From the NCBI GenBank assembly GCA_000995185.1, contig LCET01000005.1, positions 84,277 through 148,276 on the forward strand: DNA of 64,000 nt. The letters are read 5' to 3'. Numbering within the stretch: position 1 is the first letter of the stretch; every line of letters starts with the position of its first letter. The notes below the pieces were generated by a model. That model worked only from the letters and a program-made list of their open reading frames with translations. It did no database searches and was not told the origin of the DNA. Positions 1-64,000 of the stretch are shown one piece after another. This DNA comes from Candidatus Woesebacteria bacterium GW2011_GWC1_42_9 (GTDB lineage: Bacteria > Patescibacteriota > Microgenomatia > UBA8517). The position numbers and the translations under genes are program-made.

Positions 1-633
1 ATGCCTAAAAACCAATTTATAAGCATGCAAAAATAATCTCGGGCACCATGATCGGTCTGCCCTCGCTCTTTTGCGGCCAGCGTACTTTTGGTCTGAAATT
101 ACTGGATGATCAAGATGCTTCATATGAACTCTAATTTGGTGGGTCCTCCCTGTTTTTGGCGACACCCTTAAAAGAGTATAAATTTCCTTTGGGCCGCGAT
201 ACTCCCCTTCAACTGCAAAATTTGTTTGTGCACTCTTGCCGCCTGGGACCACCCCAAATTTTTCCCGATTCCAAGAAAGTCTCCCAAGGGGAATAGAGAT
301 TGACCCTTCTTTATCATCAAACCGTCCATGGACCATCGCTAGATATGTTTTTTCCACTAAACGATCTTTAAACTGCTTTTGGAGATAATAAAAAGAGTCT
401 TCGTCCTTGGCAACCAAAAGCACCCCGCTTGTTTCCTTGTCCAAGCGATGAACTATCCCATTCCTAAACACCTCTGAATTGGAAATACTAAAATTAAAAT
501 TTTCCGCTATCCAATCCTGGATCGTCCTCTGGCCTCTTGTAGATACGGCGTTATTAACTACCCAGCCTGAAGGCTTATCGATAACGAGAAGAAATTTGTC
601 CTCAAGAATTATTTTTGGTTTTTCTTGATTCAC
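1..633 (-). CDS. RluA-family pseudouridine synthase. The 3-prime end is cut by the window edge, so it is absent from the ORF track.
   Basis: Minus-strand translation from ~633 down to 1 reads ...DKFLLVIDKPSGWVV...NGIVHRLDKETSGVLLVAKDEDSF...LFLHAYKLVFRH. HRLDxxTSG is the RluA-family catalytic motif. An in-frame stop lies upstream at 667-669. The likely GTG start is at 631-633 or 640-642 and overlaps the dksA-like 3-prime end. Confidence 0.7.
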   Translation of the reverse strand, partial: MNQEKPKIILEDKFLLVIDKPSGWVVNNAVSTRGQRTIQDWIAENFNFSISNSEVFRNGIVHRLDKETSGVLLVAKDEDSFYYLQKQFKDRLVEKTYLAMVHGRFDDKEGSISIPLGRLSWNREKFGVVPGGKSAQTNFAVEGEYRGPKEIYTLLRVSPKTGRTHQIRVHMKHLDHPVISDQKYAGRKRARADRSWCPRLFLHAYKLVFRH

Positions 634-1012
634 ATTTAACACACAAGGTGGCCTCGGGATAAACCATCAACCTATCCGTATCAATCATCTCGCCGCAATG
701 CTCACAAATTCCATACTTGCCAATTTTCACCCTAGCCAAGGCTTTCCAAGTCTGGATAATTTTCCGGTCTAACTGCTCTTTAATCGCCGCCGACCTGGCA
801 TGACCAAATTGCTCTTCAGCATCAGCATCCGGGGAGGCATTATCGGTCACCCTGTTTATATTTTTAAACGGATCATCTGCTTCAATTTCTTTCCTGCGTC
901 TTTTAAGGCGTGCAAGCTGAGAACTAAGAAAATACCCCGCCGGGGAAAGAACCTTCGCCGGGAACCTTACAATCTGAGCGCCTCTAGTTAATTTACTTTT
1001 TCGTTTTGCCAT
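602..1012 (-). CDS. DksA/TraR-family C4 zinc-finger transcription factor
   Basis: C-terminal CEHCGEMIDTDRLMVYPEATLCVKCE, a CxxC..CxxC DksA/TraR finger; N-terminal coiled-coil-like region. Confidence 0.75.
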   Translation of the reverse strand: MAKRKSKLTRGAQIVRFPAKVLSPAGYFLSSQLARLKRRRKEIEADDPFKNINRVTDNASPDADAEEQFGHARSAAIKEQLDRKIIQTWKALARVKIGKYGICEHCGEMIDTDRLMVYPEATLCVKCESRKTKNNS

Positions 1013-1627
1013 TTATGTTTGAGAAAGATTATACAGTGCAAAGAATAATAAAAACGCGACCGACGCAGAAACGATTGAATCTACTCTTCCAACGAAGGAT
1101 AACATAGTTGGGAAAAATACCGCAACAAGAGAACGCAGTAAGAAAACTAGTCCCAGTGTGGTTAACCCGGAAAAGCCCACCCTACCCGATTGGTACCAGT
1201 TAAACCGCTTGTAATACTTATTAAGAATTAAGTAAAGAATAAAAAACATGATTAAAACCAGTGACAATGGCCAGTACAAAATGCTTGCAAAAATCGCAAA
1301 CCAGACAATGATCCCCATTCCATACGCCTCAAATGTCTCAAAAAAACGAAGCTTTTTTTTCCTCACACCAAATAAAAAAAACACAAATGAGACCAAGACC
1401 GATCCCCAAAACCAAGTCCCCTGAGGCACAAATACCCGATTTTCCATTAACACTTTTGAAAGTAAATTACCGCCCACTCCTCCGGCTATCGATCCGATCA
1501 CTACAAATAAGCCTGTCGTGAACACCGTGTCCCTGGAATAATCATCTCGAAGTTTTTTCCAATATAAAAAAAGAAAAACCAGGGCGCCAATAATTACAAG
1601 GAGGATTAAAGGTATTACAGTTGACAT
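1013..1627 (-). CDS. Hypothetical polytopic membrane protein
   Basis: 204 aa with about six hydrophobic segments. Only a weak resemblance to Lgt glycine-rich motifs, so it is left unassigned. Confidence 0.5.
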   Translation of the reverse strand: MSTVIPLILLVIIGALVFLFLYWKKLRDDYSRDTVFTTGLFVVIGSIAGGVGGNLLSKVLMENRVFVPQGTWFWGSVLVSFVFFLFGVRKKKLRFFETFEAYGMGIIVWFAIFASILYWPLSLVLIMFFILYLILNKYYKRFNWYQSGRVGFSGLTTLGLVFLLRSLVAVFFPTMLSFVGRVDSIVSASVAFLLFFALYNLSQT

Positions 1628-1658
1628 AAGGGGCTTGGTGATTATAGCATGAATAACT

Positions 1659-2120
1659 GTGCTAGAAACACCTCATGTAGCGGTTGGAGCGGCCATTGCG
1701 GTATCCGTCGCCAATCCATTTTTGGCTATCCCTTTGGCTTTTGGGAGCCATTTTGTGCTGGAAACTGTTCCCCACTGGAATCCCCACCTTAATTCCGAGC
1801 TTAAAAAACACGGGAAGATAACTAAACAATCCGTGCAAGTGGTAATTTTTGATTCATGCTTAGCGCTGGCTCTAGGGAGCTTTATCGCCTATCAAGCGCT
1901 CCCGAACACAGCGCATGCCTTAACGATTTTCTTCGCCTCTTTTGCTTCCGTCTTACCCGACGTTGTCGAAGGACCGTACTTTTTCCTTAAATATAAAAAC
2001 AGGTTAGTTATGAAATGGATTTCATTTCAGAAGTCTATCCAAAACGACGCGGATGTCGTTCTTGGCCTTTCCACTCAATTTATCACGATCGCGATCGCTC
2101 TCTGGTGGATTTTTGGCTAA
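1659..2120 (+). CDS. Hypothetical membrane protein
   Basis: 153 aa, hydrophobic segments, several His residues. No motif recognised. Confidence 0.45.
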   Translation: MLETPHVAVGAAIAVSVANPFLAIPLAFGSHFVLETVPHWNPHLNSELKKHGKITKQSVQVVIFDSCLALALGSFIAYQALPNTAHALTIFFASFASVLPDVVEGPYFFLKYKNRLVMKWISFQKSIQNDADVVLGLSTQFITIAIALWWIFG

Positions 2121-2673
2121 CTCTTTCAAGATACTCCCCGGTCCTGGTATCAACATTTACAATGTCGCCCGTTTTGATAAACAGCGGAACTCTCACCTGA
2201 ACGCCGTTCTCGCATTTTGCGGGCTTATAAACATTAGTTGATGAATTGCCCTTTACGCCGGGATCCGTCTCGGTAACCTCAAGGGCCACTTTGGGAGCCA
2301 GCTCAATTGAAACGGGTTCGTCATCACGGAAAAGCACATCCACATTTTGTCCCTCATTAATGTATTGAAGTTGCCCTTTAATAAGGTCTATATCTATCTC
2401 TGACTGGCTGTAATCAGTGGGGTCAGCAAAGACCGCCCTATCTCCATCACGATATAAATATGTAAGTTCCTTTTTAGATGTAGAAACTTCTTCAAATTTT
2501 GCAGTGGATGGAAAAGTTTTTTCCTCCATCTTGCCATTTGACAAATTCCTGGCACTCACCCGCACCGTCGCCCCTCCCCTGCCCATTTTTATATGGGTAT
2601 ATTTGATTACCTGCAAGGGCTTCCCTTCGTACAAAAAACAGGTTGAATTTTTTAGATTAGTTGCCGAAATCAT
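2083..2673 (-). CDS. efp: Elongation factor P
   Basis: MISATNLKNS...KMGRGGATVRV...PLFIKTGDIVNVDTRTGEYLERV aligns with EF-P along its length. Likely start is the second Met (MISAT). The tip residue of the KPGKG loop is Arg here. Confidence 0.9.
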   Translation of the reverse strand: MISATNLKNSTCFLYEGKPLQVIKYTHIKMGRGGATVRVSARNLSNGKMEEKTFPSTAKFEEVSTSKKELTYLYRDGDRAVFADPTDYSQSEIDIDLIKGQLQYINEGQNVDVLFRDDEPVSIELAPKVALEVTETDPGVKGNSSTNVYKPAKCENGVQVRVPLFIKTGDIVNVDTRTGEYLERVSQKSTRERSRS

Positions 2674-2681
2674 GGTAAAAT
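2673..2681 (+). promoter_or_regulatory. Extended -10 element TGGTAAAAT, 12 nt upstream of tRNA-Leu
   Basis: TGn + TAAAAT. The same element occurs at 61402 upstream of the tRNA-Trp 5-prime fragment. It overlaps the efp start codon on the other strand. Confidence 0.4.
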
Positions 2682-2692
2682 ATACCATATTT

Positions 2693-2778
2693 GCCGAGGT
2701 GGCGGAACTGGTAGACGCGCAGGTCTCAAAAACCTGTGGGCCCTAAAGCTCGTGAGGGTTCGAGTCCCTCCCTCGGCA
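2693..2778 (+). tRNA. tRNA-Leu(CAA)
   Basis: Acceptor GCCGAGG/CCTCGGC, D-stem GCG/CGC, anticodon stem CAGGT/ACCTG with loop CTCAAAA, long variable arm, T-arm GAGGG-TTCGAGT-CCCTC, discriminator A. Confidence 0.9.
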
Positions 2779-3111
2779 CTCAATCAGTAGTGCCAATAAA
2801 GCGGATAATAGGCCGATGTCGCGTACGGTAATCGCATTAATTCCGGAAACCAGTAAAACACTCGCTAGGTGAATTACCGCCAAACTAGCTGGTACCCAAA
2901 GTTTATAATCCAAAAGAAGCCATAGCCCTACAACAAGATCAAAGATCGCCGTTGTCTGCATCATCATTTTTATATCAACCGGAAAATAAGTTAAAAACGA
3001 ATCATTTATATACCCTCCCCACCCCACCGGGTCTTTCAAAATTAAAAGTCCGACCCACAAAAAAGTAATCGCTAAACCAACTCTCAGGATATGAAGGCTA
3101 CTTCCTTTCAT
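2743..3111 (-). CDS. Small four-TM membrane protein, possibly DoxX-like
   Basis: Likely start MKGSSLHILRVGLAITFLWVG..., giving a 4-nt overlap with the VKOR gene. The C-terminal ...RDSNPHEL is the antisense read of the tRNA-Leu T-arm, so the true C-terminus is uncertain. Confidence 0.4.
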   Translation of the reverse strand: MKGSSLHILRVGLAITFLWVGLLILKDPVGWGGYINDSFLTYFPVDIKMMMQTTAIFDLVVGLWLLLDYKLWVPASLAVIHLASVLLVSGINAITVRDIGLLSALLALLIECRGRDSNPHEL

Positions 3112-3509
3112 ATGAATAAATATATCAGAGCCATCAGCCAAATTGTCACAGCACTCATCACACACCAAAAGCACCATTTCTTAATTACAAATTTCTGAAG
3201 AAAAACAAAGTACACCGAGACTAGCGAACCAGAAAAAAGCATTATCCCAGATAGATTCTGGATCAAATTTTCTGAGCCAATTCTAAGGACCAAAAGCGAG
3301 ACGATAAACCCAGTCAACAAATAAAATACGAGCCCCCAAACATCATTGTGAATCCCAAGAAGCTTATTATATTTACTTTCTAAAACGATGTGGCACTCGC
3401 TTCCCAAGAAGCATGCCGGTTTATCGCTTTTTAACCTTTTCTCTATCAAATATCTCGTCTCGGAAACTCCGATGGCGGCAAGAGTAAAAATAAGGGCAAG
3501 GGACGTCAT
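3108..3509 (-). CDS. VKOR-family (vitamin K epoxide reductase-like) thiol oxidoreductase
   Basis: Loop Cys pair ACFLGSEC, plus the active-site CFWC inside a transmembrane helix near the C-terminus. Confidence 0.75.
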   Translation of the reverse strand: MTSLALIFTLAAIGVSETRYLIEKRLKSDKPACFLGSECHIVLESKYNKLLGIHNDVWGLVFYLLTGFIVSLLVLRIGSENLIQNLSGIMLFSGSLVSVYFVFLQKFVIKKWCFWCVMSAVTIWLMALIYLFI

Positions 3510-3940
3510 TATTCAACTATAAGCACTCCTTCCATCCCGGCTTCTCGATGCCCCGGGACAGAACAATAAAAAACATATTCACCAAGCTCACTAAAAACAA
3601 CTTCGATGGTCTGAGACTCGCCGCCTGATATTGAATTTGTCTTAAATTCCCCGCCTTCAAACACTAAATCATGCCTCATTTTCCCATTATTTTTAAAAGT
3701 AATCTGTATTTTTTCTCCTGCCTTTATCTTAATTTCTTGGGGATTAAATTTAAATTCCGAGGCAGAAATAACAATTTCATTACTCACCACCGTATCCACC
3801 GCATCGGTCTCAACAGGGGTCGGCGTTAAAAAATAGTAGCCCAACCCGAACAACGCTATTACCACAACTAACCCGGCGACAATATAGACTAGCATACTTC
3901 TCGATTTACTCTTTATCTCCTCTTTTTGCGTCTCTTCCAT
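3509..3940 (-). CDS. Membrane-anchored type-1 blue-copper (cupredoxin/plastocyanin-like) protein
   Basis: N-terminal TM anchor. The C-terminal YCSVPGHREAGMEGVLIV is the canonical C-x-x-P-G-H-x-x-x-G-M copper site. Confidence 0.85.
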   Translation of the reverse strand: MEETQKEEIKSKSRSMLVYIVAGLVVVIALFGLGYYFLTPTPVETDAVDTVVSNEIVISASEFKFNPQEIKIKAGEKIQITFKNNGKMRHDLVFEGGEFKTNSISGGESQTIEVVFSELGEYVFYCSVPGHREAGMEGVLIVE

Positions 3941-5237
3941 AGAACTTTATTCTATCACCCCTAAAGTGTAAGGCAATTTGGCCAAGCGGTCCATTCCTGT
4001 GTTTTGAAATATCCAAATACATATTTTCAAGCTTTTCCTCATCTTCCCTCCATAAAAACATAACCACGTCTGCATCCTGCTCTATGCTACCGCTCTCGCG
4101 GAGATCTGCCAACTGCGGCCGCTTCGTACCCCTTTGTTCAACTGCCCTTGAAAGCTGGCTTAGGGCCAAGACTGGTATTTTCAGCTCTTTGGCCAAGTTT
4201 TTTAATCCCTGCGAAATTTCGGAAACTTCCTGCACGCGGTTCTCAAGGTTCCGACTAATAGCAAGCTGTAAATAATCAACAATTATGAGCTCCACCCCTG
4301 ATTCCACTTGGAGCCTTCTTGCCTTTGTCCGCATTTCCAAAATCGAAAGCCCCGGGGAATCATCAATAAATAGCGGCGCTTCAGCAAGCTCACCCATCGC
4401 ATTTGAAAACTTAGTAAAATCATCCTCACTTAACTTGCCTGTCTTTAATTTCCAGGCGTCAATATCCGCCTGCGCGACAAGAAGCCTATCCACCAACTCT
4501 TCACTGCTCATCTCAAGCGAGAAAAACCCAACCGGGATTTTTTCGTTAACCGTCAAATGCTGAGCCATGTTAATTGCCAAAGTTGTCTTCCCTACTCCTG
4601 GCCTGGCCGCGAGAATCAATAAATTTGAGCGCTGCATCCCGGCAAGCATGCTATCTAGATCACTAAATCCAGTTGGCAATCCGCGAAGCCCGGTATCAAG
4701 CTTACTTAGTTCATCAAGCCGATCAAACGAATCAGCCAGTGCGGCCTTTACTGGTCGAAAGCTTTTTGCCAGATGCTTTTGGGTAAGCGAGAACACTTCG
4801 CTCTCGGCTTTGTCCAACAGCTCCCCCGCGGCCAGTCCCTCATCAAGCGACAGATCAAACAACTTTGCCGCCGCGGCCATAACGCTTCTTTTTGTAGCCT
4901 GGTCTTTCACGATCTGACCGTAGTGCTCGACATGGGCGGCAGTGGGGACTTTGTTGGCTAGCTCCGCCAAATAGCTCGCCCCTCCGATCTCCTTCAAGGA
5001 TTTATTCTTCTTAAGTTTCTCAGAAACCGTTAATACGTCGACGGGGACCCGGTCTTCGTAGAGCGCCAAGATGCTATCGTAAATTTTTCGGTGCCGATCA
5101 TCATAAAAATGCCCCGGGATCAAAAACTCCGCCACCGCGATAATCGCATCTTTATCCAAAAGCAATGCTCCAATTACCGAAGCCTCGGCATCATGAGAAT
5201 GGGGCGGGATCCTTACTTGAAGAGAGGGGCTCGCCAT
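3906..5237 (-). CDS. dnaB: Replicative DNA helicase DnaB
   Basis: N-terminal PPHSHDAEASVIGALLLD, Walker A GVGKTTLAINMA, RecA-like C-terminal domain. Confidence 0.95.
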   Translation of the reverse strand: MASPSLQVRIPPHSHDAEASVIGALLLDKDAIIAVAEFLIPGHFYDDRHRKIYDSILALYEDRVPVDVLTVSEKLKKNKSLKEIGGASYLAELANKVPTAAHVEHYGQIVKDQATKRSVMAAAAKLFDLSLDEGLAAGELLDKAESEVFSLTQKHLAKSFRPVKAALADSFDRLDELSKLDTGLRGLPTGFSDLDSMLAGMQRSNLLILAARPGVGKTTLAINMAQHLTVNEKIPVGFFSLEMSSEELVDRLLVAQADIDAWKLKTGKLSEDDFTKFSNAMGELAEAPLFIDDSPGLSILEMRTKARRLQVESGVELIIVDYLQLAISRNLENRVQEVSEISQGLKNLAKELKIPVLALSQLSRAVEQRGTKRPQLADLRESGSIEQDADVVMFLWREDEEKLENMYLDISKHRNGPLGQIALHFRGDRIKFYGRDAKRGDKE

Positions 5238-5866
5238 ATAATCTGATCTCCGTTAGTATAACTATCTGCCTTTATCGAAAGTTTCGGAGCAGATTCGACC
5301 TTGATACCAAGAGCGGAAATAAACGGCTCAACTGGTTGTAGTTTTGAAAAAGACTCCGAGTTTAGACCGGGCATTTGATAGTGCATCGGGACAATTACGT
5401 TGGGCTCAATTAATCTTGCCACCTCTGCCGCTTCATTTGCGCCAATTGTGTACTCTCCTCCGACAGGGATCATCAAAACATCGATGTCGCCAATTTGATT
5501 AACGATTGATTCGGAGATTACGTGCCCAAGATCCCCCAAGTGGGCGATCCTCACCCCGTCCATTTCTATTACATACATCGTATTTTGGCCTCTTTCTTGA
5601 CCTTTTTTGGCATCATGGAAGCTTGATATTCCGATCACCGAAACTCCCTCAATTTCATATTCACCCGGTCCATTAATAACTTTTTTCACATCATTAACTG
5701 CCGCAAAATTATTATGGTCTTTATGATCATGACTAATTGTAACGATCGTGGCGCTTACTTTAGGGAATTTTAACCCGACCACGACTGGGTCAAACGGATC
5801 ACAGACTACGCTTACTTTCCTATTAGTCAGCCTAAACGAAGAGTGCCCGAGGTATAAAACATCCAT
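5213..5866 (-). CDS. MBL-fold metallo-hydrolase
   Basis: Zn-binding motif TISHDHKDHNN (HxHxDH) and downstream His/Asp ligands. Confidence 0.8.
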   Translation of the reverse strand: MDVLYLGHSSFRLTNRKVSVVCDPFDPVVVGLKFPKVSATIVTISHDHKDHNNFAAVNDVKKVINGPGEYEIEGVSVIGISSFHDAKKGQERGQNTMYVIEMDGVRIAHLGDLGHVISESIVNQIGDIDVLMIPVGGEYTIGANEAAEVARLIEPNVIVPMHYQMPGLNSESFSKLQPVEPFISALGIKVESAPKLSIKADSYTNGDQIIWRAPLFK

Positions 5867-5894
5867 CGCGTCATCCTAACAAAGACTGCCTTCC

Positions 5895-5924
5895 TTGACA
5901 AGTAACAGCTAATTTAAGTATATT
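5895..5924 (+). promoter_or_regulatory. Sigma70-like promoter (TTGACA-18-TATATT) for the 5946 gene
   Basis: TTGACA at 5895-5900 and TATATT at 5919-5924, about 20 nt before the start codon. Confidence 0.45.
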
Positions 5925-5945
5925 TGGGAACCTCTGCCACAAGGC

Positions 5946-6878
5946 ATGCGGAAAGAAATCCTATTAGCAATCATTCTTGGCAGTGTCCTTGGCGGCGCTT
6001 TGGCTTTTGGGATCTGGAGAATGAATGATTTTTTTGACCGAAAACCAGATCAGAACGAGCCCCCACCTAGCGATCGCAAATCCCCACCCAAACAAAACAC
6101 CGGGTTTTTCCTTGAAATATCCGAGCCGGCAAACCAAGCCGTGATACCCGCCACAAGCGTCTCTGTGGAAGGCTACACTTCCCCCAATGCACTCATCACC
6201 ATTACAACTAATGATGAATCATCTCTCACTCTTTCCGATACAGAAGGCAGGTACCGCTCAGAGGCAGAACTTAGCGGGGGGGTAAACCAAATTGAAGTCA
6301 CAGGATTTGACAATAGCGGGAAATCGCTGAGCAAAAGCCTTTTATTAGTCCATTCGACGTACTTAAAAAACGGCGAACACGGGATTTCCTTAATCGGGAC
6401 AGTTACAGATTTGAGCGAATCAACAATTCAAATAAAAACTTTATCCGGAGAAATTGAACAAATTTCGGTCAACAAAGACGAAACCACCTATGCAAATATC
6501 ATGAAATCCTCTCGCGAAATTGAATTCACCGATCTTGCTCTTGGTGACTTTATTGTCGCTATCGGAAAATCAAATGGCAATGATATTATCGAAGCCCAAA
6601 GGATTTTAGTTACGACGGCTCTATCCGAATCAACCATCCGGGCAGTATGGGGAGAAGTAAAAACTTATAACACCAAAGAATTTATCATCAAGGATATTGG
6701 CGGCAATGACTGGTCCATCGACGCCAAAGGAGGAGTGGAAGTGACCAAACTAGTTGAGGATGAGTTCAAAAAGGCAAAGCTAACAAGCCTCAAAGAGGGA
6801 GATACCATCATCGTCATCGGAGAATTTGATAAAGAAGAAATCGACGCAAACCAAATCCACCTGGTTACAAATAATTGA
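5946..6878 (+). CDS. Hypothetical exported or membrane-anchored protein
   Basis: N-terminal TM helix, Pro-rich linker, then a beta-rich extracellular portion. Confidence 0.5.
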   Translation: MRKEILLAIILGSVLGGALAFGIWRMNDFFDRKPDQNEPPPSDRKSPPKQNTGFFLEISEPANQAVIPATSVSVEGYTSPNALITITTNDESSLTLSDTEGRYRSEAELSGGVNQIEVTGFDNSGKSLSKSLLLVHSTYLKNGEHGISLIGTVTDLSESTIQIKTLSGEIEQISVNKDETTYANIMKSSREIEFTDLALGDFIVAIGKSNGNDIIEAQRILVTTALSESTIRAVWGEVKTYNTKEFIIKDIGGNDWSIDAKGGVEVTKLVEDEFKKAKLTSLKEGDTIIVIGEFDKEEIDANQIHLVTNN

Positions 6879-6990
6879 CAGGTTTAAACAATTAAAGTAC
6901 AATTTCTTAATATGAAAATATTATTTGTTTCTAAGGTTCATCATACCCTGGCCTAAAGGCTGGTGGTTTTTTGCGTGAACTAAAACAATC

Positions 6991-7014
6991 ACCAGCCGGA
7001 GGGCTGGTTTTTTA
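6991..7014 (+). terminator. Rho-independent terminator (accagcc-ggag-ggctggt + T6)
   Basis: 7-bp GC-rich stem followed by TTTTTT. An alternative partner ggctggtg+T6 lies at 6957-6970. Confidence 0.6.
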
Positions 7015-7027
7015 GTGGGAAAAATTT

Positions 7028-7101
7028 GGTGGGCGTGGCTTAAAGGATAAAGCGTTCGCTTGTGAAGCGAAAGATTGGGGGTTCGAGTCCCCTCGCCCAC
7101 C
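7028..7101 (+). tRNA. tRNA-His(GUG)
   Basis: Encoded G-1 giving an 8-bp acceptor GGTGGGCG/CGCCCACC, anticodon loop TTGTGAA, T-loop TTCGAGT, discriminator C. Confidence 0.9.
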
Positions 7102-7130
7102 CAAAGTCCAATTGGTGAAAGGAGCAGACA

Positions 7131-7745
7131 ATGGAACGCACGATCCTAAGATGGATTTTGTTCCACGGCCACTGGACCCACAATGAAGGAGATTTTTTCT
7201 CCTTCATTGTAATTGAAGTAAAAATGACAGAAATGGATAACAACTATTTAAATCAAGAGATAGAGCGCCTGACAAATTGCGCTTTATCTGTGTTGGAAAA
7301 TTATGACCGGGTGCAAGATAACCCTGATCGGGACATTCTCCCATCAATTGTGAGTCAACAATTATCTACTGAGGGGAAAATTACTTTATCGCTATTTGCG
7401 TGCCCGTCGTATGATCCATCTGCATTAACTTCCAAAACACAGGAGAACTATATCCGGACGGAAGTTAAGGGAACCGATCTATTCACTCCAAGAGTTCCGA
7501 GAATAAATAAACTAAGAGACGATCTTCGTAAATTAGGAATTCAAACTGATATCGTAATCTTTCTTGGAGATTCTGATCCTAATACATATGTATTACCAAT
7601 TCTAAGTAAATACGGAGTGGTAGCCGACCAAGCTAAATTAAACGAACGGCAGGCGCAATATGCACAAAGTTTCGAATCAAGAGCCAAAAGCTTATTGGGA
7701 GAAGACGTTGTTGTGTTTTCCTTGGCGAAAGAGTGTCTTCATTGA
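7131..7745 (+). CDS. Hypothetical protein, probably the 5-prime part of a frameshifted gene
   Basis: 204-aa ORF that overlaps the next ORF (7660-8046) by 86 nt in another frame. Confidence 0.4.
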   Translation: MERTILRWILFHGHWTHNEGDFFSFIVIEVKMTEMDNNYLNQEIERLTNCALSVLENYDRVQDNPDRDILPSIVSQQLSTEGKITLSLFACPSYDPSALTSKTQENYIRTEVKGTDLFTPRVPRINKLRDDLRKLGIQTDIVIFLGDSDPNTYVLPILSKYGVVADQAKLNERQAQYAQSFESRAKSLLGEDVVVFSLAKECLH

Positions 7746-8046
7746 AAATTTAAATCCAAACTACACCACCAAAGAACTTAATAACGAAGTAGATTTCTTA
7801 AGGAAGCTATTCTCAACTAAAGGCCCCTACAAGGGAATATTTAATATTGCCGAGGCTGATCTTGAGCTTATGGCAAAAGAGAAGTTTCGGTCATACGGAG
7901 AACAGGGAAAATTAGTCCAGGAGATTGGCGGCGGGATACTCCTCCAAACTGAAACTCCTTGGCTTTTGAGAACCAAAATGCTAAAAAGCGGCGGATCATC
8001 CTTCGCCGCAATTTATCCCTGGATCAGGAAGGAAGAGCTTTCCTGA
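7660..8046 (+). CDS. Hypothetical protein, probably the 3-prime part of the same frameshifted gene
   Basis: 128-aa ORF in the +1 frame relative to 7131-7745. The junction is near a T-run at ~7710-7745. Confidence 0.35.
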   Translation: MHKVSNQEPKAYWEKTLLCFPWRKSVFIENLNPNYTTKELNNEVDFLRKLFSTKGPYKGIFNIAEADLELMAKEKFRSYGEQGKLVQEIGGGILLQTETPWLLRTKMLKSGGSSFAAIYPWIRKEELS

Positions 8047-8076
8047 AATTTTTTTGATAGTATAAATCTACTATCT

Positions 8077-8976
8077 ATGTCGAGAGCTCGCTATAAAGCT
8101 TATCTATATATGCTTATTTCCTCAGCCATATGGGGAGTGGCGGCGCCGATGATCAAATTTACTCTTGAGGGAATCGACGTCTTGCCATTTCTCACTTACC
8201 GCTTCATTGTTGCCGGTCTATTTTCCCTCCCATTTGTATTGTTCACTAATCTTAAAATCCCAAACAAGTCCAGAAATTTACCATTGGTTATTCTTTATGG
8301 ACTTTTTGCTTTTACTATTGCCCTGGGCTTTTTATTCGTAGGACTAAAACAATCCACTGTTTTAGATTTAACTCTGATTACAATTATTTCTCCCTTAATT
8401 GCGGTGGTGGGAGGAGCGCTCGTTTTCCGAGACACTATCACCAAGCGTGAGAAAATGGGGATCGTAATCGCGCTTTTGGGAGTCATCACCGTGACCCTCC
8501 TTCCCCTTTACAAGGGCGAGGACGGCGTCCATTTTTCCGGGAACATTGCCCTTTTGACCTTTTTGGTCATCGACGTGGTCGGAGTATTAATCGGCAAAAA
8601 GCTTTTAAAAGATGGGGTGCATCCTGCCGCTCTGACTCACTGGGGATTTTTAGTGAGCGGGCTTGTGGTGACACCCTTTGCTATCGCTACAATTGGAGCA
8701 GGTCCACTGTGGGGCACAATCACCACACTTGAGCTGCAGTACCACCTCGGCGTCTGGTATATGGCGCTCATTTCCGGAACACTGGCATACTATTTATACG
8801 TCCTCGGTCAGAAAACAATTGAGGTCAGCGAAGCCGCACTTTTCAAATACTTACAGCCGATTTTTGCTATTCCTCTGGCAGTCTTGTGGCTTGGGGAAAA
8901 ATTCACACTACTTTTTGTAGTAGGGGCTGTAATTATTACTATCGGCATATTTATTGCCGAGAGCAAGCGCCAATGA
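8077..8976 (+). CDS. EamA/DMT-family permease
   Basis: Ten hydrophobic segments with the EamA two-repeat architecture. Confidence 0.75.
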   Translation: MSRARYKAYLYMLISSAIWGVAAPMIKFTLEGIDVLPFLTYRFIVAGLFSLPFVLFTNLKIPNKSRNLPLVILYGLFAFTIALGFLFVGLKQSTVLDLTLITIISPLIAVVGGALVFRDTITKREKMGIVIALLGVITVTLLPLYKGEDGVHFSGNIALLTFLVIDVVGVLIGKKLLKDGVHPAALTHWGFLVSGLVVTPFAIATIGAGPLWGTITTLELQYHLGVWYMALISGTLAYYLYVLGQKTIEVSEAALFKYLQPIFAIPLAVLWLGEKFTLLFVVGAVIITIGIFIAESKRQ

Positions 8977-8992
8977 TATAATCGTAAGTTCA

Positions 8993-9301
8993 ATGAAAGC
9001 AAAAATCCACCCGAAATGGTATCCGGAAGCTAAGGTAACTTGTGCCTGCGGGAACACTTTTACCCTTGGGGCCGCCGTGCCGGAAATTAAAATCGAAGTC
9101 TGCAGTGCCTGTCATCCTTTTTATACAGGTCAAATGAAATTCCTTGACGCCGCAGGGAGGGTGGATGCGTTCATGGCTAAAAGAGCCAAAGCAAGTAAAA
9201 AAGTACTATCCAAAGCTCAAAGGAGGGAAATTAAAAGGACCAAGCGCATCAAAGAAGAACTGGCAAAGCCGGCATCACTCAAGGAACTTCGAAAAAAATA
9301 A
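8993..9301 (+). CDS. rpmE: 50S ribosomal protein L31 (Zn-ribbon type) with a Lys/Arg-rich C-terminal extension
   Basis: MKAKIHPKWYPEAKVTCACGNTF...CSACHPFYTGQ...GRVDAF matches L31, followed by a ~35-aa basic tail. Confidence 0.85.
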   Translation: MKAKIHPKWYPEAKVTCACGNTFTLGAAVPEIKIEVCSACHPFYTGQMKFLDAAGRVDAFMAKRAKASKKVLSKAQRREIKRTKRIKEELAKPASLKELRKK

Positions 9302-9994
9302 ATGCAAACAGCGTACCTTGAAATTAGAGGCGCCACAGGGGGCGACGAAGCAAAAATATGGGCAAACGACCTTCTTCGCATGTACCACAGGTTCGCAATC
9401 AAAAAAAATTGGAAGACTTCCCTGATTAATGAATCTGTCCTTAAAATATCCGGAGAGGGAGCCTTTGATCTCCTGAAAGGGGAATCAGGCGTACACAGAG
9501 TGCAAAGGGTCCCGCAAACTGAAAAGCGCGGCCGCATCCATACTTCTACCGCTACAGTTGCAGTCCTCCCGGAAATCACGGAACACGAGATAAAAATAAA
9601 TAACGGCGATATCGAGTGGCAATTTATCAGGGCCTCCGGCGCCGGAGGACAAAACGTAAATAAAGTTTCCACTGCCGTAAGGCTCACTCATAAGCCAAGC
9701 GGGATCGTGATAGTTTCCAGACAGGAACGGGAGCAACTAAAAAACCGAAATATCGCCCTCTCCCTTTTGCGGTCAAAGCTGTGGGAGATAGAAGAAGAAA
9801 GGAAATTAAAAACAATTGAAGGCTACCGCTCGGCGATCGGGCGCGGGATGAGATCAGAAAAAATAAGAACTTACAACTACCACCAATCACGGGTCACCGA
9901 TCACCGGATCAAAAAAAGTTTTGGGAATCTTGAGAGCATTGTCGATGGAAACCTAGATAAACTTATCTCTACTCTGACGAGCCAGACAAAATAA
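9302..9994 (+). CDS. prfA: Class-I peptide chain release factor, RF1-type, lacking N-terminal domain 1
   Basis: [12 protein letters not shown]..., [26 protein letters not shown] (PxT motif = PQT) and [10 protein letters not shown] (GGQ). The ORF starts right after the L31 stop at the domain-2 boundary, so ~105 aa are absent. Confidence 0.8.
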
Positions 9995-11123
9995 CAGAAA
10001 GCTCAAGTGTTTCTTCACCCCTCCATAATTCCACTTCCACACTGTCGCCAACTTTCTTTTTCTTGATCGCGCTTGCCAGATTATTGTCTTCATTTAAATC
10101 TTCCCCACCAAACTTGGTAATGATGTCCCCCTCTTTTATCCCGGCCTTGTCCGCCCCGGATCCCGCGACAACAGAAGCAATGTAGGCACCCTCCGGCACC
10201 TCATTTACTATTGCGCTTCTTTTGCTTATCATCTGGTACTCCACCCCTAAAAACGGCTTTGAGGCAAAAGATCCATCCGTTTCGAAATGGTTAAGCGCTT
10301 CCTTTAGAACATTTATAGGGATGGCAAAGCCGATATTTTCTGCCCCATCGGCAATGGCCACATTTATCCCGATCACCTGCCCGGCAGAATTTAGAAGCGG
10401 CCCGCCGCTATTGCCCGGGTTTATCGCCGCATCTGTTTGAACCACATCATCTAATTCCTCGACGTATCCTTCAAAGGCGCTCCCGGCGGTTATCCCCCGG
10501 CCAAGCCCGGAAATTACTCCGGTCGTAACCGTATGCCTAAATTCTCCCAAAGCAGTCCCGATAGCCATCACATATTGCCCAACCTTCAGGTTTGAAGAAT
10601 CCCCCAACTCAACCGGTTGAAGCACTTGCCCCGCTCCCGCGAGGTCAATCTTAATTATCGCCAAATCATTTGCCGGATCGCGCTTAATATCGGTGACTTC
10701 ATACTCTTTATCATCACTCGTGATAACTTTATAAATTGCTCCTTGTACCGAAACAACGTGTTTATTTGTGACAATTAATCCATCGCGGCTAACAATAAAT
10801 CCTGACCCGATATCCTGAGGCTTTCCTCCTTCAAAACGCGAAGTAAATCCTTGAAAAAAATCAAAACCCATTACCTCTCTCTGGGGGAACTCGACAGAAA
10901 CTGTCACCACAGACGGAGAAACACGCTCGGCGATATCTATAGTCACAGACTCCTCCACCAATACTTTCTGTCCGTTTGCACCAACCGAAGTTCTCGGGAG
11001 CCAACTATCGAGGGTATCAAATCCAAAAATCCTATCCGCGATCGCTCCGCCTACCACCGAGGATACGATCACCACCCCCACCGCAAGTCCAAACATGAAA
11101 CTTCTCAAATTAAATAATTTCAT
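9969..11123 (-). CDS. HtrA/DegP-family serine protease with PDZ domain
   Basis: N-terminal TM, trypsin-like GNSGGPLLN catalytic-serine motif, C-terminal PDZ. Confidence 0.9.
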
Positions 11124-11136
11124 TAGAGAAATTAAA

Positions 11137-12357
11137 TCAGTTAGTGATTAAGTAGTCAATCGCTTTGGCAAGCTGTTCATCTTCCGGGGTATCAAAATCA
11201 TCTTCAATTTCCACATCCGGCAGAAGCCCCTGGTCATTTACCCAATTCCCCTTTGGTGTGAGCCATTTGGCGATTGTCACATGGAGCCCTGCGCCGCTAT
11301 CAAGATACATCGGCTCCTGGATCGTTCCTTTCCCAAAAGTAGTCATGCCAATAATATCTGTCCCAAGATTTTCTCGCAAAGCACCCGCTAAAATCTCGGA
11401 GGCCGAAGCACTCCCGCCATCAGCTAAAATAACAAGCTTTTCGCCCTTAAGTCTCCCAGGCCCATTGGCCCTAAGTTCCTCAGTATGGGCGTTCCCGCGG
11501 TCTTCGATCACGACCAACTCATTTACATCCATAAAGTCGCCGCTCAAATCAACCGCTCCCTGCAAGTAACCCCCTGGGTTCCCCCTTAGATCAAGGATCA
11601 CGCCGCTTAAGTTATTGTGAAGTAAAATCTCCAAAACCGCCTTATCCCACTCGGCCTTGGTCTCAGCCCCAAATTTCATCACGCGAAGGTGAGCAATATC
11701 TTTTGTTTCCCCCACAAATGCCAGACTGACACTGGGGACATCAATACTCTTTCGAACCACATCCACAATGATGGGTTCATCGCTTCCTCCACGAAGAAGG
11801 GTAAGATTCACCTTTGTACCAGCTCTCCCTCGGATAAGCTGAACTGCCTCGGGCAGTGTGATCCCTGTGGTCCCGCGCTCTATGTCCTTTTCTTCATCTT
11901 TTATCCCGACGATATAGTCCCCAGCTTTAATCCCTGCCTCTTCGGCGGGAGTGCCCGGAAGAGGAGAAATGACGGCAAGTTGTTGGCCGCGAAAGCCAAT
12001 CTGGATCCCCACTCCCTCAAAATTTCCACTCAAATCTTCCTGAGTTACCTCATTTTCCCTGGGCGTCAAAAACACGGTATACGGATCCCCCACTGCCGCG
12101 ACCATCCCCTTGATCGCCCCATAAATCATATTAGCTTCATCTAGCTGGGAATTATCATAATAATTAGCGTCTAGGGTGTCCCAAATATTCCAAAATAATG
12201 AAAAATCTAAATCGCGATTTTTGGGAGATTCTCGATTAATAGTTATTTTGGGGACACTTGAAGCAGCTATTGAATATCCTAGTAAAAAGAAAAAAGTCCA
12301 TGATGTAAGGACAACAATCAGCTTTCTCACTTTTGGTAAAGTTAATTTAGGGATCAT
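11137..12357 (-). CDS. S41-family C-terminal processing peptidase
   Basis: PDZ domain plus the S41 catalytic region ...ILDLRGNPGGYL... and the Ser/Lys dyad context. Confidence 0.85.
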   Translation of the reverse strand: MIPKLTLPKVRKLIVVLTSWTFFFLLGYSIAASSVPKITINRESPKNRDLDFSLFWNIWDTLDANYYDNSQLDEANMIYGAIKGMVAAVGDPYTVFLTPRENEVTQEDLSGNFEGVGIQIGFRGQQLAVISPLPGTPAEEAGIKAGDYIVGIKDEEKDIERGTTGITLPEAVQLIRGRAGTKVNLTLLRGGSDEPIIVDVVRKSIDVPSVSLAFVGETKDIAHLRVMKFGAETKAEWDKAVLEILLHNNLSGVILDLRGNPGGYLQGAVDLSGDFMDVNELVVIEDRGNAHTEELRANGPGRLKGEKLVILADGGSASASEILAGALRENLGTDIIGMTTFGKGTIQEPMYLDSGAGLHVTIAKWLTPKGNWVNDQGLLPDVEIEDDFDTPEDEQLAKAIDYLITN

Positions 12358-12530
12358 CGTGCCGAATACGGAAGAAGGCCTAAAAACCTTGCTCTTTTAA
12401 TCGCTCTAACAAGTTGCCTTTGACTCTTTGGGGATAAGCCAGTTTTTGCCCGGCCTAAAATCCTCGCACGATCGCTCATATAGTGAGCCAACTCCTCATA
12501 ATTTTTATAAGAAAACTTTTCTTTTTTCAT
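12354..12530 (-). CDS. rpsR: 30S ribosomal protein S18 (58 aa; below the ORF-track cutoff)
   Basis: Manual translation gives MKKEKFSYKNYEELAHYMSDRARILGRAKTGLSPKSQRQLVRAIKRARFLGLLPYSAR, matching the S18 core. Its TGA stop overlaps the ATG of the S41 peptidase (ATGA). Confidence 0.8.
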   Translation of the reverse strand: MKKEKFSYKNYEELAHYMSDRARILGRAKTGLSPKSQRQLVRAIKRARFLGLLPYSAR

Positions 12531-12534
12531 TTAT

Positions 12535-12996
12535 TTAAAAAGGGATGTCATCCGCCGGCGCCTCTTTTTTAGGCTCTGCCTTTTTGGCGGGCTTAGCTTC
12601 ATCAACGCTCAAATCCTCCGGAATATCTTGGGGAGTGGGGGCGCTAGTTCCCCCACCTTCGCCAATCCTTTCCAGAAGGAGCATGTCGCTAATTACAATT
12701 TCTGTAGTCGTCCTTGGGTTCCCGTCTTTGTCTTCCCATTTTCTGGTTTGGATCCTTCCCTCTACAAATACTCTCTTCCCCTTACCCAAAAGCTGGGAGC
12801 AGATCTCGGCCAATTTATCCCAAGCCACAATCCGGTGAAATTCCGCCTCATCTTTGGTATCGCCAGATTCAGTTTTCCACTGCCTATTCGTCGCCACGCT
12901 AAAAGTGCACACGGCCGTCCCTTGAGGAGTATAGCGAAGCTCGGGATCCCGAGTCATATTACCTATCAAAGTTGCCCTATTTAAACTTCTTGCCAT
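12535..12996 (-). CDS. ssb: Single-stranded DNA-binding protein
   Basis: OB-fold N-terminus, Gly-rich linker, acidic C-terminal tip ...DDIPF. Confidence 0.95.
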   Translation of the reverse strand: MARSLNRATLIGNMTRDPELRYTPQGTAVCTFSVATNRQWKTESGDTKDEAEFHRIVAWDKLAEICSQLLGKGKRVFVEGRIQTRKWEDKDGNPRTTTEIVISDMLLLERIGEGGGTSAPTPQDIPEDLSVDEAKPAKKAEPKKEAPADDIPF

Positions 12997-12997
12997 T

Positions 12998-13294
12998 TCA
13001 CTCTTTCACTTTTTTACCTTCTTGCTTTATCAGCAAGTATCTAATGATATCCTCATTTAATCGAAGCTTCAAACCAAGCTCGCGCGCGGCGTTTGCTTCC
13101 AACTCTAAATCATACAATAAAAAGACACCTGTTTTCGATTTACCGATTTTATAAGCAAGAGTTTTAACACCCCAGTCGCTAAAATCGACAACTTTTCCCT
13201 TGAAAACCTTAAGAGTTTTTTCAACAGAAACACGGACGGACTTTTTCTTCGCCGCCGTAGCCTCTCCATCCAGGACCACCACTAATTCGTAGCT
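12998..13294 (-). CDS. rpsF: 30S ribosomal protein S6
   Basis: MSYELVVVLDG... Conserved rpsF-ssb-rpsR order. Likely start is the internal Met at 13294. Confidence 0.85.
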   Translation of the reverse strand, partial: SYELVVVLDGEATAAKKKSVRVSVEKTLKVFKGKVVDFSDWGVKTLAYKIGKSKTGVFLLYDLELEANAARELGLKLRLNEDIIRYLLIKQEGKKVKE

Positions 13295-13325
13295 CATGAC
13301 GGTAGTAGTATACCAGCACTCTGCC

Positions 13326-14297
13326 TTATCTTCCAATTCTGAACTCGATCACATCTCCATCTTCTACGATGTAATCTGCTCCCTCGATTTTCACCTTTCC
13401 ATTCTCTCGGCACTTTTTCCATCCCCCTCCGCCAGCTGGCGGACCGACAAAATCCTCAAATTTCACCACATCGGCTTTGATAAATTTCTTCATAAAGTCT
13501 GTGTGGATTACTCCCGCGGCATTTTGGGCATCAATCCCCTTTTCTATAGTCCATGCCCTCACTTCTTTCTCACCAGCAGTTAAAAAAGTGATCAACCCTA
13601 AAGTGGAAAATGCCTTTTTAATAAGCCTTTCCAATCCAGATTTCGCTACCCCCAAGGCGGCTAAATATTCCTTTTGATCCTCTTCAGATAACCCCGCTAA
13701 CTCTGACTCTGTTTTGGCGCAAATTGCAATCACTTGGTCTTTATTAAGATTATTATCACTCGCAAATTTTCCCTCAAGCCTCGCTGACCCAGGCAAGTCT
13801 TCTTCATCTACGTTCAAAGCTATCAAGATGGGTTTTTGGGAGAAAGGCAAGGCATTGGGGTGCTCCAAATCGGCTAAATCCAGCTCTATTTTTATGGTCT
13901 CAAAATCTTCGCGGGGACTTTTACTCCCCTCCCGAACGACGTTATCATCACTAAAGCCACGGAGAACATGACAAATTGCATCAACCTCCCTAATATGTGC
14001 CAAAAATTTATTTCCAAGCCCCTCCCCCTTATGCGCTCCTTTTACCAATCCCGCGATATCCAGGAACTCCACTGTCGAAGGCACAATTGGAGGTTTCCTA
14101 TGTTCTTTGTCCTCTGCACTTATCACTTCGGCGAGAGCATCGAGCCGATCATCCGGCACCGGAACCATGCCGATATTTGGCTCAATCGTCGCAAACGGGA
14201 AATTTGCAACATAGGCTTGTTGTTTTTTAAGAAGGGCATTAAAAAGGGTGCTCTTCCCCACATTGGGCAACCCCACTATCCCAACAGATAATGACAT
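13326..14297 (-). CDS. ychF: Ribosome-binding ATPase YchF (Obg-family)
   Basis: G1 motif GIVGLPNVGKST, NxxE-type G4, C-terminal TGS domain. Confidence 0.9.
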   Translation of the reverse strand: MSLSVGIVGLPNVGKSTLFNALLKKQQAYVANFPFATIEPNIGMVPVPDDRLDALAEVISAEDKEHRKPPIVPSTVEFLDIAGLVKGAHKGEGLGNKFLAHIREVDAICHVLRGFSDDNVVREGSKSPREDFETIKIELDLADLEHPNALPFSQKPILIALNVDEEDLPGSARLEGKFASDNNLNKDQVIAICAKTESELAGLSEEDQKEYLAALGVAKSGLERLIKKAFSTLGLITFLTAGEKEVRAWTIEKGIDAQNAAGVIHTDFMKKFIKADVVKFEDFVGPPAGGGGWKKCRENGKVKIEGADYIVEDGDVIEFRIGR

Positions 14298-14321
14298 AGT
14301 GGTATTTTAACAGGATGCTAA

Positions 14322-15266
14322 TTATTTTTCTTGATGATGCAGATAATTTCTAGCAATCTTCCCAGCGATTATAGCTTTAACAGACGACTTCTCTATCACT
14401 TCTCTTACATTTTCCCACTGGCCAGGGAAATTAAGATATGTTTCAAGGTCTCTATAATCAACCCAAATGTGAGCTCTGATTTCCTCATCTTGTGTTTTTA
14501 TCTCGGTATTCGTGCCTGAAAAACGAACAATAAATTGTATTTGCTTTTGCCCTTTATATTGGTTTCCTTTTTTTATCTGCTGAACCACAACAAAATCCGG
14601 GAACTCATATTTGTTTATAATTTTTGATTTTTCTATAATTTCAAATTTATCAGTACCCAATTCTTCTTTTAATTCACGAAAGACTGCTTCTTCGGGGGTT
14701 TCTCCTTCCTCGATACCTCCACCAGGCGTGTTCCAATCAGTATCGCCATAATTTATCAACTGAAGTAAAAGTATTTGATTATTACTATTCAAAATAACAG
14801 TATTAACTTTCTCCCGGTAAACCAAGCCCCCTTTAGCCTTCAAGTAGTTTGCGTAAGCGTTTTGGAAAGCCTCTTTGGCATAAATTCTGATTGCCTCTCC
14901 AAACTGGTTGCCATTCTTAACTTCATCAGAAACATTTTCGGGAAGGTGAACTTCAACTCCCTCTCCTATAAATTCATCACCGCTTTGGTCAACTAAACAG
15001 CTAAAAGTCACTAGGTGATACCCTTCGCCGTAATCATGAAGCCCTCCCTCCAAGCCAATCCAGAAGTCAGCATCAGGCTTTGCTTTTCTAGCATTAGTTG
15101 CCCGGTTCCTAGCACCTTGCTGGGTTGTTTCTTTATCAAGCGGTTGATCAATAACTTGAGAACTTACCCTTATTTTTTTTACTTCAGCACGTAAATTAAG
15201 TTCTCTCAATGCCTTTTGAACTATATTTGTTTTTATGTCGCTCGATGAACCGATAATTACTTTCAT
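14322..15266 (-). CDS. Fusion of a YjjX-family inosine/xanthosine triphosphatase with a NUDIX hydrolase
   Basis: N-terminus ...ETTQQGARNRATNARKAKPDADFWIGLEGGL aligns with E. coli YjjX. The C-terminus carries the Nudix box GGGIEEGETPEEAVFRELKEELG. Confidence 0.75.
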   Translation of the reverse strand: MKVIIGSSSDIKTNIVQKALRELNLRAEVKKIRVSSQVIDQPLDKETTQQGARNRATNARKAKPDADFWIGLEGGLHDYGEGYHLVTFSCLVDQSGDEFIGEGVEVHLPENVSDEVKNGNQFGEAIRIYAKEAFQNAYANYLKAKGGLVYREKVNTVILNSNNQILLLQLINYGDTDWNTPGGGIEEGETPEEAVFRELKEELGTDKFEIIEKSKIINKYEFPDFVVVQQIKKGNQYKGQKQIQFIVRFSGTNTEIKTQDEEIRAHIWVDYRDLETYLNFPGQWENVREVIEKSSVKAIIAGKIARNYLHHQEK

Positions 15267-15439
15267 CCATCTATTATATCTCTGCTTTCATCTCTGAAGC
15301 TATTTTACTATACCGAAGCTGTTACTGGAGCGTCATCTTCGAGATAAGCTAAATCAGCCAAGAATTGCCTGCAGTATTTTTGCGTCGCTACTCACATATA
15401 CAGCATATTAAAATGGTGAATTCAATTCAATAGCATATC

Positions 15440-16039
15440 TCACCGCGTAACCACTAACAAAAAATGCGGATAAGGTAAAAAACTTTTTAGGTTTATGCGA
15501 GTTTTTACACCAAACCCCAACTCCGTAAGCATCCTCTTATATCCATCTCGGGAAAGAAAATGAAGGCCTTCGTATTTGGTAAAGGTAAACTTAAATAATC
15601 GAGTCATGATCGTTTCCTCGATTTTCAGGACTTTATAAATAAAGCCTGATCCGTTCCCATTTTCAACTACAATCAAACTGCCGTTTTTTTTCAAAAGCTT
15701 CCGGCATATCTCAAAAAATTTACCTTTCTCCCGGCGCGGGAAAAGGTACAAAACATCGATCACAATAATGCAATCAAATCTTACCTTCCTATTTATTAAA
15801 TCGGATAGCTCGCATACTTCAAATTTTAAATTTTTTAGATGGCTATATTTACGCGCATGCCGGATCTTTATCTCTGAAGGATCAATCCCGGTTACTTGCC
15901 TATCTAAAGATCTTTCCGCCAATATTTTCGAAAACAATCCATGGCCACAGCCAACGTCTAGTATCTCCCCCTTTGAGGGCACAAATTTTTCTATTTCACC
16001 AAAGGGGCAAATGAGTGGACGGACAAATTCATAAAACAT
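15440..16039 (-). CDS. Class I SAM-dependent methyltransferase
   Basis: Motif I ILDVGCGHGLFS, plus a later acidic loop. Confidence 0.75.
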   Translation of the reverse strand: MFYEFVRPLICPFGEIEKFVPSKGEILDVGCGHGLFSKILAERSLDRQVTGIDPSEIKIRHARKYSHLKNLKFEVCELSDLINRKVRFDCIIVIDVLYLFPRREKGKFFEICRKLLKKNGSLIVVENGNGSGFIYKVLKIEETIMTRLFKFTFTKYEGLHFLSRDGYKRMLTELGFGVKTRINLKSFLPYPHFLLVVTR

Positions 16040-16049
16040 AATTAATTTT

Positions 16050-17777
16050 CTACTTTTTTTCTAACAAATAAAACGCAGGCTCGCCTGATGGAAGAGTTAT
16101 CACTCTCACTAAATGGAGGCCCGCAGGTACTCTGCTTGGCTCGGAGATTAGATTTGGTGCAATTTCCCGTTTGGAAGCGATATAAAGAGTGTCTTCATCC
16201 ATCACGAGAGAAAGTTTGTCCATCCCGATTTTTCCCTCCACTTGTCCGAAATAAAATTTTCCAACCTTTTTTAAATCCCCGAAACCAGCGACATATCCTT
16301 CTCCAAAACCTCTCTGCCAAACATTGGGGTCATAAGGATAATATGAGGCCAAAAAAATGTACGGCCTCTCCTCCGCATTGGTAATCACAATTTTGTCGTA
16401 CTGATTTTCATATTCTTTAACTGCTTCGATTGCTTCTTTGTATCCTGCATACCAGCTCTTTTCTGAATACCACGGATACCGTACCCAATAGTTATACTGA
16501 TAAAAAAACAAACTTATTAACAAAAGCACGGCGTAACTAAGGATAAATATCTTTTTATAAAACCTATTTTTGATGAAATTTACAGTTTCTACTAATCCAA
16601 AAGAAATAAGAAAAATTAAAGGCGGCAAGATCAGTATTAATCTAGTTGCGTGACCTCCCCCTTCAATTGTCAAAGAAGACGGGACTGCGCCAAAGATCAC
16701 CCAAAATGAGATTAATGCCTTATTTTTTTTTGACTCAGCTCCTCCGTCCAATTTGCTTTTGAAAAAAAGAATTATCCCCAATACCAAAAAAATTGCGTCG
16801 AGTTTGTAAAACTGGCCAACACCAACTACAGAGTGCCTTGAACTTATGTCCCCTTTCAAAAATAAAAATTGCGTTGAAAAAGACTCTAAATAATTTGTTG
16901 ATATTTTTGAAGTCCAAACAACAAATTTATTATTAACTATTCTTGAAGCAATTTTTGGTACTATTCCACCGTTATAAGTATTTCTTACTTGGGCATCGCT
17001 TAAGCGAGCAAGGCTAATTTCGGAGATAGTACTCTGGTCGCCAAGCACGCTAATATTTTTAAACCGATACGCTCCTCCCCCAAACACAACAACATAGATT
17101 AAAGGTAATATTAAAACCAACAACACCAAAACTACCCTGATCAAATGTTTTCTGGGGAACTTCACCAAGTCTTTCGACCAGACAAATGCTAAAAATATAA
17201 TAAGCGCGGGGGCAAATAATTTAGCGGTGCTATATGTCCACGGGGCCAAGCCAAGTAATAATGCCGAGACCCACAGGAACTTGGGCTTTTTTATACTTTT
17301 CAAAAAAAAATAGATCGCGCCGAGGATAAGAAACAATAGTTCACTTACTTCAAAACCAGCGCGGCTATAGTGGATGTGCCACGGAGAAAGCGCCATCAAA
17401 AAGGCACTCGTTAAAGCCAATGTCTCAGATTTGTCAATTTCTTTAACCAAAAAATACAGCATTAATACCCCAAGGATTCCAAATATCGCGGCCGGCAACC
17501 GCACGCCGTAAGGGGTAATACCAAAGACTGCAACAGAGGGAACAGTCGAATAAATATATAAAGGGGCTCGGTACTCAACGTACGATTGAAAGTGCAGGGG
17601 CCAGGGATTCCCAAAATAATCCTTGCCAGTTTTAAGAATAGAATATGCTTGATAACCCACATCTAGCTCATCGGTAAAGAGTGAGACAGGGACTCGATCA
17701 AGCCTCCATAAACGAAGTAAAGATGCAAGTAATAAAATTACAATCAACAATTTTCTACTCTGCACAAAACTGGACAT
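16050..17777 (-). CDS. GT39/ArnT-like (PMT_2 family) membrane glycosyltransferase
   Basis: 575 aa with about 12 TMs. N-terminal DE-containing loop (FTDELD). Architecture of 4-amino-arabinose/mannosyl transferases. Confidence 0.65.
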   Translation of the reverse strand: MSSFVQSRKLLIVILLLASLLRLWRLDRVPVSLFTDELDVGYQAYSILKTGKDYFGNPWPLHFQSYVEYRAPLYIYSTVPSVAVFGITPYGVRLPAAIFGILGVLMLYFLVKEIDKSETLALTSAFLMALSPWHIHYSRAGFEVSELLFLILGAIYFFLKSIKKPKFLWVSALLLGLAPWTYSTAKLFAPALIIFLAFVWSKDLVKFPRKHLIRVVLVLLVLILPLIYVVVFGGGAYRFKNISVLGDQSTISEISLARLSDAQVRNTYNGGIVPKIASRIVNNKFVVWTSKISTNYLESFSTQFLFLKGDISSRHSVVGVGQFYKLDAIFLVLGIILFFKSKLDGGAESKKNKALISFWVIFGAVPSSLTIEGGGHATRLILILPPLIFLISFGLVETVNFIKNRFYKKIFILSYAVLLLISLFFYQYNYWVRYPWYSEKSWYAGYKEAIEAVKEYENQYDKIVITNAEERPYIFLASYYPYDPNVWQRGFGEGYVAGFGDLKKVGKFYFGQVEGKIGMDKLSLVMDEDTLYIASKREIAPNLISEPSRVPAGLHLVRVITLPSGEPAFYLLEKK

Positions 17778-17807
17778 AGGTCATTCTACTATACTCGCCT
17801 TATTAAA

Positions 17808-20534
17808 TTAATCTGTGGCCATGCTTGAACTGATACTTGCAAATTGAATAAAGATAAAAGCGAAAACAATTGCCATAACAACTGGTGCAAATTTAGCTAA
17901 ATAATCTTTCTTGCCAGGAACAAATCTCCTGAGGAGTAAGGAATTCCCAACAACCGAAATCGAAGAAAATGCCATCGCCAAACCCGCCAGCTCTGGCTTA
18001 AGAATCAACCCAAACCCTGCAAAGACTCTTGCGGCAACTGGAATGCCAATGACATTGTAGAAAAGCGCGAAAAACATGTTTTGCTTAATCTTTGACATTG
18101 TGGTGCGAGATAAATCTATCGCGCCGACAACATCTCGAAGGTCGTTTTTAATAATTACAATACCACCAGTTTCCATTGCCACATCAGTTCCGCTCCCCAT
18201 GGCTATCCCTAAATCCGCCTGAGCTAAAGCCGGGGCATCATTAATTCCATCTCCTACCATCGCCACTTTTTTCCCTTGTTCTTGCAACTTTCTAACCTCG
18301 TTTGCTTTATCTTCAGGGAGTACTTCAGCTAATACGTTTGTAACGCCAACTTGTGCAGCAATTGCCTGCGCAGTACGCTCATTGTCTCCTGTAATCATAT
18401 ATATTTGAATCCCGAGCTTAGTCAACTTTTCAATTGCTTCTTTTGTCGTGTCTTTAACAATATCAGCTACAGCAATCAACCCTAGTACTTCTTTTTTCGT
18501 GGCAAGTACCATCACTGTTTTCCCTTGGCCCTCAAGGGACTGAATCATATTCATCTGATTAAAAAGCGGTAACCCCAATGTGTCGCTTGCTAGTTTTGGC
18601 TTTCCAAAATAATACGTATTTCCATCCATCTGCCCTTCCACGCCAAATCCAGGGATTGCCTTAAAACCAATCACATCACTAAATGCTACGCCTTTTCCTG
18701 AAGCATATGCGCAAATTGCTTCCGCCAACGGATGCTCTGATTGCTTCTCCAGTGAGGCTGCAATTTCCAAAACAGCGCTGTTGCCAATAATATCCGTTAC
18801 TTCAGGTTTCCCCTTTGTAATCGTCCCCGTTTTATCAAACACAATCACATTAATCTTGTTTGCCTTTTCCAGAGGCTCTCCCCCTTTCACCAAAATCCCA
18901 TGTTCAGCTCCCTTTCCGGTCCCGACCATAATAGCGGTAGGCGTCGCAAGTCCTAAAGCACATGGACAAGCAATCACTATTACAGCTGTAAATGCCATCA
19001 GAGCAAAAGAGAGTGTTGCGCCAAATACAAAATACCAAGCGATAAAGGTCAAGACTGCTGTAACTATTACTGCGGGTACAAAATAAGCGGAAATCCGGTC
19101 CGCAATGGCCTGTATTGGAGCTTTTGATCCCTGGGCATCTTCGACTAGCTTTATTATCTGGGAAAGGGTAGTTTCTAAACCAACTCTTGTTGCAATAAAC
19201 TCAAAACTTCCAGTTTTATTTAATGTACTACCGATCACAATATCTCCTTCATTCTTCTCAACAGGCATGCTCTCTCCTGTTATCATTGATTCGTCGATCG
19301 AAGAAGAACCTTTGATAATTTTTCCATCCACCGGAACCTTTTCTCCGGGACGAACAATAACAACATCACCTTTCATCACATTCTCTAGGGGAATATCAAT
19401 CGTCACTCCATTTCTTATTATTCTTGCCGTTTTGGCTTGGAGCCCCATTAGTTTTCTTATTGACTCAGAAGTCCGGCCTTTAGCCTTTGCTTCCAACCAT
19501 TTTCCCAAAACAACAAAAGTAATTAAAAACGCAGCCGTTTCAAAATAGAGCTCAGGAATTTTGGCCCCCATAAGGCCAATTACGGAATAATTAATCGCGT
19601 AATAAGAAAAAAAATTAACAACACTATAAAAATATGCAACCGAAGTGCCAATCGCAATCAAGCTATCCATGTTGAATGTCCTCATGCGAAAGCCCGACAA
19701 AGCCCCTTTATAAAAACTAGCCCCCACAATAAACTGCACAGGTGTTGCCAAAATAAACGAAATAATTCCTACATAAGGAAGTAAAATCCCACCGAGAGGG
19801 ACACTAGAAAAGAAGTCAAAAAGCATGAAATATACCATCGGCGCACTAAAAGCAAAACTCCATAAAAATTTTCTAGACAAACCCTTAATCTGCGCCAACT
19901 GTTTCTCGGCATCTTCTTTGGTGTTTGTTGGATCTGAAACTACAGCTTTATATCCAGTTTTCTCAACGGCGTTAATTAAATCGCTCTCTTTAATTTTAAC
20001 CTGATCAAAAATCACTGTTGCTTTTTCGGCGGTGAAGTTTACTTTCGCCTCGCTTACTCCCGGAACTTTCTTCAAAGATTTCTCTATAATCCCCGCACAA
20101 GACGTACAGTGCATCCCATACAATAATAATGATGTTTTCTTCTCTCCTTCTTTATTCTCTATACCTCCTTCTTTAAGTTTTATTTCACCGTCAAACTCAA
20201 TTTCTCCCTTCTCGTTTTTTGTTATTTTTCCACTTATTCTTAAAGAGTCTTGCGCTCTAAAGATAATTTCTTGAAGTGGGCTTCTCCCATTACTATGCAA
20301 AACATTACCACTATTACTAACTATTGCTGTATAGCCTGCCTTCTTGATCGCATTTTTTATAACGTCTGTCGACAGACTTTTACTAGCCCGAAGACTACCC
20401 TTTCCTGTCTCGAAATCAACTTCTACATGCTCCACGCCATCAATTTCACCGATCTCATCGCGTATAAGCATCTCGCATGACTGACAATGCATTCCGTTAA
20501 CCTGAAACTTTATTACTCCCGCAGTTTCACTCAT
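17808..20534 (-). CDS. copA: Cu(I)-translocating P1B-type ATPase with two N-terminal HMA domains
   Basis: GMHCQSCE and [11 protein letters not shown] motifs, TM CPC ([12 protein letters not shown]), [13 protein letters not shown], and the YN...MxxSS Cu(I) signature in the last TMs. Confidence 0.9.
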
Positions 20535-20733
20535 TTACAATTTTATACAGGGTACCCGATAATACTTCATCTATGTCTTCGCTTGTGACATCCCACCCAG
20601 CAGTTACACAAACTGCTCCAGTTTTATAATTTACTTCCACAGAATCCACTCCGGGAATAGTGCCAATGCGTTTCTCAATTATTTTTTTACAAGCCGGACA
20701 ATGAGTTCCTTGAATTTTATAAACAAATGATTT
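20527..20733 (-). CDS. copZ: CopZ-like HMA copper chaperone
   Basis: [25 protein letters not shown]... Single HMA fold with a CxxC. Start taken at the internal Met. Confidence 0.8.
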
Positions 20734-20737
20734 CATA

Positions 20738-22549
20738 TTAGTTAACAGTAATGCTTCCTCGAGAAATTCCCATCGCACAAGTAATGTTATATGTACCGGT
20801 GCTACCTGGTGTAAATTCAAAGACAATCGTCTGCCCCTTAGTAAACACCTCAATTTTCTTGGTGAGACTTGGGATAGTCACACTACCCATACAGCCCTGA
20901 CCGTCATCCTTTGCCTCAATTTCAAACCGTACAGGTTGGTTAACTTTAACCGTGAATTTATTAGGAGAGATATCCCCGAGAGACGTATAAGTAGATTTCA
21001 ACACTTGAATGTTTCCTTGTGTGATGGTTTGACCAGCGGGTTGATTTGAATTCTGTGTGACTGCTGATTTAGCCCCGCATCCGCAGCCACCCCCATTTGC
21101 ACTGCACGACGAAGAAGCACTCAGCACCGTATTAGCAGCTAGAGTCGAAGGTGTAGCCACGTTTGAATTTTCATCGACCACATTAAATGAACCAGTATAC
21201 ATACCCATAGAACACGAGAAACGGATTGTGCCGGCTTGGGCGGGAGTAAATTCAAAGATGTTTTCGCCTAATTCCAGTCCTCTGCGAATACCTAATTGTT
21301 GCGATACGATGCTACTGGCGCATGAATAAATATCTTTTGAAGTAACAATCCATTTAACAGGAATGTCCTTCACAATCGTAAATTTATTTGGTGAATATCC
21401 AGATGAACTTTGTATCATCCGAACTTCTTGAACTCCATTGACAAGTTTGACATTAGGATCCTCTATGGCACTACTCGTAGAGGCGCTAATGGTAAATACT
21501 CCGAGTACTTTGGGGCTGATACCCAATAAATTTAAGCCATTTGAGACATTAAATAAAGCCAGCAAAATCACTACCACGCCAGCAGTTTTGAAAAATAGTC
21601 TTGCCCCCCGGCCCTTGACAACTGAAGTTAGTCCACCGACTCCAAGTAATCCCGGAGCAGTCCCAAGGGCAAAGACACCCATTGTTAAAGAACCTGAAAT
21701 GGGACTCCCGGTACTCATTGCATATAACTGCATTGCTTGTGTAAAGCCACAAGGTAAAAAGAAAGTCATTGCACCCATGACTACTGAATTTTTGTTACTA
21801 TATTCGCCGAAGGATTTCTTCTTAATCCCGAGCTTGCGGGATAAACTCTTAGGAAGAGTAAAAGATGCTTTTTTCAAAATAGGAAAGATGTCGATTAACT
21901 GTCCGCCAAGAAGCAGCATGACCAGCCCAACGGCAACAATCAGCATTCCCAAGACTGAAGTCGAAAGCTGAAATAATGAACCTGCAAAACCAATCAGTCC
22001 CCCAAGGGCAAAAAAGGATACGATACGTCCTAGATTAAAGAATAGATGGGGCTTAAACTTTTCCAAGGAACTGGCATAAGGGTTTTGAGCTGAGAAACGA
22101 GCGGAGGCGCCAAGCACAAGACCGCCAACTAGTGCCATGCATGTCGAAACTCCAGCGGTAAGGCCAACTAAGAAGACAATTGGCAAACTGCTAAAACTAC
22201 CAGAAATTGAGCTACTTAGGTTAAAAATTCCCAATGTCTTGGCAACTAAAAACAAAGCTGTAGCAATAAAAAAAGCAATTCCTAGATCGAGATAATCTCT
22301 ACGGTTACGGGAGAAAAAATGAATTTTCCCATCCTGGCCGATTCCATACCCTGCACTTTCTACCGCTTTTGCAACTGCACCTTCATCTAATTCACATTCA
22401 CAGTCAATGTTTGCGATGCCTGTTCGATGGTTAACAGAAACTTTTTTCACTCCCGGAACTTTCTTTAACTCATCCTCAATTAATATTTCACAAGACCGAC
22501 AGTGCATGCCCTTAATATGAATTTTTTGATTTTTCATGAATCTAAGCAT
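20738..22549 (-). CDS. HMA domain - DsbD_2/CcdA-like thiol membrane domain - two C-terminal cupredoxin-like repeats
   Basis: N-terminal GMHCRSCE. Then ~8 TMs with single Cys in helices (VSTCMALVGG, FFLPCGFTQAM). Then two ~100-aa repeats (Y/ISPNKFT... ending FSCSMGMYTGSFNVV and ITCAMGISRGSITV), separated by a Cys/Gly patch SSSCSANGGGCGCGAKS. Confidence 0.7.
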   Translation of the reverse strand: MLRFMKNQKIHIKGMHCRSCEILIEDELKKVPGVKKVSVNHRTGIANIDCECELDEGAVAKAVESAGYGIGQDGKIHFFSRNRRDYLDLGIAFFIATALFLVAKTLGIFNLSSSISGSFSSLPIVFLVGLTAGVSTCMALVGGLVLGASARFSAQNPYASSLEKFKPHLFFNLGRIVSFFALGGLIGFAGSLFQLSTSVLGMLIVAVGLVMLLLGGQLIDIFPILKKASFTLPKSLSRKLGIKKKSFGEYSNKNSVVMGAMTFFLPCGFTQAMQLYAMSTGSPISGSLTMGVFALGTAPGLLGVGGLTSVVKGRGARLFFKTAGVVVILLALFNVSNGLNLLGISPKVLGVFTISASTSSAIEDPNVKLVNGVQEVRMIQSSSGYSPNKFTIVKDIPVKWIVTSKDIYSCASSIVSQQLGIRRGLELGENIFEFTPAQAGTIRFSCSMGMYTGSFNVVDENSNVATPSTLAANTVLSASSSCSANGGGCGCGAKSAVTQNSNQPAGQTITQGNIQVLKSTYTSLGDISPNKFTVKVNQPVRFEIEAKDDGQGCMGSVTIPSLTKKIEVFTKGQTIVFEFTPGSTGTYNITCAMGISRGSITVN

Positions 22550-22587
22550 ACAAAATCACTCATTAAGATTTTATTAGGATCGCGGGG

Positions 22588-23259
22588 TCAATCTGTCCTT
22601 TCTATCACTCCATCTTTATATTCATAAACAAGCGGGTGGCCCAGAGGAAGATTTACGAAGGAAATTTTATCATCCCCAATGTTTTCTAAAAATTTAATAA
22701 CTGCTCGCAGAGTATTACCATGGCCGACAATGAGATTTGTTTCCCCGCGTTTTAACCGGGGGATGATCACTTTCTCAATATACGGGACAACTCTATCATA
22801 TACATCCTTCAGGCTTTCCCCATGAGGAGGTCTATCGAAAAAACCTCTTCTCCACTTAAGTACCTGCAATTTGCCATATATTTCCGCAACCTTTTTTTTG
22901 TTCATCCCTTGCAACGCCCCATAAGCTCGTTCATTTAGAGCTCTGTCCGTATACACATTAATAATTTTCTTGCTTAAATGAGGATTAGCATCATCAGGAA
23001 TATCGTATTTTTTATCACTTTGATGCTGAAAAACACCTATCTTATTTTGTTTAGACAGGATTACTGCCAAGGTTTCGTGTGCTCGTTTGAGATGAGAAGT
23101 AAAGATGGCATCATAGTCAAAATTTTTACAGTGCTTCGCAACTTTATGTGCTTCTCTAATACCCTTCTCCGACAGAGGTACATCTAGCCAACCGGTAAAT
23201 ATATCCAGCTCGTTAAATCTAGATTGACCATGCCTCACAATCACTAATATCCCTTTCAT
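22588..23259 (-). CDS. gpmA: 2,3-bisphosphoglycerate-dependent phosphoglycerate mutase
   Basis: RHGQSRFN phosphohistidine motif and LIVGHGNTLRAV. Confidence 0.85.
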   Translation of the reverse strand: MKGILVIVRHGQSRFNELDIFTGWLDVPLSEKGIREAHKVAKHCKNFDYDAIFTSHLKRAHETLAVILSKQNKIGVFQHQSDKKYDIPDDANPHLSKKIINVYTDRALNERAYGALQGMNKKKVAEIYGKLQVLKWRRGFFDRPPHGESLKDVYDRVVPYIEKVIIPRLKRGETNLIVGHGNTLRAVIKFLENIGDDKISFVNLPLGHPLVYEYKDGVIERTD

Positions 23260-25367
23260 ACAGAAACTAAGTCTTTTTCGGCTCTATTAAGTAAGATCGC
23301 ATTTGTCGCAACGATAATAGATGAAATACTCATGAGGAGAGCAGAAAACTCCGGCCGAAGCGTGATGCCAAAACTTGGGTACAGAACCCCTGCCGCAACT
23401 GGTATCGCTAGAAGATTGTAGACACTCGCCCACACCAGATTTTCCTTCATCTTTCGTACGGTTGCTTTTGAAAGTTTAATGGCTCTTAAAACGTCTGCCG
23501 GGTCAGACTTCATCAGTACTACTTTGGCAGTCTCAATTGCCACATCAGTTCCCGCACCAATCGCGATCCCGATATCAGCCTGCGCCAATGCCGGAGCATC
23601 ATTAACTCCGTCACCCACCATTGCAGTAAATTTACCCTCCTCTTGAAGTTTTTTGACGTATGAAGCTTTGTCTTCCGGCAGAACCTCAGAAAAAACCCTA
23701 TCAATATTGAGCTCTTTGCCAATGGCTTCAGCAGTTTTTTTATTATCACCAGTAATCATAGCCACCTCCAGCCCCAATGCTTTCATTTTGACGATAGCTT
23801 GCTTGGCATTCTCTTTGACTGGATCTAGCGCAGCCGCAACGCCAGCGATTTTATTATCAACCGCGAGTATCATGATTGTTTTGCCTTCCAAAAGCAGCCT
23901 GTCTATATCATTTTGTAGTGGAGAAATATCAACCTTCGAACTATCCATTAATTTCACAGTTCCGACAAGCACATGCCTGCCGTCGACAACTGCTTCAACA
24001 CCATGACCAGCCAGGTTTTTAAACTTCTCAACATTATTTGAAACAGAGATTTTTCTTCGTTTGGCTTCTTCTAAAACCGCCGAGCTTAAAGGATGAGAAG
24101 ACTTTTTTTCGGCCGCAGAATTAAGTTGAATAATTTGATCTTGAGTAAATCCATTAGCGGCAACTACATCGGTAATTCTAGGCTTACCTTCTGTGAGAGT
24201 TCCTGTCTTGTCCATTACTACTGCTTGTATTTTTGATACTTGCTCAAGAGTCGCAGCATCCTTAATAAGAATATTGTGTTTGGCTCCTAACCCAGTGCCT
24301 ACAGCAACAGCAGTAGGAGTAGCCAACCCTAACGCATCGGGGCAAGCTATGACCACTGTCGAGATGGCGAAGGTAAGCGCAAACAGGAGAGGTTGTCCTA
24401 GAACAAAAAACCAGACGACGAAGGTAAGTAATCCTCCACCAACAGCCACAACCACCAAATATCTGGCAAATCTGTCGGCGATTTTCTGTCCCGGAGCCTT
24501 GGAGTTCTGGGCAGTTTCTACCATTTTAACTATCTGGGCCAGTGCAGATTCTCCAGTAACAAGTGATTCATCAATGGCCGTTTCACCCTCAATGATTTCT
24601 CCATCAACCGGCACTTTATCACCAGGCTTGAGGATGAGTATGTCTCCAAGCTTCACTTCTGATGTAGATACCAAGGTCTCTTTCCCGTCCCTCCAAAGTC
24701 TTGCTTGTGGAGGAACGAGGTCAAACAACGCTTGAAGAGCATCGGTGGTTCCACGTCTTGACTTCATTTCCATCCAATGACCAAACAGGACAAAGGTCGT
24801 TAACATGGCTGCGGCTTCATAGAATGATTCCTGACTACCCAGAAGTGTTAACACCACACTAAATACATAGGCCGTGGTAATACCCACCGCAATCAGAACC
24901 GCCATATTCAGTGTCTTGGCTTGCAGGGCTTTATAGGTTGAGTATAGAAAGATCCAGCCTGAATAAAAATAAACAGGTGTAGCCAACAAAAACATGATCC
25001 AACTCGCGGGAATGGGTTCGGGGAGCCTCAAACCCAAGATGTTTGTTCCCAAAGGTGAATAAACAATAATCGGTAGGGTGAGTATGAGGGCAACAAGAAA
25101 TTTGTTGCGGATATCTTCTTCCATGAGTTTTGCCATCTCGCGCCCCGCCAGGCCCGCATGTTCCATCCCCATGGCCATAGTCATACTCATCTTAAATTTT
25201 TCCCAGAAAGACCAGCCTTCGCCAAGGCTTCGGCCGGCAAGCATTTCTTTATGACCCACTTCTTTTTCAACAGGAACCAAAGCCATGCCGCATTTAGGAC
25301 ACTCCCCAGGATTTTTCTCTTGCACTTCGGGGTGCATCGGACATGTATAATATATTGTTTCTTTCAT
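23256..25367 (-). CDS. P1B-type heavy-metal ATPase with N-terminal CPxH...CPxCG metal-binding domain, Met-rich segment and a CPD (not CPC) TM motif
   Basis: YYTCPMHPEV...PGECPKCGMAL, then MSMTMAMGMEH, IACPDALGLATP, DKTGTLT, GDGVNDAP, YN and MSISS in the last TMs. Confidence 0.85.
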   Translation of the reverse strand: MKETIYYTCPMHPEVQEKNPGECPKCGMALVPVEKEVGHKEMLAGRSLGEGWSFWEKFKMSMTMAMGMEHAGLAGREMAKLMEEDIRNKFLVALILTLPIIVYSPLGTNILGLRLPEPIPASWIMFLLATPVYFYSGWIFLYSTYKALQAKTLNMAVLIAVGITTAYVFSVVLTLLGSQESFYEAAAMLTTFVLFGHWMEMKSRRGTTDALQALFDLVPPQARLWRDGKETLVSTSEVKLGDILILKPGDKVPVDGEIIEGETAIDESLVTGESALAQIVKMVETAQNSKAPGQKIADRFARYLVVVAVGGGLLTFVVWFFVLGQPLLFALTFAISTVVIACPDALGLATPTAVAVGTGLGAKHNILIKDAATLEQVSKIQAVVMDKTGTLTEGKPRITDVVAANGFTQDQIIQLNSAAEKKSSHPLSSAVLEEAKRRKISVSNNVEKFKNLAGHGVEAVVDGRHVLVGTVKLMDSSKVDISPLQNDIDRLLLEGKTIMILAVDNKIAGVAAALDPVKENAKQAIVKMKALGLEVAMITGDNKKTAEAIGKELNIDRVFSEVLPEDKASYVKKLQEEGKFTAMVGDGVNDAPALAQADIGIAIGAGTDVAIETAKVVLMKSDPADVLRAIKLSKATVRKMKENLVWASVYNLLAIPVAAGVLYPSFGITLRPEFSALLMSISSIIVATNAILLNRAEKDLVSV

Positions 25368-25450
25368 ATATTTTATTGTAATACTTTTTTAGTAACCACA
25401 CATACAGTTGAAATTACCGCCGTCAGTTACTACAATGAGTAATAACTTTT

Positions 25451-25861
25451 GTGCTCTACACGCAGAATAAAAATTTACTTATTGCTCTTATAATTGGAGC
25501 AGTTGTTGTTGCCGGATTGAGTTGGAAAGTGCTTTCCAGTTCTAACTCTGGCGCGAGCGCGGCCAGCGAGGCAGTAACATTGACTACTGATCCTAACCCA
25601 TTACGAACTGGGCCGGCGACTCTTATTATTGATGTAAAAGACAAAGCTGGCGGATCAATTAATGATGCAACCGTATCGTTCGATCTCAATATGACCACTA
25701 TGGACATGGGGAGTCAGCGGGGTAACGCTATTTTTCAAGGTAACGGCAGATATATAGCCTCTGGAAGAATAAGTATGCGTGGCCCCTGGAAAGTGACAAT
25801 AAAAGTCACCATGCCGGACGGCGTTGTGGTCAATAAAGATTTTACTGTGAATGTTCCTTAA
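25451..25861 (+). CDS. YtkA/FixH-like exported beta-sandwich protein with Met cluster
   Basis: GTG start, N-terminal TM, ...DLNMTTMDMGSQ...MRGPWKVTIKV pattern typical of YtkA-like proteins that are often linked to copper. Confidence 0.55.
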   Translation: MLYTQNKNLLIALIIGAVVVAGLSWKVLSSSNSGASAASEAVTLTTDPNPLRTGPATLIIDVKDKAGGSINDATVSFDLNMTTMDMGSQRGNAIFQGNGRYIASGRISMRGPWKVTIKVTMPDGVVVNKDFTVNVP

Positions 25862-25910
25862 TGTTTGTGGCCGCCACTTTTCATCATCCAAAGGTGCATT
25901 AACGGGCAAG

Positions 25911-26003
25911 TCAGTAGCGGAAAATAATCACCGCTACAACTGCTAGAGCCATCAATCCTAGGCAAATACCAAACCATTTTAAGAGTGAATCATAATTATC
26001 CAT
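25911..26003 (-). CDS. Candidate 30-aa single-TM peptide (not in ORF track)
   Basis: GGAGGTG SD sits 5 nt before the ATG. Translation is MDNYDSLLKWFGICLGLMALAVVAVIIFRY. It lies 40 nt downstream of the histidine kinase on the same strand. Confidence 0.3.
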   Translation of the reverse strand: MDNYDSLLKWFGICLGLMALAVVAVIIFRY

Positions 26004-26042
26004 ATTCACCTCCATTATAAGAAAAGAAGGATTAGGAAATCA

Positions 26043-27461
26043 TTAGGAGGACATGGTGGATTTCTGAAATAGAGGCAGGATAATGGTTACTGAGGTTCCA
26101 CTTTCGACTTTACTTTTGATTTTGATCTCTCCACGATGAGCTTTAATAATTCCTTGAGAGATAGCGAGCCCTAATCCCGAGCCTAGGGTTTTTGTTGCCT
26201 TGGACCCTCTATAAAAACGCTCAAAGATATGTCCAAGCTCTTTTTTAGGAATACCAATTCCAGTATCTTTAACTTCCAGTCTCGCGTTTCCTTTCTCTTT
26301 CCGAAGCGATATAGTGACAGACCCGCCTCCAGGTGTATATTTGATCGCGTTATCAACAATATTGAGTACTGCGCGCGATATTTTATCTTCAGCACCACCA
26401 ACGACAATCCCTGGATCAATTTCACTTTCCAAAACAATGCGCTTTCGAGATGCTAGTTTGATAACAATTTCTTGAAGTTCAATCAGAGCATTTGAAAGGT
26501 CAAAATAGCCGTCGACCAACTTAGTATTTTCAGCTCCAGTCCAAGCTAAATCAAGGATATTTTTTATTATTGCCGATAGCTGATTGATATCTATAAGTGT
26601 CTCGTCAAGTGCTCTTTTATACTCCCGATTTGTCCTTTTTTTAGACATAGTTACTTCTACCCCCCCCTTAAGCGTCGCTACGGGTGTCTTTAATTCATGC
26701 GCGACATCGCCAATAAATTGTCTTTCGCGAATAAAAGCATCATTTAGATGGTCCAATAAACTGTTAAATGTTTGCGATAACTCCTCAATCTCATCTCCAG
26801 TATTAGGATTTGGGACACGCTCTTTTAGATTCTCTGCACTAATCTTCTTGAGTTGTTTTGACACTTGAGAGATAGGGCTCAATGCCTTACGAGCCAACAA
26901 AAAACCTCCAGCAACGATGATCGCAAGCAACCCAACGTACACTGAAACGAGGGTTAAAGTGAGAGTATTCAAAGATTTTTGGATAACATCCATGGGTTGA
27001 CCCATTAAGACAATCGCTTGCCGCTGATCACTGCGCTCCGCTGGAAAAATCCCGAACCGCAAAGGAGTTGTTCCAATATTTCGATTCACAAATGTTGGTC
27101 TAATTATATTTGCCGATTTTTCAAGCAAGTCGATGATATCAGACTCGTTTATCCCAAGATCATGCGAGCTATAAAGTATATCCCCATACGGATCGCCAAT
27201 AATCAAAAGCATGCCTGGCATTTCACTAAATTGTTGTGCAAATGTTTGACTACTATTGATGAATGACTGATTCATCACTGCATCTTCTTGAGTGATTATT
27301 TCAACTATTTTCTCATTGTGAGCAGTAATTGCCGAGTCGGTATGAGAGAGAAGAGATCGCTGTGTAAGGAGATAAAAGGCAATGAAAACCAATGCCATGG
27401 CGACGGAAAAAACGAGGGTACACCACATTGTTAATCTAAACCTAATGCTTTTAGTGTTCAT
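26043..27461 (-). CDS. Sensor histidine kinase (two TMs, periplasmic sensor, HAMP, HisKA, HATPase_c)
   Basis: H-box VAHELKTPVATL, plus N, G1 and G2 boxes. Confidence 0.9.
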   Translation of the reverse strand: MNTKSIRFRLTMWCTLVFSVAMALVFIAFYLLTQRSLLSHTDSAITAHNEKIVEIITQEDAVMNQSFINSSQTFAQQFSEMPGMLLIIGDPYGDILYSSHDLGINESDIIDLLEKSANIIRPTFVNRNIGTTPLRFGIFPAERSDQRQAIVLMGQPMDVIQKSLNTLTLTLVSVYVGLLAIIVAGGFLLARKALSPISQVSKQLKKISAENLKERVPNPNTGDEIEELSQTFNSLLDHLNDAFIRERQFIGDVAHELKTPVATLKGGVEVTMSKKRTNREYKRALDETLIDINQLSAIIKNILDLAWTGAENTKLVDGYFDLSNALIELQEIVIKLASRKRIVLESEIDPGIVVGGAEDKISRAVLNIVDNAIKYTPGGGSVTISLRKEKGNARLEVKDTGIGIPKKELGHIFERFYRGSKATKTLGSGLGLAISQGIIKAHRGEIKIKSKVESGTSVTIILPLFQKSTMSS

Positions 27462-27464
27462 ACT

Positions 27465-28133
27465 CTAGTCGCCGACTTTATAACCTACACCATGAATTGT
27501 CTTAATCAGATTCTTTTTAGAATCTGTGCCAATTTTCTTTCTTAAAGCTACTATAAAGACGTCCACAACATTGCTCATTCCATCAAAATTATAGTCCCAT
27601 ACGTGTTCAGTGATCATCGTTCTCGTCACCACCTCTCCTTTGTGTCTAAGCAATAGTTCTAAAACTGCAAATTCTTTAGGTGTGAGATTAATGATTTTTC
27701 CATCTCGCTTTACAACATGCTTAAGCGGATCTAGTTCTATACCATTGAGTGTAAGAACCGGAGAGATTTCTTGGTGGCTTCTTCTAATAAGCGCATGCAC
27801 CCGAGAGCGAAACTCAACAAAAGAGAATGGCTTGGTAACGTAATCATCAGCACCGCTATCAAGCCCGGAAACCTTATCTTCAGTTGTTGATTTAGCTGTA
27901 AGCATTAGGATTGGGGTTTTAATGTTTTTCTTCCGAAGCTCACGGCAAAGCTCTAAACCACTCATTTTAGGAAGCATAATGTCCAAGACAATAAGATCAT
28001 ATTGTTCACTTTCTGCTAAGTATTGTCCCTCTTCGCCATCAAAAGCCTGGTCAACTGCAAATCCATCTTCAACTAATCCCTTTTTAATAATATTCGAAAG
28101 CCGGTGTTCATCCTCAACAATCAAGACCCTCAT
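27465..28133 (-). CDS. OmpR-family response regulator
   Basis: Receiver LIVLDIMLP with the conserved Asp, and a C-terminal winged helix. Confidence 0.9.
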   Translation of the reverse strand: MRVLIVEDEHRLSNIIKKGLVEDGFAVDQAFDGEEGQYLAESEQYDLIVLDIMLPKMSGLELCRELRKKNIKTPILMLTAKSTTEDKVSGLDSGADDYVTKPFSFVEFRSRVHALIRRSHQEISPVLTLNGIELDPLKHVVKRDGKIINLTPKEFAVLELLLRHKGEVVTRTMITEHVWDYNFDGMSNVVDVFIVALRKKIGTDSKKNLIKTIHGVGYKVGD

Positions 28134-28189
28134 GGGCCTATTATATTAATAAATTATTAAAAAATCATTAAGACTTATATTTTTATTAA

Positions 28190-28459
28190 TTATCTCTTGC
28201 TGAAATAATTGTAGGACACCGCGAAAGCGTACCCGATGACCCAGGCAAAAATTACCGATGATGCCAAACCCACAGTAAATGTCCCAAGCGATAAATTCCA
28301 AGATCCAAGCCGGGTTAGTTCAATTCCATGCAACCATGACTGGCCAACCGAAAACATCAGATCAGGAAACAAACTAACTAGAATGCGACAAGCAACATAG
28401 ACAACTCCCGTCGTAGCGGCCAAAGCATTTGCTGTGGCGGTAGGGTTATTCTTCATCAT
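28190..28459 (-). CDS. Small hypothetical membrane protein (89 aa, 3 TM)
   Basis: Hydrophobic. No motif recognised. Confidence 0.4.
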   Translation of the reverse strand: MMKNNPTATANALAATTGVVYVACRILVSLFPDLMFSVGQSWLHGIELTRLGSWNLSLGTFTVGLASSVIFAWVIGYAFAVSYNYFSKR

Positions 28460-28498
28460 TTCTCACCTCCTTCTTAGATACTTTATATTTATATCACT

Positions 28499-29434
28499 TT
28501 ATACTCCACAACCACCACTTTTTTTGGGGGGCTGTTGAATAAGTCCTTTATCAGTTAACCATTGTTTAACCCTTTGCCAGCCTGAGGCAGATGAGTAATC
28601 CTTGCTCAATAAAATTTGAGCATCGATATCTTTGAAAGATTTGCCCTCTTTATTAGAAAAATAGAGTGCTATGTCATAATAGTTTCCTGGAAACCAAAAT
28701 GCATTAAAATATTTCCCGACTTCATACATTTGACTTTCGGTGGCGTCATTGCCGGCCATTAATTGAAGTACTCCTAAAAGGGCCATGCCATGGTTGCAAT
28801 CAGGGAAAGCGGTAGAATTATTGCAACAGGGTCTGAAAATATTTGAGGCGACCAGATAAACTCGCGCTTCCTGCTCTTTGGTTAGAGGAATAAGTGTGGA
28901 TTTTGAGTAATAAGTCATTGCGTCGCCCTTACCCAAGGTCCAACCGCCAGTTGAAGCAAAATTTCCGGCACCCTTTTTACCTCCATATTTCATCATGTCA
29001 CCGTCATCCAAAATCTGTGACTTGTTGGCCAAACCTACTGCCCAAAAAAAGTTTAGTAAAAAATAAGAATTATCACGGGTGATTTTAATTTTTTCGTTTG
29101 ATTCTTTGAGAAGTACCCCCTCTTGTTCTAATGTGAGGGGTTGACTCGATTTTTCATAAATAGCTTTAAACTTCTCCGGGTCAATAACCCCCATCGCTAT
29201 CATTTTAGGACCTAAGTCGCCATATGTAGCGCCAATCTCAAAACCATCCACTGGATTAATTTCGTTAAACAAAGTGTCTTTACTAGTTGCAGTCGATATG
29301 GTGGAAGTGTCCTCAGCTGTCTTGAATCTGCTCACTCTAAGTTTCATGACTTGTGGAATATAAAGTACAACTACCAATATTAAATTAGCAACTATACTAA
29401 TTATAAGGACTAACAACAGTTTATTTTTCTTCAT
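28499..29434 (-). CDS. Hypothetical Cys-rich exported protein
   Basis: N-terminal TM anchor, motif RPCCNNSTAFPDCNHG, C-terminal ...KKSGGCGV. Confidence 0.5.
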   Translation of the reverse strand: MKKNKLLLVLIISIVANLILVVVLYIPQVMKLRVSRFKTAEDTSTISTATSKDTLFNEINPVDGFEIGATYGDLGPKMIAMGVIDPEKFKAIYEKSSQPLTLEQEGVLLKESNEKIKITRDNSYFLLNFFWAVGLANKSQILDDGDMMKYGGKKGAGNFASTGGWTLGKGDAMTYYSKSTLIPLTKEQEARVYLVASNIFRPCCNNSTAFPDCNHGMALLGVLQLMAGNDATESQMYEVGKYFNAFWFPGNYYDIALYFSNKEGKSFKDIDAQILLSKDYSSASGWQRVKQWLTDKGLIQQPPKKSGGCGV

Positions 29435-30245
29435 GGCCTTTGTATTTCAACAACTTATAAAAAGTAAATAAAACAATCCCAAAAACAAACAGATCTACTA
29501 TTGGGTTTTGGAAATACTTAGCAATTTCAAAAACGATCAGGCGGATTTTTTGGCTATATAGCTCCATTTGATTCATCTGAATTTTTCCCTGAAAGTTATA
29601 CACAGCAATTAAAATCCCTGTAAAAAAGAATATTCCGGCGCCCAAATAATTCAGCACGTTATAAATCTTATGCCTATTAGGTCCAGCAATTTTTGCCGTC
29701 GCTTTTTCATAAAATATCGACATAACAAAAAGAGGCATCACGATGCCGACTACATAGGCCAAGGAAACAATTAATGCTTGGAAGAGGGAGGGCGATAAAG
29801 ATGTAAGCGTTACTGCAACAAACAATACTGGTGCACAGCAGGCTGAGGTCAAGCCAGACATAAGCCCCAGTCCAAACACGCTCGCGGCATCAACCTTCTT
29901 GCCCTGAAGGCTAGTTACATGGAATATTTGCGGCAAATGGAAGATTGGCTTAAGCGTCATAACCCCCATTAGAATCATGACTAACGCACCAAAGTAATAA
30001 ATAGCTTCGTGATAAGCATCGAAGAAAAAAATGACAGATCGAACACCTAAGGCTATCGGCACCAATACAAAAGCCAGGCCTAAGGCAAAAATAAAAGTAT
30101 AGTACATGACCCTTTTTTGCTCTCTAAAAATTGTCCCAAGATAAGAAGGAAATAGAAACGTAATGCAACACGGCGCAAATAAAGCCATTACTCCGGCCAA
30201 AAAAGAAGCGGTTAACGATATTCCGAATAGAAAATTTGAATCCAT
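29421..30245 (-). CDS. CcdA/DsbD-like thiol-disulfide membrane transporter
   Basis: Two repeats with TM Cys doublets: LFAPCCITFLFPSYL and LTSACCAPVLFV. Confidence 0.55.
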   Translation of the reverse strand: MDSNFLFGISLTASFLAGVMALFAPCCITFLFPSYLGTIFREQKRVMYYTFIFALGLAFVLVPIALGVRSVIFFFDAYHEAIYYFGALVMILMGVMTLKPIFHLPQIFHVTSLQGKKVDAASVFGLGLMSGLTSACCAPVLFVAVTLTSLSPSLFQALIVSLAYVVGIVMPLFVMSIFYEKATAKIAGPNRHKIYNVLNYLGAGIFFFTGILIAVYNFQGKIQMNQMELYSQKIRLIVFEIAKYFQNPIVDLFVFGIVLFTFYKLLKYKGHEEK

Positions 30246-30247
30246 AG

Positions 30248-30712
30248 TTATTTTACTTTTGCTTTAATACTAAAAACTAATTTCTGATTCTCCGGATCAT
30301 TGGTAATTACATATACTTCTCTCTCAACTAGTCCATACACAGGCATAGTAGCTGGTCGATAAGTAAGTCGGACTGTAGCGGTATCTCCTGGTGCAATTTC
30401 AGTCACAAACCCACTCTGCGAGTGCATACTGTACTCTTTGCTCGTTTCGCCTTTGTAAATAATTTGCCCGGTTGTACAACCACAACTTGAGTTAACGTTG
30501 AGAATTTGTAGAGGTTTCGTTCCAATATTTTTTAGAGTGTAATCTTGCTGTTTTACATCTGATACTTTAATTTCACCTATGTCAAAAAAGATCTGTGATG
30601 TTTCCGCCCTCGGACGATCAGAATCTGGTACTGAAATGTTTCTAGTAAAAGCCAATCCAGCGATGGCTCCAAATAAAAGAATAAGACTAATAATAACCGC
30701 CTTAAATGACAT
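30248..30712 (-). CDS. DUF1573-domain protein (CGC motif)
   Basis: Signal anchor then ...LKNIGTKPLQILNVNSSCGCTTGQ...IAPGDTATV..., the DUF1573 consensus. Confidence 0.75.
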   Translation of the reverse strand: MSFKAVIISLILLFGAIAGLAFTRNISVPDSDRPRAETSQIFFDIGEIKVSDVKQQDYTLKNIGTKPLQILNVNSSCGCTTGQIIYKGETSKEYSMHSQSGFVTEIAPGDTATVRLTYRPATMPVYGLVEREVYVITNDPENQKLVFSIKAKVK

Positions 30713-30740
30713 CTGATAACCAATCTTACAATTGAAGGAG

Positions 30741-31472
30741 TTAAGATTTTATTAAGATCTGTAAATACATCACAAGAGCTCCCAAAATCACCAAAAAATA
30801 TTTTCTAATACCTGGAATCCTGCTATCCTCCTCCACCTGCGGCAAAAAGTCGCTTGCACCCAAATACAAAAATATCCCCGCCGAAATTGCCAAAAATATC
30901 CCTATCTTGTCTGGGGTATCTTTAAAATAAAAATAAACCAGGAGCGCTCCCGGAAAAGTAGCCAAAGCTGAGAATAAATTAATTAGAAATGTTCTTTGTT
31001 TTGTATACCCTGCTTTGATCAATATCCCAAAATCACCTATTTCGTGAGGTGTCTCATGTAAAAAAGTCGCAAGAGCAACCACTAATCCAAATTTAGGCTC
31101 AATCAAGTAGCTTGAGGCAATGGCGATCCCATCGATGACATTGTGGATCGTGTCCCCAACGATCACTAGAGGGATTGCCGATTCTAAATCGTTCCTCCTC
31201 CCCTCATGATGGTGTAAATGACAAAAAAACTGCTCAAACAAAAAAGAAGCAATAAATGAAACTAAAACGACCGTAAAGGCAATGTCCCCTGCCAGCTCAC
31301 TCGCCTCAGGTATCAAATTAATAATCGAAACAGATAAAAGCACCCCTGCCGCAAAAGGAACCGCGTTATGGCTTAGTGCCCTCGCCCAAGAGTTTTTGAC
31401 CAAAAAAAACACTCCGCCAATCAGCCCTGCAATACTCCCAAGCGCCGTGAGTAACAGTATTTCCACTAACAT
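30741..31472 (-). CDS. ZIP-family divalent metal transporter (ZupT-like)
   Basis: HNVIDGIAIASS and HETPHEIGDFG metal-binding TM motifs. Confidence 0.85.
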   Translation of the reverse strand: MLVEILLLTALGSIAGLIGGVFFLVKNSWARALSHNAVPFAAGVLLSVSIINLIPEASELAGDIAFTVVLVSFIASFLFEQFFCHLHHHEGRRNDLESAIPLVIVGDTIHNVIDGIAIASSYLIEPKFGLVVALATFLHETPHEIGDFGILIKAGYTKQRTFLINLFSALATFPGALLVYFYFKDTPDKIGIFLAISAGIFLYLGASDFLPQVEEDSRIPGIRKYFLVILGALVMYLQILIKS

Positions 31473-31502
31473 AATATTTAAATATTAACATACTTATGTT
31501 AA
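31473..31502. promoter_or_regulatory. Two adjacent perfect palindromes (AATATTTAAATATT and TTAACATA-CT-TATGTTAA) abutting the ZIP start codon
   Basis: 14-nt and 18-nt inverted repeats at 31473-31486 and 31485-31502, in the divergent region between ZIP and the 31520 ORF. Confidence 0.45.
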
Positions 31503-31519
31503 CCTTTTTGTGAACAAAA

Positions 31520-31840
31520 ATGGCCCAGCCAAAATACAAAGAGTATGTAGAAAAGATGCTTACTGCAAACACTGAGCTTTTTGCCGCCTTCAGAAAAATC
31601 CATGATCGATATGTCCTTAACCCAGAAAAATATCAGGAGGAATTTAATGAGGCTGGACGCGAAGTGATGAGCGTTATAAACGACTTTGAGGATCGATTAT
31701 GTTCCCAGAGTGAGCGGGGGGGCTACGGAAGCTTTACTACTAAGCTTGCAGAAAAATTTAGAGCAGAGATAAAAAAGCATTTTAGCGAGATTGATAAAGT
31801 GGGTATCGTAGTCTTCAAAGTTCCAAAAATTAATCTCTAG
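31520..31840 (+). CDS. Hypothetical protein
   Basis: 106 aa, charged/helical, weak SD. Confidence 0.4.
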   Translation: MAQPKYKEYVEKMLTANTELFAAFRKIHDRYVLNPEKYQEEFNEAGREVMSVINDFEDRLCSQSERGGYGSFTTKLAEKFRAEIKKHFSEIDKVGIVVFKVPKINL

Positions 31841-31913
31841 AGTCCCCAAAAAATTGACTTTTTTGGCATAAATTGTTACTATAGGCCATCGACAATTAAC
31901 AGGAGATATTTTC

Positions 31914-32105
31914 ATGCCGATTGAAAATATTATGTTCGCGCTCATTATCGTTTTTTTGGTCATGCTCAGCCTGAGCGTCATTTTCGAGAACCGTTCAAAG
32001 GCGTGCCCGCCTATGATCACTCCCTACAAGGAAGATCTCCCCCGTACCCACTATGAACACGGCGAGCGAGCGGCCAGGCGCAAAAGACGACGGGTGAAAG
32101 CATAA
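31914..32105 (+). CDS. Hypothetical small membrane protein with basic tail
   Basis: 63 aa, one TM, C-terminal RRKRRRVKA. Confidence 0.3.
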   Translation: MPIENIMFALIIVFLVMLSLSVIFENRSKACPPMITPYKEDLPRTHYEHGERAARRKRRRVKA

Positions 32106-32150
32106 TTATTTTTGGAGGGTGAAGCCACCTTTGCCCTCCTTAGGTCTTTA

Positions 32151-32558
32151 CTAAAAGCTCACTTCAAAATCCAAAAGTGGAATATTTAGAGCGTCCTCGC
32201 GAACACGGGTTTCATCAAACTTCTTTTCAAGCTCTTCAAGTGCCTTTCCAATCGCCTGCACTTCCGGATCGCTTGCATATTGGGACAGCTCCCCCTCTTC
32301 CAGCCCGTCTCCACTCTCCTCTGTAGTCTCAGGTGAAGGTGTTGGCACAACAGTAGCCGGCTCACCATTGTTCGCTACCATGCTTGCCACAACTGCCAAT
32401 ACTAATAATGCCATCAAAATTCCCACAATAATCATGATCAATCTAGCTCTGCTAAATCTCCGCTTCTCCGGCGGCGTTTCCACTGGCACCGGCACTTGCC
32501 CCTGTACCTGTACCTGTTCCTGAACTTGAGTTTGAACCTCTTGTTTATCTTCTTGCAT
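32151..32558 (-). CDS. Hypothetical membrane-anchored acidic protein
   Basis: Q/V-rich N-terminus, TM, acidic C-terminus. Confidence 0.4.
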   Translation of the reverse strand: MQEDKQEVQTQVQEQVQVQGQVPVPVETPPEKRRFSRARLIMIIVGILMALLVLAVVASMVANNGEPATVVPTPSPETTEESGDGLEEGELSQYASDPEVQAIGKALEELEKKFDETRVREDALNIPLLDFEVSF

Positions 32559-33379
32559 TATTTTGTTCTTATTCCCCTTAATATCTCACGAACGTACTGA
32601 TTGGCTTCATCTAAATATTGCACCGACTCCTGCAACCGAAAAAGACCACTGTTATAAGCTTCGGATGTGTCTTTAGTTTTGGGGTTTTGGATTTCCGCTA
32701 AATGAGTCATAGAATCATCATATTTCTCTTGGCTGCGAGTGAGCTTGTACTCGGTTTCAATGATCCAGCGGTCAACCACTTGGCTATTAAAACCATCATC
32801 TGATGATAATTGGGCAACTTTAATTTTTAATTTTGTAAAGAGTTCCTCGACCTGTTCGCGCAGATCAAGAACTTTTCCTTGAGAAATCACAAGAAGAGCT
32901 TCATAGCTTAGGCTTTTTGAAAGCTCGAAATGGTCTTTAGCTTCATCGGAATCTGCCGTTAAATCTTCCAGCGTACCGGCACTATGGATCCGCGATTTAT
33001 GATCATTAAACCAAGCTACATCGGCATCAAGTCTAGTTAACAATCCAGTCTCGCCTAACCTCATCCTAATTGCAGTCAGATAAGTAGCTACCGCATTATC
33101 ACGGGCTTCGAGTATTTTGGCAGTTGCATCGCGGGCGGCAGTTTGCGCAGTCAAAGTCTTTGCTTGCTGATACTGCGAACGAGCAAGCAGATACTCCGAG
33201 TGCGACTTCCGATAAAGATCAAGAGTATAAACATAATCGCTATATGCGCGATTATAATCAAACCCCTCCTGTGCAAAAGTAATTTGCGTACTGCTAAAAA
33301 CAAACAAAAATCCAACGAATAAACTAATTAATTTCTTGACCATAACTAATCTTACAATATTATCCTTTTTAATCCACAA
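32558..33379 (-). CDS. Hypothetical secreted coiled-coil protein
   Basis: Signal peptide then long helical segments. Confidence 0.45.
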   Translation of the reverse strand: MWIKKDNIVRLVMVKKLISLFVGFLFVFSSTQITFAQEGFDYNRAYSDYVYTLDLYRKSHSEYLLARSQYQQAKTLTAQTAARDATAKILEARDNAVATYLTAIRMRLGETGLLTRLDADVAWFNDHKSRIHSAGTLEDLTADSDEAKDHFELSKSLSYEALLVISQGKVLDLREQVEELFTKLKIKVAQLSSDDGFNSQVVDRWIIETEYKLTRSQEKYDDSMTHLAEIQNPKTKDTSEAYNSGLFRLQESVQYLDEANQYVREILRGIRTK

Positions 33380-34043
33380 TCTTTATCCTCCCGCCGCTGT
33401 AGGTGACCAAAAATCCGTTTAATGACTTTATCTGAACTTTATACAAATTTCTTCCCCTCCAAAGGGCAAGATTTGTGGAAACTTTTTGTACATAATCAGA
33501 ATTATTGATCGTTGAAATCTCGCTACCTGAAACGCCAATTTTATTAGTATCATCCCAAAGCCTCGCAAAGGCCTGCCCGTTAGCATGAGCTACTTTCAAG
33601 GAAGCCTCCCAAGTGACATACGCGTCAGCACTGTAATCATTCACAAGATCAATATAGACCGCTGTGTCGTCAATCGTTTTCCAGTCTGTGTCCGTAGTGG
33701 TTGCGGTTGAACCAAGAGAGATAAAATCCGTCCCGCCTGAAGTACTCACTTCTTTGATGATTGTTTCCGTGCTTTTACTTCCAGAAATTGTCGCCACTGC
33801 CGCACTCACTGCTTTCTCGATCTCTTCTTTACAACTCTCCCCGCAAACATCAACCGTCTTTTCAACCACTTGCCCACTATCTGTGACAACTCTTTCTACC
33901 ACAGGGGCCGGCGGGGTGGACGCAATTTGAAAAAGATTAAATACTGCAAAGCTTAGTCCTGAGACAACTATGACTAAAGCGGCCAAAACAAAATATACTA
34001 ATTTTACGGGCAGATTATTCATTACTTTTTTTGCCGAAGGCAC
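33369..34043 (-). CDS. Hypothetical membrane-anchored extracellular protein
   Basis: N-terminal TM, Ser/Thr-rich linker, beta-rich C-terminus. Translationally coupled to cysS. Confidence 0.45.
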   Translation of the reverse strand: MPSAKKVMNNLPVKLVYFVLAALVIVVSGLSFAVFNLFQIASTPPAPVVERVVTDSGQVVEKTVDVCGESCKEEIEKAVSAAVATISGSKSTETIIKEVSTSGGTDFISLGSTATTTDTDWKTIDDTAVYIDLVNDYSADAYVTWEASLKVAHANGQAFARLWDDTNKIGVSGSEISTINNSDYVQKVSTNLALWRGRNLYKVQIKSLNGFLVTYSGGRIKIVD

Positions 34044-35454
34044 TTCTTCTACTTAACTTGGCGCCACTTTCTCCATCTTTAATTATAAACCCTTGATTCT
34101 CAATCTTTTCCCTGATCTTATCAGCCATTGCGAAATCTCCTTTCTGTCGATACTCCTCTCTTTTCTTTGCTAATTTTATTAGATCTTGAGGTATTTTCGC
34201 CTCCTCCACTCCCCGCAGGTTAAGCCCTAAGACGTCATCAAAATCATAGAGCAAATCTAATTTATCTCGACTGGGGAGATTACTTTTAAGAGTGCTCCAA
34301 ACTACCGCCATTACCTTTGGCATATCCAAATCATCTTCCAAGTACCCCCTAAATTCCGACCGAAAATTATCAATTTTATCTAATTTTTCGGAAGAGAGCT
34401 CATCACCTAGACTAGCTTTAAGTTCCCTCACACGTTCATAAAGATTATTTAGCGCGTTTTGACTTCCCTCCAATGCCTCCCAAGTAAAATTAAGGCTATC
34501 GCGATAATAAGCTGAATAATAAAAAAGTTTGAGGGCAAGAGGGTCAATACCTCGCTTTTTAATATCACCCAAACTATACGCATTTCCCAAGCTCTTTCCC
34601 ATTCTCCCGCCATCTACCTTCAAAAATGCGCCATGAACCCAATACTTCACAAAAGGCTTTCCTGTCGCGCCCTCGCTTTGTGCTATTTCGTTTGGATGGT
34701 GAGTGCTTCTCAGGTCCTCGCCGCCAATATGAATATCCAAAGTTTCACCTAAATATTTCATGCTCATCGCGGAGCACTCGATATGCCACCCCGGAAAACC
34801 AACCCCCCACGGGCTCTCCCACTCCATCTGTCGTCCTTCTCCTTTTTTAGAAAACTTCCAAAGGGCGAAATCGCGCGGATTTTTTTTCTCAACATTCTTT
34901 TCAACCCTCGCCCCCTCCTTAATTTTGTCCAAATCAGAAAGCTCCCCATACTTTTTACCAGTAGCCCTCTCATATTCCTTTGTATCAAAGTAAACTCCAT
35001 CACTTGTTTCATAAGTAAGCCCATTTTTCTGAAGCTTTTCGATAAGCGCAATCTGCTCCGAGATATGATTAGTTGCCTTGGGGTACTTATTTGGCTTAAT
35101 TAAATTCAAATCGCTAAACTCACTCAAAAACTTACCACCATAAAACTTAGCAATATCCCACGCGCTTTTCGCCTCGCGCTTGGCGGCCTTTTCCAATCGG
35201 TCCTCTCCTGTATCGGCATCTCCAAGATTGTCCCCCGTCAAGTGCCCTACATCCGTCAAATTCATCACATAATTAGTTTCATACCCTAAATATTTAAGCG
35301 TCCTCACTAGTAAATCAGAAGTCACATAAGTCCTCCAGTTCCCTATATGAGCGTAATAATAAACAGTCGGTCCGCAAGTATAAATATTAATTTGGGGAGG
35401 ATTAAGGGGAGTAAATCTTTCGATCTTTCTTGAGAGCGAATTATAAATCTTCAT
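34015..35454 (-). CDS. cysS: Cysteine--tRNA ligase
   Basis: HIGH motif region (YAHIGNWR), Zn-binding Cys, KMSKS-type motif (RMGKSLGN). Confidence 0.95.
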   Translation of the reverse strand: MKIYNSLSRKIERFTPLNPPQINIYTCGPTVYYYAHIGNWRTYVTSDLLVRTLKYLGYETNYVMNLTDVGHLTGDNLGDADTGEDRLEKAAKREAKSAWDIAKFYGGKFLSEFSDLNLIKPNKYPKATNHISEQIALIEKLQKNGLTYETSDGVYFDTKEYERATGKKYGELSDLDKIKEGARVEKNVEKKNPRDFALWKFSKKGEGRQMEWESPWGVGFPGWHIECSAMSMKYLGETLDIHIGGEDLRSTHHPNEIAQSEGATGKPFVKYWVHGAFLKVDGGRMGKSLGNAYSLGDIKKRGIDPLALKLFYYSAYYRDSLNFTWEALEGSQNALNNLYERVRELKASLGDELSSEKLDKIDNFRSEFRGYLEDDLDMPKVMAVVWSTLKSNLPSRDKLDLLYDFDDVLGLNLRGVEEAKIPQDLIKLAKKREEYRQKGDFAMADKIREKIENQGFIIKDGESGAKLSRRSAFGKKSNE

Positions 35455-35847
35455 TTAATTGCGTCTTTTCAACAATTCTCCGGTACCGGGGATATTTGAC
35501 CCCTTTTTGTGCGGCGGCTCGACAGGAGATGTGATCGCCGACTCGTCCATCTTCTTTGCTTCTTCAGCGTGGGCTTTAGTGATCTCATCTTCTTCTCCAC
35601 GGCGAACATCGCGCTCCTTCCTTTCTTTTCTTAAAATCTCCATTTCTTCTTCCAAGCGCTTCAATCTCTCGCGATCAATTGCTACTTGGTCGACTTCATT
35701 CACTTCCCCCTTTACGCTTTTCTGCTGCATTGCCTCGGTAATCGGCGAAGGACCAGAACTTTTTGCAACTTGTTTGGAAGCAGACTTCACCAGCTCACCT
35801 AACTCTTCGATTGCTCTTTTAGTTACCACGTTCGTTCTTTTTTTCAT
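35455..35847 (-). CDS. Hypothetical charged protein
   Basis: 130 aa, K/E-rich, no motif. Confidence 0.4.
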   Translation of the reverse strand: MKKRTNVVTKRAIEELGELVKSASKQVAKSSGPSPITEAMQQKSVKGEVNEVDQVAIDRERLKRLEEEMEILRKERKERDVRRGEEDEITKAHAEEAKKMDESAITSPVEPPHKKGSNIPGTGELLKRRN

Positions 35848-36467
35848 AATGCTCTTCTCCCCTCCATTGCCTCCATTAGCGTAGTCTCATCTGCAAACTC
35901 CAAGCTTGCACCTGTCGGGATGCCGCGTCCAAGACGAGTAATCACAAGAACATCGCCATTCACAGGGACTTCTTCCCGCAGGCGCTTCGTCAGATACATC
36001 GCCGTAGCTTCTCCCTCCATTGTCGGGTTTGTCGCAACTACAACCTCTTTTATCTTTTTACTCTCTTTCTTTTTCACTCTAATTACAAGATCCTCAATAT
36101 ATAGCTCATCTGGGCCGATATTATCCAGTGGATTTATCGCCCCATGCAAGACATGATAAACCCCATTATATTTCCCCGTCCTTTCAAAAGCCAGAATATC
36201 CAGAGGCTGCTCGACAACTAAAACTTGCGACTTGTCGCGGTTATTATCATCACAAATCGGGCAAGGGTCGGTTTCGGAAATATTTTTGCACACTCCACAA
36301 AGCTTAGTATCGCGCTTCACTCGCAAAACGGCTCTAGAAAAACTATCCAATTCACTTTGGGGGACATGAAGCAAATAGTACGAAAGCCTTTGAGCGGTTT
36401 TTGGGCCAATGCCAGGAAGCTTTTGGAATGAATCGATCAAATTAGACAACGGACGAGCAATTTTCAT
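35844..36467 (-). CDS. recR: Recombination protein RecR
   Basis: HhH (GIGPKTAQR), C4 zinc finger (CGVC...CPIC), Toprim. Confidence 0.95.
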   Translation of the reverse strand: MKIARPLSNLIDSFQKLPGIGPKTAQRLSYYLLHVPQSELDSFSRAVLRVKRDTKLCGVCKNISETDPCPICDDNNRDKSQVLVVEQPLDILAFERTGKYNGVYHVLHGAINPLDNIGPDELYIEDLVIRVKKKESKKIKEVVVATNPTMEGEATAMYLTKRLREEVPVNGDVLVITRLGRGIPTGASLEFADETTLMEAMEGRRAL

Positions 36468-36555
36468 AATCCCATTTTAACAGAATAATTCAAACCATGT
36501 TACAATTCCTAGAAGCTTTATGCCGTCCGCACCTTGCAATAAATAGGAGAGAACT

Positions 36556-36768
36556 ATGCTCACAGGAGTACGCTTCAATTGGATGGGAAAAGGTATTTAT
36601 TTTGTACACGATCCTGGATGCATCACTCTAGCAAATATCGACACCGACAAAAAGAGCTTTGAAGAGATTATAAAAAACTTCGAAGCCGAAGTCGTCTTAA
36701 AAAAGCCTTCTGTCGGCAATGTTATCTGCAATCGTGTAATCAGTGACGTAAAAGACTTTGTGGATTAA
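36556..36768 (+). CDS. Hypothetical small protein
   Basis: 70 aa, preceded by AGGAGAG and a TGTTACAAT extended -10 at 36498-36506. Confidence 0.4.
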   Translation: MLTGVRFNWMGKGIYFVHDPGCITLANIDTDKKSFEEIIKNFEAEVVLKKPSVGNVICNRVISDVKDFVD

Positions 36769-36781
36769 TTTCCCTACAAAC

Positions 36782-36812
36782 AAAAACCTCTTGGGATACC
36801 GAGGGGTTTTTT
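36782..36812. terminator. Probable bidirectional terminator
   Basis: cctc...gagggg hairpin flanked by an A-run and a T-run, between convergent genes. Confidence 0.4.
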
Positions 36813-37095
36813 ATTGCATCCCTCCAAGAAGTCCGGAGAGGCCGCCGCCCGATTCCATCATCTTTTGCGCGGCTTTTTTCTGAACTTTCTTGAAAGCTTC
36901 ATTAATTGTTTTAACAACATCATCCTGCTTTTCGCCCGCTTTTTCGATATATATAACCTTCTGATCTGCCGAAACCTTTACGCGCACATCGCCAGATTCC
37001 ACCGTCTCCGTAACTTCGGCAAGCTCCTTTTGAAGCTTTTTTGCTTCGGAGCGCATTTTAAGTAGTTGTTTTCCTTGTTTTACTTTGTCAAACAT
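36811..37095 (-). CDS. ybaB: Nucleoid-associated protein YbaB/EbfC
   Basis: MFDKVKQGKQLLKMRSEAKKLQKEL... Lies in the dnaX-ybaB-recR arrangement. Confidence 0.85.
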   Translation of the reverse strand: MFDKVKQGKQLLKMRSEAKKLQKELAEVTETVESGDVRVKVSADQKVIYIEKAGEKQDDVVKTINEAFKKVQKKAAQKMMESGGGLSGLLGGMQ

Positions 37096-38521
37096 CGCCA
37101 AATATTTCCTTTGCTGCCTCAAGTATATCGCCATCATCCGTATCGGTCAAACTAGTTTCTTCTTTCACTTTTGGCTCAACTTCCCGCTCTGTAAGCGTGC
37201 ATTTCACTCGCACCGGCACCCCCATCACGCCAGCTATCACTCCCTCTAAAATTTTCAGATTTTCCATCGCTTCCAGACGCTCTTTATGAAATTGATAATA
37301 AACCCCGACATTAATTGTTTGCCCGTCAAACCCCAAGGGTCTAGCAGCGCGAAGAAGTGCCTCAATGGAAATATTTTTATCCTTTACGCTTCCGATTATT
37401 TCCGACCAAATTTTATCATCAAGTTTTTTTATCTTTTTAGGGTCCAAAACTGGTTCACTTTCTATTTCCTTTTCCTCCTCATCTTCGCTAATTTCTTGAC
37501 TATGCCCACACCACTTAATTAGGGCAAGCTCCAGTGGAAGTTGTGACACTGCCGGCGGAGCAAGCTGATCGCGGGAGGCCAAAAGCAAATCAAGCAAAAA
37601 AATTAATTCTTCTTCAGGAGAAGTAAGGCTCCCCTTCTCTCCTTTATATTTATCCAGTAATTCGCTGCGAACATAAATTATAAGTTCTTCCAAAATCGAC
37701 TTGGCAGAAGTTCCGATACTAATCTCCCGCTCGACTTCCGCCAAAATTAGTTTTGCGTCCTTTTGAAAAATTAATTTAAAGAGACTCGCGATATTCTTTG
37801 GACGATTTTGCAAAAGATATCCTTCTGCTTTTTTAACCGTGATTTTTCGCTTGTCGACGGCAAGCCCTTCCAAAATTTTCACGGCTTCCCTGAAAGACCC
37901 TTCTGAATATCGCGCAATTATTTCAATTGCTTCTTTATCAATATTAATCTTTTCACTTTTCACCACACGGGCAATCTGCCTCGCAATCTCTTCCTCGCTT
38001 GCTTTCGGAAAAATCACCGTGGTTGCCCGAGAGCGAACTGTATCAGGAAGCTTCATCGGCTCAGTCGTTGCCAAGATAAACATCACGTGGGCAGGAGGCT
38101 CCTCTAAAGTCTTCAGAAGTGCATTGGCCGCTTCTGTTGTCAACATGTGTGCTTCGTCGATGATATAAATTTTTTTGTTTGCACTGCTTGGCGCAAGATT
38201 AACGTTCTCACGAAGTGATCTCACATCATCAATCCCGCGGTTGCTTGCGGCGTCCATCTCAATGACATCCAAGTGGTTTCCGGCAGTAATGGCTTTACAG
38301 TGAGCACACTTATTACATGGCTTATTTTTTACATTCGCTGAGCAGTTAATCACTTTTGCAAGGATCCTTGCGGCGCTTGTTTTACCAGACCCCTTTGGTC
38401 CAGAAAACAAGAAGGCATGAGGAATAGATTTAGAAGCGAGGATATTTGTTAAATTCTCACGGACACTGGTAAGATCTAGCTCTTCCAATTTTTGGGGACG
38501 ATACTTAAGGTACAGTGTCAT
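37088..38521 (-). CDS. dnaX: DNA polymerase III subunit gamma/tau
   Basis: AAA+ Walker A GPKGSGKTSAARI, zinc module CNKCAHC, sensor motifs. Confidence 0.95.
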   Translation of the reverse strand: MTLYLKYRPQKLEELDLTSVRENLTNILASKSIPHAFLFSGPKGSGKTSAARILAKVINCSANVKNKPCNKCAHCKAITAGNHLDVIEMDAASNRGIDDVRSLRENVNLAPSSANKKIYIIDEAHMLTTEAANALLKTLEEPPAHVMFILATTEPMKLPDTVRSRATTVIFPKASEEEIARQIARVVKSEKINIDKEAIEIIARYSEGSFREAVKILEGLAVDKRKITVKKAEGYLLQNRPKNIASLFKLIFQKDAKLILAEVEREISIGTSAKSILEELIIYVRSELLDKYKGEKGSLTSPEEELIFLLDLLLASRDQLAPPAVSQLPLELALIKWCGHSQEISEDEEEKEIESEPVLDPKKIKKLDDKIWSEIIGSVKDKNISIEALLRAARPLGFDGQTINVGVYYQFHKERLEAMENLKILEGVIAGVMGVPVRVKCTLTEREVEPKVKEETSLTDTDDGDILEAAKEIFGDV

Positions 38522-38577
38522 CGCAAATCACCATAACACGCAAGGGTGATTGTGAAAAGAGAACAAAATATAGCAAC

Positions 38578-38970
38578 CTACTTATGATGGATGCCCAGGA
38601 GGTGAAGAGTCGCGTGGGCGGCGTAGTCGCAGACTATATCCTCCGCCGAACGGTCAAACTTTTTGGACTCGATAACGGCCTTCTCCCACGAGATCATGAT
38701 CTCACCCAAGTAATTTTTACTCTCCTTAGGCACTATAAAATCTTTAACCTCCTTTGAAGAAAAGGACAAAACTGGATGACTTTTTGCTTCCTCCCCGCTT
38801 TCCCCCATATATCTCGCTGCAAGTTCCTCCAATTCCTCGTCGCTCGTGATAGCAGTAGAAATTTCTGAATCTTTAGGAGCCCCGTTTTTCATTAAAACTA
38901 TCTTCACCGATTCCTCCACTTTCTCCACATTCACATCACAACTTATCTTCTTAATTACGCTTATCTTCAC
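38578..38970 (-). CDS. ybeY: rRNA maturation endoribonuclease YbeY
   Basis: HATLHLLGIHH zinc-binding motif (HxxxHxxGxxH). Confidence 0.8.
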   Translation of the reverse strand: MKISVIKKISCDVNVEKVEESVKIVLMKNGAPKDSEISTAITSDEELEELAARYMGESGEEAKSHPVLSFSSKEVKDFIVPKESKNYLGEIMISWEKAVIESKKFDRSAEDIVCDYAAHATLHLLGIHHK

Positions 38971-39407
38971 TGAAGCTTTGATTTGACCACTTCACTAACT
39001 CTCGCTCCGCTTGCTTTTCCGTTAGCTTTTTTCATAACTAACCCAATCACTTTTCCGATATCAGCCACCGAGCTGGCGTTTGTCTCGATAATTGCCCCAT
39101 CAACAATTTTAACTAATTCATCATCCCTCATCTCCGTTGGTAAAAATCCCTTTAAAATTTCCAGCTCGCGTCTTTCTGTGTCTGCTTTGTCCTTTGCGTT
39201 AGCTTTGTCATATGCCTCAATTGCGTCACGACGCATCTTCGCTTGAGCTCTCACTACAGCAATTTCTTCCTCGTTTGTAAGACTACCCTTTTTGTCAATC
39301 TCCTTATTATGAAGCTCAGTCGAAAGCATCCGAAGCACAATTAACATATCTTTATCTTTTGCTTTAAGCGCTTCAACTAATTGTGATTTAATGGTGTCCG
39401 CAATCAT
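38967..39407 (-). CDS. GatB/YqeY-domain protein
   Basis: Helical YqeY-like sequence along its length. Confidence 0.75.
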   Translation of the reverse strand: MIADTIKSQLVEALKAKDKDMLIVLRMLSTELHNKEIDKKGSLTNEEEIAVVRAQAKMRRDAIEAYDKANAKDKADTERRELEILKGFLPTEMRDDELVKIVDGAIIETNASSVADIGKVIGLVMKKANGKASGARVSEVVKSKLQ

Positions 39408-39736
39408 TTCGCCTCCTTTTTCATTTCTCCCCCCAATAAATGCCAGTGAAGATGCGGCACAAATTGATACTCTCCTCCATTGATTACCAATTTATATTTT
39501 TTTTCAAGCTTCTCGCTCTTTATTAAGTCTTGAGAAATTCTCAACATCTGGACCAAAACCTCATTATCTTCCTTATTTATATCCATAAAAGTCTCGATAT
39601 GTCTTTTGGGAACTACCAAGATATGTGTGTCAGCTGAAGGATTTGCATCTTCAAAGGCGATTACGTTTGTCATCTCAATTATCTTCTTTGCCGGTATTTT
39701 ACCCTTTATTATTTTACAGAAAATGCAATCCTTCAT
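39404..39736 (-). CDS. HIT-family hydrolase
   Basis: C-terminal HLHWHLLGG histidine triad. Confidence 0.85.
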   Translation of the reverse strand: MKDCIFCKIIKGKIPAKKIIEMTNVIAFEDANPSADTHILVVPKRHIETFMDINKEDNEVLVQMLRISQDLIKSEKLEKKYKLVINGGEYQFVPHLHWHLLGGEMKKEAK

Positions 39737-39743
39737 CTCTCAA

Positions 39744-40736
39744 TTATAACAGCGACATGATCGCATTAGCGAGCTTTTTACTATCGTGCCTTACTAAGCT
39801 TCTTTTTAATTTATCACTTCCGGGTTTATCAAATATTTTTTTTGAAGATAAGCTTTTTCTGATAACTGTTAATTTTTTAGTACTAATAAGATCATCTTTG
39901 ACCGGTGTTGCTTGCTCCTCCTTATAGCGGGTAAGAGCTCCTTTAGGATAGGAACGGGCCTTGTTTATTAAACAAAAATCCATAGCATTGTCATCCAAAT
40001 ATTTCTCTAATTCTGCCAAATGGTCCTTTGCACTAAACCCTTGAGTTTGGCCAAATTTAGTCATCAAATTCATTATGTAAACTTTTTTGGCCTTAGATCT
40101 GATTATTGCACTGGCAACGTCCTCAACAAGTAAATTACTGATAATGCTCGTGTATAAATCACCTGGCCCTAAAACAATCAAATCAGCCGCTTTAATAGCG
40201 TAAAGCGCTTCTTTATTTGCTTTTGCGGGAGGGAAAATTTCAAGATCAACAATCCTATGCTGGCCAATTTCCTCACCCGGCTCATCGATATAGTGTTCAC
40301 CCATTACCTGTTTCCCATTATCATATCGAGCAACCAAATGAGAGTCATTCAAAGTGACCGGGATTACTTTCCCTTGCACTCTCAATATTTCACAAGTCTT
40401 TTTAATTGCCTTCTCCTGCGAGCCATAAATATCGGTGAGTGCCGCCATAAATAAATTCCCAAAGCTCATCCCGCTGATCCCAGTTCCACGGGCATAGCGA
40501 TAAGTAAATAATTTCCTTAAAGTCTCATTCCCATTTTCGCTTGCCAGAGCGACAATGCACTGCCTTATATCTGAAGTTGGAAGAAGACCGAATTCATCCC
40601 TTAATACCCGATTACTGCCGCCTGAATCAGTCATCGAAACAATCGCGGTTAATTCAACCGGATATTTTTTTAAACCGGACAGTGCAGTAAACGTTCCCGT
40701 CCCTCCGCCAATGCAAACAATTCTTTTCCGCCGCAT
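39744..40736 (-). CDS. YvcK/CofD-like (UPF0052) gluconeogenesis-factor family protein
   Basis: N-terminal IVCIGGGTG nucleotide-binding motif. Confidence 0.8.
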   Translation of the reverse strand: MRRKRIVCIGGGTGTFTALSGLKKYPVELTAIVSMTDSGGSNRVLRDEFGLLPTSDIRQCIVALASENGNETLRKLFTYRYARGTGISGMSFGNLFMAALTDIYGSQEKAIKKTCEILRVQGKVIPVTLNDSHLVARYDNGKQVMGEHYIDEPGEEIGQHRIVDLEIFPPAKANKEALYAIKAADLIVLGPGDLYTSIISNLLVEDVASAIIRSKAKKVYIMNLMTKFGQTQGFSAKDHLAELEKYLDDNAMDFCLINKARSYPKGALTRYKEEQATPVKDDLISTKKLTVIRKSLSSKKIFDKPGSDKLKRSLVRHDSKKLANAIMSLL

Positions 40737-40783
40737 GGACCCTAATTCTAACTAATTTTCACTAAATTTGCTAAAATATAGGC

Positions 40784-41086
40784 ATGGATAAAGATAGACT
40801 TTATGAAAGAAGAGAAATTGAATCCATCATAGCAATCGAAAGAGAAATAAGAAACGCCGAAAACACGTCCCAGCTCTGGCGGTATCTCAGTGACTTAAAA
40901 ACCATCTCCATCTCACGAGGACACGATAAATTGCTCGAGGAGGATAATATCGTAAATAAATTATTAGACACTTTCAGCAATCTAGAAAAAGAAGGAAAGA
41001 GATTTCCAATCCTTTCACCAGAAGAAATTACCTCACTAGCAATTGAGATTCATGACATCAAGTTCCGGATATCACCAATGTTTTGA
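40784..41086 (+). CDS. Hypothetical protein
   Basis: 100 aa, helical/charged. Confidence 0.4.
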   Translation: MDKDRLYERREIESIIAIEREIRNAENTSQLWRYLSDLKTISISRGHDKLLEEDNIVNKLLDTFSNLEKEGKRFPILSPEEITSLAIEIHDIKFRISPMF

Positions 41087-41326
41087 TTAATTTTCCTCTT
41101 CCCTGTTTGGTCGTTCCTCACCAGGTCTTTTCTCAAGTCCAGCTTCTCTTAGCTGACCCGTAAACTTTTCAGGGGCTACATCGGTCCCTGCAGTTGCAGC
41201 AGCAGCAGCCTCTTGGGTCACCCTCTCTTGAGTTAATCCTTCCTTTTTATCCCCCTTATTGGCTTTAATTCTATCTATAATTCTAGATAAATCAGCTTTC
41301 GTCGGGCCTGTTTTCTCTTCGCTCAT
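41087..41326 (-). CDS. Hypothetical protein
   Basis: 79 aa, low complexity Ala/Glu. Confidence 0.35.
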   Translation of the reverse strand: MSEEKTGPTKADLSRIIDRIKANKGDKKEGLTQERVTQEAAAAATAGTDVAPEKFTGQLREAGLEKRPGEERPNREEEN

Positions 41327-41330
41327 AAGA

Positions 41331-42563
41331 TCACCTCGCTTTCAATTTGTTTATAACCTCATCAATTGCCATTAGCTTAAGTTTATCTGAGGACCTTAAT
41401 TTCCACTCAAGTTCACTCCCTGTTTTTTCTGACACAACCAATCTTATCGGAATACCGATCAAATCACTATCAGCAAATTTCTCCCCTGCCCCCAATTCCC
41501 GATCATCCCACAAAACGTCAATTTTATTTTCTATTAGAGTTTTGTATATTTCGGCTGTCTTTTTTGCACCTGTCAATTCCACTAAGTGAACATCAAACGG
41601 CTTTATTGCATCAAACCAAATGATCCCCTTATCCTCATTAGACACTTCAACCGCCGCCCCCATCACCCTTGTCGACCCAATGCCATAGCTCCCAAACCAG
41701 ACTGGCTTCAAACTTCCGTCTTTGTCTGTAAAATTAACTCCCATTTTCTCGGCATACCACTTCCCAAGCGGGAAAATATTCCCCACCTCTATCCCCCGTG
41801 AAATTTTTACCTTACCACTTTTACAGGAAGGGCAAATATCCCCTTCCTTACCTTTAAAAATCTCCTTATTGGACCCCCATTCACAATTCTGACAAAAATA
41901 AATTGTGTCCTCGCCATTCTCTGCAATAACTTGAAACTCATGAGTATTTCGATCTGTAAACACCCCTCCGGCCGCTTCAGTTATCCGAAAATCAAAACCA
42001 ATCCGCTTAAATATTTTTGAGTAAGCCTGCTTCACCTTCTCGTAATAGCTATAAAGATCTTTCTCGGTCGCGTGTGTGCTATAGAGATCCTTCATCATAA
42101 ACTCGCGTCCTCTGAGTATCCCACTTTTCGCTCTAGGCTCATTTCTAAACTTAGTAGAAAAATGATAAACGGCCAAGGGCAAATCTTGATAGCTATTTAT
42201 ATTTTTGCGGATCAAGTCCATCACGATCTCCTCGTGCGTGAAGGAAAGAACATATTCCTTGCCGCGGGGATCTTTAAGTTTGTACATTATTTCACTGGCT
42301 TTATCCCAACGCTCAGTTTCATTCCAAATTGATTTTGGATGAAGGAGAGGCATGAGCATCTCTTGGCCGCCAATAGCATTCATTTCTTCACGGATAATTT
42401 GGTTAATTTTAGAAACGACCCGGAAGCCCAAGGGAAGTAAGGTCCAAGACCCCGCCATCAATTGATCCATAAACCCAGCTCTTACTAATAATTGATGGTT
42501 TATGCTCTCCGCGCCCTTCGGAGCAGTCTTCCTTGTTTTTGGAAATAATTCTGATTGCTTCAT
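41331..42563 (-). CDS. proS: Proline--tRNA ligase (short form without INS editing domain)
   Basis: Class II motifs, and RAGFMDQLMAGSWTLLPLG typical of ProRS. 410 aa. Confidence 0.85.
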   Translation of the reverse strand: MKQSELFPKTRKTAPKGAESINHQLLVRAGFMDQLMAGSWTLLPLGFRVVSKINQIIREEMNAIGGQEMLMPLLHPKSIWNETERWDKASEIMYKLKDPRGKEYVLSFTHEEIVMDLIRKNINSYQDLPLAVYHFSTKFRNEPRAKSGILRGREFMMKDLYSTHATEKDLYSYYEKVKQAYSKIFKRIGFDFRITEAAGGVFTDRNTHEFQVIAENGEDTIYFCQNCEWGSNKEIFKGKEGDICPSCKSGKVKISRGIEVGNIFPLGKWYAEKMGVNFTDKDGSLKPVWFGSYGIGSTRVMGAAVEVSNEDKGIIWFDAIKPFDVHLVELTGAKKTAEIYKTLIENKIDVLWDDRELGAGEKFADSDLIGIPIRLVVSEKTGSELEWKLRSSDKLKLMAIDEVINKLKAR

Positions 42564-43663
42564 GGTAGGAGGGTTTCTACAAAGGCGGAAAGGGAACCCG
42601 CTGCAATAATTTTCGGGATCTCACTAATGGTGATTAGAACCACTAAAATTAAGAGTATCGCCATCCCTACTGTGTAGCTTTTTTCTTCAATCTTTGCAAC
42701 ATTTCCTTTCCCGATCACGCTCTCAAGAATTACAAAAACGACTCTTGACCCATCTAGAGGAGGAAAAGGCAAAATATTGAGAAGAGCCAAGTTGATCGAA
42801 ATAATCCCCGTCAATTCAATTAAAGGCAAAATGCCCTGCTTTGAGAACTCAGCGATTATTCCCCCTATTCCTAACGGCCCGGCGACTCCTTTGGGAACTT
42901 CCCCAGAAAGGGATTTTGAAAGCACGCCAATTAGTCCATAGCCGACCGCCTTGGTCATATTTATCGTGCGCTGAAATCCTAAATAGGTATATACAAACGG
43001 GCGCTTCCATAATGGCGGGAAAAACTGCTTGATATTGGTTGGCTCAACCACTACTCCCAAAGCACCCTGATCTTCTGGAGGATCTTCTCTAGGAGTAATT
43101 AAGATGCTTATTTCTTTACCTCCTCGATCAAGCACCAACTCAATTTCTTTGCCTAAATTGGAATTAACAACAGTCATAAAGTCCGCCATATTTTGAGGCT
43201 TTTCGCCCGCAATTTCTTTGACCAGATCGTCTGGTTTTATCTTTGCTTCCTCCGCTGGAGAATTTGGCGCAATTTCAACAATTCTAACTTCTTCAGTAAT
43301 TACCCCGACAAACCAAAAGATTACACTGAAAGAAAATACCGCCAAAACCAAATTCATAAATACTCCGGCGACCGCCACAAAAATCCTCACCAAAGGAGGC
43401 TTGTTTACAAAAGACTCACTGGGGACACTAACTTCCTCACCCGTTGTTTCCCCATGAAGCTTCACAAATCCCCCGATGGGTAAAGCATTTATTGAATAAT
43501 CTGTCTTGCCAATTCTTTTTGCCCGGATCCTTGGAGGATATCCAAGCCCAAACTCTTCTACCCAGATACCAGATAACTTGGCGGCGAGAAAATGCCCAAA
43601 TTCATGGACTAATATCAAAATGGATAAAACCACAAAAGCGATAATAATTTGAAAAAATATCAT
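42560..43663 (-). CDS. rseP: RIP (site-2) metalloprotease RseP
   Basis: HEFGHFLAAK, PDZ, C-terminal LDG motif. Confidence 0.9.
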   Translation of the reverse strand: MIFFQIIIAFVVLSILILVHEFGHFLAAKLSGIWVEEFGLGYPPRIRAKRIGKTDYSINALPIGGFVKLHGETTGEEVSVPSESFVNKPPLVRIFVAVAGVFMNLVLAVFSFSVIFWFVGVITEEVRIVEIAPNSPAEEAKIKPDDLVKEIAGEKPQNMADFMTVVNSNLGKEIELVLDRGGKEISILITPREDPPEDQGALGVVVEPTNIKQFFPPLWKRPFVYTYLGFQRTINMTKAVGYGLIGVLSKSLSGEVPKGVAGPLGIGGIIAEFSKQGILPLIELTGIISINLALLNILPFPPLDGSRVVFVILESVIGKGNVAKIEEKSYTVGMAILLILVVLITISEIPKIIAAGSLSAFVETLLP

Positions 43664-43665
43664 AA

Positions 43666-44220
43666 TTAAACAGAAAGCAACTCGTTTTTCTTTTCCTCAC
43701 CAGACATTTCAATTTTCTTTATAAATTCGTCAGTAAGTTCCTGGACTTCTTTTTCCTTTCTGGAATTTTCGTCCTCGCTAATCTCCTTTGCACCAAATGC
43801 ATTTTTAATATCTTTCATCGCCATTAATCTCACTTGCCTGATCAAAACACGCCCGTTTTCTACTTTTTGACTCAATAGCTTCACATATTTTTGCCTATCT
43901 TCTAAAGTCATTGGAGGGATGATAATGCGGATAATTTCACCATCTACTTGCGGCGTGAGACCAATATTGGCTTTGTCAATCCCTTTTTTAATTTCACCGA
44001 TAATCGATTTATCCCAAGGATCGATCACAATCGTCTCAGCGTCGCTTGCGGAAACCGAAGCAAGCTCAATAATTTTTAATTTTTGCGCACCGCCGTAAGC
44101 ACTGACAACAACATTCTCAATTATTGACGGCTTCGCTCGACCAGTTCTAACTGAAGCGATATCTCCCGCGACAAGATCATAAACTTCCTGCATCTCTCCT
44201 CTTACCTTGTCTTTATCCAT
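43666..44220 (-). CDS. frr: Ribosome recycling factor
   Basis: Alignment along its full length. Confidence 0.95.
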   Translation of the reverse strand: MDKDKVRGEMQEVYDLVAGDIASVRTGRAKPSIIENVVVSAYGGAQKLKIIELASVSASDAETIVIDPWDKSIIGEIKKGIDKANIGLTPQVDGEIIRIIIPPMTLEDRQKYVKLLSQKVENGRVLIRQVRLMAMKDIKNAFGAKEISEDENSRKEKEVQELTDEFIKKIEMSGEEKKNELLSV

Positions 44221-44246
44221 TTAGTACGAAGTATATCAGAAAAAAA

Positions 44247-44708
44247 TTACTCTCCGACTGCAATCCGGGCAATTCTCCCAACTTTAATGTTCTCACCAGT
44301 CTTTGTGATCACCTCTTTAACAAGCTCTTCTATTTTCCTACTCGGATCTTTAATGAAATCCTGGCGCAATAGCTCTTTTTCATTTTTGGGATTCATTGAA
44401 GCAGTCTGCATGGCAATTTCATTGGCAAGTTTCTGGAAAACATCATTTTTAGCCACAAAATCAGTCTCACATAAAAGCTCGATAATACTTGCCACTTTAC
44501 CATTGTGGTGAGTGTAAGTAGTTACTATACCCTGAGCAGTGGCTCGCTCGGCGCGCTTCGAAGCTTTTTCAAACCCTTCTTTGCGAAGTATTTTAACTGC
44601 CTTTTCTCTATTCCCGTTAACCTCCTCGAGAACTTTTTTGGTCTTTAATATCGGCGCCCCAGTCGACTCTCTGATATCTCGGATCAAATCTGCTGTAACC
44701 TTTGCCAT
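44247..44708 (-). CDS. tsf: Elongation factor Ts (minimal 153-aa form)
   Basis: N-terminal ADLIRDIRESTGAPILKTKKVLEE (UBA-like) plus a single core subdomain. Confidence 0.8.
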   Translation of the reverse strand: MAKVTADLIRDIRESTGAPILKTKKVLEEVNGNREKAVKILRKEGFEKASKRAERATAQGIVTTYTHHNGKVASIIELLCETDFVAKNDVFQKLANEIAMQTASMNPKNEKELLRQDFIKDPSRKIEELVKEVITKTGENIKVGRIARIAVGE

Positions 44709-45436
44709 TATTTCTTCTTTAATTTACCACTCGCAGCCTTGCGCGCGGGGCTTTTTCTCCCTGCCATTACTGCCTCTTTAAATAAATCTAGCACATATTC
44801 CAACGCCCCTGCCGCATCATCATTCATAGGCACCGGCCAAGTGACCAAAGATGGATCAGAATTAGAATCTACTATCCCAACTGTATCCACTTTTTTGAAA
44901 TTTGCCTCTCTTAATGCGGAATTTTCCCGATGGATATCAAAAATTATCATCAGATCAGGAAGACTTTCAAGCCCACTAATCCCTCCGAAACGCTTGTCCA
45001 TTTTCTCGATCTCTCGATCTATCAAAAGTCTCTCCTTTTTGGTGCGATCTTTATATTTACCTTCCTTTTGGGCCTCTTTCATTTCCCCCATGCGCCTGAT
45101 GGACCTTCTAATCTGCTCAAAATTAGTAAGCGTGCCTCCAAGCCAGCGCAAGTCCACATAGGGACAACCTGTCGCAAGCCCCACCTCCTTGATCTTATCT
45201 TTTATTTGCTTTTTGGTCCCGACAAATAAAATTACTTTCCCGCCTTTACTCGCTTCTGTAACTACTGCCAGAGCTTTTTCAAGCGCGCTCACAGTTTTAA
45301 CAAGATCAAAAACGCGGACACCGTCTTTCAAGCCATAGATATAATCCTCCATTTTTGGATTCCAACGACGATTCTGGTGCCCAAAATGGGCCCCAAGTTC
45401 GAGTAATTTTTCTATGTCGACTTTAACAATTGCCAT
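44708..45436 (-). CDS. rpsB: 30S ribosomal protein S2
   Basis: Alignment along its full length. Confidence 0.95.
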   Translation of the reverse strand: MAIVKVDIEKLLELGAHFGHQNRRWNPKMEDYIYGLKDGVRVFDLVKTVSALEKALAVVTEASKGGKVILFVGTKKQIKDKIKEVGLATGCPYVDLRWLGGTLTNFEQIRRSIRRMGEMKEAQKEGKYKDRTKKERLLIDREIEKMDKRFGGISGLESLPDLMIIFDIHRENSALREANFKKVDTVGIVDSNSDPSLVTWPVPMNDDAAGALEYVLDLFKEAVMAGRKSPARKAASGKLKKK

Positions 45437-45454
45437 GAATTATTTAGAGGAATA

Positions 45455-46258
45455 CTAACTAGTGTGTATTATCGCCTGATTATAGGCGGCCTGGGCTAAA
45501 TTTTCAAGTAAATAGCTAATCCCAACTGGTCCAATCCCGCCAGGAACTGGAGTAACAAATTTCGCTTTTTTATAAGTACCTTTATCAACATCACCTTTCG
45601 GAGCACCTACATCTATAATGAGTACACCTTCTTTGACCATATTTTTTTTGATTAAATTCGGCACGCCAGTGCAACTAATCAAAATATCCGCGCTCTTGGT
45701 AATTTTTTCGAGATTTTTAGTATTTTTATCTACACCAACGGCTTCGTAATTCTTTATCAATTTACTCCCAACCATGCCTTTACTTCCTACCACCACAATC
45801 TTTTCTTTACCAGAGAAAACTGCTATATCCAAAGCACTCAAGATTGCCTTCACTGTGGGATGAACAAACCCTCTGTCTTCCCGCAGGCCATCCACATCTT
45901 TATTTTCAGCAATACTTTGCACTATGTGCTTTGTACTTTGTGCTAAATTCGCTGGAAGAGGAAGCTGGACCATTATCCCATGTGTTTTGTCGTCTAAATT
46001 ATTTTGGGTAATATACTTCATTATCTCGCTCGCTTTTGTATTTGAGTTGAATTTTTTTATCTTAAATTTCACCCCGACCCGCTGCGCCGCTTGTTTTTTT
46101 AATTTGGTATATAAAACACTCGAAACATTCTTTCCCACTAAAATTGAAACTAATTTTGGTGTAATATCAAAGTCATTTTTCAGATCACGGACTTTCTGCG
46201 CCACCTCATTCTCGATCCTTTTTGCATATTCTTTTCCATTAAATACAACTGTCTTCAT
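45455..46258 (-). CDS. folD: Methylenetetrahydrofolate dehydrogenase/cyclohydrolase FolD
   Basis: Rossmann VVVGSKGMVG and catalytic Lys region. Confidence 0.9.
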   Translation of the reverse strand: MKTVVFNGKEYAKRIENEVAQKVRDLKNDFDITPKLVSILVGKNVSSVLYTKLKKQAAQRVGVKFKIKKFNSNTKASEIMKYITQNNLDDKTHGIMVQLPLPANLAQSTKHIVQSIAENKDVDGLREDRGFVHPTVKAILSALDIAVFSGKEKIVVVGSKGMVGSKLIKNYEAVGVDKNTKNLEKITKSADILISCTGVPNLIKKNMVKEGVLIIDVGAPKGDVDKGTYKKAKFVTPVPGGIGPVGISYLLENLAQAAYNQAIIHTS

Positions 46259-46261
46259 ATT

Positions 46262-47491
46262 TCAGAAAATATCAGGGATGGGAAACTTTTTTGTTAATTG
46301 CTGTACTTCTTTTTTAACTTTTGAGACGCTCCCGGGATCGCTTGAAACCTGGTAAATAAATTCTGCGATCTTTTTCATTTCAGCCGGGCCCATCTTTCTT
46401 GAAGTAACTGCTGGCGTCCCAAGCCTTACCCCCGAGGGGCTAAATGGCGGATAAGGATCATGCGGAATCGCATTCGCATTTACTATAATGCCAGCTTTTT
46501 CAAGTTTCACCGCAAACAGTTTGCCAAGAATCTTCTCGCCAGACAAATCTAACAACACCATATGGTTCTCGGTACCGCCAGTTACCACTTTAAAGCCCTT
46601 GTCTGAAAGCGAATCCGCTAAAGCTTTCGCATTCTCGACAATCCTTTTACCATAAGTTTGGAATTTCTTTTTACCAGCTTCCTCTAGTGCAATCGCGATA
46701 GCGGCAATTTGATTGTCATGCGGTCCACCTTGAAGTCCCGGAAATATCGCCCGGTCAATTTTCTTGCCCATTTCACTATCCTTTTTCAATCCCTTACTGG
46801 TAACCATAATTATCGCTCCCCTTGGCCCGCGAAGCGTCTTATGGGTAGTTGTCATAACAATGTGAGCGTAATCTGTGGGCGACGAATGGACGCCGGCAAC
46901 TATAAGCCCGGCAATATGCGAAATATCAGCTAAAAGATAAGCCCCCACGCTATCTGCAATTTCCTCAAACTTTTTAAAGTCCAAAACACGCGAGTATGCC
47001 GTGATCCCTGCAATAATTAATTTTGGTTTTTCCCCTTTGGCTAGTTTATAAACTTTGTCATAATCTATGAAGCCATTTTCATTAACTTCATATTGGACGC
47101 TTTTAAAAAACTTTCCTGAAAAAGTGATCTTAGGATGACCATGAGTTAAATGTCCACCAGAGCTAAGGGACATCCCCATGATTTTGTCCCCCGGGTTTAA
47201 TAATGCAAACAAAATCGCCGCGTTAGCCGAAGACCCAGAATAGGCTTGTACGTTGGCATGGGGAACACTGAAAAGCTTTTTAGCGCGCTCAATAGCTATT
47301 TCCTCAATCTTGTCCACAAATTTATTTCCCTGGTAATACCGCCTCCCAGGATAACCTTCTGAGTATTTATGTGTGAGGCAGGATCCAAGTGCCTCCCGAA
47401 TATCCTTAGAAGTGTAATTTTCCGATGGGATCAACATCAAAGTCTCCGCCTGCCGTTTTTCTTCTTTTTTAATTAAATCAAATATTCTCAT
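46262..47491 (-). CDS. glyA: Serine hydroxymethyltransferase
   Basis: PLP site TTTHKTLRGPRG. Confidence 0.95.
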   Translation of the reverse strand: MRIFDLIKKEEKRQAETLMLIPSENYTSKDIREALGSCLTHKYSEGYPGRRYYQGNKFVDKIEEIAIERAKKLFSVPHANVQAYSGSSANAAILFALLNPGDKIMGMSLSSGGHLTHGHPKITFSGKFFKSVQYEVNENGFIDYDKVYKLAKGEKPKLIIAGITAYSRVLDFKKFEEIADSVGAYLLADISHIAGLIVAGVHSSPTDYAHIVMTTTHKTLRGPRGAIIMVTSKGLKKDSEMGKKIDRAIFPGLQGGPHDNQIAAIAIALEEAGKKKFQTYGKRIVENAKALADSLSDKGFKVVTGGTENHMVLLDLSGEKILGKLFAVKLEKAGIIVNANAIPHDPYPPFSPSGVRLGTPAVTSRKMGPAEMKKIAEFIYQVSSDPGSVSKVKKEVQQLTKKFPIPDIF

Positions 47492-48152
47492 TTTTTTTAC
47501 TTTCCAATATCATGTTAAGACATCCTTTTACTTCTTTCGCGACACCTTCAATTGGTTGACTGGCATCAACCACATACCATCTCAATCCTCCCCAGTCTTC
47601 CCAGGCCATCTGCCGATATCCTTTAACAATTTTATCCCACTCTTCTTTTTCAGCCTCGTCAAATGGGTCGCCATCATTATTGTTTGTTCGCCGTTCCATG
47701 GCTACTTTTGCATCAAGATCAAATAAAATAATTCCATCTGGCTTATGTTCTCTCAAAATATAATCAGCTAAATTTTTAATTACTCCCATATCTGCACCCC
47801 TACCAAATCCTTGATATGCAGCTGTTGAAGTATAAGTCCTATCGGTAAGCACTAATTTTCCTTCTTTAAGCTCAGGCGCCAACAAATCTTCTACCCAAAA
47901 CATTCGAGCGGCAAAAAACAAGGCGACTTGGTGATCGGGACTGATTTCATCCCCCAAGCTAAAAATCAATTTTCTAATTCTCTCGGCCTCCGGTACTCCT
48001 CCAGGTTCTCTAGTGGCAACAACTTCAAAACCCCTAGATTCCAAGTATTCCTTCGCACCGTCAATTTGAGTGGATTTACCCGATCCCCCGACTCCCTCAA
48101 GAGCAATAAATAATCCTTCTCTCTCCGCCATCAAGAGTATTATAAACACCAC
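47478..48152 (-). CDS. tmk: Thymidylate kinase
   Basis: P-loop LEGVGGSGKST and DR motif. Confidence 0.9.
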   Translation of the reverse strand: MVFIILLMAEREGLFIALEGVGGSGKSTQIDGAKEYLESRGFEVVATREPGGVPEAERIRKLIFSLGDEISPDHQVALFFAARMFWVEDLLAPELKEGKLVLTDRTYTSTAAYQGFGRGADMGVIKNLADYILREHKPDGIILFDLDAKVAMERRTNNNDGDPFDEAEKEEWDKIVKGYRQMAWEDWGGLRWYVVDASQPIEGVAKEVKGCLNMILESKKNENI

Positions 48153-48241
48153 ATCAAATTCTTCACATAGACATTGTGCTTTAGATTCTATATTCTTTCT
48201 CAGAACAAAATCGCTTAGTTAGCACCTTGAAAGGAAAGAAA

Positions 48242-49138
48242 ATGAGACAGTATTTGGATCTATTAAAGGATATTCTCGACAACGGCTCCAAAAAAGGAGA
48301 CCGGACAGGGACTGGCACTTTGTCAGTTTTCGGAAGACTGCTCAGATTCAACCTATCTGATGGTTTTCCCTTAGTGACCACAAAACAAGTTGACATGGAT
48401 CTTGTCATAAAAGAGCTTTTGTGGTTCATTTCTGGAAACACGAATATTCGTCCTTTAGTTCTGGCGGGCGTAAACATCTGGAATCGGGATGCTTTTCGAA
48501 GATATTTAGAACAACTCGCGCTGGATAAAACACTCGAAAAATATTCATACGCTTGGAAGCTTGCGCTAAAGCACTATGCCCAAGAGATCAAGGATAACGA
48601 AAAATTCGCGGAGACGTATGGCAACCTAGGGCCGGTATACGGTGCTGGATGGAGAAATTTCGAGGGTGTTGATCAGCTTGCCTGGGTAATCGATGAAATC
48701 AAATCAAACCCGGATAGCCGCCGCCTACTTGTCTCTGCTTGGCAGCCGCACCGGATAAAAGAAATGGCACTTCCCCCTTGCCATGTGATGTATCAATTCT
48801 ACGTCTTTGACGGCAAGCTTTCATGCCAGGTCTATATCAGATCATGGGACGTCTTTCTTGGCGGGCCATTTAACATCGCCTCATATGCATTGCTTACAAT
48901 GATGGTTGCCCAAGTTACCGGAACAACCGCGCATGAACTAGTGATCTGCGCTGGCGATGCCCACTTGTATCTTGACCATCTTGCGCAGGCAGAGGAGCAA
49001 ATTTTCAGAAAACCATACCCCTTGCCGACGATGCTAATGGAATACACCATTGACGATATCGAAGAGTTCAAAATCACGGATTTTGAATTAAGAAATTATG
49101 TCCACCACCCCCCGATCAAAGGGGAAATGTCGACATGA
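48242..49138 (+). CDS. thyA: Thymidylate synthase ThyA
   Basis: MRQYLDLL..., GDRTGTGT, catalytic LPPCH. The start is taken at the internal Met. Confidence 0.95.
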   Translation: MRQYLDLLKDILDNGSKKGDRTGTGTLSVFGRLLRFNLSDGFPLVTTKQVDMDLVIKELLWFISGNTNIRPLVLAGVNIWNRDAFRRYLEQLALDKTLEKYSYAWKLALKHYAQEIKDNEKFAETYGNLGPVYGAGWRNFEGVDQLAWVIDEIKSNPDSRRLLVSAWQPHRIKEMALPPCHVMYQFYVFDGKLSCQVYIRSWDVFLGGPFNIASYALLTMMVAQVTGTTAHELVICAGDAHLYLDHLAQAEEQIFRKPYPLPTMLMEYTIDDIEEFKITDFELRNYVHHPPIKGEMST

Positions 49139-49190
49139 AAATTGCCATTGTCGTTGTCACGTCAAATAATTGGGTAATAAGCCCGCCTGC

Positions 49191-51185
49191 TTAACCGCTT
49201 GCGGGTTTTTCTTTTTCGCTCTTTTTCCTTGGGTCTTTCCAAGAAGCGTATTCACAATCAGGATATCTAAAACAGCCAAAAAATGGCCGTCCTTTTCTAG
49301 TTTTTTTAATAACTACATCTCCCTTTTTACACTTCGGGCACTTCATCCCAATTTTTTGAACAAATTTTTCTGTATATTTACAATCTGGGAAGCGTTCGCA
49401 AGAAATAAACTTTCCAAACCTCCCTACTCTCACCACAAGCTGGCCTTTCTTACATTCCGGGCATTTTCGATCAAGCTTCTCGGTCCTGATTTTTATCCGT
49501 TTAGCCTTTTTTTCTACCGACAAAATCTTTTTGTTAAATGGTCCCCAAAACTTCTTAATTTCACTCGTCCACGCTAGCTTTCCTTCAGCAACACGATCTA
49601 AGTTATCCTCCATTTGCGCGGTAAAGCCATACTCAAAAACAGTCGGAAAATTACCGACTAAAAAGCTATTAACTGCTTCTCCGACAGGTGTGGGTAAAAA
49701 CTTCCTATCCTCTTTTTCAACATAATTCCTTGCCATTATCGTCGATATCGTCGGAGCATATGTCGAAGGCCTACCTATCCCAAGCTCCTCAAGTTTTTTT
49801 ATTAAAGAGGCTTCGTTATACCTTGCGGGAGGCTGTGTAAACTTTTGTTCTCCATCGGCTTTTATAAGAGATAAATCCTCTCCTTTCAAAACATCCGGCA
49901 GTACCACATCGTGAGCACCACTAACTAAGACTTTCCGCCATCCGTCAAACTTCACAATTTCTCCGCTTGTTTTTAAAAGATATTTTTTCTTTCCGTTTGC
50001 GAGGACGTCAATCCTTGTCCGGTCAGAAATCGAAAACGCCATCTGGCAAGCAACAAAGCGCGTCCAAATAAGTTCATATAGTTTCTTTTGATCACCAACT
50101 AATTTGCTTTTATTGTTAGTCACTTCGGTTGGCCGAATTGCCTCATGCGCCTCTTGCGCGCTTTTTGATTTCGTCTTATAAACTCTCACCCTTTCTGATA
50201 AATATTTTTCCCCATAATTCTCCACGATATACGCTCTGAGCTTGGCAATGGCGCTAACGGCAATATTCAAAGAATCGGTCCTGTGGTATGTAATCATCCC
50301 CTGTTCGTACAATTTTTGGGCCACACTCATCGTTTTTTTTGCCGGCCAGCCAAATTTCACTGCCGCAGACTGTGTCATTGTCGAAGTGGTATATGGCGGG
50401 TATGGGTTCCTTTTGATTTCCTTTTTGATAATATCGCTAACTATATATTTAGCGCTTCGCAGGTGAGTAAGTACCTCATCTGCTATTTTTTTATTGTTTA
50501 CAAGCGCTTTTTTACCATCAACTTTATCAAGCATCACATTAAAACTATTTCCTTGTTTGCTATTTGTTACCTTACAAGTAATTTCCCAATACTCTTTTTT
50601 GTCGAATGCTTTAATTTCCTCCTCGCGCTCGATAATAATCCTTAGTGCAACTGACTGCACTCTCCCAGCAGAAAGTCCCCTCCGCACTTTTTTCCATAAA
50701 AGCGGCGACAATTTATATCCCACGAGCCTATCAAGCACACGCCGCGCAATCTGAGCATTAACCAAATTTTTATCGATTTCTCTCGGGTGTTTAATAGCTT
50801 CCTCAACCGCCTCTTTAGTAATCTCATGAAAAGCAATTCTTTTTACGACTGCTCCTTTTGGAAGAATCTCATTTACATGGGCCGCGATCGCTTCTCCTTC
50901 CCGGTCCGGGTCAGTTGCGATAAATACATTTTTACTTTTTTTGGCTAATTTCTGAATGGACGCAATAGTATCCTCACGGTCGCTCACAACCTTATAATCA
51001 GGCCTGAAATTATTTTCAATATCGACACTTATCGGAGATTTTGGGAGGTCCATTATATGGCCGTATGTCGCCTCAACGTCGTATTCCTTAGGCAAAAAGT
51101 TGCCCAGTGTCTTTGCTTTTGTCGGACTTTCAACAATTATTAAGGTCATCTTCAAAGAAGAACATAGTCTACACGAACGCGTCAA
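49191..51185 (-). CDS. topA: DNA topoisomerase I
   Basis: Toprim, catalytic Tyr region, C-terminal C4 zinc ribbons. Confidence 0.95.
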   Translation of the reverse strand: MTRSCRLCSSLKMTLIIVESPTKAKTLGNFLPKEYDVEATYGHIMDLPKSPISVDIENNFRPDYKVVSDREDTIASIQKLAKKSKNVFIATDPDREGEAIAAHVNEILPKGAVVKRIAFHEITKEAVEEAIKHPREIDKNLVNAQIARRVLDRLVGYKLSPLLWKKVRRGLSAGRVQSVALRIIIEREEEIKAFDKKEYWEITCKVTNSKQGNSFNVMLDKVDGKKALVNNKKIADEVLTHLRSAKYIVSDIIKKEIKRNPYPPYTTSTMTQSAAVKFGWPAKKTMSVAQKLYEQGMITYHRTDSLNIAVSAIAKLRAYIVENYGEKYLSERVRVYKTKSKSAQEAHEAIRPTEVTNNKSKLVGDQKKLYELIWTRFVACQMAFSISDRTRIDVLANGKKKYLLKTSGEIVKFDGWRKVLVSGAHDVVLPDVLKGEDLSLIKADGEQKFTQPPARYNEASLIKKLEELGIGRPSTYAPTISTIMARNYVEKEDRKFLPTPVGEAVNSFLVGNFPTVFEYGFTAQMEDNLDRVAEGKLAWTSEIKKFWGPFNKKILSVEKKAKRIKIRTEKLDRKCPECKKGQLVVRVGRFGKFISCERFPDCKYTEKFVQKIGMKCPKCKKGDVVIKKTRKGRPFFGCFRYPDCEYASWKDPRKKSEKEKPASG

Positions 51186-51864
51186 GTATGTCCTTTGGAG
51201 TTCTCACCATTTTAGCTCCATTTTCTATTAAAAAATTTGGAGCAAACGAAGCCGGATTATCCACTCTTCCGGGGATTGCAAACACTTCTCTACCTTGGTT
51301 TGCCGCATGAGCGGCGGTCGAGAGCGTTCCGCTTCGATTTCCTCCCTCAATCACCAATACCCCCAAAGATAAGCCCGAAATAATCCTATTCCTTGCTAAA
51401 AAATTTTTGGGCAACGGTTTTGTATCTTCTGGAAATTCGCTTATTAAAGCCCCATTTTCTAAAATTCTGTCAGCAAGTTTTCTATTTTCCGGAGGATAAA
51501 TAATATTAAGTCCTGACCCAAACACCGCAATTGTCCGGCCGCTTACATCCAAAGCAGTTTTATGAGCGATCGTATCAACCCCGCGAGCCAGCCCAGAAAC
51601 GATGGTCACCCCATTACTTGCCAAGGCTCTCGTAAAAATTTTGGCCATCTCCATCCCATATTTACTGGGATTTCTCGTCCCGACGACAGCAATTGCCATC
51701 TGATCCTCTGCTCTTATCTCACCCTTCACATAAATCTCCGGCGGATCAATCAAGCCGCTCAAGTTTTTTGGATAGCCACTCGCTTTTTTATCTAGTAAAC
51801 CAGTAATCAAATATTTCATAGGCAATTGGTGCGGCGACTTTTGAACCTTCTCCCCCTTCCTCAA
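51169..51864 (-). CDS. dprA: DNA-processing protein DprA/Smf
   Basis: GLARGVDTIAHKTALD Rossmann-like DprA core. Conserved dprA-topA neighbourhood. Confidence 0.85.
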   Translation of the reverse strand: MRKGEKVQKSPHQLPMKYLITGLLDKKASGYPKNLSGLIDPPEIYVKGEIRAEDQMAIAVVGTRNPSKYGMEMAKIFTRALASNGVTIVSGLARGVDTIAHKTALDVSGRTIAVFGSGLNIIYPPENRKLADRILENGALISEFPEDTKPLPKNFLARNRIISGLSLGVLVIEGGNRSGTLSTAAHAANQGREVFAIPGRVDNPASFAPNFLIENGAKMVRTPKDILDAFV

Positions 51865-53368
51865 CCAGGACTGTCACCACAATTTCTGGAAAATCCTCTG
51901 GCGCGAAAGCAATAAACCAAGCATGGGTCTTTTCCTCATTGAAGGTCTCTGCTGTACCTGTTTTACAGGCTACCTGCGGATAAAAACCAAAGAATGGATA
52001 GGCTGTCCCCCCAATGGAGCAAGCGGCTATCATCCCCTCTTTAACCATCTGGATTGAATCCTCCGAGATATCCAGATTTCTACACTCACTATGGTCACCC
52101 ACAAAAAATGGCTGGCACAAGGCTCCTCCGTTTGCGATAACCATAGTCATAACATTCGCCTCGATCGGGGTTATTGCTAGATCTCCCTGCCCTATGGACA
52201 TATGGTAAGTATTACCTAAAAACCAATTCTCACCTTTCACCCGCTTTTTCCATTCCGGGGTAGGGACAAGTCCTGAAACTTCTCCAGGAAGATCTACCCC
52301 GGTAGTTTGCGACAGACCAAATTTATCTGCCCAAAAAGCTAATCTTTCAGCCCCGATAAACTCACCAACTTTATAAAAAAAAGTGTCTGTGGACCGCGCA
52401 ATTGCCTTTACTAAACCAATTACTCCCTCAACCGCACCATACTGGGTGAAATACCAGTTTGTGTACTCAAACTCTTTTACATTAATTGCCCCCGTATCTT
52501 CATAAGTAAATTCACGGTTAATTTTCCCATCTTCAAGAGCAGCGATCGCTGTCACAATCTTAAAAATCGACCCTGGATGAAAAGTCCCTCCTATTGCCCG
52601 ATTAAATATCGGTAAATTCGGATCATCCAAAGAGTCCACCACAATTTCTGGATCAAACGAAGGTGAAGAATAAAACGCCAGAATCTCTCCTTCTGGGCCT
52701 GAAACGATAATTACCCCTTTTTCGCCGTGAAGAAGGCCCGATACCTTTTTTTGAAGCTCGCTATCAATTGTCGTTTTTATGTCTTCCCCGGGGATTACAG
52801 GCTTCCTTCCCAAGGTTCTTATTTTCTCCCCACGGGTGTTTACCTCCACAAGTTCTTCACCATCAATCCCTCTCAAAAGACACTCATAATAACCCTCCAA
52901 TCCACTCCTTCCAATTAAATCGCTAAGTTTATACTCCCCCTTTTCTACACAATCGGGATTCACTTTGCCCACTTCAGTCTCATTAATTTCTCCCACATAC
53001 CCCGTAATATGGGCAAAAGATGAACCATTATAATATTTTCTCTTATGCTCTACTATTGCTTCATCACCTTGATAATCCCCGCCGACTTCTTTTTTGACAA
53101 GCCCAGCTTCAGGCAAAAATTCAACTATTTTTTTTATCTCCTGATTTCCCACTATTGCTTCTCCGCTTCTTCCTAATATTTCTCCGCGAGGAGCTCTGAT
53201 GGGTACTTTCCTAATTCGATTTTCCTGAGCAAGAGTTGCATAATACTCGCCTTTAACAATCTGAAGCTCAATGAGGCGGGCGGTTAACGCTATGCTTGCT
53301 AAAACCAATATCCCCCTAAAAAACCAAGACAACCAGCTTTGCTTTTGAGACGCTGTAAGCGATTCCAT
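51788..53368 (-). CDS. Penicillin-binding protein 2-type peptidoglycan D,D-transpeptidase
   Basis: SIFK (SxxK), SxN and KTGTA motifs. N-terminal TM. Confidence 0.9.
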   Translation of the reverse strand: MESLTASQKQSWLSWFFRGILVLASIALTARLIELQIVKGEYYATLAQENRIRKVPIRAPRGEILGRSGEAIVGNQEIKKIVEFLPEAGLVKKEVGGDYQGDEAIVEHKRKYYNGSSFAHITGYVGEINETEVGKVNPDCVEKGEYKLSDLIGRSGLEGYYECLLRGIDGEELVEVNTRGEKIRTLGRKPVIPGEDIKTTIDSELQKKVSGLLHGEKGVIIVSGPEGEILAFYSSPSFDPEIVVDSLDDPNLPIFNRAIGGTFHPGSIFKIVTAIAALEDGKINREFTYEDTGAINVKEFEYTNWYFTQYGAVEGVIGLVKAIARSTDTFFYKVGEFIGAERLAFWADKFGLSQTTGVDLPGEVSGLVPTPEWKKRVKGENWFLGNTYHMSIGQGDLAITPIEANVMTMVIANGGALCQPFFVGDHSECRNLDISEDSIQMVKEGMIAACSIGGTAYPFFGFYPQVACKTGTAETFNEEKTHAWFIAFAPEDFPEIVVTVLVEEGGEGSKVAAPIAYEIFDYWFTR

Positions 53369-53393
53369 CTATGATGGATATTATATGAAGAAA

Positions 53394-54335
53394 TTATTTG
53401 ATGCCACCTGAAACATGAATCTTTTCCAATAGCGCCCTATCTGTCAAAAGCTTCCCGCAACCTCTCACTACACATGTGATCGGATCTTCGACTAACTCGG
53501 GAGGGGCTTCTTCCAAAGCATCCTTTATATGCCCTACTATTTCCTGAACAATCGGAGAAAGCGCTTCCCGCACTTCACCTTCCGAAAGCCTAACTGATCT
53601 TGGAAGCCCAGACTCTAGGTCTCTTCCCCGCACGACAGCATATCTTTCTTTCCCTGTGGCTACCGCAGAGCCGATACTATGTTTAAGGGACTCAGCAGTT
53701 GGCTGTCCCAATAAAAGAGAATATTTTAACCGAAAAAAATTAATTAACGCCTCATCCATCTCGTCCCCGGCAATTCTGACTGATCTCCCAAGGACAATGC
53801 CTCCATAGCTAATTATCGCAATCTCCGTGGTCCCGCCGCCAATATCAACTACAAATAATCCTCTTGGTTTTTCTACGGCAAGCTCTGCTCCGATAGCTGC
53901 CGCCATCGGCTCTTCGACTAAATATGCTTTTCTGGCACCGGCTGAGATTGCGGCATCAGCGACAGCCCTTCGTTCTACCTCTGTCACACCAGATGGGATA
54001 CCGATAATTATTAAGGGCCTCGGGATCTTTGGGATCACCGTACCGCTTTCGTGTACTTTTTTGATATAATGATCTAGCATCGCGGAGGTGGCATCAAAAT
54101 CCGCAATCACGCCATCTTTCAAGGGCCTCACTGACTCAATCATTGCCGGCGTCCTCCCTACCATTCTTTTAGCAGAAGTACCGATTGCCAATATTTCCTT
54201 AGTCTTTTTATTACGGGCCACCACAGAAGGCTCTCGGATGACAATCCCTTTTCCAGCTACATAAACCAGGGTGTTCGCTGTCCCTAAATCAATCCCGACA
54301 TCATGGCTAAAAAGCCCTAAAAATCTATTAATCAT
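53394..54335 (-). CDS. mreB: Rod-shape-determining actin homologue MreB
   Basis: DLGTANTLVYV phosphate-1 and ...VDIGGGTTEIA phosphate-2 motifs. Confidence 0.9.
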   Translation of the reverse strand: MINRFLGLFSHDVGIDLGTANTLVYVAGKGIVIREPSVVARNKKTKEILAIGTSAKRMVGRTPAMIESVRPLKDGVIADFDATSAMLDHYIKKVHESGTVIPKIPRPLIIIGIPSGVTEVERRAVADAAISAGARKAYLVEEPMAAAIGAELAVEKPRGLFVVDIGGGTTEIAIISYGGIVLGRSVRIAGDEMDEALINFFRLKYSLLLGQPTAESLKHSIGSAVATGKERYAVVRGRDLESGLPRSVRLSEGEVREALSPIVQEIVGHIKDALEEAPPELVEDPITCVVRGCGKLLTDRALLEKIHVSGGIK

Positions 54336-54337
54336 AA

Positions 54338-56221
54338 ATGCCTTTCCTCTCTACGACGCAAAGTATATCATTGGCTATGATTCCCTTTTTATTTAATTTT
54401 TTGGTCTTCATTACTCCATTAATTTTTTTTCCAAAGACGTCTGAATTATTCGAATTTAACAAAATTATCGCGGTTTATTTTATCACCATTCTTATAATCT
54501 CCTCTTGGATAACCAAAGTAGCTCTCCAAAGAAAAATTAGGTTACGCCGCACAATCCTGGACGTACCCATCCTAACATTTTTAATTGCCCTGACAATATC
54601 CACATTTTTTTCCATTGACACAAGGACTTCGCTATTTGGATATTATTCCCGTTTTGCTGGGGGTCTCGTCCCGACCTTCACATTTGCAATGCTCTATTTT
54701 GCTTATGTCTCAAATATGGGAGCCAAAGAGACCAAAAAAGTTATCACGACAATCATAATCGCTTCAATTATAGCAGGAGTTTATGCCTTCCTTGAGCATT
54801 TCGGGATCGGGATCAGCTGCTTAATAATTAACGGAAAAATGGACACTAGTTGCTGGATACAAGACGTACAAGCGCGGGTATTTGGCACATTTGGTCAGCC
54901 CAACTGGCTTGCCGCTTGGATAGTGGGGGTGCTCCCGCTCATTTGGAACTCAAAGCTGAATTTCAAATTAATAATTTCAAGCATAATGTTTGCCGCTTTG
55001 TTATTCACCGGCTCAAAATCCGGCCTCTTGGCCTTCTCGGTAATTTTCATAATCTACTGGGGGATAAACCGCAGGCAAGTGAAATTAATCTCCAAATTAT
55101 TACTTACTATTTTTTTTATAATAGTCTTATCCAGAATATCAACACCAAAAAATAATCTCCCCCCTGGTAATAACGACCTAATCACCCCATCATCTGAAAT
55201 AAGGCAGATTGTCTGGCAAGGCGCCTTGGATGTCTGGAAAAATAATTTTCTAGTCGGGACAGGGCCTGAAACATTTGCCATGAGCTACTATCAGTACCGG
55301 CCAACGAAGCATAATCTTACTTCCGAGTGGAACTTTACTTACAACAAAGCACACAACGAATATCTAAATTACGCGGCAAATACTGGATTAATCGGTTTAG
55401 CGGCATACTTAGCTCTTTTACTAACATGCCTTTTCATTTTTATTAAAAACAAAAACTATGACCTTTTTGCTGGCTTCACTGGGATACTTATAACAAACTT
55501 TTTCGGCTTTTCCACTGTTCCCATTTTTCTCCTCTTGTTTATGCTCCCAGCATTCTCAATAACGCTTAAGAGCAAGGAGCAAAGCACAAAACACATAAAA
55601 TTAGATCGGCTTCCCGTCAAGCAATGGTCATTAATCATCACAATTTTGTGCACTATGTCCTATGCACTTTTCACTGTCGCTAAATACTGGTATGCCGATT
55701 ATTTATACGCAAAAAATACCACTGAAAGTCTCAAGCAGGCGGTCCGATACTTCCCAAATGAAAGTGTATTTAGAGTATCTTTGGCCGAGCACTACGACGG
55801 AGAAGAAAAAACCGTGGAGGCTTTTGAGGAGGCCCAAAAAACAGTTCACCTCTCTCCAAGAAATGTTAAGTTAATTAAGCAAGTTGGAATAGTTTATTTA
55901 AGCCTCGCCGAGAAAGATCCTAAATATTATGATTACGCTTATAAAACATTTAATTATCTTGCCTCCCTGGCACCAACTGACGCCTGGGTCTTCTACTACC
56001 TTGGGAGAACGAGCTTACTTATGGGGAATACTGAGGACTCTCTAAAATATCTAAATTTCACCCTTGAAATCATGCCCAGGAATAAAAATGCCAGAAAATT
56101 AAGGGCGTATATTTATTTAGAGCTCAACTCCAAAAAAGAAGCCAAAGACGACCTTCTGTATATTCTAGAAAATATTTCGCCGGATGATCCGGAAATTAAG
56201 AAATTGATGAGCGATCTTTGA
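54338..56221 (+). CDS. O-antigen ligase (Wzy_C)-like polytopic membrane protein fused to C-terminal TPR repeats
   Basis: About 12 TMs with a large periplasmic loop, plus a C-terminal TPR-like region. Divergent from mreB. Confidence 0.65.
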   Translation: MPFLSTTQSISLAMIPFLFNFLVFITPLIFFPKTSELFEFNKIIAVYFITILIISSWITKVALQRKIRLRRTILDVPILTFLIALTISTFFSIDTRTSLFGYYSRFAGGLVPTFTFAMLYFAYVSNMGAKETKKVITTIIIASIIAGVYAFLEHFGIGISCLIINGKMDTSCWIQDVQARVFGTFGQPNWLAAWIVGVLPLIWNSKLNFKLIISSIMFAALLFTGSKSGLLAFSVIFIIYWGINRRQVKLISKLLLTIFFIIVLSRISTPKNNLPPGNNDLITPSSEIRQIVWQGALDVWKNNFLVGTGPETFAMSYYQYRPTKHNLTSEWNFTYNKAHNEYLNYAANTGLIGLAAYLALLLTCLFIFIKNKNYDLFAGFTGILITNFFGFSTVPIFLLLFMLPAFSITLKSKEQSTKHIKLDRLPVKQWSLIITILCTMSYALFTVAKYWYADYLYAKNTTESLKQAVRYFPNESVFRVSLAEHYDGEEKTVEAFEEAQKTVHLSPRNVKLIKQVGIVYLSLAEKDPKYYDYAYKTFNYLASLAPTDAWVFYYLGRTSLLMGNTEDSLKYLNFTLEIMPRNKNARKLRAYIYLELNSKKEAKDDLLYILENISPDDPEIKKLMSDL

Positions 56222-56234
56222 TATAATTCAATAT

Positions 56235-56753
56235 ATGATCAAAAAAATAGTCGATGTAAAAGACCCAATCTTGAGGGCTAAAGCGAAACCCGTCGCAAAA
56301 ATCGATGCAAAAATAAAAAAATTAATCCAGGATATGAAGGATACGCTATATTCACAAGATGATCCAGAAGGTGTTGGTCTCGCCGCCCCACAGGTCGGAA
56401 AAAGCCTCCAAATATTCATCACAAATTACGAAGGCAAAAAGATCACAGTCATAAACCCAAAAGTATTGAATACAGGAAAAAGCGAAAAGATTAAATTATC
56501 TGAAAAAGTATTAGAGGGATGCCTTTCACTTCCCCATTATTACGGCCCGCTATCACGAGCAAGAACAATCAAGATAAAATATCTTGACGAAAACAGAAAC
56601 ACACAAGTGAAAGAATTCCGCGACTTTATGGCTCAAATTATCCAGCATGAAATTGATCACCTCAAAGGGGTCCTCTTCATCGACAAACTAATCGCCGAAA
56701 AAGAACCTCTTTATAAATTTGACGGAGAGGACTGGGAAGAAGTAGAGCTATGA
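56235..56753 (+). CDS. def: Peptide deformylase
   Basis: GVGLAAPQ, EGCLS, HEIDHL. Confidence 0.95.
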   Translation: MIKKIVDVKDPILRAKAKPVAKIDAKIKKLIQDMKDTLYSQDDPEGVGLAAPQVGKSLQIFITNYEGKKITVINPKVLNTGKSEKIKLSEKVLEGCLSLPHYYGPLSRARTIKIKYLDENRNTQVKEFRDFMAQIIQHEIDHLKGVLFIDKLIAEKEPLYKFDGEDWEEVEL

Positions 56754-57559
56754 AAATCATCTTTTTTGGAACTCCAGATTATGTTTTGCCAATAGTTAAG
56801 AATATTCCTGACTTAACGGCTCTTGTCACAAAGAAGTTAACCGAATCATCTCTCGAGAGGTGGGCCAAAAAAAACAAAATAAAAATAATTTATGACCTTG
56901 AAAATATTCCTAAAGCTGATCTTGGGATAGTTGCCGCCTATGGCAAAATTATCCCCGACAAAGTAATAAATAACTGCAAATTTGGAATTATCAATATTCA
57001 CCCCTCGCTACTTCCTAAATACCGAGGCGCCTCTCCTGTGCAGGAAGCAATTAAAAATGGCGATGAAGCTACCGGCGTGACATTTATCAAAATGGACAAG
57101 GAAATCGATCATGGACCAATTATCGCTTCATTCAAAGAGAAAATATTAAACACAGACACCACCGATAGCCTAAGAAAAAGATTATTTAAAAAAGCTTCAA
57201 AATTTATAATTGATCTAATTCCTAATTATGTAAACAAAAAAATAAAACTAACGCCTCAAAATCATAAATTGGGAAACTACACCCCGCCACTTACAAAAAA
57301 AGACGGCTTTATTGATTTAAATAAAACCACACCAGTTGAAGCTGGTAGATTCATAAGGGCTATGAATCCCTGGCCGATTAGTTGGACCCTCCTTCGCCTA
57401 AAGGCTACGGAAGGGCAAACTTACAGGCTAAAAATCTTAAGTGCACATATTAGTGAGAACAAAAAGCTGATTTTGGACGAAGTCCAGCTGGAAGGGAAAA
57501 AACCTGTTACTTGGAAGCAATTTAAAGAAGGCTATCCTGATTTTTCTTTCTCCTCTTAA
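56750..57559 (+). CDS. fmt: Methionyl-tRNA formyltransferase (short form)
   Basis: IINIHPSLLPKYRGASP formyltransferase motif. Confidence 0.85.
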   Translation: MKIIFFGTPDYVLPIVKNIPDLTALVTKKLTESSLERWAKKNKIKIIYDLENIPKADLGIVAAYGKIIPDKVINNCKFGIINIHPSLLPKYRGASPVQEAIKNGDEATGVTFIKMDKEIDHGPIIASFKEKILNTDTTDSLRKRLFKKASKFIIDLIPNYVNKKIKLTPQNHKLGNYTPPLTKKDGFIDLNKTTPVEAGRFIRAMNPWPISWTLLRLKATEGQTYRLKILSAHISENKKLILDEVQLEGKKPVTWKQFKEGYPDFSFSS

Positions 57560-57752
57560 GGCACTTGGCACAAATGCGCACACGCTTTTTGCGGCCATCT
57601 ACGACTATTGTTGCCATCTGTAAATTTGGAATAAAAACACGCGGAGTTTTTGCCACACGATTTTTCCAGCGCTTTCCCGCCACACCCCTACGGTGCTTCT
57701 GGCTTGCGCCTATCCCTGTACTTTTACCGCATATTTCACAAACTCTTGCCAT
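57522..57752 (-). CDS. rpmB: 50S ribosomal protein L28
   Basis: MARVCEICGK...PNLQ... Its 3-prime end overlaps the fmt 3-prime end convergently by 38 nt. Confidence 0.75.
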   Translation of the reverse strand: MARVCEICGKSTGIGASQKHRRGVAGKRWKNRVAKTPRVFIPNLQMATIVVDGRKKRVRICAKCLKRRKKNQDSLL

Positions 57753-57815
57753 AATTTTAAAATTGTAATTACCTGCGGGCTTGATTATACTATTTCTAGT
57801 TCAACCACTGCAAAC

Positions 57816-58451
57816 ATGCTAATATTTTTTGCGGCTTTACTCGCCGCTATCACAGTTCACGAGTTTGCCCACGCCTTTATGGCGGTGCGCCTCGGTGATC
57901 CAACTCCAAAATTACTTGGCAGACTTACCTTTAACCCAATCGCCCATCTTGATCCTTTCGGGACACTTCTTCCTATCCTCCTGATCCTAACCGGATCACC
58001 AATTGTTTTTGGCTGGGGAAAGCCGGTCCAGTTTGACCCATATAATTTAGAAAGCCCCAGGCGTGATTCTGCCTTGATCTCATTTGCCGGCCCTGCCGCT
58101 AATTTATTACTCGCAAGTTTGCTATCGCTAATTTTAAGGCTCTCATCAGGTCCGTTCTCACCTTTCTACTTCCTCTCAAGCGTTCTTCCGTCATTTATCG
58201 TTATCAATGTAGTTTTGGCAACATTTAATCTGATCCCGGTACACCCCTTGGATGGAGGGAAAATATTAATTGGCCTGCTTCCAAATAAAGAAGCCTACAA
58301 AGCCGAGCGCTTTTTAAGCCAATATGGGATGATTATTTTATTATTCTTAATATTCCCGATCCTAAACGGCAGAAGTCCGGTTTTCATCATTCTTTCTCCT
58401 CTAATTAACCTCCTTTTATCCGTTTATCTTCCAAGCGGTTTTTTGGTCTAG
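57816..58451 (+). CDS. M50-family (site-2 protease-like) membrane metalloprotease
   Basis: HEFAHAFMAVRLGD and a later ...PLDGG motif. Start taken at MLIFF to avoid the rpmB overlap. Confidence 0.75.
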   Translation: MLIFFAALLAAITVHEFAHAFMAVRLGDPTPKLLGRLTFNPIAHLDPFGTLLPILLILTGSPIVFGWGKPVQFDPYNLESPRRDSALISFAGPAANLLLASLLSLILRLSSGPFSPFYFLSSVLPSFIVINVVLATFNLIPVHPLDGGKILIGLLPNKEAYKAERFLSQYGMIILLFLIFPILNGRSPVFIILSPLINLLLSVYLPSGFLV

Positions 58452-58453
58452 CA

Positions 58454-58462
58454 TGGTATAAT
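58454..58462 (+). promoter_or_regulatory. Extended -10 TGGTATAAT
   Basis: This exact 9-mer recurs at 60014 and 60212. The putative transcript has a ~155-nt leader before tRNA-Thr. Confidence 0.45.
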
Positions 58463-58624
58463 GCAGTGACCCCGCCAAGGGGAAATGAGAATATTTTTCC
58501 TGACCGATTACGATTTCGGGAAAGCGGAAGTTCCCGGTGACCCGTGGGTACCGGGACAGCTTACCCACCTGGAGTATCTTCCAGGAAATCTTTCTCAGCA
58601 CCCCGCAAGGCGGGGTTATGGTTC

Positions 58625-58696
58625 GCCGTCTTAGCTCAGTGGTAGAGCAGCTGTTTTGTAAACAGCAGGTCGTCGGTTCAAGCCCGACAGACGGCT
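58625..58696 (+). tRNA. tRNA-Thr(UGU)
   Basis: Acceptor GCCGTCT/AGACGGC, anticodon stem GCTGT/ACAGC with loop TTTGTAA, T-loop TTCAAGC. Confidence 0.85.
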
Positions 58697-58705
58697 CAGT
58701 TATAA

Positions 58706-58790
58706 GTCAGGGTGGCAGAGTGGTCAAACGCACGAGTCTGTAAAACTCGCGCCCGAAAGGGCTACGGGGGTTCGAATCCCTCCCCTGGCA
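58706..58790 (+). tRNA. tRNA-Tyr(GUA)
   Basis: Anticodon stem CGAGT/ACTCG with loop CTGTAAA, long variable arm GCCC-GAAA-GGGC, T-arm GGGGG-TTCGAAT-CCCTC. The acceptor has one G-U pair and the D-stem has one mismatch. Confidence 0.7.
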
Positions 58791-58830
58791 CAACATATCA
58801 TCGAAAGATTAAAGGAAAAGGAGGAACGAA

Positions 58831-58950
58831 ATGAAGCCTTACTTAGCTAAAAGTAGCTATAGGGCAACAAAAAGGAACAGCCAAGATAACCAGCTTTGCT
58901 GGTTGATCCTAGGACTGTTCGTGTTCATTGTCATCCTCTTGCTATTTTGA
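58831..58950 (+). CDS. Candidate 39-aa single-TM peptide (not in ORF track)
   Basis: AAGGAGG SD sits 8 nt before the ATG. Translation is MKPYLAKSSYRATKRNSQDNQLCWLILGLFVFIVILLLF. Confidence 0.35.
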   Translation: MKPYLAKSSYRATKRNSQDNQLCWLILGLFVFIVILLLF

Positions 58951-58960
58951 GGAGGAGACA

Positions 58961-59059
58961 ATGGAAAAGTTAAAGATGTTGGCAAAGACGGTGCTAGGAG
59001 TGTTTTTCCTGCTAGCTTTCTTGGTATTGCTTTTCATCGTTTTTCCTTACTTCCCTTAG
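58961..59059 (+). CDS. Candidate 32-aa single-TM peptide (not in ORF track)
   Basis: GAGGAGG SD sits 7 nt before the ATG. Translation is MEKLKMLAKTVLGVFFLLAFLVLLFIVFPYFP. Confidence 0.35.
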   Translation: MEKLKMLAKTVLGVFFLLAFLVLLFIVFPYFP

Positions 59060-59074
59060 GGGATTTTTGATCGA

Positions 59075-59111
59075 GAGCCCGCGGCACTCAAAAGCTTCGG
59101 GCTCTTTTTTT
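59075..59111 (+). terminator. Rho-independent terminator (gagcccg...cgggctc + T7)
   Basis: 7-bp GC stem with a 16-nt loop that contains the AAGCTT palindrome, followed by TTTTTTT. Confidence 0.55.
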
Positions 59112-59985
59112 AATTCACCCAAGCGGGTTGAGCCCAATTTTCGATATAAACCGGAAGACTTTCTTCTTTGACAATTTTTCCGTCCCTAAAAGTTAACCTA
59201 ATTGCTAGCCCTTCACGGGTTTTCTCACTCCACATCTGATCAAATACAAAATTGCCAAGTGAATAGTAAACTGGCTTACCGTTGATATGTTCTACCTCCT
59301 GCACCCAGTGCGGATGATGCCCCGCAATCACATCTGCTCCATTAAAGACCAATTTTTTAGCGATTTCATTTTGTTTATCAGAGCGATTTTCCCGATACTC
59401 CGCTCCCCAATGCACCCCGACAATCAATACATCCACTTTAGAGTCCGACTTAGCCACTAAATCATAGTCATCTTGCACCGGCCATTTGTCGATAAATTCA
59501 AAGCCCAAAAACCCAAATTTTGTACCTTTAATTTCCTTAATTACTAAATTGCCCAGTCCCGTGTAGGCGATGCCATTCTCATTAAGCACTTTTGTCGTCT
59601 CAGTAAGCCCTTTCTGCCCGTAATTTAAAATATGGTTATTGGCCAAGGTAACCACATCTACCCCCGCGTAAACAAGCCCCTCTGCCATTTTAGGATCAGC
59701 ACAGAAAATAAGACCCTCATAAGTCCGGGGGCAATTAGTGGCTACCGGGCTCTCCAAATTCGCAAACACCACATCGGCACTTCTCAATCTGTCGTTAACT
59801 TTTATAAATGGATAATTAGGGTCGCTTTTCTTGTCCAGCGAAGTGGTCGCGACAGTTCTTCCAAGCATTATATCGCCAGTCAAAATAACTTCGACCTCGG
59901 AATTAGTACTTGCAACTTTCATGATCGGAGCAAAAGAAAAGATCATAAGTGAAGAAACGATTAACAGCAAATGCTTCCTGTTCAT
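59110..59985 (-). CDS. CapA/PGA_cap-family metallophosphatase-like protein
   Basis: Signal peptide, GDIMLGR, GNHxxxx and GHHPH motifs of the CapA/YmdB-like calcineurin fold. Confidence 0.75.
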   Translation of the reverse strand: MNRKHLLLIVSSLMIFSFAPIMKVASTNSEVEVILTGDIMLGRTVATTSLDKKSDPNYPFIKVNDRLRSADVVFANLESPVATNCPRTYEGLIFCADPKMAEGLVYAGVDVVTLANNHILNYGQKGLTETTKVLNENGIAYTGLGNLVIKEIKGTKFGFLGFEFIDKWPVQDDYDLVAKSDSKVDVLIVGVHWGAEYRENRSDKQNEIAKKLVFNGADVIAGHHPHWVQEVEHINGKPVYYSLGNFVFDQMWSEKTREGLAIRLTFRDGKIVKEESLPVYIENWAQPAWVN

Positions 59986-60013
59986 GATTTTAGTTTAACA
60001 GGAATTAGATTAC

Positions 60014-60022
60014 TGGTATAAT
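60014..60022 (+). promoter_or_regulatory. Extended -10 TGGTATAAT upstream of tRNA-Thr(GGU)
   Basis: Exact repeat of the 58454 element, 26 nt before the tRNA 5-prime end. Confidence 0.45.
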
Positions 60023-60048
60023 TCGGGCACGGTCAGGGGTGGTTATTT

Positions 60049-60210
60049 GCCTGGGTAGCTCAGTGGTAAGCAAAGCTTGGCCTTCGGCTAAAGCAAAGCT
60101 TGGCCTTCGGCTAAAGCAAAGCTTGGCCTTCGGCTAAAGCAAAGCTTGGCCTTCGGTAGAGCACTTTCTTGGTAAGAAAGGGGTCGGTGGTTCGAATCCA
60201 CTCTCAGGCT
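60049..60210 (+). tRNA. tRNA-Thr(GGU) interrupted in the D-loop by a 91-nt tandem-repeat array (possible pseudogene or unusual precursor)
   Basis: GCCTGGGTAGCTCAGTGGTA-[array]-GAGCACTTTCTTGGTAAGAAAGGGGTCGGTGGTTCGAATCCACTCTCAGGCT. Without the array the sequence is a canonical tRNA: acceptor GCCTGGG/CTCAGGC, anticodon loop TTGGTAA, T-loop TTCGAAT. Confidence 0.6.
60068..60158 (+). repeat. Four head-to-tail copies of the 23-nt unit aagcaaagcttggccttcggcta (the last copy lacks one c)
   Basis: Copies at 60068-60090, 60091-60113, 60114-60136 and 60137-60158. Each unit can form a uuggcc/ggcuaa hairpin. There are no spacers, so this is not a CRISPR array. Confidence 0.9.
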
Positions 60211-60211
60211 C

Positions 60212-60220
60212 TGGTATAAT
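60212..60220 (+). promoter_or_regulatory. Extended -10 TGGTATAAT immediately after the tRNA, upstream of rpmG
   Basis: Third exact copy of the element. The rpmG ATG is 8 nt downstream, suggesting a leaderless or short-leader transcript. Confidence 0.4.
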
Positions 60221-60227
60221 ACCGATT

Positions 60228-60398
60228 ATGGCAAAAGGATCACGCGAGGTCGTTGCAATGAAATGCAGAGACTGCAAAGCGCAAAATTACATTACTACAA
60301 GAAATAAGGTCAATATTGAAGGGAAATTAGTGGTGAAAAAATATTGCAGAAATTGCCGTAAAATCACTGAGCACAAAGAAACGATAAAGCTCAAATAA
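60228..60398 (+). CDS. rpmG: 50S ribosomal protein L33 (56 aa; not in ORF track)
   Basis: Translation MAKGSREVVAMKCRDCKAQNYITTRNKVNIEGKLVVKKYCRNCRKITEHKETIKLK, with the L33 zinc-ribbon pattern C..C..NY...KN......L..KKYC..C.K.T.H.E. Confidence 0.8.
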   Translation: MAKGSREVVAMKCRDCKAQNYITTRNKVNIEGKLVVKKYCRNCRKITEHKETIKLK

Positions 60399-60421
60399 GC
60401 CTCTTTTTAAAACCCCATAGT

Positions 60422-60450
60422 CTTGACAATTCGGATATCTTTTGATATGC
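60422..60450 (+). promoter_or_regulatory. Sigma70-like promoter TTGACA-17-TATGCT
   Basis: TTGACA at 60422-60427 and TATGCT at 60445-60450. AAAGGAG SD and an ATG at 60487 follow. Confidence 0.45.
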
Positions 60451-60486
60451 TTTTTCAGTTGAAAATTAGTGCTTAAAGGAGCACGA

Positions 60487-60645
60487 AATGACCATTTACA
60501 TTAAGGTCAAAAAGTCGTCTGGGAACGGACGGCAAAAATGGTCGCAGGTTAATTTAAAGGATCCGTCGAGGATAAGGCCCACGACATTGCCTTATATTTC
60601 TCTCCCTGACCCAGGACTGAGTCCTGCAACGGATCAGCGGATCTA
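60487..60645 (+). CDS. Candidate 52-aa protein (not in ORF track)
   Basis: Translation MTIYIKVKKSSGNGRQKWSQVNLKDPSRIRPTTLPYISLPDPGLSPATDQRI. Good promoter and SD. Followed by a ggggtag...ctacccc hairpin. Confidence 0.25.
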
Positions 60646-60792
60646 AATTTGAAAAACCTGCGCGCTTAAGGGGTAGCCTTTTTTTACTAGACTACCCCTT
60701 CCCTCCCCTCATGACTTCCGCCACCTCAAATTATGTTATAATAACTCAGTATTTTTCCAATTACCTTAATTTAATTAAAAAGGAGTACTGAA

Positions 60793-61059
60793 ATGTCACT
60801 GATTGGCAAGGTTGATCCAAAATTGGGACAAGCTCCCGAAGGAATGGTTTGGTACAAGTGCGACTGTAGGGGGCGCGACTGCCACAGACGCTTTGTTGTT
60901 AGCGATAAAATCACTAAGGAGTCGGACACCGTATTATATTCCACCGATTGCGATCCGAGGATGATAATCACAGAAAGGATGGTCGTTTCTGAAGACGACA
61001 GAGGTCAAAAAACATATGGTCCTTTGATCGTCTACCAAAATCCTGTCCCAACCGTGTAA
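60793..61059 (+). CDS. Hypothetical protein
   Basis: 88 aa. AAAGGAG SD. Contains CDCRGRDCH and a later Cys. Confidence 0.45.
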   Translation: MSLIGKVDPKLGQAPEGMVWYKCDCRGRDCHRRFVVSDKITKESDTVLYSTDCDPRMIITERMVVSEDDRGQKTYGPLIVYQNPVPTV

Positions 61060-61067
61060 CTTGAATA

Positions 61068-61099
61068 GGGTCTGTCCTCCGGATGGACCCTTCTTTTTT
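61068..61099 (+). terminator. Rho-independent terminator
   Basis: gggtctgtcc-tccg-ggatggaccc followed by a T-run. Confidence 0.55.
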
Positions 61100-61162
61100 C
61101 CCAATATTGTGGTATCATCGTCCCAAGCAGTTTGAAATGTGGGATAGGATAGAAAGGATCTC

Positions 61163-61366
61163 GTGATGGCTACTGAGAATATCCCTAAGCCAAAGCCGAC
61201 CTACCCCGAACGGAATCCTCTCTCCCAAGACGCGATCGACAAAGGGATCAAATGGGCACAATGCAAAATATGCGGCGCGTGGATTATAATCGGCCCAAAA
61301 GCATATGACCTCCTTTGTGCAGTCTGCATGATCAAGGAAGATAGGGAAAAACCGTTCATCGAATAG
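61163..61366 (+). CDS. Small zinc-ribbon-like protein
   Basis: 67 aa with CKICGAW...CAVC. A TGGTATCAT -10-like element sits at 61110-61118. Confidence 0.45.
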   Translation: MMATENIPKPKPTYPERNPLSQDAIDKGIKWAQCKICGAWIIIGPKAYDLLCAVCMIKEDREKPFIE

Positions 61367-61398
61367 CCCCGCTGGCAATACCGCAAAGCGGGGTTTTT
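61365..61398 (+). terminator. Rho-independent terminator (ccccgct...agcgggg + T7)
   Basis: 7-bp GC stem followed by TTTTTTT. Confidence 0.7.
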
Positions 61399-61401
61399 TT
61401 A

Positions 61402-61410
61402 TGGTAAAAT
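61402..61410 (+). promoter_or_regulatory. Extended -10 TGGTAAAAT, 12 nt upstream of the orphan tRNA-Trp 5-prime half
   Basis: Same element and same 12-nt spacing as upstream of tRNA-Leu (2673-2681 to 2693). Confidence 0.45.
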
Positions 61411-61418
61411 AGGGGTCT

Positions 61419-61457
61419 CTTAGGCCTGTAGTGAAATGGCATCACAAGCGTCTCCAA
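61419..61457 (+). repeat. Orphan duplicate of tRNA-Trp positions -3 to 37 (5-prime half through the anticodon CCA and A37)
   Basis: 39/39 identity between 61419-61457 and 61744-61782 (cttaggcctgtagtgaaatggcatcacaagcgtctccaa). The two sequences diverge immediately after tRNA nucleotide 37. Confidence 0.85.
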
Positions 61458-61782
61458 CCCCGCAGTTGCGGGGCGAATCCTTTAGGCTATAATAATTTGT
61501 GTATTACGTTTACGTACTATTAAGCAAGAAGGACAACAATATTTATACCGGTTTTACTTCAGATTTAAGAAGGAGAATTAAAGAGCATAAACTTGGCAAA
61601 GTAAAATCTACTGACAAGAGACGTCCACTTGAACTCATATATTACGAGACTTACAAAAACAAAAATGACGCAAAACATAGAGAAAAATACCTTAAAAGTG
61701 GTGGTAAGGCTAAAAATACGCTAAAATTGCAGATAACAAAATCCTTAGGCCTGTAGTGAAATGGCATCACAAGCGTCTCCAA
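61458..61782 (+). mobile_element. Putative 325-bp insertion carrying a GIY-YIG endonuclease gene and a replacement tRNA-Trp 5-prime half
   Basis: Inferred from the duplication. The segment starts with a ccccgcagttgcgggg hairpin, has a TATAAT at 61486-61491, carries the GIY-YIG ORF, and ends with the tRNA 5-prime half that rejoins the resident 3-prime half. Confidence 0.4.
61499..61756 (+). CDS. GIY-YIG-family nuclease (small UPF0213-type)
   Basis: GTG start. YYVYVLLSKKDNNIYTGFTSDLRRRIKEH is the GIY-YIG motif with the conserved Arg and Glu. The last four codons (SLGL*) are encoded by the first 10 nt of the repeat, including the tRNA-Trp 5-prime end. Confidence 0.75.
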   Translation: MYYVYVLLSKKDNNIYTGFTSDLRRRIKEHKLGKVKSTDKRRPLELIYYETYKNKNDAKHREKYLKSGGKAKNTLKLQITKSLGL

Positions 61783-61820
61783 AACGCTTATTCCAGGTTC
61801 GAATCCTGGCAGGCCTGCCA
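61747..61820 (+). tRNA. tRNA-Trp(CCA), with CCA encoded
   Basis: Acceptor AGGCCTG/CAGGCCT, D-arm GTGA-AATGGCA-TCAC, anticodon stem AGCGT/ACGCT with loop CTCCAAA, T-arm CCAGG-TTCGAAT-CCTGG, discriminator G, then CCA. Confidence 0.9.
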
Positions 61821-61847
61821 TACGGCTCTGATACAATGTAAGCTGAC

Positions 61848-63638
61848 TTGAAGAGTATAAAGAGAAAACTCAATAAATCTTCTAGGAAAGTATTGCTTGG
61901 GTGGGCCGCTATCCTCTTCTTGGCCCTTCTATTAAGGTCGTATGGGCTCAATCTAAACCCGGTTGGAATAAGCCACGACGATGAACTAAATGAAATATTA
62001 AATGCAAAATCAGTGGCTCTAACTCAAACTCAGCGACCAGGTTTTGTTGCCGGAATATTGACGCAAACCGATCAATGCAAATTTATTGGCGACTGCGTAT
62101 ATGGCGAATTAGGAACTTATATTCAAGTTCCGTGGATGTATTTCTCCCCGCTTGGTTTAGCTTTTTCTAGAATATTTTTTGTACTTATCTCTCTTGGGTT
62201 GGTTATTGCTACAGGCAAGTTATTTGAAAACTTTTCTAAAAGTACCACGATTGGCATGATTACAGGATTATTTGTCGCGATTAATCCCTGGGCGATTTAC
62301 TACGGGAGAACCGCGCACACTATTTTGGCATCCCATTTATTCTATTGTCTAGCCGCTTACTATTTCACTCGCCCCAATTCCTATAAATCTAATCTAATAT
62401 TTGGGGGTATAACTGCATTCATTGCATCTTTAATTTACTTTGGAGCAAAACCAATATTACCGCTAATAATTATTTGGGGAGTCTCATACAATTTATATCA
62501 ATTTGGATTTCGCAATATAAAGTTTACTTTTCAATTCCTTTTGGTAGCAATGATCGTGATTGGCGGGTATTTACTGATACTCTCTAATTCGTATGCGGGA
62601 AAAAGGTTTACCGACATAGAGAATGGGCGGCAGGAAAATGTGGGAATAACAATTGAGCTTGGCGGAAGTACTTCTTGGAGGGTAGGCCGACAAGTAGACA
62701 AAGTTACCCCGCGAATAGATAGTTTTCTTGGCTTCTTTTCTGCCTCGTCTTTATTTTTGACCGGACAGAGAGCATCTGACAACTACTATCTTTCGGGGCA
62801 TGGATATTACTATTTGGCAGACTTTATATTTCTAATACTTGGAATAATGGCAATTTCGTCCAGATTTGGGAGGGCAATGTTTATTTTGCTTTTGATTGCG
62901 ATTTCTATCACCCCAACTGCGATTAAGATCTCAGGAACTAGCATTTATTCACACAGGGCTTCACTAGCTTATCCCCTGATTAGCGGCATAATGGCATGGG
63001 GACTTTATTTTTGTTGGAGCAAGGTGCCGGCGAAGCCGTTTCTTGCCAAGATATTTTTACTATCAGCAGCAATCGTCTATTCCGGGTCTTTAATTTATTT
63101 TTTGTTTGTTTATTGGTATCGAAGTCCAGTCGAACAAAGCACGCGCTGGTTTTTCCACGAAAGAGTATTAGCAAGCTATATAACCAGAGTTCAAAAAAAT
63201 AATGAAAATAAAAAACTAATAGTAATCTCGGGACGCCCGGATGGGATTTTTAATTCATATGTTTTCTATAGCGGTGTTTACAATAACAAAGAAGGAATTA
63301 TAGAAATAAACAGTAAATACTTAGAGCGCGATTATGCGTATCGAGGAGCGATGTTCACTGATGATTGCAGTAAGATTGCCCAAGAAGACCTAGCCGAAAA
63401 CATTATTTTTATTGACAAAATCAATAATCCGGAGTGTGAAATTAACTTAGGCAACACCTCCAGAATTTCTAACCCAAGAGACGCGGGGGTGATCTATAAC
63501 ATCGTAAATGACTCCCTTTGTAAAGATTACTCGATTGGCAGATATCCGTACCCAAAAAGTATTCACGACTTTAGCGTAGAAAACCAAACAGATGAAGTCT
63601 TTTGTAAAACTTGGATAACAAATCCAGAAGTTAACTAA
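61848..63638 (+). CDS. GT39/ArnT-like (PMT_2 family) membrane glycosyltransferase, paralogue of 16050-17777
   Basis: TTG start. About 12 TMs. Early acidic loop (SHDDELNE). Large C-terminal soluble domain. Confidence 0.6.
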   Translation: MKSIKRKLNKSSRKVLLGWAAILFLALLLRSYGLNLNPVGISHDDELNEILNAKSVALTQTQRPGFVAGILTQTDQCKFIGDCVYGELGTYIQVPWMYFSPLGLAFSRIFFVLISLGLVIATGKLFENFSKSTTIGMITGLFVAINPWAIYYGRTAHTILASHLFYCLAAYYFTRPNSYKSNLIFGGITAFIASLIYFGAKPILPLIIIWGVSYNLYQFGFRNIKFTFQFLLVAMIVIGGYLLILSNSYAGKRFTDIENGRQENVGITIELGGSTSWRVGRQVDKVTPRIDSFLGFFSASSLFLTGQRASDNYYLSGHGYYYLADFIFLILGIMAISSRFGRAMFILLLIAISITPTAIKISGTSIYSHRASLAYPLISGIMAWGLYFCWSKVPAKPFLAKIFLLSAAIVYSGSLIYFLFVYWYRSPVEQSTRWFFHERVLASYITRVQKNNENKKLIVISGRPDGIFNSYVFYSGVYNNKEGIIEINSKYLERDYAYRGAMFTDDCSKIAQEDLAENIIFIDKINNPECEINLGNTSRISNPRDAGVIYNIVNDSLCKDYSIGRYPYPKSIHDFSVENQTDEVFCKTWITNPEVN

Positions 63639-63718
63639 ATCCCAAGAATCACCTCCTTCTCTCTATGGGCTAAACGATCCGCATATTATACACTGATCGT
63701 GCTATAATCCCCTCAAAG

Positions 63719-64000
63719 ATGGCGAGAATTAGCTTCCCGAGGACTATAAAGAAATACAAAAAAACATTTTCTCTGATTGCTGGGATTATCGCTTTAATAG
63801 TTTTATTTTTACTGCTCAAACCAAAACAGGCAGAAGAAATAGTCGAAACTCCCAAAGAAGACATTGTCCCCACTGCGATCATTGAAATTTTCGAGGGTTC
63901 TCCAGAAGTAAAACTTCCAAACAAAGAATTTAAATTAGCACAAAACGGGATAGAGATCCCCGCCGGGACCATTGTTAAAACTGACGACAAATCCCGCGCA
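63719..64000 (+). CDS. Hypothetical membrane-anchored protein, 3-prime end beyond the window
   Basis: ATG at 63719 after a TATAAT at 63703-63708. Translation MARISFPRTIKKYKKTFSLIAGIIALIVLFLLLKPKQAEE... The frame stays open to the window end. Preferred over the antisense ORF-track entry at 63670-63990. Confidence 0.4.
   Translation, partial: MARISFPRTIKKYKKTFSLIAGIIALIVLFLLLKPKQAEEIVETPKEDIVPTAIIEIFEGSPEVKLPNKEFKLAQNGIEIPAGTIVKTDDKSRA

Follow-up and report, generated by a model that had tools for sequence, protein, structure and literature searches.

Can a bacterium terminate translation at UAA and UAG with an RF1 that begins at its second domain? This question is raised by the gene that directly follows rpmE in a 64,000-nucleotide stretch of DNA (the window in the following) from Candidatus Woesebacteria bacterium GW2011_GWC1_42_9, a small-genome groundwater bacterium (Candidate Phyla Radiation, CPR; Microgenomates). 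An earlier interpretation made from the letters of the DNA (the sequence-only reading) had proposed that the gene product is a naturally domain-1-less but otherwise canonical RF1. Having compared the protein with family models, solved structures, and related loci, we hold with good confidence that the gene is the ordinary prfA of the organism and that its product is a class-I RF1 reduced to domains 2, 3, and 4.

The prfA gene and its upstream junction

The gene, its upstream neighbor, and the convergent gene at its 3′ end are arranged as follows.

8993..9301, + strand: rpmE, encoding bL31 of 102 aa (coding nucleotides 8993-9298, followed by the stop codon TAA at 9299-9301)
9299..9304, + strand: TAA-ATG junction of rpmE and prfA, read off the sequence (ATG at 9302-9304)
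9302..9994, + strand: prfA without domain 1, starting with ATG (230 aa; domains 2, 3, and 4 only)
9969..11123, − strand: gene of an HtrA-type serine protease (trypsin-like and PDZ), convergent, with its 3′ end overlapping the 3′ end of prfA by 26 nt

The encoded RF1 is 100% identical to KKS77701.1, KKS96991.1, and UniRef100_A0A0G1FPN5, which stem from Candidatus Woesebacteria bacterium GW2011_GWB1_43_14 and GW2011_GWC1_42_9. The genes around prfA code for EamA, L31, HtrA, and CtpA, and prmC is absent directly downstream. There are zero nucleotides between the rpmE stop codon and the prfA ATG, just as the sequence-only reading had described the junction, and the frames of the two genes are identical. 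The AGGA closest to this ATG lies at 9282-9285, 16 nt 5′ of it. Probably the two genes are translationally coupled via the TAA-ATG junction.

The upstream DNA had been read as a Lys-rich L31 tail, and it does belong to a complete L31. Residues 1-63 of this protein form the bL31 core (Pfam Ribosomal_L31, E = 6.6e-26), the NCBIfam L31 equivalog NF000612 is matched with 88.8 bits, and after the core comes a Lys-rich stretch of about 35 aa that extends the C-terminus and is encoded by approximately nucleotides 9191-9298.

Domain architecture and fold

The Pfam PCRF match is limited to profile positions 101-194 of 194 and the Pfam RF-1 profile was matched at positions 2-116 of 116 (E = 3.9e-36). 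Of the RF1 equivalogs, NF001859 (NCBIfam) was matched at positions 105-341 of 347 with 311 bits and TIGR00019 at positions 114-350 of 361 with 300 bits. Both scores remain below the respective cut-offs of 400 and 423 bits, because roughly the first 104 positions of NF001859 and the first 113 of TIGR00019 find no match. A phmmer comparison with the PDB placed residues 4-226 on residues 88-321 of the RF1 in 1rq0/2fvo (E = 1.4e-66) and residues 3-226 on residues 110-345 of E. coli RF1. In a MAFFT alignment with an E. coli RF1 reference sequence identical to PDB 5j30, M1 of the window protein stands opposite E108, and the first beta-strand of domain 2 begins three residues further on. A start at the boundary of domains 1 and 2 had already been suggested for this 230-aa protein, and the alignment and the PCRF match bear it out: nothing remains of the helical domain 1 at the N-terminus, which in E. 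coli spans residues 1 to about 107. About 11 C-terminal residues are missing as well, and a third difference from E. coli RF1 is found within domain 2.

9428..9433, + strand: site of a 10-residue deletion that removes a hairpin of domain 2 (E. coli RF1 153-162), located by alignment
9581..9907, + strand: domain 3 with flanks (Pfam RF-1, residues 94-202)

The remaining parts are those of a canonical RF1. Domains 2-4 are 41-48% identical to the RF1 proteins of known structure (for example E. coli 5j30 and 2b3t, T. maritima 1rq0), and the PxT tripeptide, the GGxE helix tip, Q185/R186, the IHTS segment, GGQ, and the switch-loop region are all there. The differences from the canonical factor comprise domain 1, the 10 hairpin residues, the C-terminal residues, the two equivalog scores, and the missing downstream prmC.

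An AlphaFold2 model of the window RF1 (mean pLDDT 76.7, pTM 0.68) was compared with known release factor structures. Against free or pre-accommodated RF1 and RF2 (1rq0, 1zbt, 6orl, 1gqe, 2ihr) the query TM-score is about 0.7 over domains 2-4, and against open, ribosome-bound RF1 it is about 0.43. The protein is therefore predicted to be in a compact state like that of free factors.

Residues for decoding and catalysis

Three motifs of the protein can be assigned to the following positions.

9338..9349, + strand: G13-G14-D15-E16, N-terminal tip of helix alpha5 (E. coli G120, G121, E123), from the alignment
9512..9520, + strand: P71-Q72-T73, the RF1 PxT tripeptide "anticodon", from the sequence
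9644..9652, + strand: G115-G116-Q117, the GGQ motif in domain 3, from Pfam RF-1 and the alignment

On the basis of published RF1-ribosome structures we take G120, G121, and E123 at the tip of helix alpha5 to read the first base of the stop codon. In an alignment of 33 short, 25 intermediate, and 19 full-length forms (the length classes are described below) the following residues are invariant in E. coli numbering: G120, G121, E123, Q185, R186, P188, T190, E191, R195, H197, T198, and S199. G233, G234, and Q235 are likewise invariant across all length classes, and the position of I196 varies conservatively between I, V, and L. The assignment of these invariant residues to stop-codon reading and catalysis is again one that we presume from the published RF1-ribosome structures. 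P and T of the PxT motif are found in 77 of the 77 aligned CPR forms and also throughout a separate 32-sequence alignment, in which M1, GGQ, and the functional residues do not vary either. The PQT tripeptide, GGQ, and the C-terminal domain had been recognized before; with domains 2-4 present and every decoding and catalytic residue that was checked in place, the description of an otherwise canonical RF1 stands.

We also considered RF2 (PrfB). In the window protein PQT occupies the position of the SPF motif of RF2, and the RF2 model TIGR00020 reaches 213 bits with a cut-off of 370, less than the 311 bits obtained with the RF1 model. An identity as RF2 was therefore rejected.

Stop-codon usage

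Stop codons were counted in 73 non-overlapping ORFs, which make up 92.8% of the window, and gave TAA 37 times, TGA 24 times, and TAG 12 times. Since TGA ends 24 of the 73 ORFs, the tRNA-Trp of the window has the anticodon CCA, and EF-P and similar window proteins stop at TGA with their C-terminal domains complete, the standard genetic code applies. The regular use of UAG (12 of 73 ORFs) means that RF1 activity is needed. By the same reasoning the use of TGA as stop lets us expect RF2 elsewhere in the genome, and its gene should lie outside the approximately 82 kb that were read (the 64-kb window, about 9.4 kb before its start, and about 7.8 kb past its end). Among the translation factors of the window, EF-Ts has a length of only 153 aa.

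Reality of the truncation

The source is a metagenome-assembled genome and the ORF adjoins its upstream gene without a spacer, as would be seen if a frameshift or a mis-join had cut the 5′ part off an ordinary prfA and left an artifact or a pseudogene. The region from 6302 to 12994 of the window (6.7 kb), however, recurs at four loci with 0 mismatches to the window, and these loci go back to three or more independent sequencing data sets (SRR1658465, SRR5855237, ERZ27254728). The sequence-only reading had itself raised the concern of a frameshift; the independent assemblies agree over the entire 6.7 kb, which excludes an assembly frameshift. The window RF1 protein is recorded on 20 contigs. 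In a database of 5.8 billion clustered proteins the best 120 matches are all 223-248 aa long and 71-76% identical to the window RF1, so that the truncation is indeed lineage-wide. Where these 120 matches carry a name it is "peptide chain release factor 1", "PCRF domain-containing protein", or "peptide chain release factor-like protein", and their named sources are Woesebacteria or Patescibacteria. More than 120 distinct homologue clusters with the same length and N-terminus, the complete L31 encoded upstream, and the strict conservation of the functional residues speak in addition against an artifact or pseudogene, which we regard as hardly conceivable.

Length classes and the position of the gene

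We scanned one genome per GTDB species and obtained 80 loci from 80 different assemblies. Titles of TPA_asm MAG records such as "uncultured Gammaproteobacteria" or "uncultured Candidatus Saccharibacteria" look unreliable and were disregarded for taxonomy. ORF analysis of the loci yielded three length classes.

Short class: n = 36, approximately 224-270 aa, domain 1 absent
Intermediate class: n = 22, approximately 298-337 aa, domain 1 partial
Full-length class: n = 19, 346-399 aa, domain 1 complete

Of domain 1, the intermediate forms have just the C-terminal half. When representatives at 50% identity are used instead, the short forms collapse to few clusters, which makes the distribution uninformative, and the top matches among these representatives include artifactual tandem-duplicated RF1 sequences (P0121, P0122).

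At 65 of these 80 loci the gene immediately 5′ of the RF1 gene, on the same strand, is rpmE, and this holds for all three length classes. At the full-length RF1 loci and at one intermediate locus the next gene is that for PrmC (TIGR03534, 204-242 bits, with 206-242 bits at the full-length loci, cut-off 199), the full-length loci showing the classical order rpmE-prfA-prmC. From the upstream rpmE in all length classes and the classical order at the full-length loci it follows that the short genes occupy the prfA slot. The window gene shares its position downstream of rpmE with the full-length prfA of related Patescibacteria. A methyltransferase gene at 15440-16039 of the window was examined as a candidate for prmC and rejected, as its product scores 25 bits with TIGR03534 (cut-off 199).

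For the short forms the gap between rpmE and the RF1 gene is mostly −14 to +28 nt, and the frame is not consistently shared. This bears on a further explanation, in which readthrough of the in-frame TAA turns part of the L31 and RF1 output into one fusion protein, where the Lys-rich L31 tail replaces domain 1. In the window rpmE and prfA do share one frame with a single TAA between them. The gaps of the relatives, however, vary widely (−14, −4, −1, 1, 2, 5, 8, 9, 18, 23, 26, and 28 nt, among others) without conservation of the frame, the L31 extension is also found beside RF1 proteins with a partial domain 1 (loci L016 and L022), and TAA is the commonest stop codon in the window. Such a fusion is therefore highly improbable. 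The extension was also considered as a remnant of domain 1 or as a compensation for its loss, and this was rejected on account of the same two intermediate loci: the extension does not track the truncation.

Search for other release factors

No second release factor gene was found in the approximately 82 kb defined above, nor by tblastn of the window RF1 against the window and 84 loci. None was seen in the 80 loci with their flanks of about 4 kb either, a search with narrow patterns which copies on other contigs could escape. The genes for RF2, RF3, and PrmC of the host were not located within the 82 kb around prfA. A stand-alone domain 1 was sought in all six frames of the window with an HMM built from 30 RF1 domain-1 sequences and was not found (best E = 0.52), in line with the earlier statement that there is no coding potential for domain 1 upstream of the gene.

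These searches touch on the possibility of a split gene, with a separate small domain-1 protein encoded elsewhere that associates with the 230-aa core. As a flexible module of helices, domain 1 is independent in structure (PMC1586002), and the sequence read amounts to about 82 kb of a contig recorded with 707,797 bp, both of which would leave room for such an arrangement. Domain 1 is weakly conserved, so that a diverged copy could escape the HMM that gave no match in the window; the intermediate forms, however, show progressive erosion of domain 1 and not its relocation. A split gene is accordingly very unlikely in our estimation.

We compared the RF1 without domain 1 with the other GGQ proteins. 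ArfB, ICT1, and C12orf65 share the GGQ catalytic domain with it; they lack domains 2 and 4, however, and rely on a basic tail at the C-terminus instead of reading a codon. The ArfB model NF006718 matches residues 94-130, approximately, and nothing else, with 56.7 bits (cut-off 100). As the match is confined to the GGQ region and domains 2 and 4 are present, ArfB was rejected. PrfH (RFH; TIGR03072) is closer in architecture, since it also lacks domain 1 and keeps the GGQ domain together with a version of the codon-recognition domain (PMC1586002, PMC6514570). In contrast to the window RF1 family with its invariant PxT, PrfH has neither PxT nor SPF; it occurs together with rtcB and acts in the rescue of damaged ribosomes. 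With the PrfH model the window RF1 reaches 72.7 bits, below the cut-off of 166.65, and rtcB was not found near the window prfA. The sequence-only reading was therefore right in separating the protein from PrfH and ArfB. Its reason needs a small correction for PrfH, which lacks the PxT/SPF signature and not the whole codon-recognition domain (PMC6514570, PMC1586002).

The kinship with PrfH leads to the last alternative, that the gene is an extra, specialized paralogue, PrfH-like and active in rescue or quality control, with a full-length RF1 encoded elsewhere. That PrfH too is without domain 1 (PMC1586002, PMC6514570), that the RF1 equivalog cut-offs are not reached, that relatives go under "peptide chain release factor-like protein" at NCBI, and that the genome search covered about 82 kb around prfA would all fit a paralogue. 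On the other side, PxT and the other decoding residues specific to RF1 do not vary, the PrfH score is low and rtcB is not nearby, and the gene sits in the same slot downstream of rpmE as the full-length prfA of related genomes. The count of second release factor genes, 0 in 80 loci, weighs little here, given the flanks of about 4 kb and the narrow patterns. Taken together we consider a paralogue unlikely, although less so than a split gene. The synteny downstream of rpmE makes it unlikely that the genome, of roughly 0.7 Mb, contains another, full-length prfA, and we infer that the window gene is its only RF1 gene.

Repeated loss of domain 1

Short forms are not always most similar to one another. 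Over domains 2-4 the short forms L064 and L065 share 77% identity with the full-length L068 but only 51-52% with the window RF1. Likewise the short L081 is 73% identical to the full-length L075, and the short L083 is 77% identical to the intermediate L076. The length classes are interleaved in a simple neighbor-joining tree of 223 columns, which is crude and leaves the count of losses uncertain. Domain 1 thus appears to have been lost several times; we take the pattern to reflect no fewer than three or four independent losses, although the exact number is uncertain. The truncation is fixed in Woesebacteria and other Microgenomates and arose independently in other Patescibacteria, with intermediates that have the C-terminal half of domain 1.

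The 10-residue deletion of the domain 2 hairpin, counted by length class, occurs in 25 short and 16 intermediate forms and in zero full-length forms. It is common to the Microgenomates-type short forms and some intermediate forms. This distribution hints that the domain 2 hairpin and domain 1 are functionally linked.

Proposed function of the three-domain RF1

In the proposed mechanism the three-domain RF1 would enter the A site of the ribosome when UAA or UAG stands there. The stop codon would be read by G13, G14, and E16 at the tip of helix alpha5, by Q68/R69, by P71-x-T73, and by I79-H80-T81, domain 3 would swing to the peptidyl-transferase center, and the peptidyl-tRNA would be hydrolyzed via GGQ (residues 115-117). 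Domain 1 touches the N-terminal domain of L11 and bridges to domain 3 of RF3 (PMC3677378), which agrees with the contacts to L11 and RF3 named in the sequence-only reading. In the absence of domain 1 the contact to the L11 N-terminal domain and the docking of RF3 would be impossible; with the L11/RF3 axis unavailable the three-domain RF1 would have to bind and leave the ribosome unaided. Judged from its sequence, the factor would be active in peptide release and independent of RF3 and L11.

An N-terminally truncated E. coli RF1 was reportedly engineered by Mora, Zavialov, Ehrenberg and Buckingham in 2003 (said to be in Mol Microbiol 50:1467). Like the window RF1 it consists of domains 2-4 only. 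It is, however, a laboratory deletion in a host that has RF3, whereas the window RF1 comes from a natural and conserved gene that seems to be the only RF1 gene in entire lineages, and it carries extra lineage-specific changes. In the passage of PMC1586002 that summarizes Mora et al. 2003, E. coli RF1 without domain 1 is stated to retain codon-specific peptide release in vitro and function in vivo and to lose the ability to stimulate RF3. The engineered protein is the direct experimental model for the behavior expected of the window RF1.

Known RF3-less lineages such as Thermus and Mycoplasma retain domain 1. The loss of RF3 alone is therefore no explanation for the loss of domain 1, and probably a further cause is involved, either traits of the CPR ribosome or selection for small proteins. 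RF3 was missing in 72 of 191 genomes, chiefly small ones (PMC1780047). Proteins of the CPR are reported to be shorter generally, and bL12 and bL31 to be larger in CPR (PMC9297842). A shortened RF1 is consistent with the general shortening of CPR translation proteins.

Implications

Full-text literature searches turned up no natural RF1 without domain 1 from CPR or Patescibacteria. The portions of a survey of release-factor evolution (PMC6514570) and of a survey of CPR ribosomes (PMC9297842) that bear on the subject make no mention of such a factor. The sequences are already public under generic names; what is new is the architectural variant of a known factor. After the deletion experiments of 2003 the finding is not shocking, but a natural loss that is lineage-wide and recurrent should be noteworthy to specialists in termination and of use in their experiments.

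There is also a practical side. TIGR00019 is a member of the standard bacterial marker sets. With scores below the cut-offs and generic names, annotation pipelines can call RF1 missing in such genomes, and a missed TIGR00019 would lower completeness estimates for Patescibacteria. As a naturally optimized minimal RF1 the protein could be useful for structure determination and for reconstituted or engineered translation systems.

We think it somewhat probable that in large parts of the CPR a three-domain RF1 is the only reader of UAA and UAG, that termination proceeds there without the contact of the class-I factor to the L11 stalk and RF3, and that domain 1 was lost independently several times. 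The RF2 of these CPR lineages may be similarly reduced. Domain 1 has been called non-essential from laboratory deletions; here evolution would have repeatedly deleted it in organisms that use UAG and UAA. Comparing the three length classes inside a single radiation could reveal the role of domain 1, be it in recruitment by L11, in recycling by RF3, or in the switch from the compact to the open state, and what compensates for the missing domain. If the reading of a three-domain RF1 as the only factor for UAA and UAG holds true, domain 1 would be a dispensable accessory module in vivo, and compensating changes would be implied in CPR ribosomes or in the on- and off-rates of the factor.

The rpmE–prfA junction

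The RF1 gene of the window is directly preceded by the gene of ribosomal protein bL31:

8993–9301, + strand: rpmE, bL31, 102 aa, with the C-terminal tail encoded at 9191–9298

At the junction (window 9299–9304) only a single TAA lies between rpmE and prfA and both genes are in one frame, so that reading through this codon would yield an L31–RF1 fusion of 333 aa. This in-frame arrangement is not conserved among the relatives and we therefore regard the shared frame as probably a coincidence.

The tail of bL31 extends about 35 aa past the Pfam core and is rich in lysine and arginine. According to a published survey, bL31 is one of several ribosomal proteins that are enlarged in the CPR (PMC9297842). 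In most Microgenomates-type loci L31 is about 95–142 aa long and in many others about 69–85 aa. When the related loci were compared, the truncation of RF1 was not tracked by the C-terminal extension of L31.

RF1 variants and neighboring genes in related loci

The RF1 proteins of the relatives also vary outside of domain 1. In one clade with RF1 of intermediate length (loci L023–L026, L028, L030, and L032; 334–337 aa) domain 2 contains about 26 inserted residues, which are located immediately N-terminal to the ESGVHRVQR strand (for example TELAVFQLIKEKNEEKLLETEEKQEL), and the same clade also carries the 10-residue hairpin deletion in this domain. The short-form RF1 of locus L013 (245 aa including the duplicated strand) contains the sequence DSVILEIHGAT twice at its start (about 3938–4000), so that the N-terminal strand is duplicated in tandem over 11 residues.

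The gene of PrmC, the release factor glutamine methyltransferase, is the next gene after prfA in loci with full-length RF1 and in one locus with an intermediate form (L048, L056, L061, L084, L051). It was not seen just downstream of the RF1 gene in any short-form locus having a co-directional downstream ORF.

Microgenomates-like rpmE–prfA loci are present in many TPA_asm MAG records that bear the title "uncultured Gammaproteobacteria" or the title "uncultured Pseudomonadales" (L005, L006, L008–L011, L014, and others). These loci are 54–71% identical to the Woesebacteria protein, and the titles look like placeholder or wrong taxonomy.

Other genes of the window

By domain content a metal-handling cluster can be delimited at 17808–28133, encoded on the − strand except for the YtkA-like member, and a cupredoxin and VKOR are located apart from it:

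3108–3940: cupredoxin and VKOR
17808–20534 and 23256–25367, − strand: two P-type ATPases with HMA/HMBD domains
20738–22549, − strand: DsbD_2–cupredoxin–HMA protein
25451–25861, + strand: YtkA-like protein
26043–28133, − strand: histidine kinase and its response regulator

Further features are:

7131–7745, + strand: ORF of 204 aa, no Pfam match
7660–8046, + strand: ORF of 128 aa, no Pfam match
14322–15266, − strand: NTPase_I-T (DUF84) and NUDIX domains fused in a single ORF of 314 aa
61499–61756: small ORF of 85 aa with a GIY-YIG domain
61747–61820: tRNA-Trp(CCA)

The GIY-YIG ORF overlaps the 5′ end of the tRNA gene by 10 nt. The two ORFs at 7131–8046 are in different frames and overlap by 86 nt, and one gene caller places genes of 204 aa and 111 aa here; this region may be one frameshifted gene or two overlapping genes.

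EF-Ts

Within the rpsB–tsf–frr cluster a further translation factor is encoded:

44247–44708, − strand: tsf, EF-Ts, only 153 aa

The protein matches the Pfam EF_TS profile only at positions 1–77 of 204. Besides RF1, EF-Ts appears to be another translation factor of the window that is shortened.

Follow-up and report, generated by a model that had tools for sequence, protein, structure and literature searches.

A copper-type gene island with an embedded phosphoglycerate mutase in Candidatus Woesebacteria

Candidatus Woesebacteria belong to the CPR (Patescibacteria), and the ultra-small organism considered here comes from Rifle groundwater. The 64 kb of its DNA that were analysed (the window) hold a block of heavy-metal genes, within which lies a gene for dPGM, a phosphoglycerate mutase of glycolysis. 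Why should a glycolytic enzyme be encoded among metal pumps? A first-pass annotation had offered two answers, simple hitch-hiking or the use of a metal-independent versus a metal-dependent PGM; its list of eight genes was confirmed in full, with coordinates and strands as given (Table 1). We put forward, at about even confidence, a copper-homeostasis island of at least three transcription units, in which dPGM serves as a copper-linked, metal-independent bypass of glycolysis.

Table 1. Features of the island in the window, in order of position
Feature	Position	Strand	Basis and remarks
P1B-1 Cu(I)-exporting ATPase CopA	17808-20534	-	Two N-terminal HMA domains and ATPase
CopZ-type HMA metallochaperone, 69 aa	20527-20736	-	PF00403; motif GTHCPAC (CxxC)
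603-aa membrane protein	20738-22549	-	Pfam HMA, DsbD_2, two Cupredoxin_1
Regulator box 2	22551..22577	-	CTAATAA-N4-TTAATGA; upstream of the 603-aa gene, between it and dPGM
dPGM	22588-23259	-	His_Phos_1; start overlaps ATPase stop by 4 nt
P1B-3-like heavy-metal ATPase (first ATPase)	23256-25367	-	HMBD, E1-E2_ATPase, Hydrolase
YtkA-like protein, membrane-anchored or exported	25451-25861	+	PF13115, E 2.7e-9; divergent from first ATPase
DUF2933 small membrane protein, remnant	25858..26003	-	C-terminal motif CPLMHLWMM; frameshifted by 34-nt deletion
Sensor histidine kinase	26043-27461	-	HAMP-HisKA-HATPase_c; extracytoplasmic loop between two TM segments
OmpR/PhoB-type response regulator, CopR/CusR-like	27465-28133	-	Pfam Response_reg and Trans_reg_C
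Regulator box 1	28145..28171	-	TTAATGA-N4-TTAATAA-N4-TTAATAT; three direct repeats, 11-bp period; read from sequence
DUF5676 two-TM protein	28190..28459	-	PF18926; probable island member
Three probable island genes	28499..30712	-	TM segments and motifs; homologues in copper clusters
ZIP-family metal transporter	30741..31472	-	PF02535; first gene of upstream run; island membership uncertain

Metal type of the pumps and accessory proteins

The block between 17808 and 28133 is, judged by its sequences, a genuine copper-type sensing and efflux cluster. CopA scores 629 bits against TIGR01511 (cutoff 397) and carries the complete P1B-1 Cu(I) signature, i.e. CPC, N-x6-YN-x4-P and M-x2-SS together with two CxxC HMA domains; its motifs include a 17-residue stretch and MAFSS. 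For copZ, a TTG start giving 108 aa was rejected because it overlaps the previous gene, and the ATG at 20736 gives 69 aa, as in other assemblies. The 603-aa protein had been described as an HMA-membrane-cupredoxin protein, an architecture that holds, with the refinement that the cupredoxin domains are specifically of the CupA Cu(I) type. It has an N-terminal HMA domain (CxxC), about seven TM segments by hydropathy (DsbD_2/UreH-like, with Cys in two) and two CupA-type domains; residues 367-459 match Streptococcus pneumoniae CupA (4F2E/2MRY, E 3e-11) as well as 4F2F, the metal-binding domain of CopA, and the alignment covers the Cys and the C-x-M-x-M motif. Homologues occur in the copper clusters of loci L010, L012, L018 and L128.

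The first ATPase is indeed a P1B pump with an HMBD N-terminus, which is accompanied by a Met/His-rich stretch, but its TM4 motif is CPD, not CPC, and is P1B-3-like, with YN-x4-P in TM5 and MSISS in TM6 (TIGR01511, 513 bits, cutoff 397). In the window this gene has a 99-nt in-frame deletion at 24546/24547, which takes 33 aa out of the actuator domain, immediately following TGES; therefore, this copy of the pump is probably inactive. Six other assemblies, otherwise 99.6-100% identical, encode the full 736-aa protein, and the 703-aa form has no record outside the window. Divergently from this gene, downstream of a promoter-like site (25408-25436), lies the exported protein that had been called YtkA/FixH-like and Met-rich: the YtkA assignment stands, with an N-terminal TM segment, and Met-richness is only modest. 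Copper clusters L010, L173 and L175 have YtkA genes, too. The small DUF2933 gene of the window is, from its reading frames, evidently a pseudogene; its sequence is spread over two frames in the window, L001 and L002. L173, the 96% relative, has the gene intact (59 aa), and the L010 orthologue matches PF11666.

Neither ATPase has Zn/Cd/Co signatures, so that a reading of the pumps as Zn/Cd/Co transporters fails. A broader alternative, that the cluster handles another metal (Ag, Zn, Cd or Hg) or delivers copper to exported cuproenzymes instead of detoxifying it, is in our estimation very unlikely. As a ligand, the Asp of CPD is harder than either Cys or His and belongs to an uncharacterised subtype, the Cd/Zn models of NCBIfam are likewise above their cutoffs, the HMA and MerT/MerP-like matches are generic, and multicopper oxidases in related clusters mean that some pumps could metallate them. 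However, both pumps score best with copper models, the Cu(I) signature of CopA is complete, there are CupA-type C-x-M-x-M domains but no Zn-type motifs (HEGxT, or SPC), and related clusters contain CsoR, YHS and multicopper oxidase genes.

Regulation and extent of the island

The best NCBIfam matches of the two-component system are heavy-metal models, both below cutoff: TIGR01387 for the response regulator (252.8 bits, cutoff 279.2) and TIGR01386 for the kinase (252.3 bits, cutoff 292.55). The kinase has TM segments at residues 14-32 and 171-189, an outside loop of about 138 aa and a weak match to the CusS sensor domain (E 5.5e-4). No CopY or CsoR homologue was found within the window. The last repeat of box 1 runs into a TATAAT located 6 nt ahead of the regulator ATG, a position that suggests a leaderless regulator transcript. 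The box pattern, which was derived post hoc, has two matches in the 64 kb (boxes 1 and 2) against 0.08 expected. The arrangement of box 1 is repeated upstream of the 72%-identical regulator orthologue within the L010 copper cluster, and box 2 is conserved in L173. Of the two intervals proposed for direct repeats, 28134-28189 holds box 1, whereas the window has no regulator-type repeats in 25368-25450, upstream of the first ATPase; the second box lies inside the block. As that box is downstream of dPGM, the window gives no clear sign that copper controls the ATPase-dPGM unit. In L010, a regulator box does precede this unit.

The minus-strand genes are tightly packed, as had been noted: the ATPase and dPGM frames share 4 nt, 1 nt separates the 603-aa gene from copZ, copZ runs 8 nt into copA, and the regulator-kinase gap is 3 nt. 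They do not form a single continuous unit but at least three transcription units, and the two-component system, previously placed downstream of the block, is upstream in transcription order. By GC and tetranucleotide content, the block is not atypical. The description as a copper sensing and efflux module is upheld as to type by the CopA signature, the CxxC of CopZ, the CupA-type domains and the best-matching TIGR01387/TIGR01386 models, but not as to being self-contained, since upstream genes recur with such clusters. DUF5676 is found beside dPGM or copper genes in L007, L009, L010 (twice), L091 and L174. The next three genes encode a 311-aa protein with a Cys motif and a membrane anchor, a polytopic protein of 274 aa that has two CC motifs (neither matched in a Pfam search) and a DUF1573 protein with CGC; their homologues are grouped beside a kinase/regulator or CsoR in L007, L009, L174, L175 and L176. 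The island probably reaches about 31472, beyond the block. In relatives, the genes of the block are arranged in other orders and have other flanks, which argues against the block being conserved core synteny; some adjoin mobile-element genes, and no close relative without the block was found.

Linkage of dPGM to copper genes

The dPGM assignment was secure (TIGR01258, 187 bits, cutoff 81.7). The closest solved structures are Escherichia coli GpmA (1E58, E 1e-43) and Schizosaccharomyces pombe 1FZT, and all catalytic and phosphoglycerate-binding residues are conserved (RHG, R59, E110, RR137-138, HGN180-182). Among 160 sampled dPGM homologue loci, copper genes lie within 6 kb in 10 of the 12 informative loci of the window's clade, which come from diverged CPR bacteria, compared with 5/135 loci elsewhere (Fisher p about 2e-10, which overstates the significance because the loci are phylogenetically non-independent). 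Individual look-up placed dPGM inside copper clusters in L173 (96% identity), L171 (82%), L007 (78%), L009 (72%) and L010 (70%). The usual neighbour is an ATPase immediately upstream, always of CPD or CPH type, and the 4-nt overlap is repeated in L010 and L173. Clade members L011 and L013 have no copper neighbours. In all six loci checked (L007, L171, L174, L175, L176 and L177), a type II GAPDH (NF003251, 440 bits) lies beside the same ATPases. The conserved linkage in diverged relatives contradicts simple hitch-hiking, and dPGM recurs in such copper clusters of related bacteria; we consider the chances roughly balanced that it is an integral, selected part of them.

An unlikely alternative is housekeeping by linkage: dPGM, and in relatives GAPDH, would be the cell's only such enzyme, placed there by history. 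Copper genes might, for instance, have accreted round an ancient gap-gpm pair, which in CPR genomes, small and with mixed operons, would have no copper-specific function. The two genes are mutually adjacent in L007 and L171, like a remnant glycolytic pair; the window has no regulator box ahead of its ATPase-dPGM unit; the block composition is native-like; and the family is presumably the ordinary PGM, outside any copper context, in DPANN archaea, Methanosarcinales and Bacteroidales. However, the linkage outlives extensive rearrangement among the copper genes around it and holds at dPGM identities as low as about 54%, the neighbour is specifically a CPD/CPH ATPase with frames often overlapping or near-abutting, and GAPDH alone and dPGM alone are each found in copper clusters. 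Moreover, L094 (Andersenbacteria) has a separate iPGM-enolase pair on one strand and dPGM with a multicopper oxidase on the other, within 6.5 kb. iPGM is widespread in Patescibacteria; the window's own 707,797-bp contig is absent among the best 120 iPGM matches. Between the two answers offered at first, the clade linkage, the co-embedded GAPDH and the coexistence of iPGM and dPGM in L094 favour the metal-independent versus metal-dependent PGM.

The window dPGM is without the family C-terminal tail EGxYxFxRPLR, and the tails of copper-linked relatives are degenerate, which could mean altered activity. In yeast dPGM, removal of the C-terminal tail abolishes mutase but not phosphatase activity. 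If the protein were a phosphatase, or assisted the P-type pump or the two-component system, by hydrolysing, for example, a phosphometabolite or phospho-protein, this would account for the translational coupling by overlapping stop and start codons; in other lineages, dPGM homologues are same-strand neighbours of MgtA-like P-type ATPases (L115, L118), and the clade has its own His-Cys dyad at positions 43-44. We nevertheless judge such a non-glycolytic role improbable, as the catalytic and substrate residues are all retained, the dyad occurs also in clade members that have no copper neighbours, GAPDH points to glycolysis and not to pump regulation, and S. pombe dPGM (1FZT), which naturally lacks the tail, is presumably an active mutase.

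Proposed mechanism and comparison with known systems

We favour the glycolytic bypass and propose the following series of steps, in which induction by copper, the activity of the enzyme and the logic of the bypass are inferred. The CopRS-like system (unit 1) would probably regulate itself via the 11-bp-period TTAAT direct repeats. The unit after the second box (the HMA/7-TM/CupA-domain protein, CopZ and CopA) would bind cytoplasmic Cu(I) and pump it out, and the third would couple the CPD-type P1B-3-like ATPase translationally to a true dPGM. The expected targets of copper poisoning are Mn-dependent iPGM, which would be mis-metallated, and GAPDH, which would be hit at its catalytic Cys. A metal-independent PGM co-expressed with the pump could keep lower glycolysis running, from which the pump would draw its ATP; relatives also have a type II GAPDH. 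These fermentative bacteria probably gain most of their ATP from lower glycolysis.

Parts of this arrangement are known from other bacteria. Like the S. pneumoniae cop operon (CopY-CupA-CopA), the island has both a P1B-1 CopA and a Cu(I) protein of cupredoxin fold in which Cys and C-x-M-x-M occur; in contrast, it fuses two CupA-type domains to an HMA domain and an approximately 7-TM DsbD_2/UreH-like core, probably with the CupA-type domains on the opposite membrane side from the HMA, and is regulated by a two-component system. As in CusRS/CopRS systems, an OmpR-family regulator is paired with a kinase bearing a periplasmic loop (with the best matches below trusted cutoffs), and direct repeats overlap the -35 region of target promoters, the system's own included; copper sensing is putative. 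The TTAATGA-N4-TTAAT box is unlike the proteobacterial CusR/CopR box. Enterococcus hirae copYZAB likewise has two P-type copper pumps and CopZ in one locus, and the second island pump shares YN-x4-P and MSxSS with CopB/P1B-3 ATPases, but has CPD instead of CPH in TM4, an HMBD and Met/His stretch instead of a His-rich tail, and a translationally coupled dPGM. The CPD P1B-3-like subtype was previously noted only in Rhizobiales, where 'P1B-3b' ATPases (clade VIc) have CPD, YN(X)4P, MSxSS and few N-terminal histidines (PMC5552934); the island pump shares this signature in a different phylum, both groups being known from sequence. In Staphylococcus aureus, metal-independent GpmA likewise coexists with Mn-dependent GpmI as its backup and is deployed under metal stress (PMC6684088), its main documented role being in Mn starvation. 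Under copper stress, S. aureus GAPDH is the specific target and GpmA is among three proteins raised together with CopZ (PMC6350627); gpmA is not known to belong to the copAZ operon. In the island, dPGM is instead physically embedded among the copper-efflux genes and is in places translationally coupled to them.

Gene content, extent and origin of the cluster

Copper-efflux clusters that combine two pumps with a chaperone and a two-component system are commonplace; a metal-independent phosphoglycerate mutase (dPGM) and an archaeal-type GAPDH right beside an uncharacterised CPD-type pump are not, and the conserved embedding of glycolytic enzymes beside such pumps is the interesting part of the system described here. 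ORF listing and domain searches recovered every gene that the first-pass annotation had named for a copper island at 17808-28133, each where it had been placed. The flanks of the block hold housekeeping genes (rpsF, ssb, ychF, cysS and recR). Exact protein matches assign the locus to Candidatus Woesebacteria GW2011_GWB1_43_14 / GWC1_42_9, CPR bacteria of the Rifle groundwater.

Coordinates of the cluster genes, the candidate regulator boxes and the type II GAPDH genes of related loci
Feature	Locus	Position	Strand	Remarks
OmpR-type regulator	window	27465-28133	minus	first in transcription order
HAMP-HisKA-HATPase_c kinase	window	26043-27461	minus	~138-aa external loop between two TM segments
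YtkA-like gene	window	25451-25861		divergent from first ATPase
P1B ATPase with HMBD N-terminus (first ATPase)	window	23256-25367	minus	
dPGM	window	22588-23259	minus	start overlaps stop of first ATPase by 4 nt
603-aa HMA/DsbD_2/2x Cupredoxin_1 membrane protein	window	20738-22549	minus	
CopZ, 69 aa	window	20527-20736	minus	true start is the ATG at 20736
CopA with two HMA domains	window	17808-20534	minus	
Recurring trio of genes	window	28499-30712	minus	
Regulator box 1	window	28145-28171		upstream of regulator gene; three TTAAT-type direct repeats, 11-bp period
Regulator box 2	window	22551-22577		between dPGM and 603-aa gene; two-repeat version, 11-bp period
Type II GAPDH	L007	10946-11980		
Type II GAPDH	L171	5368-6405		
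Type II GAPDH	L174, L175, L176, L177	gene at 10001 or 8001		

A DUF5676 gene and the trio (together 28190-30712) co-occur with related clusters in the fetched loci L007, L009 and L174-L176, and in all five (L007, L009, L174, L175, L176) the trio adjoins the copper cluster and its kinase and regulator genes. Because of this recurrence, the functional island probably reaches ~30712, or 31472 should the ZIP gene at 30741-31472 belong to it. The trio consists of a membrane-anchored 311-aa Cys-motif protein, which carries CCNNSTAFPDCNHG and, at its C-terminus, GGCGV; a polytopic protein whose TM segments hold two CC motifs; and a CGC-containing DUF1573 protein. In Woesearchaeota-type loci (L028, L104, L110, L111 (~125 nt from dPGM), L054), a ZIP metal transporter lies tail-to-tail with dPGM; the window island also has its ZIP gene. 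An Rfam search of 15-33 kb gave no match.

The comparison of the block with its flanks, proposed as a check on the island, revealed no island signature, as GC content and tetranucleotide composition (z 0.9-1.8) are not outliers. With this native-like composition, and with neither a tRNA nor an integrase at its borders, the block does not present itself as a horizontally acquired genomic island. The opposite possibility, that it is universally conserved core synteny, is argued against by the related clusters, which adjoin recombinase, prim-pol and toxin-antitoxin genes and differ from one another in gene order; this argues for a mosaic, accessory evolution of the cluster. At L092 (2044-6455), a clade-member dPGM at a contig edge has a large gene for a serine recombinase and one resembling a primase as neighbours, a hint that mobile elements may carry some of these clusters.

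Probable copper assignment of the pumps and the membrane protein

By its signature, CopA is a P1B-1 Cu(I) ATPase. The translation contains both the DKTGT phosphorylation site and the TGES actuator motif, E1-E2_ATPase and Hydrolase domains were found, and the Cu(I) signature is complete, with CPC in TM4, N-x6-YN-x4-P in TM5 and M-x2-SS in TM6; the N-terminus holds two HMA stretches with CxxC (GMHCQSC and GMHCTSC). The first ATPase, in the window as in 10 related loci, has CPD in TM4 (ACPDALGLATP) rather than the CPH of P1B-3, and in place of a His-rich P1B-3 N-terminus it has an HMBD (PF19335, E 1.2e-13) and the stretch MSMTMAMGMEH. Its VYNLLAIP (TM5) and MSISS (TM6) lie between the P1B-1 and P1B-3 forms, the latter being GYN-x4-P and MSxST. 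Zn/Cd/Co signatures are absent from both pumps, and for each of them copper family models give the highest scores; the possibility raised in the first-pass annotation against its own reading, that the ATPases are Zn/Cd/Co transporters, therefore falls away. For the CPD subtype, copper is a predicted metal only.

The window copy of the first ATPase is peculiar. The locus was found in six other assemblies at 99.6-100% identity, in which this ATPase is 736 aa long; in the window copy, 99 nt are cleanly deleted in frame at 24546/24547, a change that those six assemblies lack. It removes 33 actuator-domain residues (LPVAKNIGDQ...KVGQDT) directly after TGES and leaves the actuator domain incomplete as read. 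The truncated ATPase probably does not function, and its deletion could be a strain variant or an artefact of assembly or curation. An exact look-up of the deleted 703-aa ATPase returned no record anywhere in the collection. The deletion junction shows a microhomology of 2 nt only. A second deletion, of 34 nt and present also in other assemblies of the window strain, frameshifts a DUF2933 gene downstream of the kinase (25858-26003, minus strand; motif CPLMHLWMM...H.H), which is intact in the 96% relative L173 (59 aa) and in L010.

Residues 367-459 of the 603-aa membrane protein align to S. pneumoniae CupA (4F2E/2MRY) and also to the cupredoxin-like metal-binding domain of S. pneumoniae CopA (4F2F), and by this alignment the protein contains a CupA-type cupredoxin Cu(I) domain. 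Domain 1 carries the Cys and the C-x-M-x-M Cu(I) site (CSMGM) in register with CupA; in domain 2, C-x-M-x-I is a partial match to the binuclear Cu(I) site. A role of the Cupredoxin_1 domains as blue-copper electron carriers was therefore rejected, as the CupA-type C-x-M-x-M is present and the His ligands are absent. Hydropathy indicates ~7 TM segments, two of them containing Cys, from which we infer that the N-terminal HMA and the CupA-type domains lie on opposite sides of the membrane.

Candidate operators and transcription units

The best matches of the regulator and the kinase are TIGR01387 (252.8 bits, below the cutoff of 279.2) and TIGR01386 (252.3 bits, below the cutoff of 292.55), respectively. 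Direct repeats had been sought at 28134-28189 and 25368-25450. The first interval holds box 1, the repeats of which run into a TATAAT ending 6 nt before the regulator ATG; the second holds no regulator-type direct repeats, and all it contains is a TAGTAAC/GTTACTA inverted repeat and one isolated half-site (ATTGTAGTA). A degenerate repeat pattern occurs at 2 sites in 64 kb against 0.08 expected, both being the two boxes, and as the pattern was built post hoc this count is no independent test. Independent support comes from L010 (regulator 72% identical), where the same motif precedes the regulator gene, the CPD-ATPase-dPGM unit and the CopA operon, that is, three orthologous promoters. The candidate boxes of the window and L010 would thus provide the direct-repeat operators of a CopRS/CusRS-type system.

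The positions of the boxes, together with the interval 25368-25450 that has none, divide the block into at least three transcription units. Copper control of the window ATPase-dPGM unit is not evident from the sequence; box 2 sits downstream of dPGM. A scan for sigma-70 promoters and terminators gave counts no higher than in shuffles and was therefore used only for the YtkA promoter candidate. At the heads of the three units (28134-28145, 25368-25385 and 22550-22560), the start codon follows a -10-like hexamer at a distance of 6-8 nt and Shine-Dalgarno sequences are absent, which points to leaderless transcripts; GGAGG is present at at least one gene that does not head a unit (DUF5676). Palindromes of the form CTACTACA-N3-TGTAGTAG lie beside BlaI/CopY-like repressor and M56 peptidase genes in L010 (6237, 7679) and L175 (5024), and the window half-site (25426-25436, upstream of the first ATPase) resembles these TACTACA-N3-TGTAGTA palindromes. 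No homologs of CsoR, BlaI/CopY or M56 were found in the window.

Glycolytic enzymes beside CPD-type pumps

Individual look-ups placed the dPGM relatives at 96, 82, 78, 72 and 70% identity each inside a copper cluster, arranged differently every time. We also fetched 160 dPGM homolog loci from genomes and metagenomes, clustered their dPGM sequences and searched the loci with the window proteins and with CsoR, MCO, YHS and other queries. Within the window's dPGM cluster, a P1B ATPase, CsoR, MCO, HMA or DUF5676 gene lies within 6 kb in 10 of the 12 informative loci; outside it (DPANN archaea, Methanosarcinales, Bacteroidales and others), copper genes lie that close in 5 of 135 (Fisher p ~2e-10, a significance overstated because the loci are not independent). 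Two clade members have no copper neighbours. The ATPase adjoining dPGM is always of the CPD type or, in a few loci, CPH with an HMBD or a His-rich N-terminus, and the 4-nt ATPase/dPGM overlap recurs in L010 and L173. Hitch-hiking of the enzyme in a metal operon, one of the explanations first offered for its presence, is therefore not a good description. The reading of the block in terms of copper is supported, with corrections. No second dPGM copy was found within any fetched locus, and the literature searched yielded no report of a dPGM in copper operons or in CPR, nor of glycolytic enzymes conserved beside CPD-type pumps. In L115 (7566-10872) and L118 (7479-10663), a more distant homolog directly adjoins an MgtA-like P-type ATPase on the same strand; in L123 and L125 such homologs are convergent with H+-ATPase-like pumps.

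The window gene is, judged by its sequence, a genuine short-type dPGM. Aligned to E. coli GpmA (1E58), it keeps R9-H10-G11, N16, R59, E110, K121, R137-R138 and H180-G181-N182, so that all catalytic and substrate-binding residues are retained. It passes TIGR01258 (187.3 bits, cutoff 81.7) and scores below equivalog models (e.g. NF002217, 222 against 320), and among solved structures it comes nearest to E. coli GpmA and to the short enzyme of S. pombe. The protein ends in ...ERTD (22588-22600), ~10 residues short of the conserved family end EGxYxFxRPLR, and its closest copper-linked relatives have divergent or degenerate tails without RPLR. These tails leave room for an altered, phosphatase-like role. 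At E <= 1e-10 there are ~440 homologs, most of them without a name, and the few named ones are Patescibacteria. A His-Cys dyad occupies residues 43-44 in two CPR dPGM clusters (Cys in 30/30, His in 27/30), where 132 other family members have Lys/Glu/Gln and Leu/Ile; the dyad extends beyond copper-linked loci.

A second glycolytic enzyme accompanies related clusters. In L007 and L171, dPGM is followed by a type II (archaeal-type) phosphorylating GAPDH (NF003251, ~440 bits; catalytic SCNT present). GAPDH homologs at 86, 79, 72 and 54% identity (L174, L175, L176 and L177) each adjoin a P1B ATPase, and the accompanying CsoR, YHS, MCO, DsbA or Lycopene_cyc genes vary from locus to locus; this brings the association of type II GAPDH with P1B ATPases in copper clusters to six of the six CPR loci examined. 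In four of the six, no dPGM gene was called in the fetched stretch; a Lycopene_cyc-domain membrane protein occurs in all but L176. Neither GAPDH nor Lycopene_cyc homologs were found in the window. Several lineages of CPR, in records named Woesebacteria, Uhrbacteria, Andersenbacteria and Doudnabacteria, carry glycolytic enzymes beside a CPD-type pump in such clusters.

The best-supported reading is that of a copper island which would include a bypass of lower glycolysis that needs no metal. CPR bacteria probably depend largely on glycolysis for their ATP, and where this is so, co-expression of PGM or GAPDH with an ATP-driven pump would be sensible, the metal-independent dPGM standing in for a vulnerable step of lower glycolysis. 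iPGM is very common in Patescibacteria, and L094 (Andersenbacteria, a clade member) has, within 6.5 kb, an iPGM-enolase pair and, on the opposite strand, dPGM with a multicopper oxidase. With the L094 iPGM as query, the 707,797-bp contig of the window genome was not among the best 120 matches, which closer relatives filled. We consider it rather improbable that CPD-type P1B ATPases have a dedicated 'target-bypass' or pump-partner module made up of the dPGM paralogue without a tail and, in relatives, type II GAPDH; in the strongest form of this reading, the His_Phos_1 protein would have the P-type pump as its direct partner and no role in bulk glycolysis. If true, the island would bring replacement or partner enzymes for a poisoned pathway, a resistance principle not known to have been described for metals. 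A bypass as such would make these islands a natural example of metal resistance through replacement of a vulnerable enzyme, not only removal of the metal, and would give a concrete, testable handle on the targets of copper toxicity in uncultivated bacteria.

Known systems offer partial parallels. In S. aureus, the Mn-dependent GpmI has a backup in GpmA (PMC6684088). When the same species is stressed by copper, the specific target is GAPDH, and at both copper doses in one growth medium GpmA belongs to three proteins that increase together with CopZ (PMC6350627). The CPD-type ATPases flagged by the clusters form a coherent, widespread group worth characterising. With CPD, YN(X)4P and MSxSS and few N-terminal His, the first ATPase corresponds, in a comparison of motifs alone, to the CPD-type P1B-3b subtype, described a single time, for Rhizobiales, as an atypical group within P1B-3 (PMC5552934).

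Follow-up and report, generated by a model that had tools for sequence, protein, structure and literature searches.

The window, a stretch of 64,000 nucleotides from a Candidatus Woesebacteria genome, encodes a P1B-type ATPase that, on balance, probably represents a widespread CopB-like (formerly P1B-3) branch of copper ATPases, in which an Asp follows the Pro of transport helix M4, and whose copy in the window lacks 33 residues of the actuator (A) domain. Judged from homology and gene context, it would most likely act as a CopB-like exporter of Cu(I), which follows from the clade shared by CPD and CPH pumps, the signature residues of this clade, and the neighboring copper genes.

Table 1. Position of the ATPase gene, its motifs, and the surrounding features in the window.
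Feature	Position	Strand	Basis
Canonical CopA-type pump, CPC, two HMA domains, A domain intact	17808..20534	−	ORF listing, Pfam, BLASTP, NCBIfam
CopZ-like single-HMA protein, 69 aa	20527..20736	−	Pfam HMA, E = 1.4e-12
HMA – DsbD_2 membrane domain – cupredoxin fusion	20738..22549	−	Pfam
Histidine-phosphatase-family gene	22588..23259	−	Pfam His_Phos_1
P1B-type ATPase gene, 703 aa, probably CopB-like, with CPD	23256..25367	−	ORF listing; Pfam HMBD, E1-E2_ATPase, Hydrolase
M6 motif PEFSALLMSISSIIVATN, residues 672–689, with MSISS, fits MxxSS	23301..23354	−	Sequence
M5 motif NLVWASVYNLLAIP, residues 643–656, fits NX6YNX4P; VYN, not the GYN of CopB	23400..23441	−	Sequence
DKTGT phosphorylation motif, residues 386–390	24198..24212	−	Sequence; invariant in alignment
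CPD motif C342-P343-D344, transport helix M4	24336..24344	−	tgc ccc gat read directly
TGES (residues 271–274, 24546..24557), then deletion junction between 24546 and 24545	24545..24557	−	BLASTP gap; protein and DNA alignments
Mosaic tract, ~590 bp	24547..25140	−	Sliding-window identity to L001
GHWMEM in M2, E200 flanked by H197 and M201	24765..24782	−	Alignment to 3RFU
Met-rich segment WEKFKMSMTMAMGMEH, residues 55–70, immediately N-terminal of the first membrane helix	25158..25205	−	Sequence
HMBD zinc-ribbon-like metal-binding domain, residues 6–33, CPMH...CPKC	25269..25352	−	Pfam PF19335, E = 1.2e-13
YtkA-like membrane-anchored protein, divergent from the ATPase	25451..25861	+	Pfam PF13115, E = 2.7e-9
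Two-component system: CusS-like histidine kinase (26043..27461) and putative OmpR-type regulator (27465..28133)	26043..28133	−	Pfam; ORF translation

The ATPase is identical to P0001 of the homologue search, whose annotation reads Candidatus Woesebacteria GW2011_GWC1, and scored above the cutoffs of NCBIfam TIGR01525 (534 bits, cutoff 346) and TIGR01511 (513 bits, cutoff 397). All catalytic motifs are present (TGES, DKTGT, SSHP at residues 423–426, and GDGVNDAP at 585–592), and the segment IACPDALGLATP (residues 340–351) contains CPD, that is, an xPx metal motif with the invariant M4 Pro, in which D344 is encoded by GAT (24336..24338). A previous sequence-only reading of this DNA had pointed out the CPD, YN, MSISS, and HMBD motifs and a Met cluster, all of which are indeed there. 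Its helix labels mixed two schemes: YN and MSISS do lie in TM7 and TM8 of eight (M5 and M6), whereas the CPx helix is M4 only in core numbering and corresponds to TM6. Helices of the AlphaFold2 model, in which the membrane part is of low confidence, span residues 73–102, 121–149, 155–175, 183–214, 292–322, 327–340, 623–665, and 672–702, and would be compatible with an eight-helix arrangement (MA, MB, and M1–M6).

At the N-terminus, where residues 7–30 read YTCPMHPEVQEKNPGECPKCGMAL, Pfam matched the HMBD only, and found no HMA domain in the ATPase. The Met-rich segment is almost invariant among the aligned close homologues, and Met/His/Asp-rich stretches occupy its position in more distant CPD pumps. 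Four His only precede the start of the A domain at about residue 216 (H12, H39, H70, and H197), two of which sit between the HMBD and the first membrane helix, where the Met-rich stretch is found instead; the linkers of the close homologues are His/Met-rich in the alignment. The residues along the copper pathway of CopA pumps have established roles in the CopA literature. When the window ATPase was aligned to structure 3RFU, the CopA of Legionella pneumophila (LpCopA), its M155, E184, E200, D298, and C342 fell on LpCopA M148, E189, E205, D337, and C382, and its Y650, N651, M679, and S683 on Y688, N689, M717, and S721, respectively. The parts of these LpCopA residues in the copper pathway, including that of the entry-region Glu E205, to which E200 corresponds, have been described (PMC9433437).

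CPD was found in all of the 120 best homologues of the window ATPase (74–92% identity), and also in the four best-scoring representatives of 50%-identity clusters, with seven such representatives altogether. A motif scan recovered it in at least 120 species or genomes among the matches listed, a lower bound, covering cultured isolates (for instance Roseovarius mucosus DSM 17069, Ralstonia holmesii LMG 32967, and Mycolicibacterium chlorophenolicum DSM 43826) and approximately ten phyla (Actinomycetota, Pseudomonadota, Chloroflexota, Patescibacteria, Gemmatimonadota, Bacteroidota, Deinococcota, and others). The CPD motif is genuine, strongly conserved, and widespread in bacteria. The motif had already been catalogued in a study of Rhizobiales (Cubillas et al., 2017; PMC5552934), and the searchable literature yielded no biochemical assay of a CPD pump, so the substrate assigned to these pumps rests on homology and context. 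The CueA of B. liaoningense, considered as a possible characterized CPD pump, was rejected, its motif being CPC.

Directly after TGES, 33 residues of the A domain, equivalent to I281–T313 of LpCopA, are missing from the window copy, a loss that had escaped the sequence-only reading. Compared with the DNA of locus L001, the deletion is an exact in-frame gap of 99 bp, with a junction microhomology of only two nucleotides ('CT'), and the gap was also seen by BLASTP against the neighboring CopA. The other 119 close homologues all lack this gap (0/119), which makes the window copy unique among 120 sequences; its Pfam E1-E2_ATPase match is broken into two stretches, while the A domain is complete in all homologues. 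In AlphaFold2 models generated from the same alignment, the A-domain pLDDT was 61–86 in the intact P0002 and 34–67 in the window copy, from which most A-domain strands were gone; this comparison is only suggestive because both models are poor overall (mean pLDDT 65.9 and 65.4, membrane helices at low confidence), and the models were used for the like-for-like comparison of A domains only, not for metal-site geometry.

The deletion lies beside a mosaic tract. Identity between L001 and the window is generally 96–100% and falls to 68–88% within the tract, and the protein identity to P0002 is 99.6% outside and 88.3% inside it. In a donor search, the DNA of three relatives (L122, L124, and L126) matched the window tract at no more than 86% identity, while the tract of L001 was up to 94% identical to L126 over one sub-window; the recombinant genome may be that of the window or that of L001, either being possible. 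Given that the junction coincides exactly with the edge of the tract at which near-identical genomes diverge, and that mosaic, strain-variable tracts are where metagenome assemblies can err, the deletion could well be an assembly or curation artefact, the real gene being intact and encoding 736 aa like P0002, although we are inclined to doubt it. The gap is precisely in frame, the flanking 6 kb are collinear with L001, and ends that share only 2 nt would presumably not be joined by a k-mer-graph assembler. An artefact would nevertheless fit with the 703-aa form being recorded from one contig only and with the absence of decay in the rest of the gene: the window copy has three unique substitutions and P0002 five, which is no excess and hence gives no hint of decay over a long time.

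Trees were constructed by neighbor-joining only, from sequences picked for similarity to the query. The window ATPase grouped with CPH sequences and apart from 132 CPC sequences, and the clade comprising CPD and CPH pumps was separated from CPC in 191 of 200 replicates, and in 98 of 100 after 74 genome sequences were added. CPD sequences as a single clade, which the sequence-only reading had proposed to look for, were rejected, being monophyletic in 2 of 100 replicates only. Its suggestion of a distinct subfamily therefore holds insofar as the CPD lineages are distinct from CPC CopA-type pumps, and fails insofar as they form a clade only jointly with CPH pumps. Two CPD groups appeared in the tree: type A (98/100), most members of which have GYN with MSGSS or MSGST, and the weakly grouped type B (39/100), which includes the window ATPase. 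The lineages of the latter, found in Patescibacteria, Chloroflexota, Bacteroidota, and Deinococcota, carry I/VYN and MSxSS. Seven residues (H197, M201, L304, A308, G312, M640, and A654) are common to CPD and CPH pumps, and each is present in no more than 8% of CPC sequences (0–3% for most); for instance, all CPD and CPH sequences (100%) have H197, which CPC sequences lack, and the frequency of M201 is 100% in CPD, 86% in CPH, and 3% in CPC sequences. The clade and its seven signature residues indicate an ancestry shared with the CPH pumps.

Copper-related genes surround the ATPase in the window. Its stop codon overlaps the start of the histidine-phosphatase gene by 4 bp, a layout also seen in L001, so the two genes probably form one operon. 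A gene for the HMA-DsbD_2-cupredoxin fusion adjoins the CPD pumps in L001, L126/L127, and L049 as well, with weaker and more distant matches in L033 and L076, and where the window encodes the CopZ-like protein, L126 has an equally long gene. The YtkA-like protein was rejected as a conserved partner, because among 121 loci it appeared in L001 only. The histidine kinase combines a weak match to the CusS sensor domain with HAMP, HisKA, and HATPase_c domains, and the adjoining gene, read off its ORF translation alone, appears to encode an OmpR-type response regulator. CPD loci of relatives contain YHS proteins, HMA, CopA, and a Penicillinase_R-family (BlaI/CopY-type) repressor, and those of distant genomes a multicopper oxidase (10 loci) and CsoR-family repressors (11 loci); only Pfam-confirmed clusters were used in this comparison, neighbor clustering in high-GC loci being noisy from spurious overlapping ORFs. 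The CsoR-family neighbors are a mixture of C-H-C and C-H-H types and therefore do not discriminate the metal.

In the mechanism we propose for the family, Cu(I) would exit the cytoplasm along the usual P1B route. It would be captured at the MB'/M1 Met (M155), close to E200 and D298, and then bound at the M4/M5/M6 site by C342, Y650/N651, and M679/S683, with D344 in place of the second Cys ligand. Release would proceed past E184, powered by D386 phosphorylation together with TGES-dependent dephosphorylation, and the HMBD and the Met-rich N-terminal stretch may act as cytosolic metal-binding or regulatory regions. Some observations run counter to this picture: Cu(I) is not typically liganded by a carboxylate, the types of CsoR-family neighbors do not point solely to Cu(I), and, with regard to the CopB-like assignment, VYN and MSISS are found instead of GYN and MSxST, in a lineage whose immediate grouping is the weak one noted above.

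Alternatively, CPD pumps could be a functionally distinct P1B subgroup, whose M4 carboxylate shifts their selectivity to Cu(II) or another harder divalent metal, adds proton counter-transport, or alters the coupling; in that case, CPD would be ancestral and the CPH motif of CopB derived from it. The M4 Asp sits where Ca2+ and Na+/K+ pumps have the cation-binding Glu of their PEGL motif, and, being invariant across at least 200 sequences of many phyla, it is evidently under selection. That CPD pumps are frequently located beside a CPC CopA (as in the window and L126) hints at non-redundant roles, and some of their CsoR-family neighbors have the less Cu-specific C-H-H ligand pattern, while ArsR-type regulators and a Cation_efflux gene are neighbors in L124/L125. 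We nevertheless regard a distinct function as unlikely, as all other transport-site and pathway residues are of the Cu(I) type, copper proteins dominate the gene context, and a motif check of the window ATPase found neither the ZntA-type M6 Asp nor HEGxT. Moreover, the sister CPH pumps, earlier assigned to Cu(II), are Cu(I) movers according to a review that reports the reclassification of P1B-3 pumps as Cu(I) transporters (PMC7558416, citing Purohit 2018). On this account, the premise that CPH denotes Cu(II), from which the sequence-only reading had started, is outdated, and nothing pointed to the altered metal or direction that it had envisaged. A CopB-like pump that exports Cu(I) therefore remains our preferred reading.

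If the deletion is real, the window copy has probably lost its activity or most of it, and copper export would fall to the intact neighboring CopA. It is quite improbable that the 703-aa protein still works as a pump, or has been turned to another use, for example binding or sensing metal with no turnover. Its frame, its TGES, and the 4-bp overlap with the downstream gene are all kept, and its unique substitutions are not in excess; yet the missing block is almost invariant in all homologues and comprises several core strands of the A domain, as seen from the alignment to LpCopA and the predicted strands of the intact P0002, the domain no longer folds in the predicted model, and none of the other compared sequences shares the loss. 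With its A-domain deletion, the window copy is a poor representative of the CPD subfamily. Finally, a base-calling error for Cys (TGY) at the D344 codon, which the sequence-only reading had allowed for, has virtually no chance of being true and was rejected, as it would take at least two base changes from GAT and is contradicted by the independent homologues, which come from many assemblies, and by the scanned genomes, isolates among them.

The classification of P1B ATPases leans largely on the three-residue M4 motif. As a large, phylum-spanning set of CopB-related pumps with an acidic third residue and no biochemical study, CPD pumps are a well-defined target: they suit tests of the way in which Cys, His, or Asp as the third residue tunes the binding and release of copper, and could reveal whether function is uniform across the merged P1B-1/P1B-3 copper group. 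As for the window genome, it would combine a CopZ-like/CopA system with a CopB-like pump, the copy of which may be defective or mis-assembled.

Among known systems, CopA-type (P1B-1, CPC) pumps gave the best solved-structure matches, namely 3RFU (E = 3e-169) and 7R0G (E = 1.9e-165), the latter being the CopA of A. fulgidus. The window ATPase fits their NX6YNX4P and MX2SS patterns and keeps the entry and exit residues, and LpCopA, a CPC pump, likewise has an HMBD at its N-terminus (residues 36–67 in the alignment), so this domain is no peculiarity of the window ATPase. It differs in having CPD rather than CPC and no HMA domain, in lacking the CPC-specific M3 residues F, V, and A, and in falling outside the CPC group in trees, and it is only 41% identical to the CopA of the same window (BLASTP). 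HMA domains are not universal among CopA pumps.

With the rhizobial CPD subtype (cluster VIc; Cubillas et al., 2017; PMC5552934), the window ATPase has in common CPD, YN(X)4P, a His-poor N-terminus, and a placement adjoining CPH pumps. The three proteins of cluster VIc have MSGSS and match the type A clade, whereas the window ATPase, with MSISS, lies outside type A.

CopB-type pumps (P1B-3, CPH; for instance the CopB of A. fulgidus, Sphaerobacter thermophilus, and Enterococcus hirae) are in the same clade as the window ATPase (98/100). The window ATPase has Asp instead of His after the M4 Pro, and an N-terminus with few His and an HMBD, and GYN (NX5GYNX4P) and MSxST of CopB are replaced by VYN/IYN and MSxSS in its lineage. 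Both share the seven signature residues, an M6 motif starting with MS, and the absence of an HMA CxxC domain; CopB-type pumps have a His-rich N-terminal region, and most homologues carry a His/Met-rich stretch there, and both types are often encoded with a CPC CopA. The copper cluster of the window, consisting of the CPD pump, the CopZ-like protein, the CPC CopA, and the HMA-DsbD-cupredoxin fusion, resembles operons that pair CopA with CopB.

The gene under study encodes a P1B-type ATPase in which Pfam recognized HMBD, E1-E2_ATPase and HAD hydrolase domains, and which exceeded the cutoffs of the NCBIfam models TIGR01525 (heavy-metal P-type ATPases; 534 bits vs 346) and TIGR01511 (copper-translocating P-type ATPases; 513 bits vs 397). 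A database entry annotated Candidatus Woesebacteria GW2011_GWC1 matched it at 100%. The catalytic motifs TGES, DKTGT, HP and GDGVNDAP were all found, as were CPD, HMBD, WEKFKMSMTMAMGMEH, YN and MSISS, the motifs named in the sequence-only reading. That reading had mixed two helix-numbering schemes: M4, the helix with the CPx motif, is TM6 of eight, and M5/M6, with YN and MxxSS, correspond to TM7/TM8.

Features of the CPD pump and adjoining genes in the window (LpCopA, Legionella pneumophila CopA)
Feature	Position	Strand	Basis or remark
P1B-type ATPase gene	23256..25367	-	ORF, 703 aa
HMBD motif CPMH...CPKC	residues 6-33	-	Pfam HMBD
WEKFKMSMTMAMGMEH	residues 55-70	-	read from sequence
GHWMEM	24765..24782; residues 196-201	-	surrounds entry-region Glu
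CPD	residues 342-344; D codon GAT at 24336..24338	-	read from sequence
NLVWASVYNLLAIP	residues 643-656	-	read from sequence
MSISS	residues 679-683	-	read from sequence
Entry Met	M155		LpCopA M148; conserved in alignment
Exit Glu	E184		LpCopA E189; conserved in alignment
Acidic pair at entry	E200, D298		LpCopA E205, D337; conserved in alignment
First Cys of M4 motif	C342		LpCopA C382; conserved in alignment
M5 site residues	Y650, N651		LpCopA Y688, N689; conserved in alignment
M6 site residues	M679, S683		LpCopA M717, S721; conserved in alignment
Histidine-phosphatase-family (phosphoglycerate-mutase-like) gene	22588..23259	-	start overlaps ATPase stop codon by 4 bp
HMA, DsbD_2 membrane and two cupredoxin-like domains fused, 603 aa	20738..22549	-	Pfam
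DUF5676 two-helix membrane protein	28190..28459	-
Cys-rich protein, 311 aa	28499..29434	-	no Pfam match

The 120 highest-ranking database homologues, chiefly from Patescibacteria/Microgenomates and 74-92% identical, all read [IV]VIACPDALGLATP. When 50%-identity cluster representatives were searched exhaustively, the top four matches were CPD proteins; the 150 representatives listed comprised seven CPD, seven CPH (CopB-type) and otherwise nearly all CPC (CopA-type) sequences. Scanning the DNA of a collection with one genome per species for the degenerate pattern CPDA-L-[GA]-L-ATP yielded at least 120 matching stretches, and an ATPase ORF with the CPD motif lay behind all 120 of those listed. 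The listed matches spanned Actinomycetota, Alpha/Beta/Gammaproteobacteria, Chloroflexota, Patescibacteria, Gemmatimonadota, Bacteroidota, Deinococcota, Armatimonadota, Myxococcota and others, including cultured strains of Ralstonia, Xanthobacter, Bradyrhizobium, Mesorhizobium, Roseovarius, Streptomyces, Nocardia and Mycolicibacterium. Given these homologues and species-level matches, CPD as an error or a one-off was rejected.

Neighbour-joining trees were built from about 600 well-aligned core columns of sequences picked by similarity to the query, so that rooting and internal branching order are provisional. CPD and CPH pumps formed a clade apart from CPC in 191/200 replicates, and in 98/100 after 74 complete genome-derived CPD sequences were added. 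Within it, CPH was monophyletic (99/100), as was type A, a large set of CPD pumps with GYN and MSGSS/T from Actinomycetota and Proteobacteria (98/100), and the type B lineages (I/VYN and MS[AILV]SS; Patescibacteria, Chloroflexota, Bacteroidota and Deinococcota), which include the window protein, grouped weakly (39/100). CPD sequences as a whole were not monophyletic (2/100). Thus the suggestion of a distinct subfamily holds as to separation from CPC, but CPD joins CopB and the motif had already been catalogued.

Column statistics identified seven residues (H197, M201, L304, A308, G312, M640 and A654) common to at least 86% of CPD and CPH sequences and found in at most 8%, mostly 0-3%, of CPC sequences, while the third M4-motif residue was D, H and C in 100% of CPD, CPH and CPC, respectively. 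The clade support and these signature residues mark the window protein as a CopB-like pump with Asp in place of His. The GHWMEM segment occurs in the CPD and CPH clade, the corresponding CPC segment being G-[KQ]-x-L-E-[AL]; all sequences of the clade have His197, which was present in 0/132 CPC sequences compared. GHWMEM or His197 may be a useful diagnostic of the clade, and His197 may act as an additional ligand for metal at the entry.

The Asp of CPD is invariant across the group and stands at the position of the PEGL glutamate in Ca2+ and Na+/K+ pumps. When the window protein was aligned to LpCopA (3RFU; E = 3e-169), the sole change among the listed pathway residues was the second Cys, C384 to D344. 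The Cu(I) ligands of A. fulgidus CopA in the E1 state include the entry Met and the two cysteines of CPC (PMC9433437), so D344 takes the position of a direct ligand. The other pathway residues are of Cu(I) type and the context is copper. The sister CPH pumps, formerly regarded as Cu(II) pumps, proved to transport Cu(I) and were reclassified into the Cu(I) group, according to the review PMC7558416, citing Purohit 2018. By analogy with the CopB partner of CopA/CopB pairs, we infer that CPD pumps would export Cu(I); altered metal specificity or coupling is possible.

In the window, the pump has a copper context. On its downstream side, the histidine-phosphatase gene, the HMA-DsbD_2-cupredoxin fusion, a CopZ-like gene (69 aa, HMA) and a CPC-type CopA carrying two HMA domains share its orientation. 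The upstream side has a YtkA-like gene, divergently oriented, and a two-component system whose kinase is CusS-like. The overlapping histidine-phosphatase arrangement was the same in L001, the contig encoding an intact 736-aa homologue (P0002), and was not found in the more distant relatives examined. The HMA-DsbD_2-cupredoxin fusion, which could have a redox role or handle copper outside the cytoplasm, adjoins CPD pumps in several Patescibacteria (L001 4454-6265, L126 5278-7098 and L049; weaker matches in L033 and L076). Close relatives showed the order CPD pump, DsbD/cupredoxin, HMA and CopA, plus a repressor of the Penicillinase_R family, which presumably includes CopY. Small YHS-domain proteins flank the pump in L122 (1941-2162 and 6643-6840) and L124 (2701-2931 and 6068-6265); the upstream YHS gene overlaps the pump start codon in L124 and L125, and a 285-aa gene intervenes in L122 and L123. 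Distant CPD loci recurrently carried multicopper oxidases (10 loci), CsoR-family repressors (11), DUF2933 (10) and ICMT/PEMT-like membrane methyltransferases (10, e.g. L113 3062-3874). This methyltransferase also neighbours the pump in L122 (1-591), L124 (651-1334) and L126 (1713-2408), in Patescibacteria often followed by a bPH_2 protein. Neither the YHS gene nor the methyltransferase was found in the window.

Further along the window, the DUF5676 protein and the 311-aa Cys-rich protein, which contains CCNNSTAFPDCNHG and ends GGCGV, recur by CPD pumps of other Patescibacteria (L043, L060, L076, L117, L122 and L124) and may be an unrecognised part of the metal gene cluster of the CPD group. 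Genes at 29421..31472 (-) for a 274-aa protein lacking a Pfam match, a DUF1573 Ig-like protein and a ZIP-family metal transporter lengthen the metal-related cluster of the window past the two-component system. GC skew over 1..64000 was negative in almost all 2-kb bins, and among ORFs of at least 110 aa with a Pfam match at 10-36 kb the YtkA-like gene was the sole one not on the minus strand, which fits a single replication arm.

The window protein lacks 33 residues right after TGES, a feature overlooked in the sequence-only reading, relative to the neighbouring CopA and every homologue compared; none of 119 other close homologues shared the deletion. The lost block (consensus LPVAKxxGDxVIGGSINTSGSVxFKATKxGxDT) corresponds to LpCopA I281-T313. 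Against L001, whose P0002 is 96% identical, the DNA gap is exactly 99 bp with only 'CT' shared at its ends. AlphaFold2 models from the same 25-sequence alignment were poor overall (mean pLDDT about 65 for both), with the A-domain block at pLDDT 61-86 (mostly >75) and eight strands in P0002 vs 34-67 and two remaining strands in the window protein, which is suggestive of a loss of the A-domain fold. The window copy has no excess of unique substitutions (3 vs 5 in P0002); the deletion, if real, is recent.

Window and L001 were 93-100% identical over 6.3 kb, mostly >96%, except in a tract at ~25140..24547, where identity fell to 68-88% and whose end coincides exactly with the deletion junction; at the protein level, the tract was 88.3% identical to P0002 and the remainder 99.6%. 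No donor was identified among three relatives. One explanation is a real recombination event, imprecisely resolved; another is that assembly or curation went wrong locally, at a site where strains vary, although the 2-nt microhomology speaks against a simple k-mer-graph mis-join.

The original observation of a CPD pump was thus confirmed, its interpretation being supported in part only, and the finding is modest overall. New here are how widely CPD pumps occur, the strong support for uniting them with CopB along with the signature residues that the two share near the entry Glu, and the defect in the window copy. Within its copper gene cluster that copy is unremarkable, and it may be broken or mis-assembled; CPD pumps collectively would make a reasonable subject for biochemical work. 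A type B pump of 696 aa (IYN, MSISS) was also observed in an uncultured Sphaerobacteraceae (L026, match 2556-2584); the Sphaerobacter CPH CopB is reportedly the pump used to demonstrate Cu(I) specificity, and the two perhaps offer a convenient same-lineage comparison. The searched full-text literature, covering few subscription-journal papers, held no biochemistry on the motif and no mention of it other than its cataloguing by Cubillas et al. (PMC5552934). Their CPD proteins, from Xanthobacter, Nitrobacter and Bradyrhizobium, carry MSGSS and lie beside CPH pumps, and they are type A here, whereas the window protein is type B: a new member, of a different sublineage, of a catalogued but uncharacterised kind.
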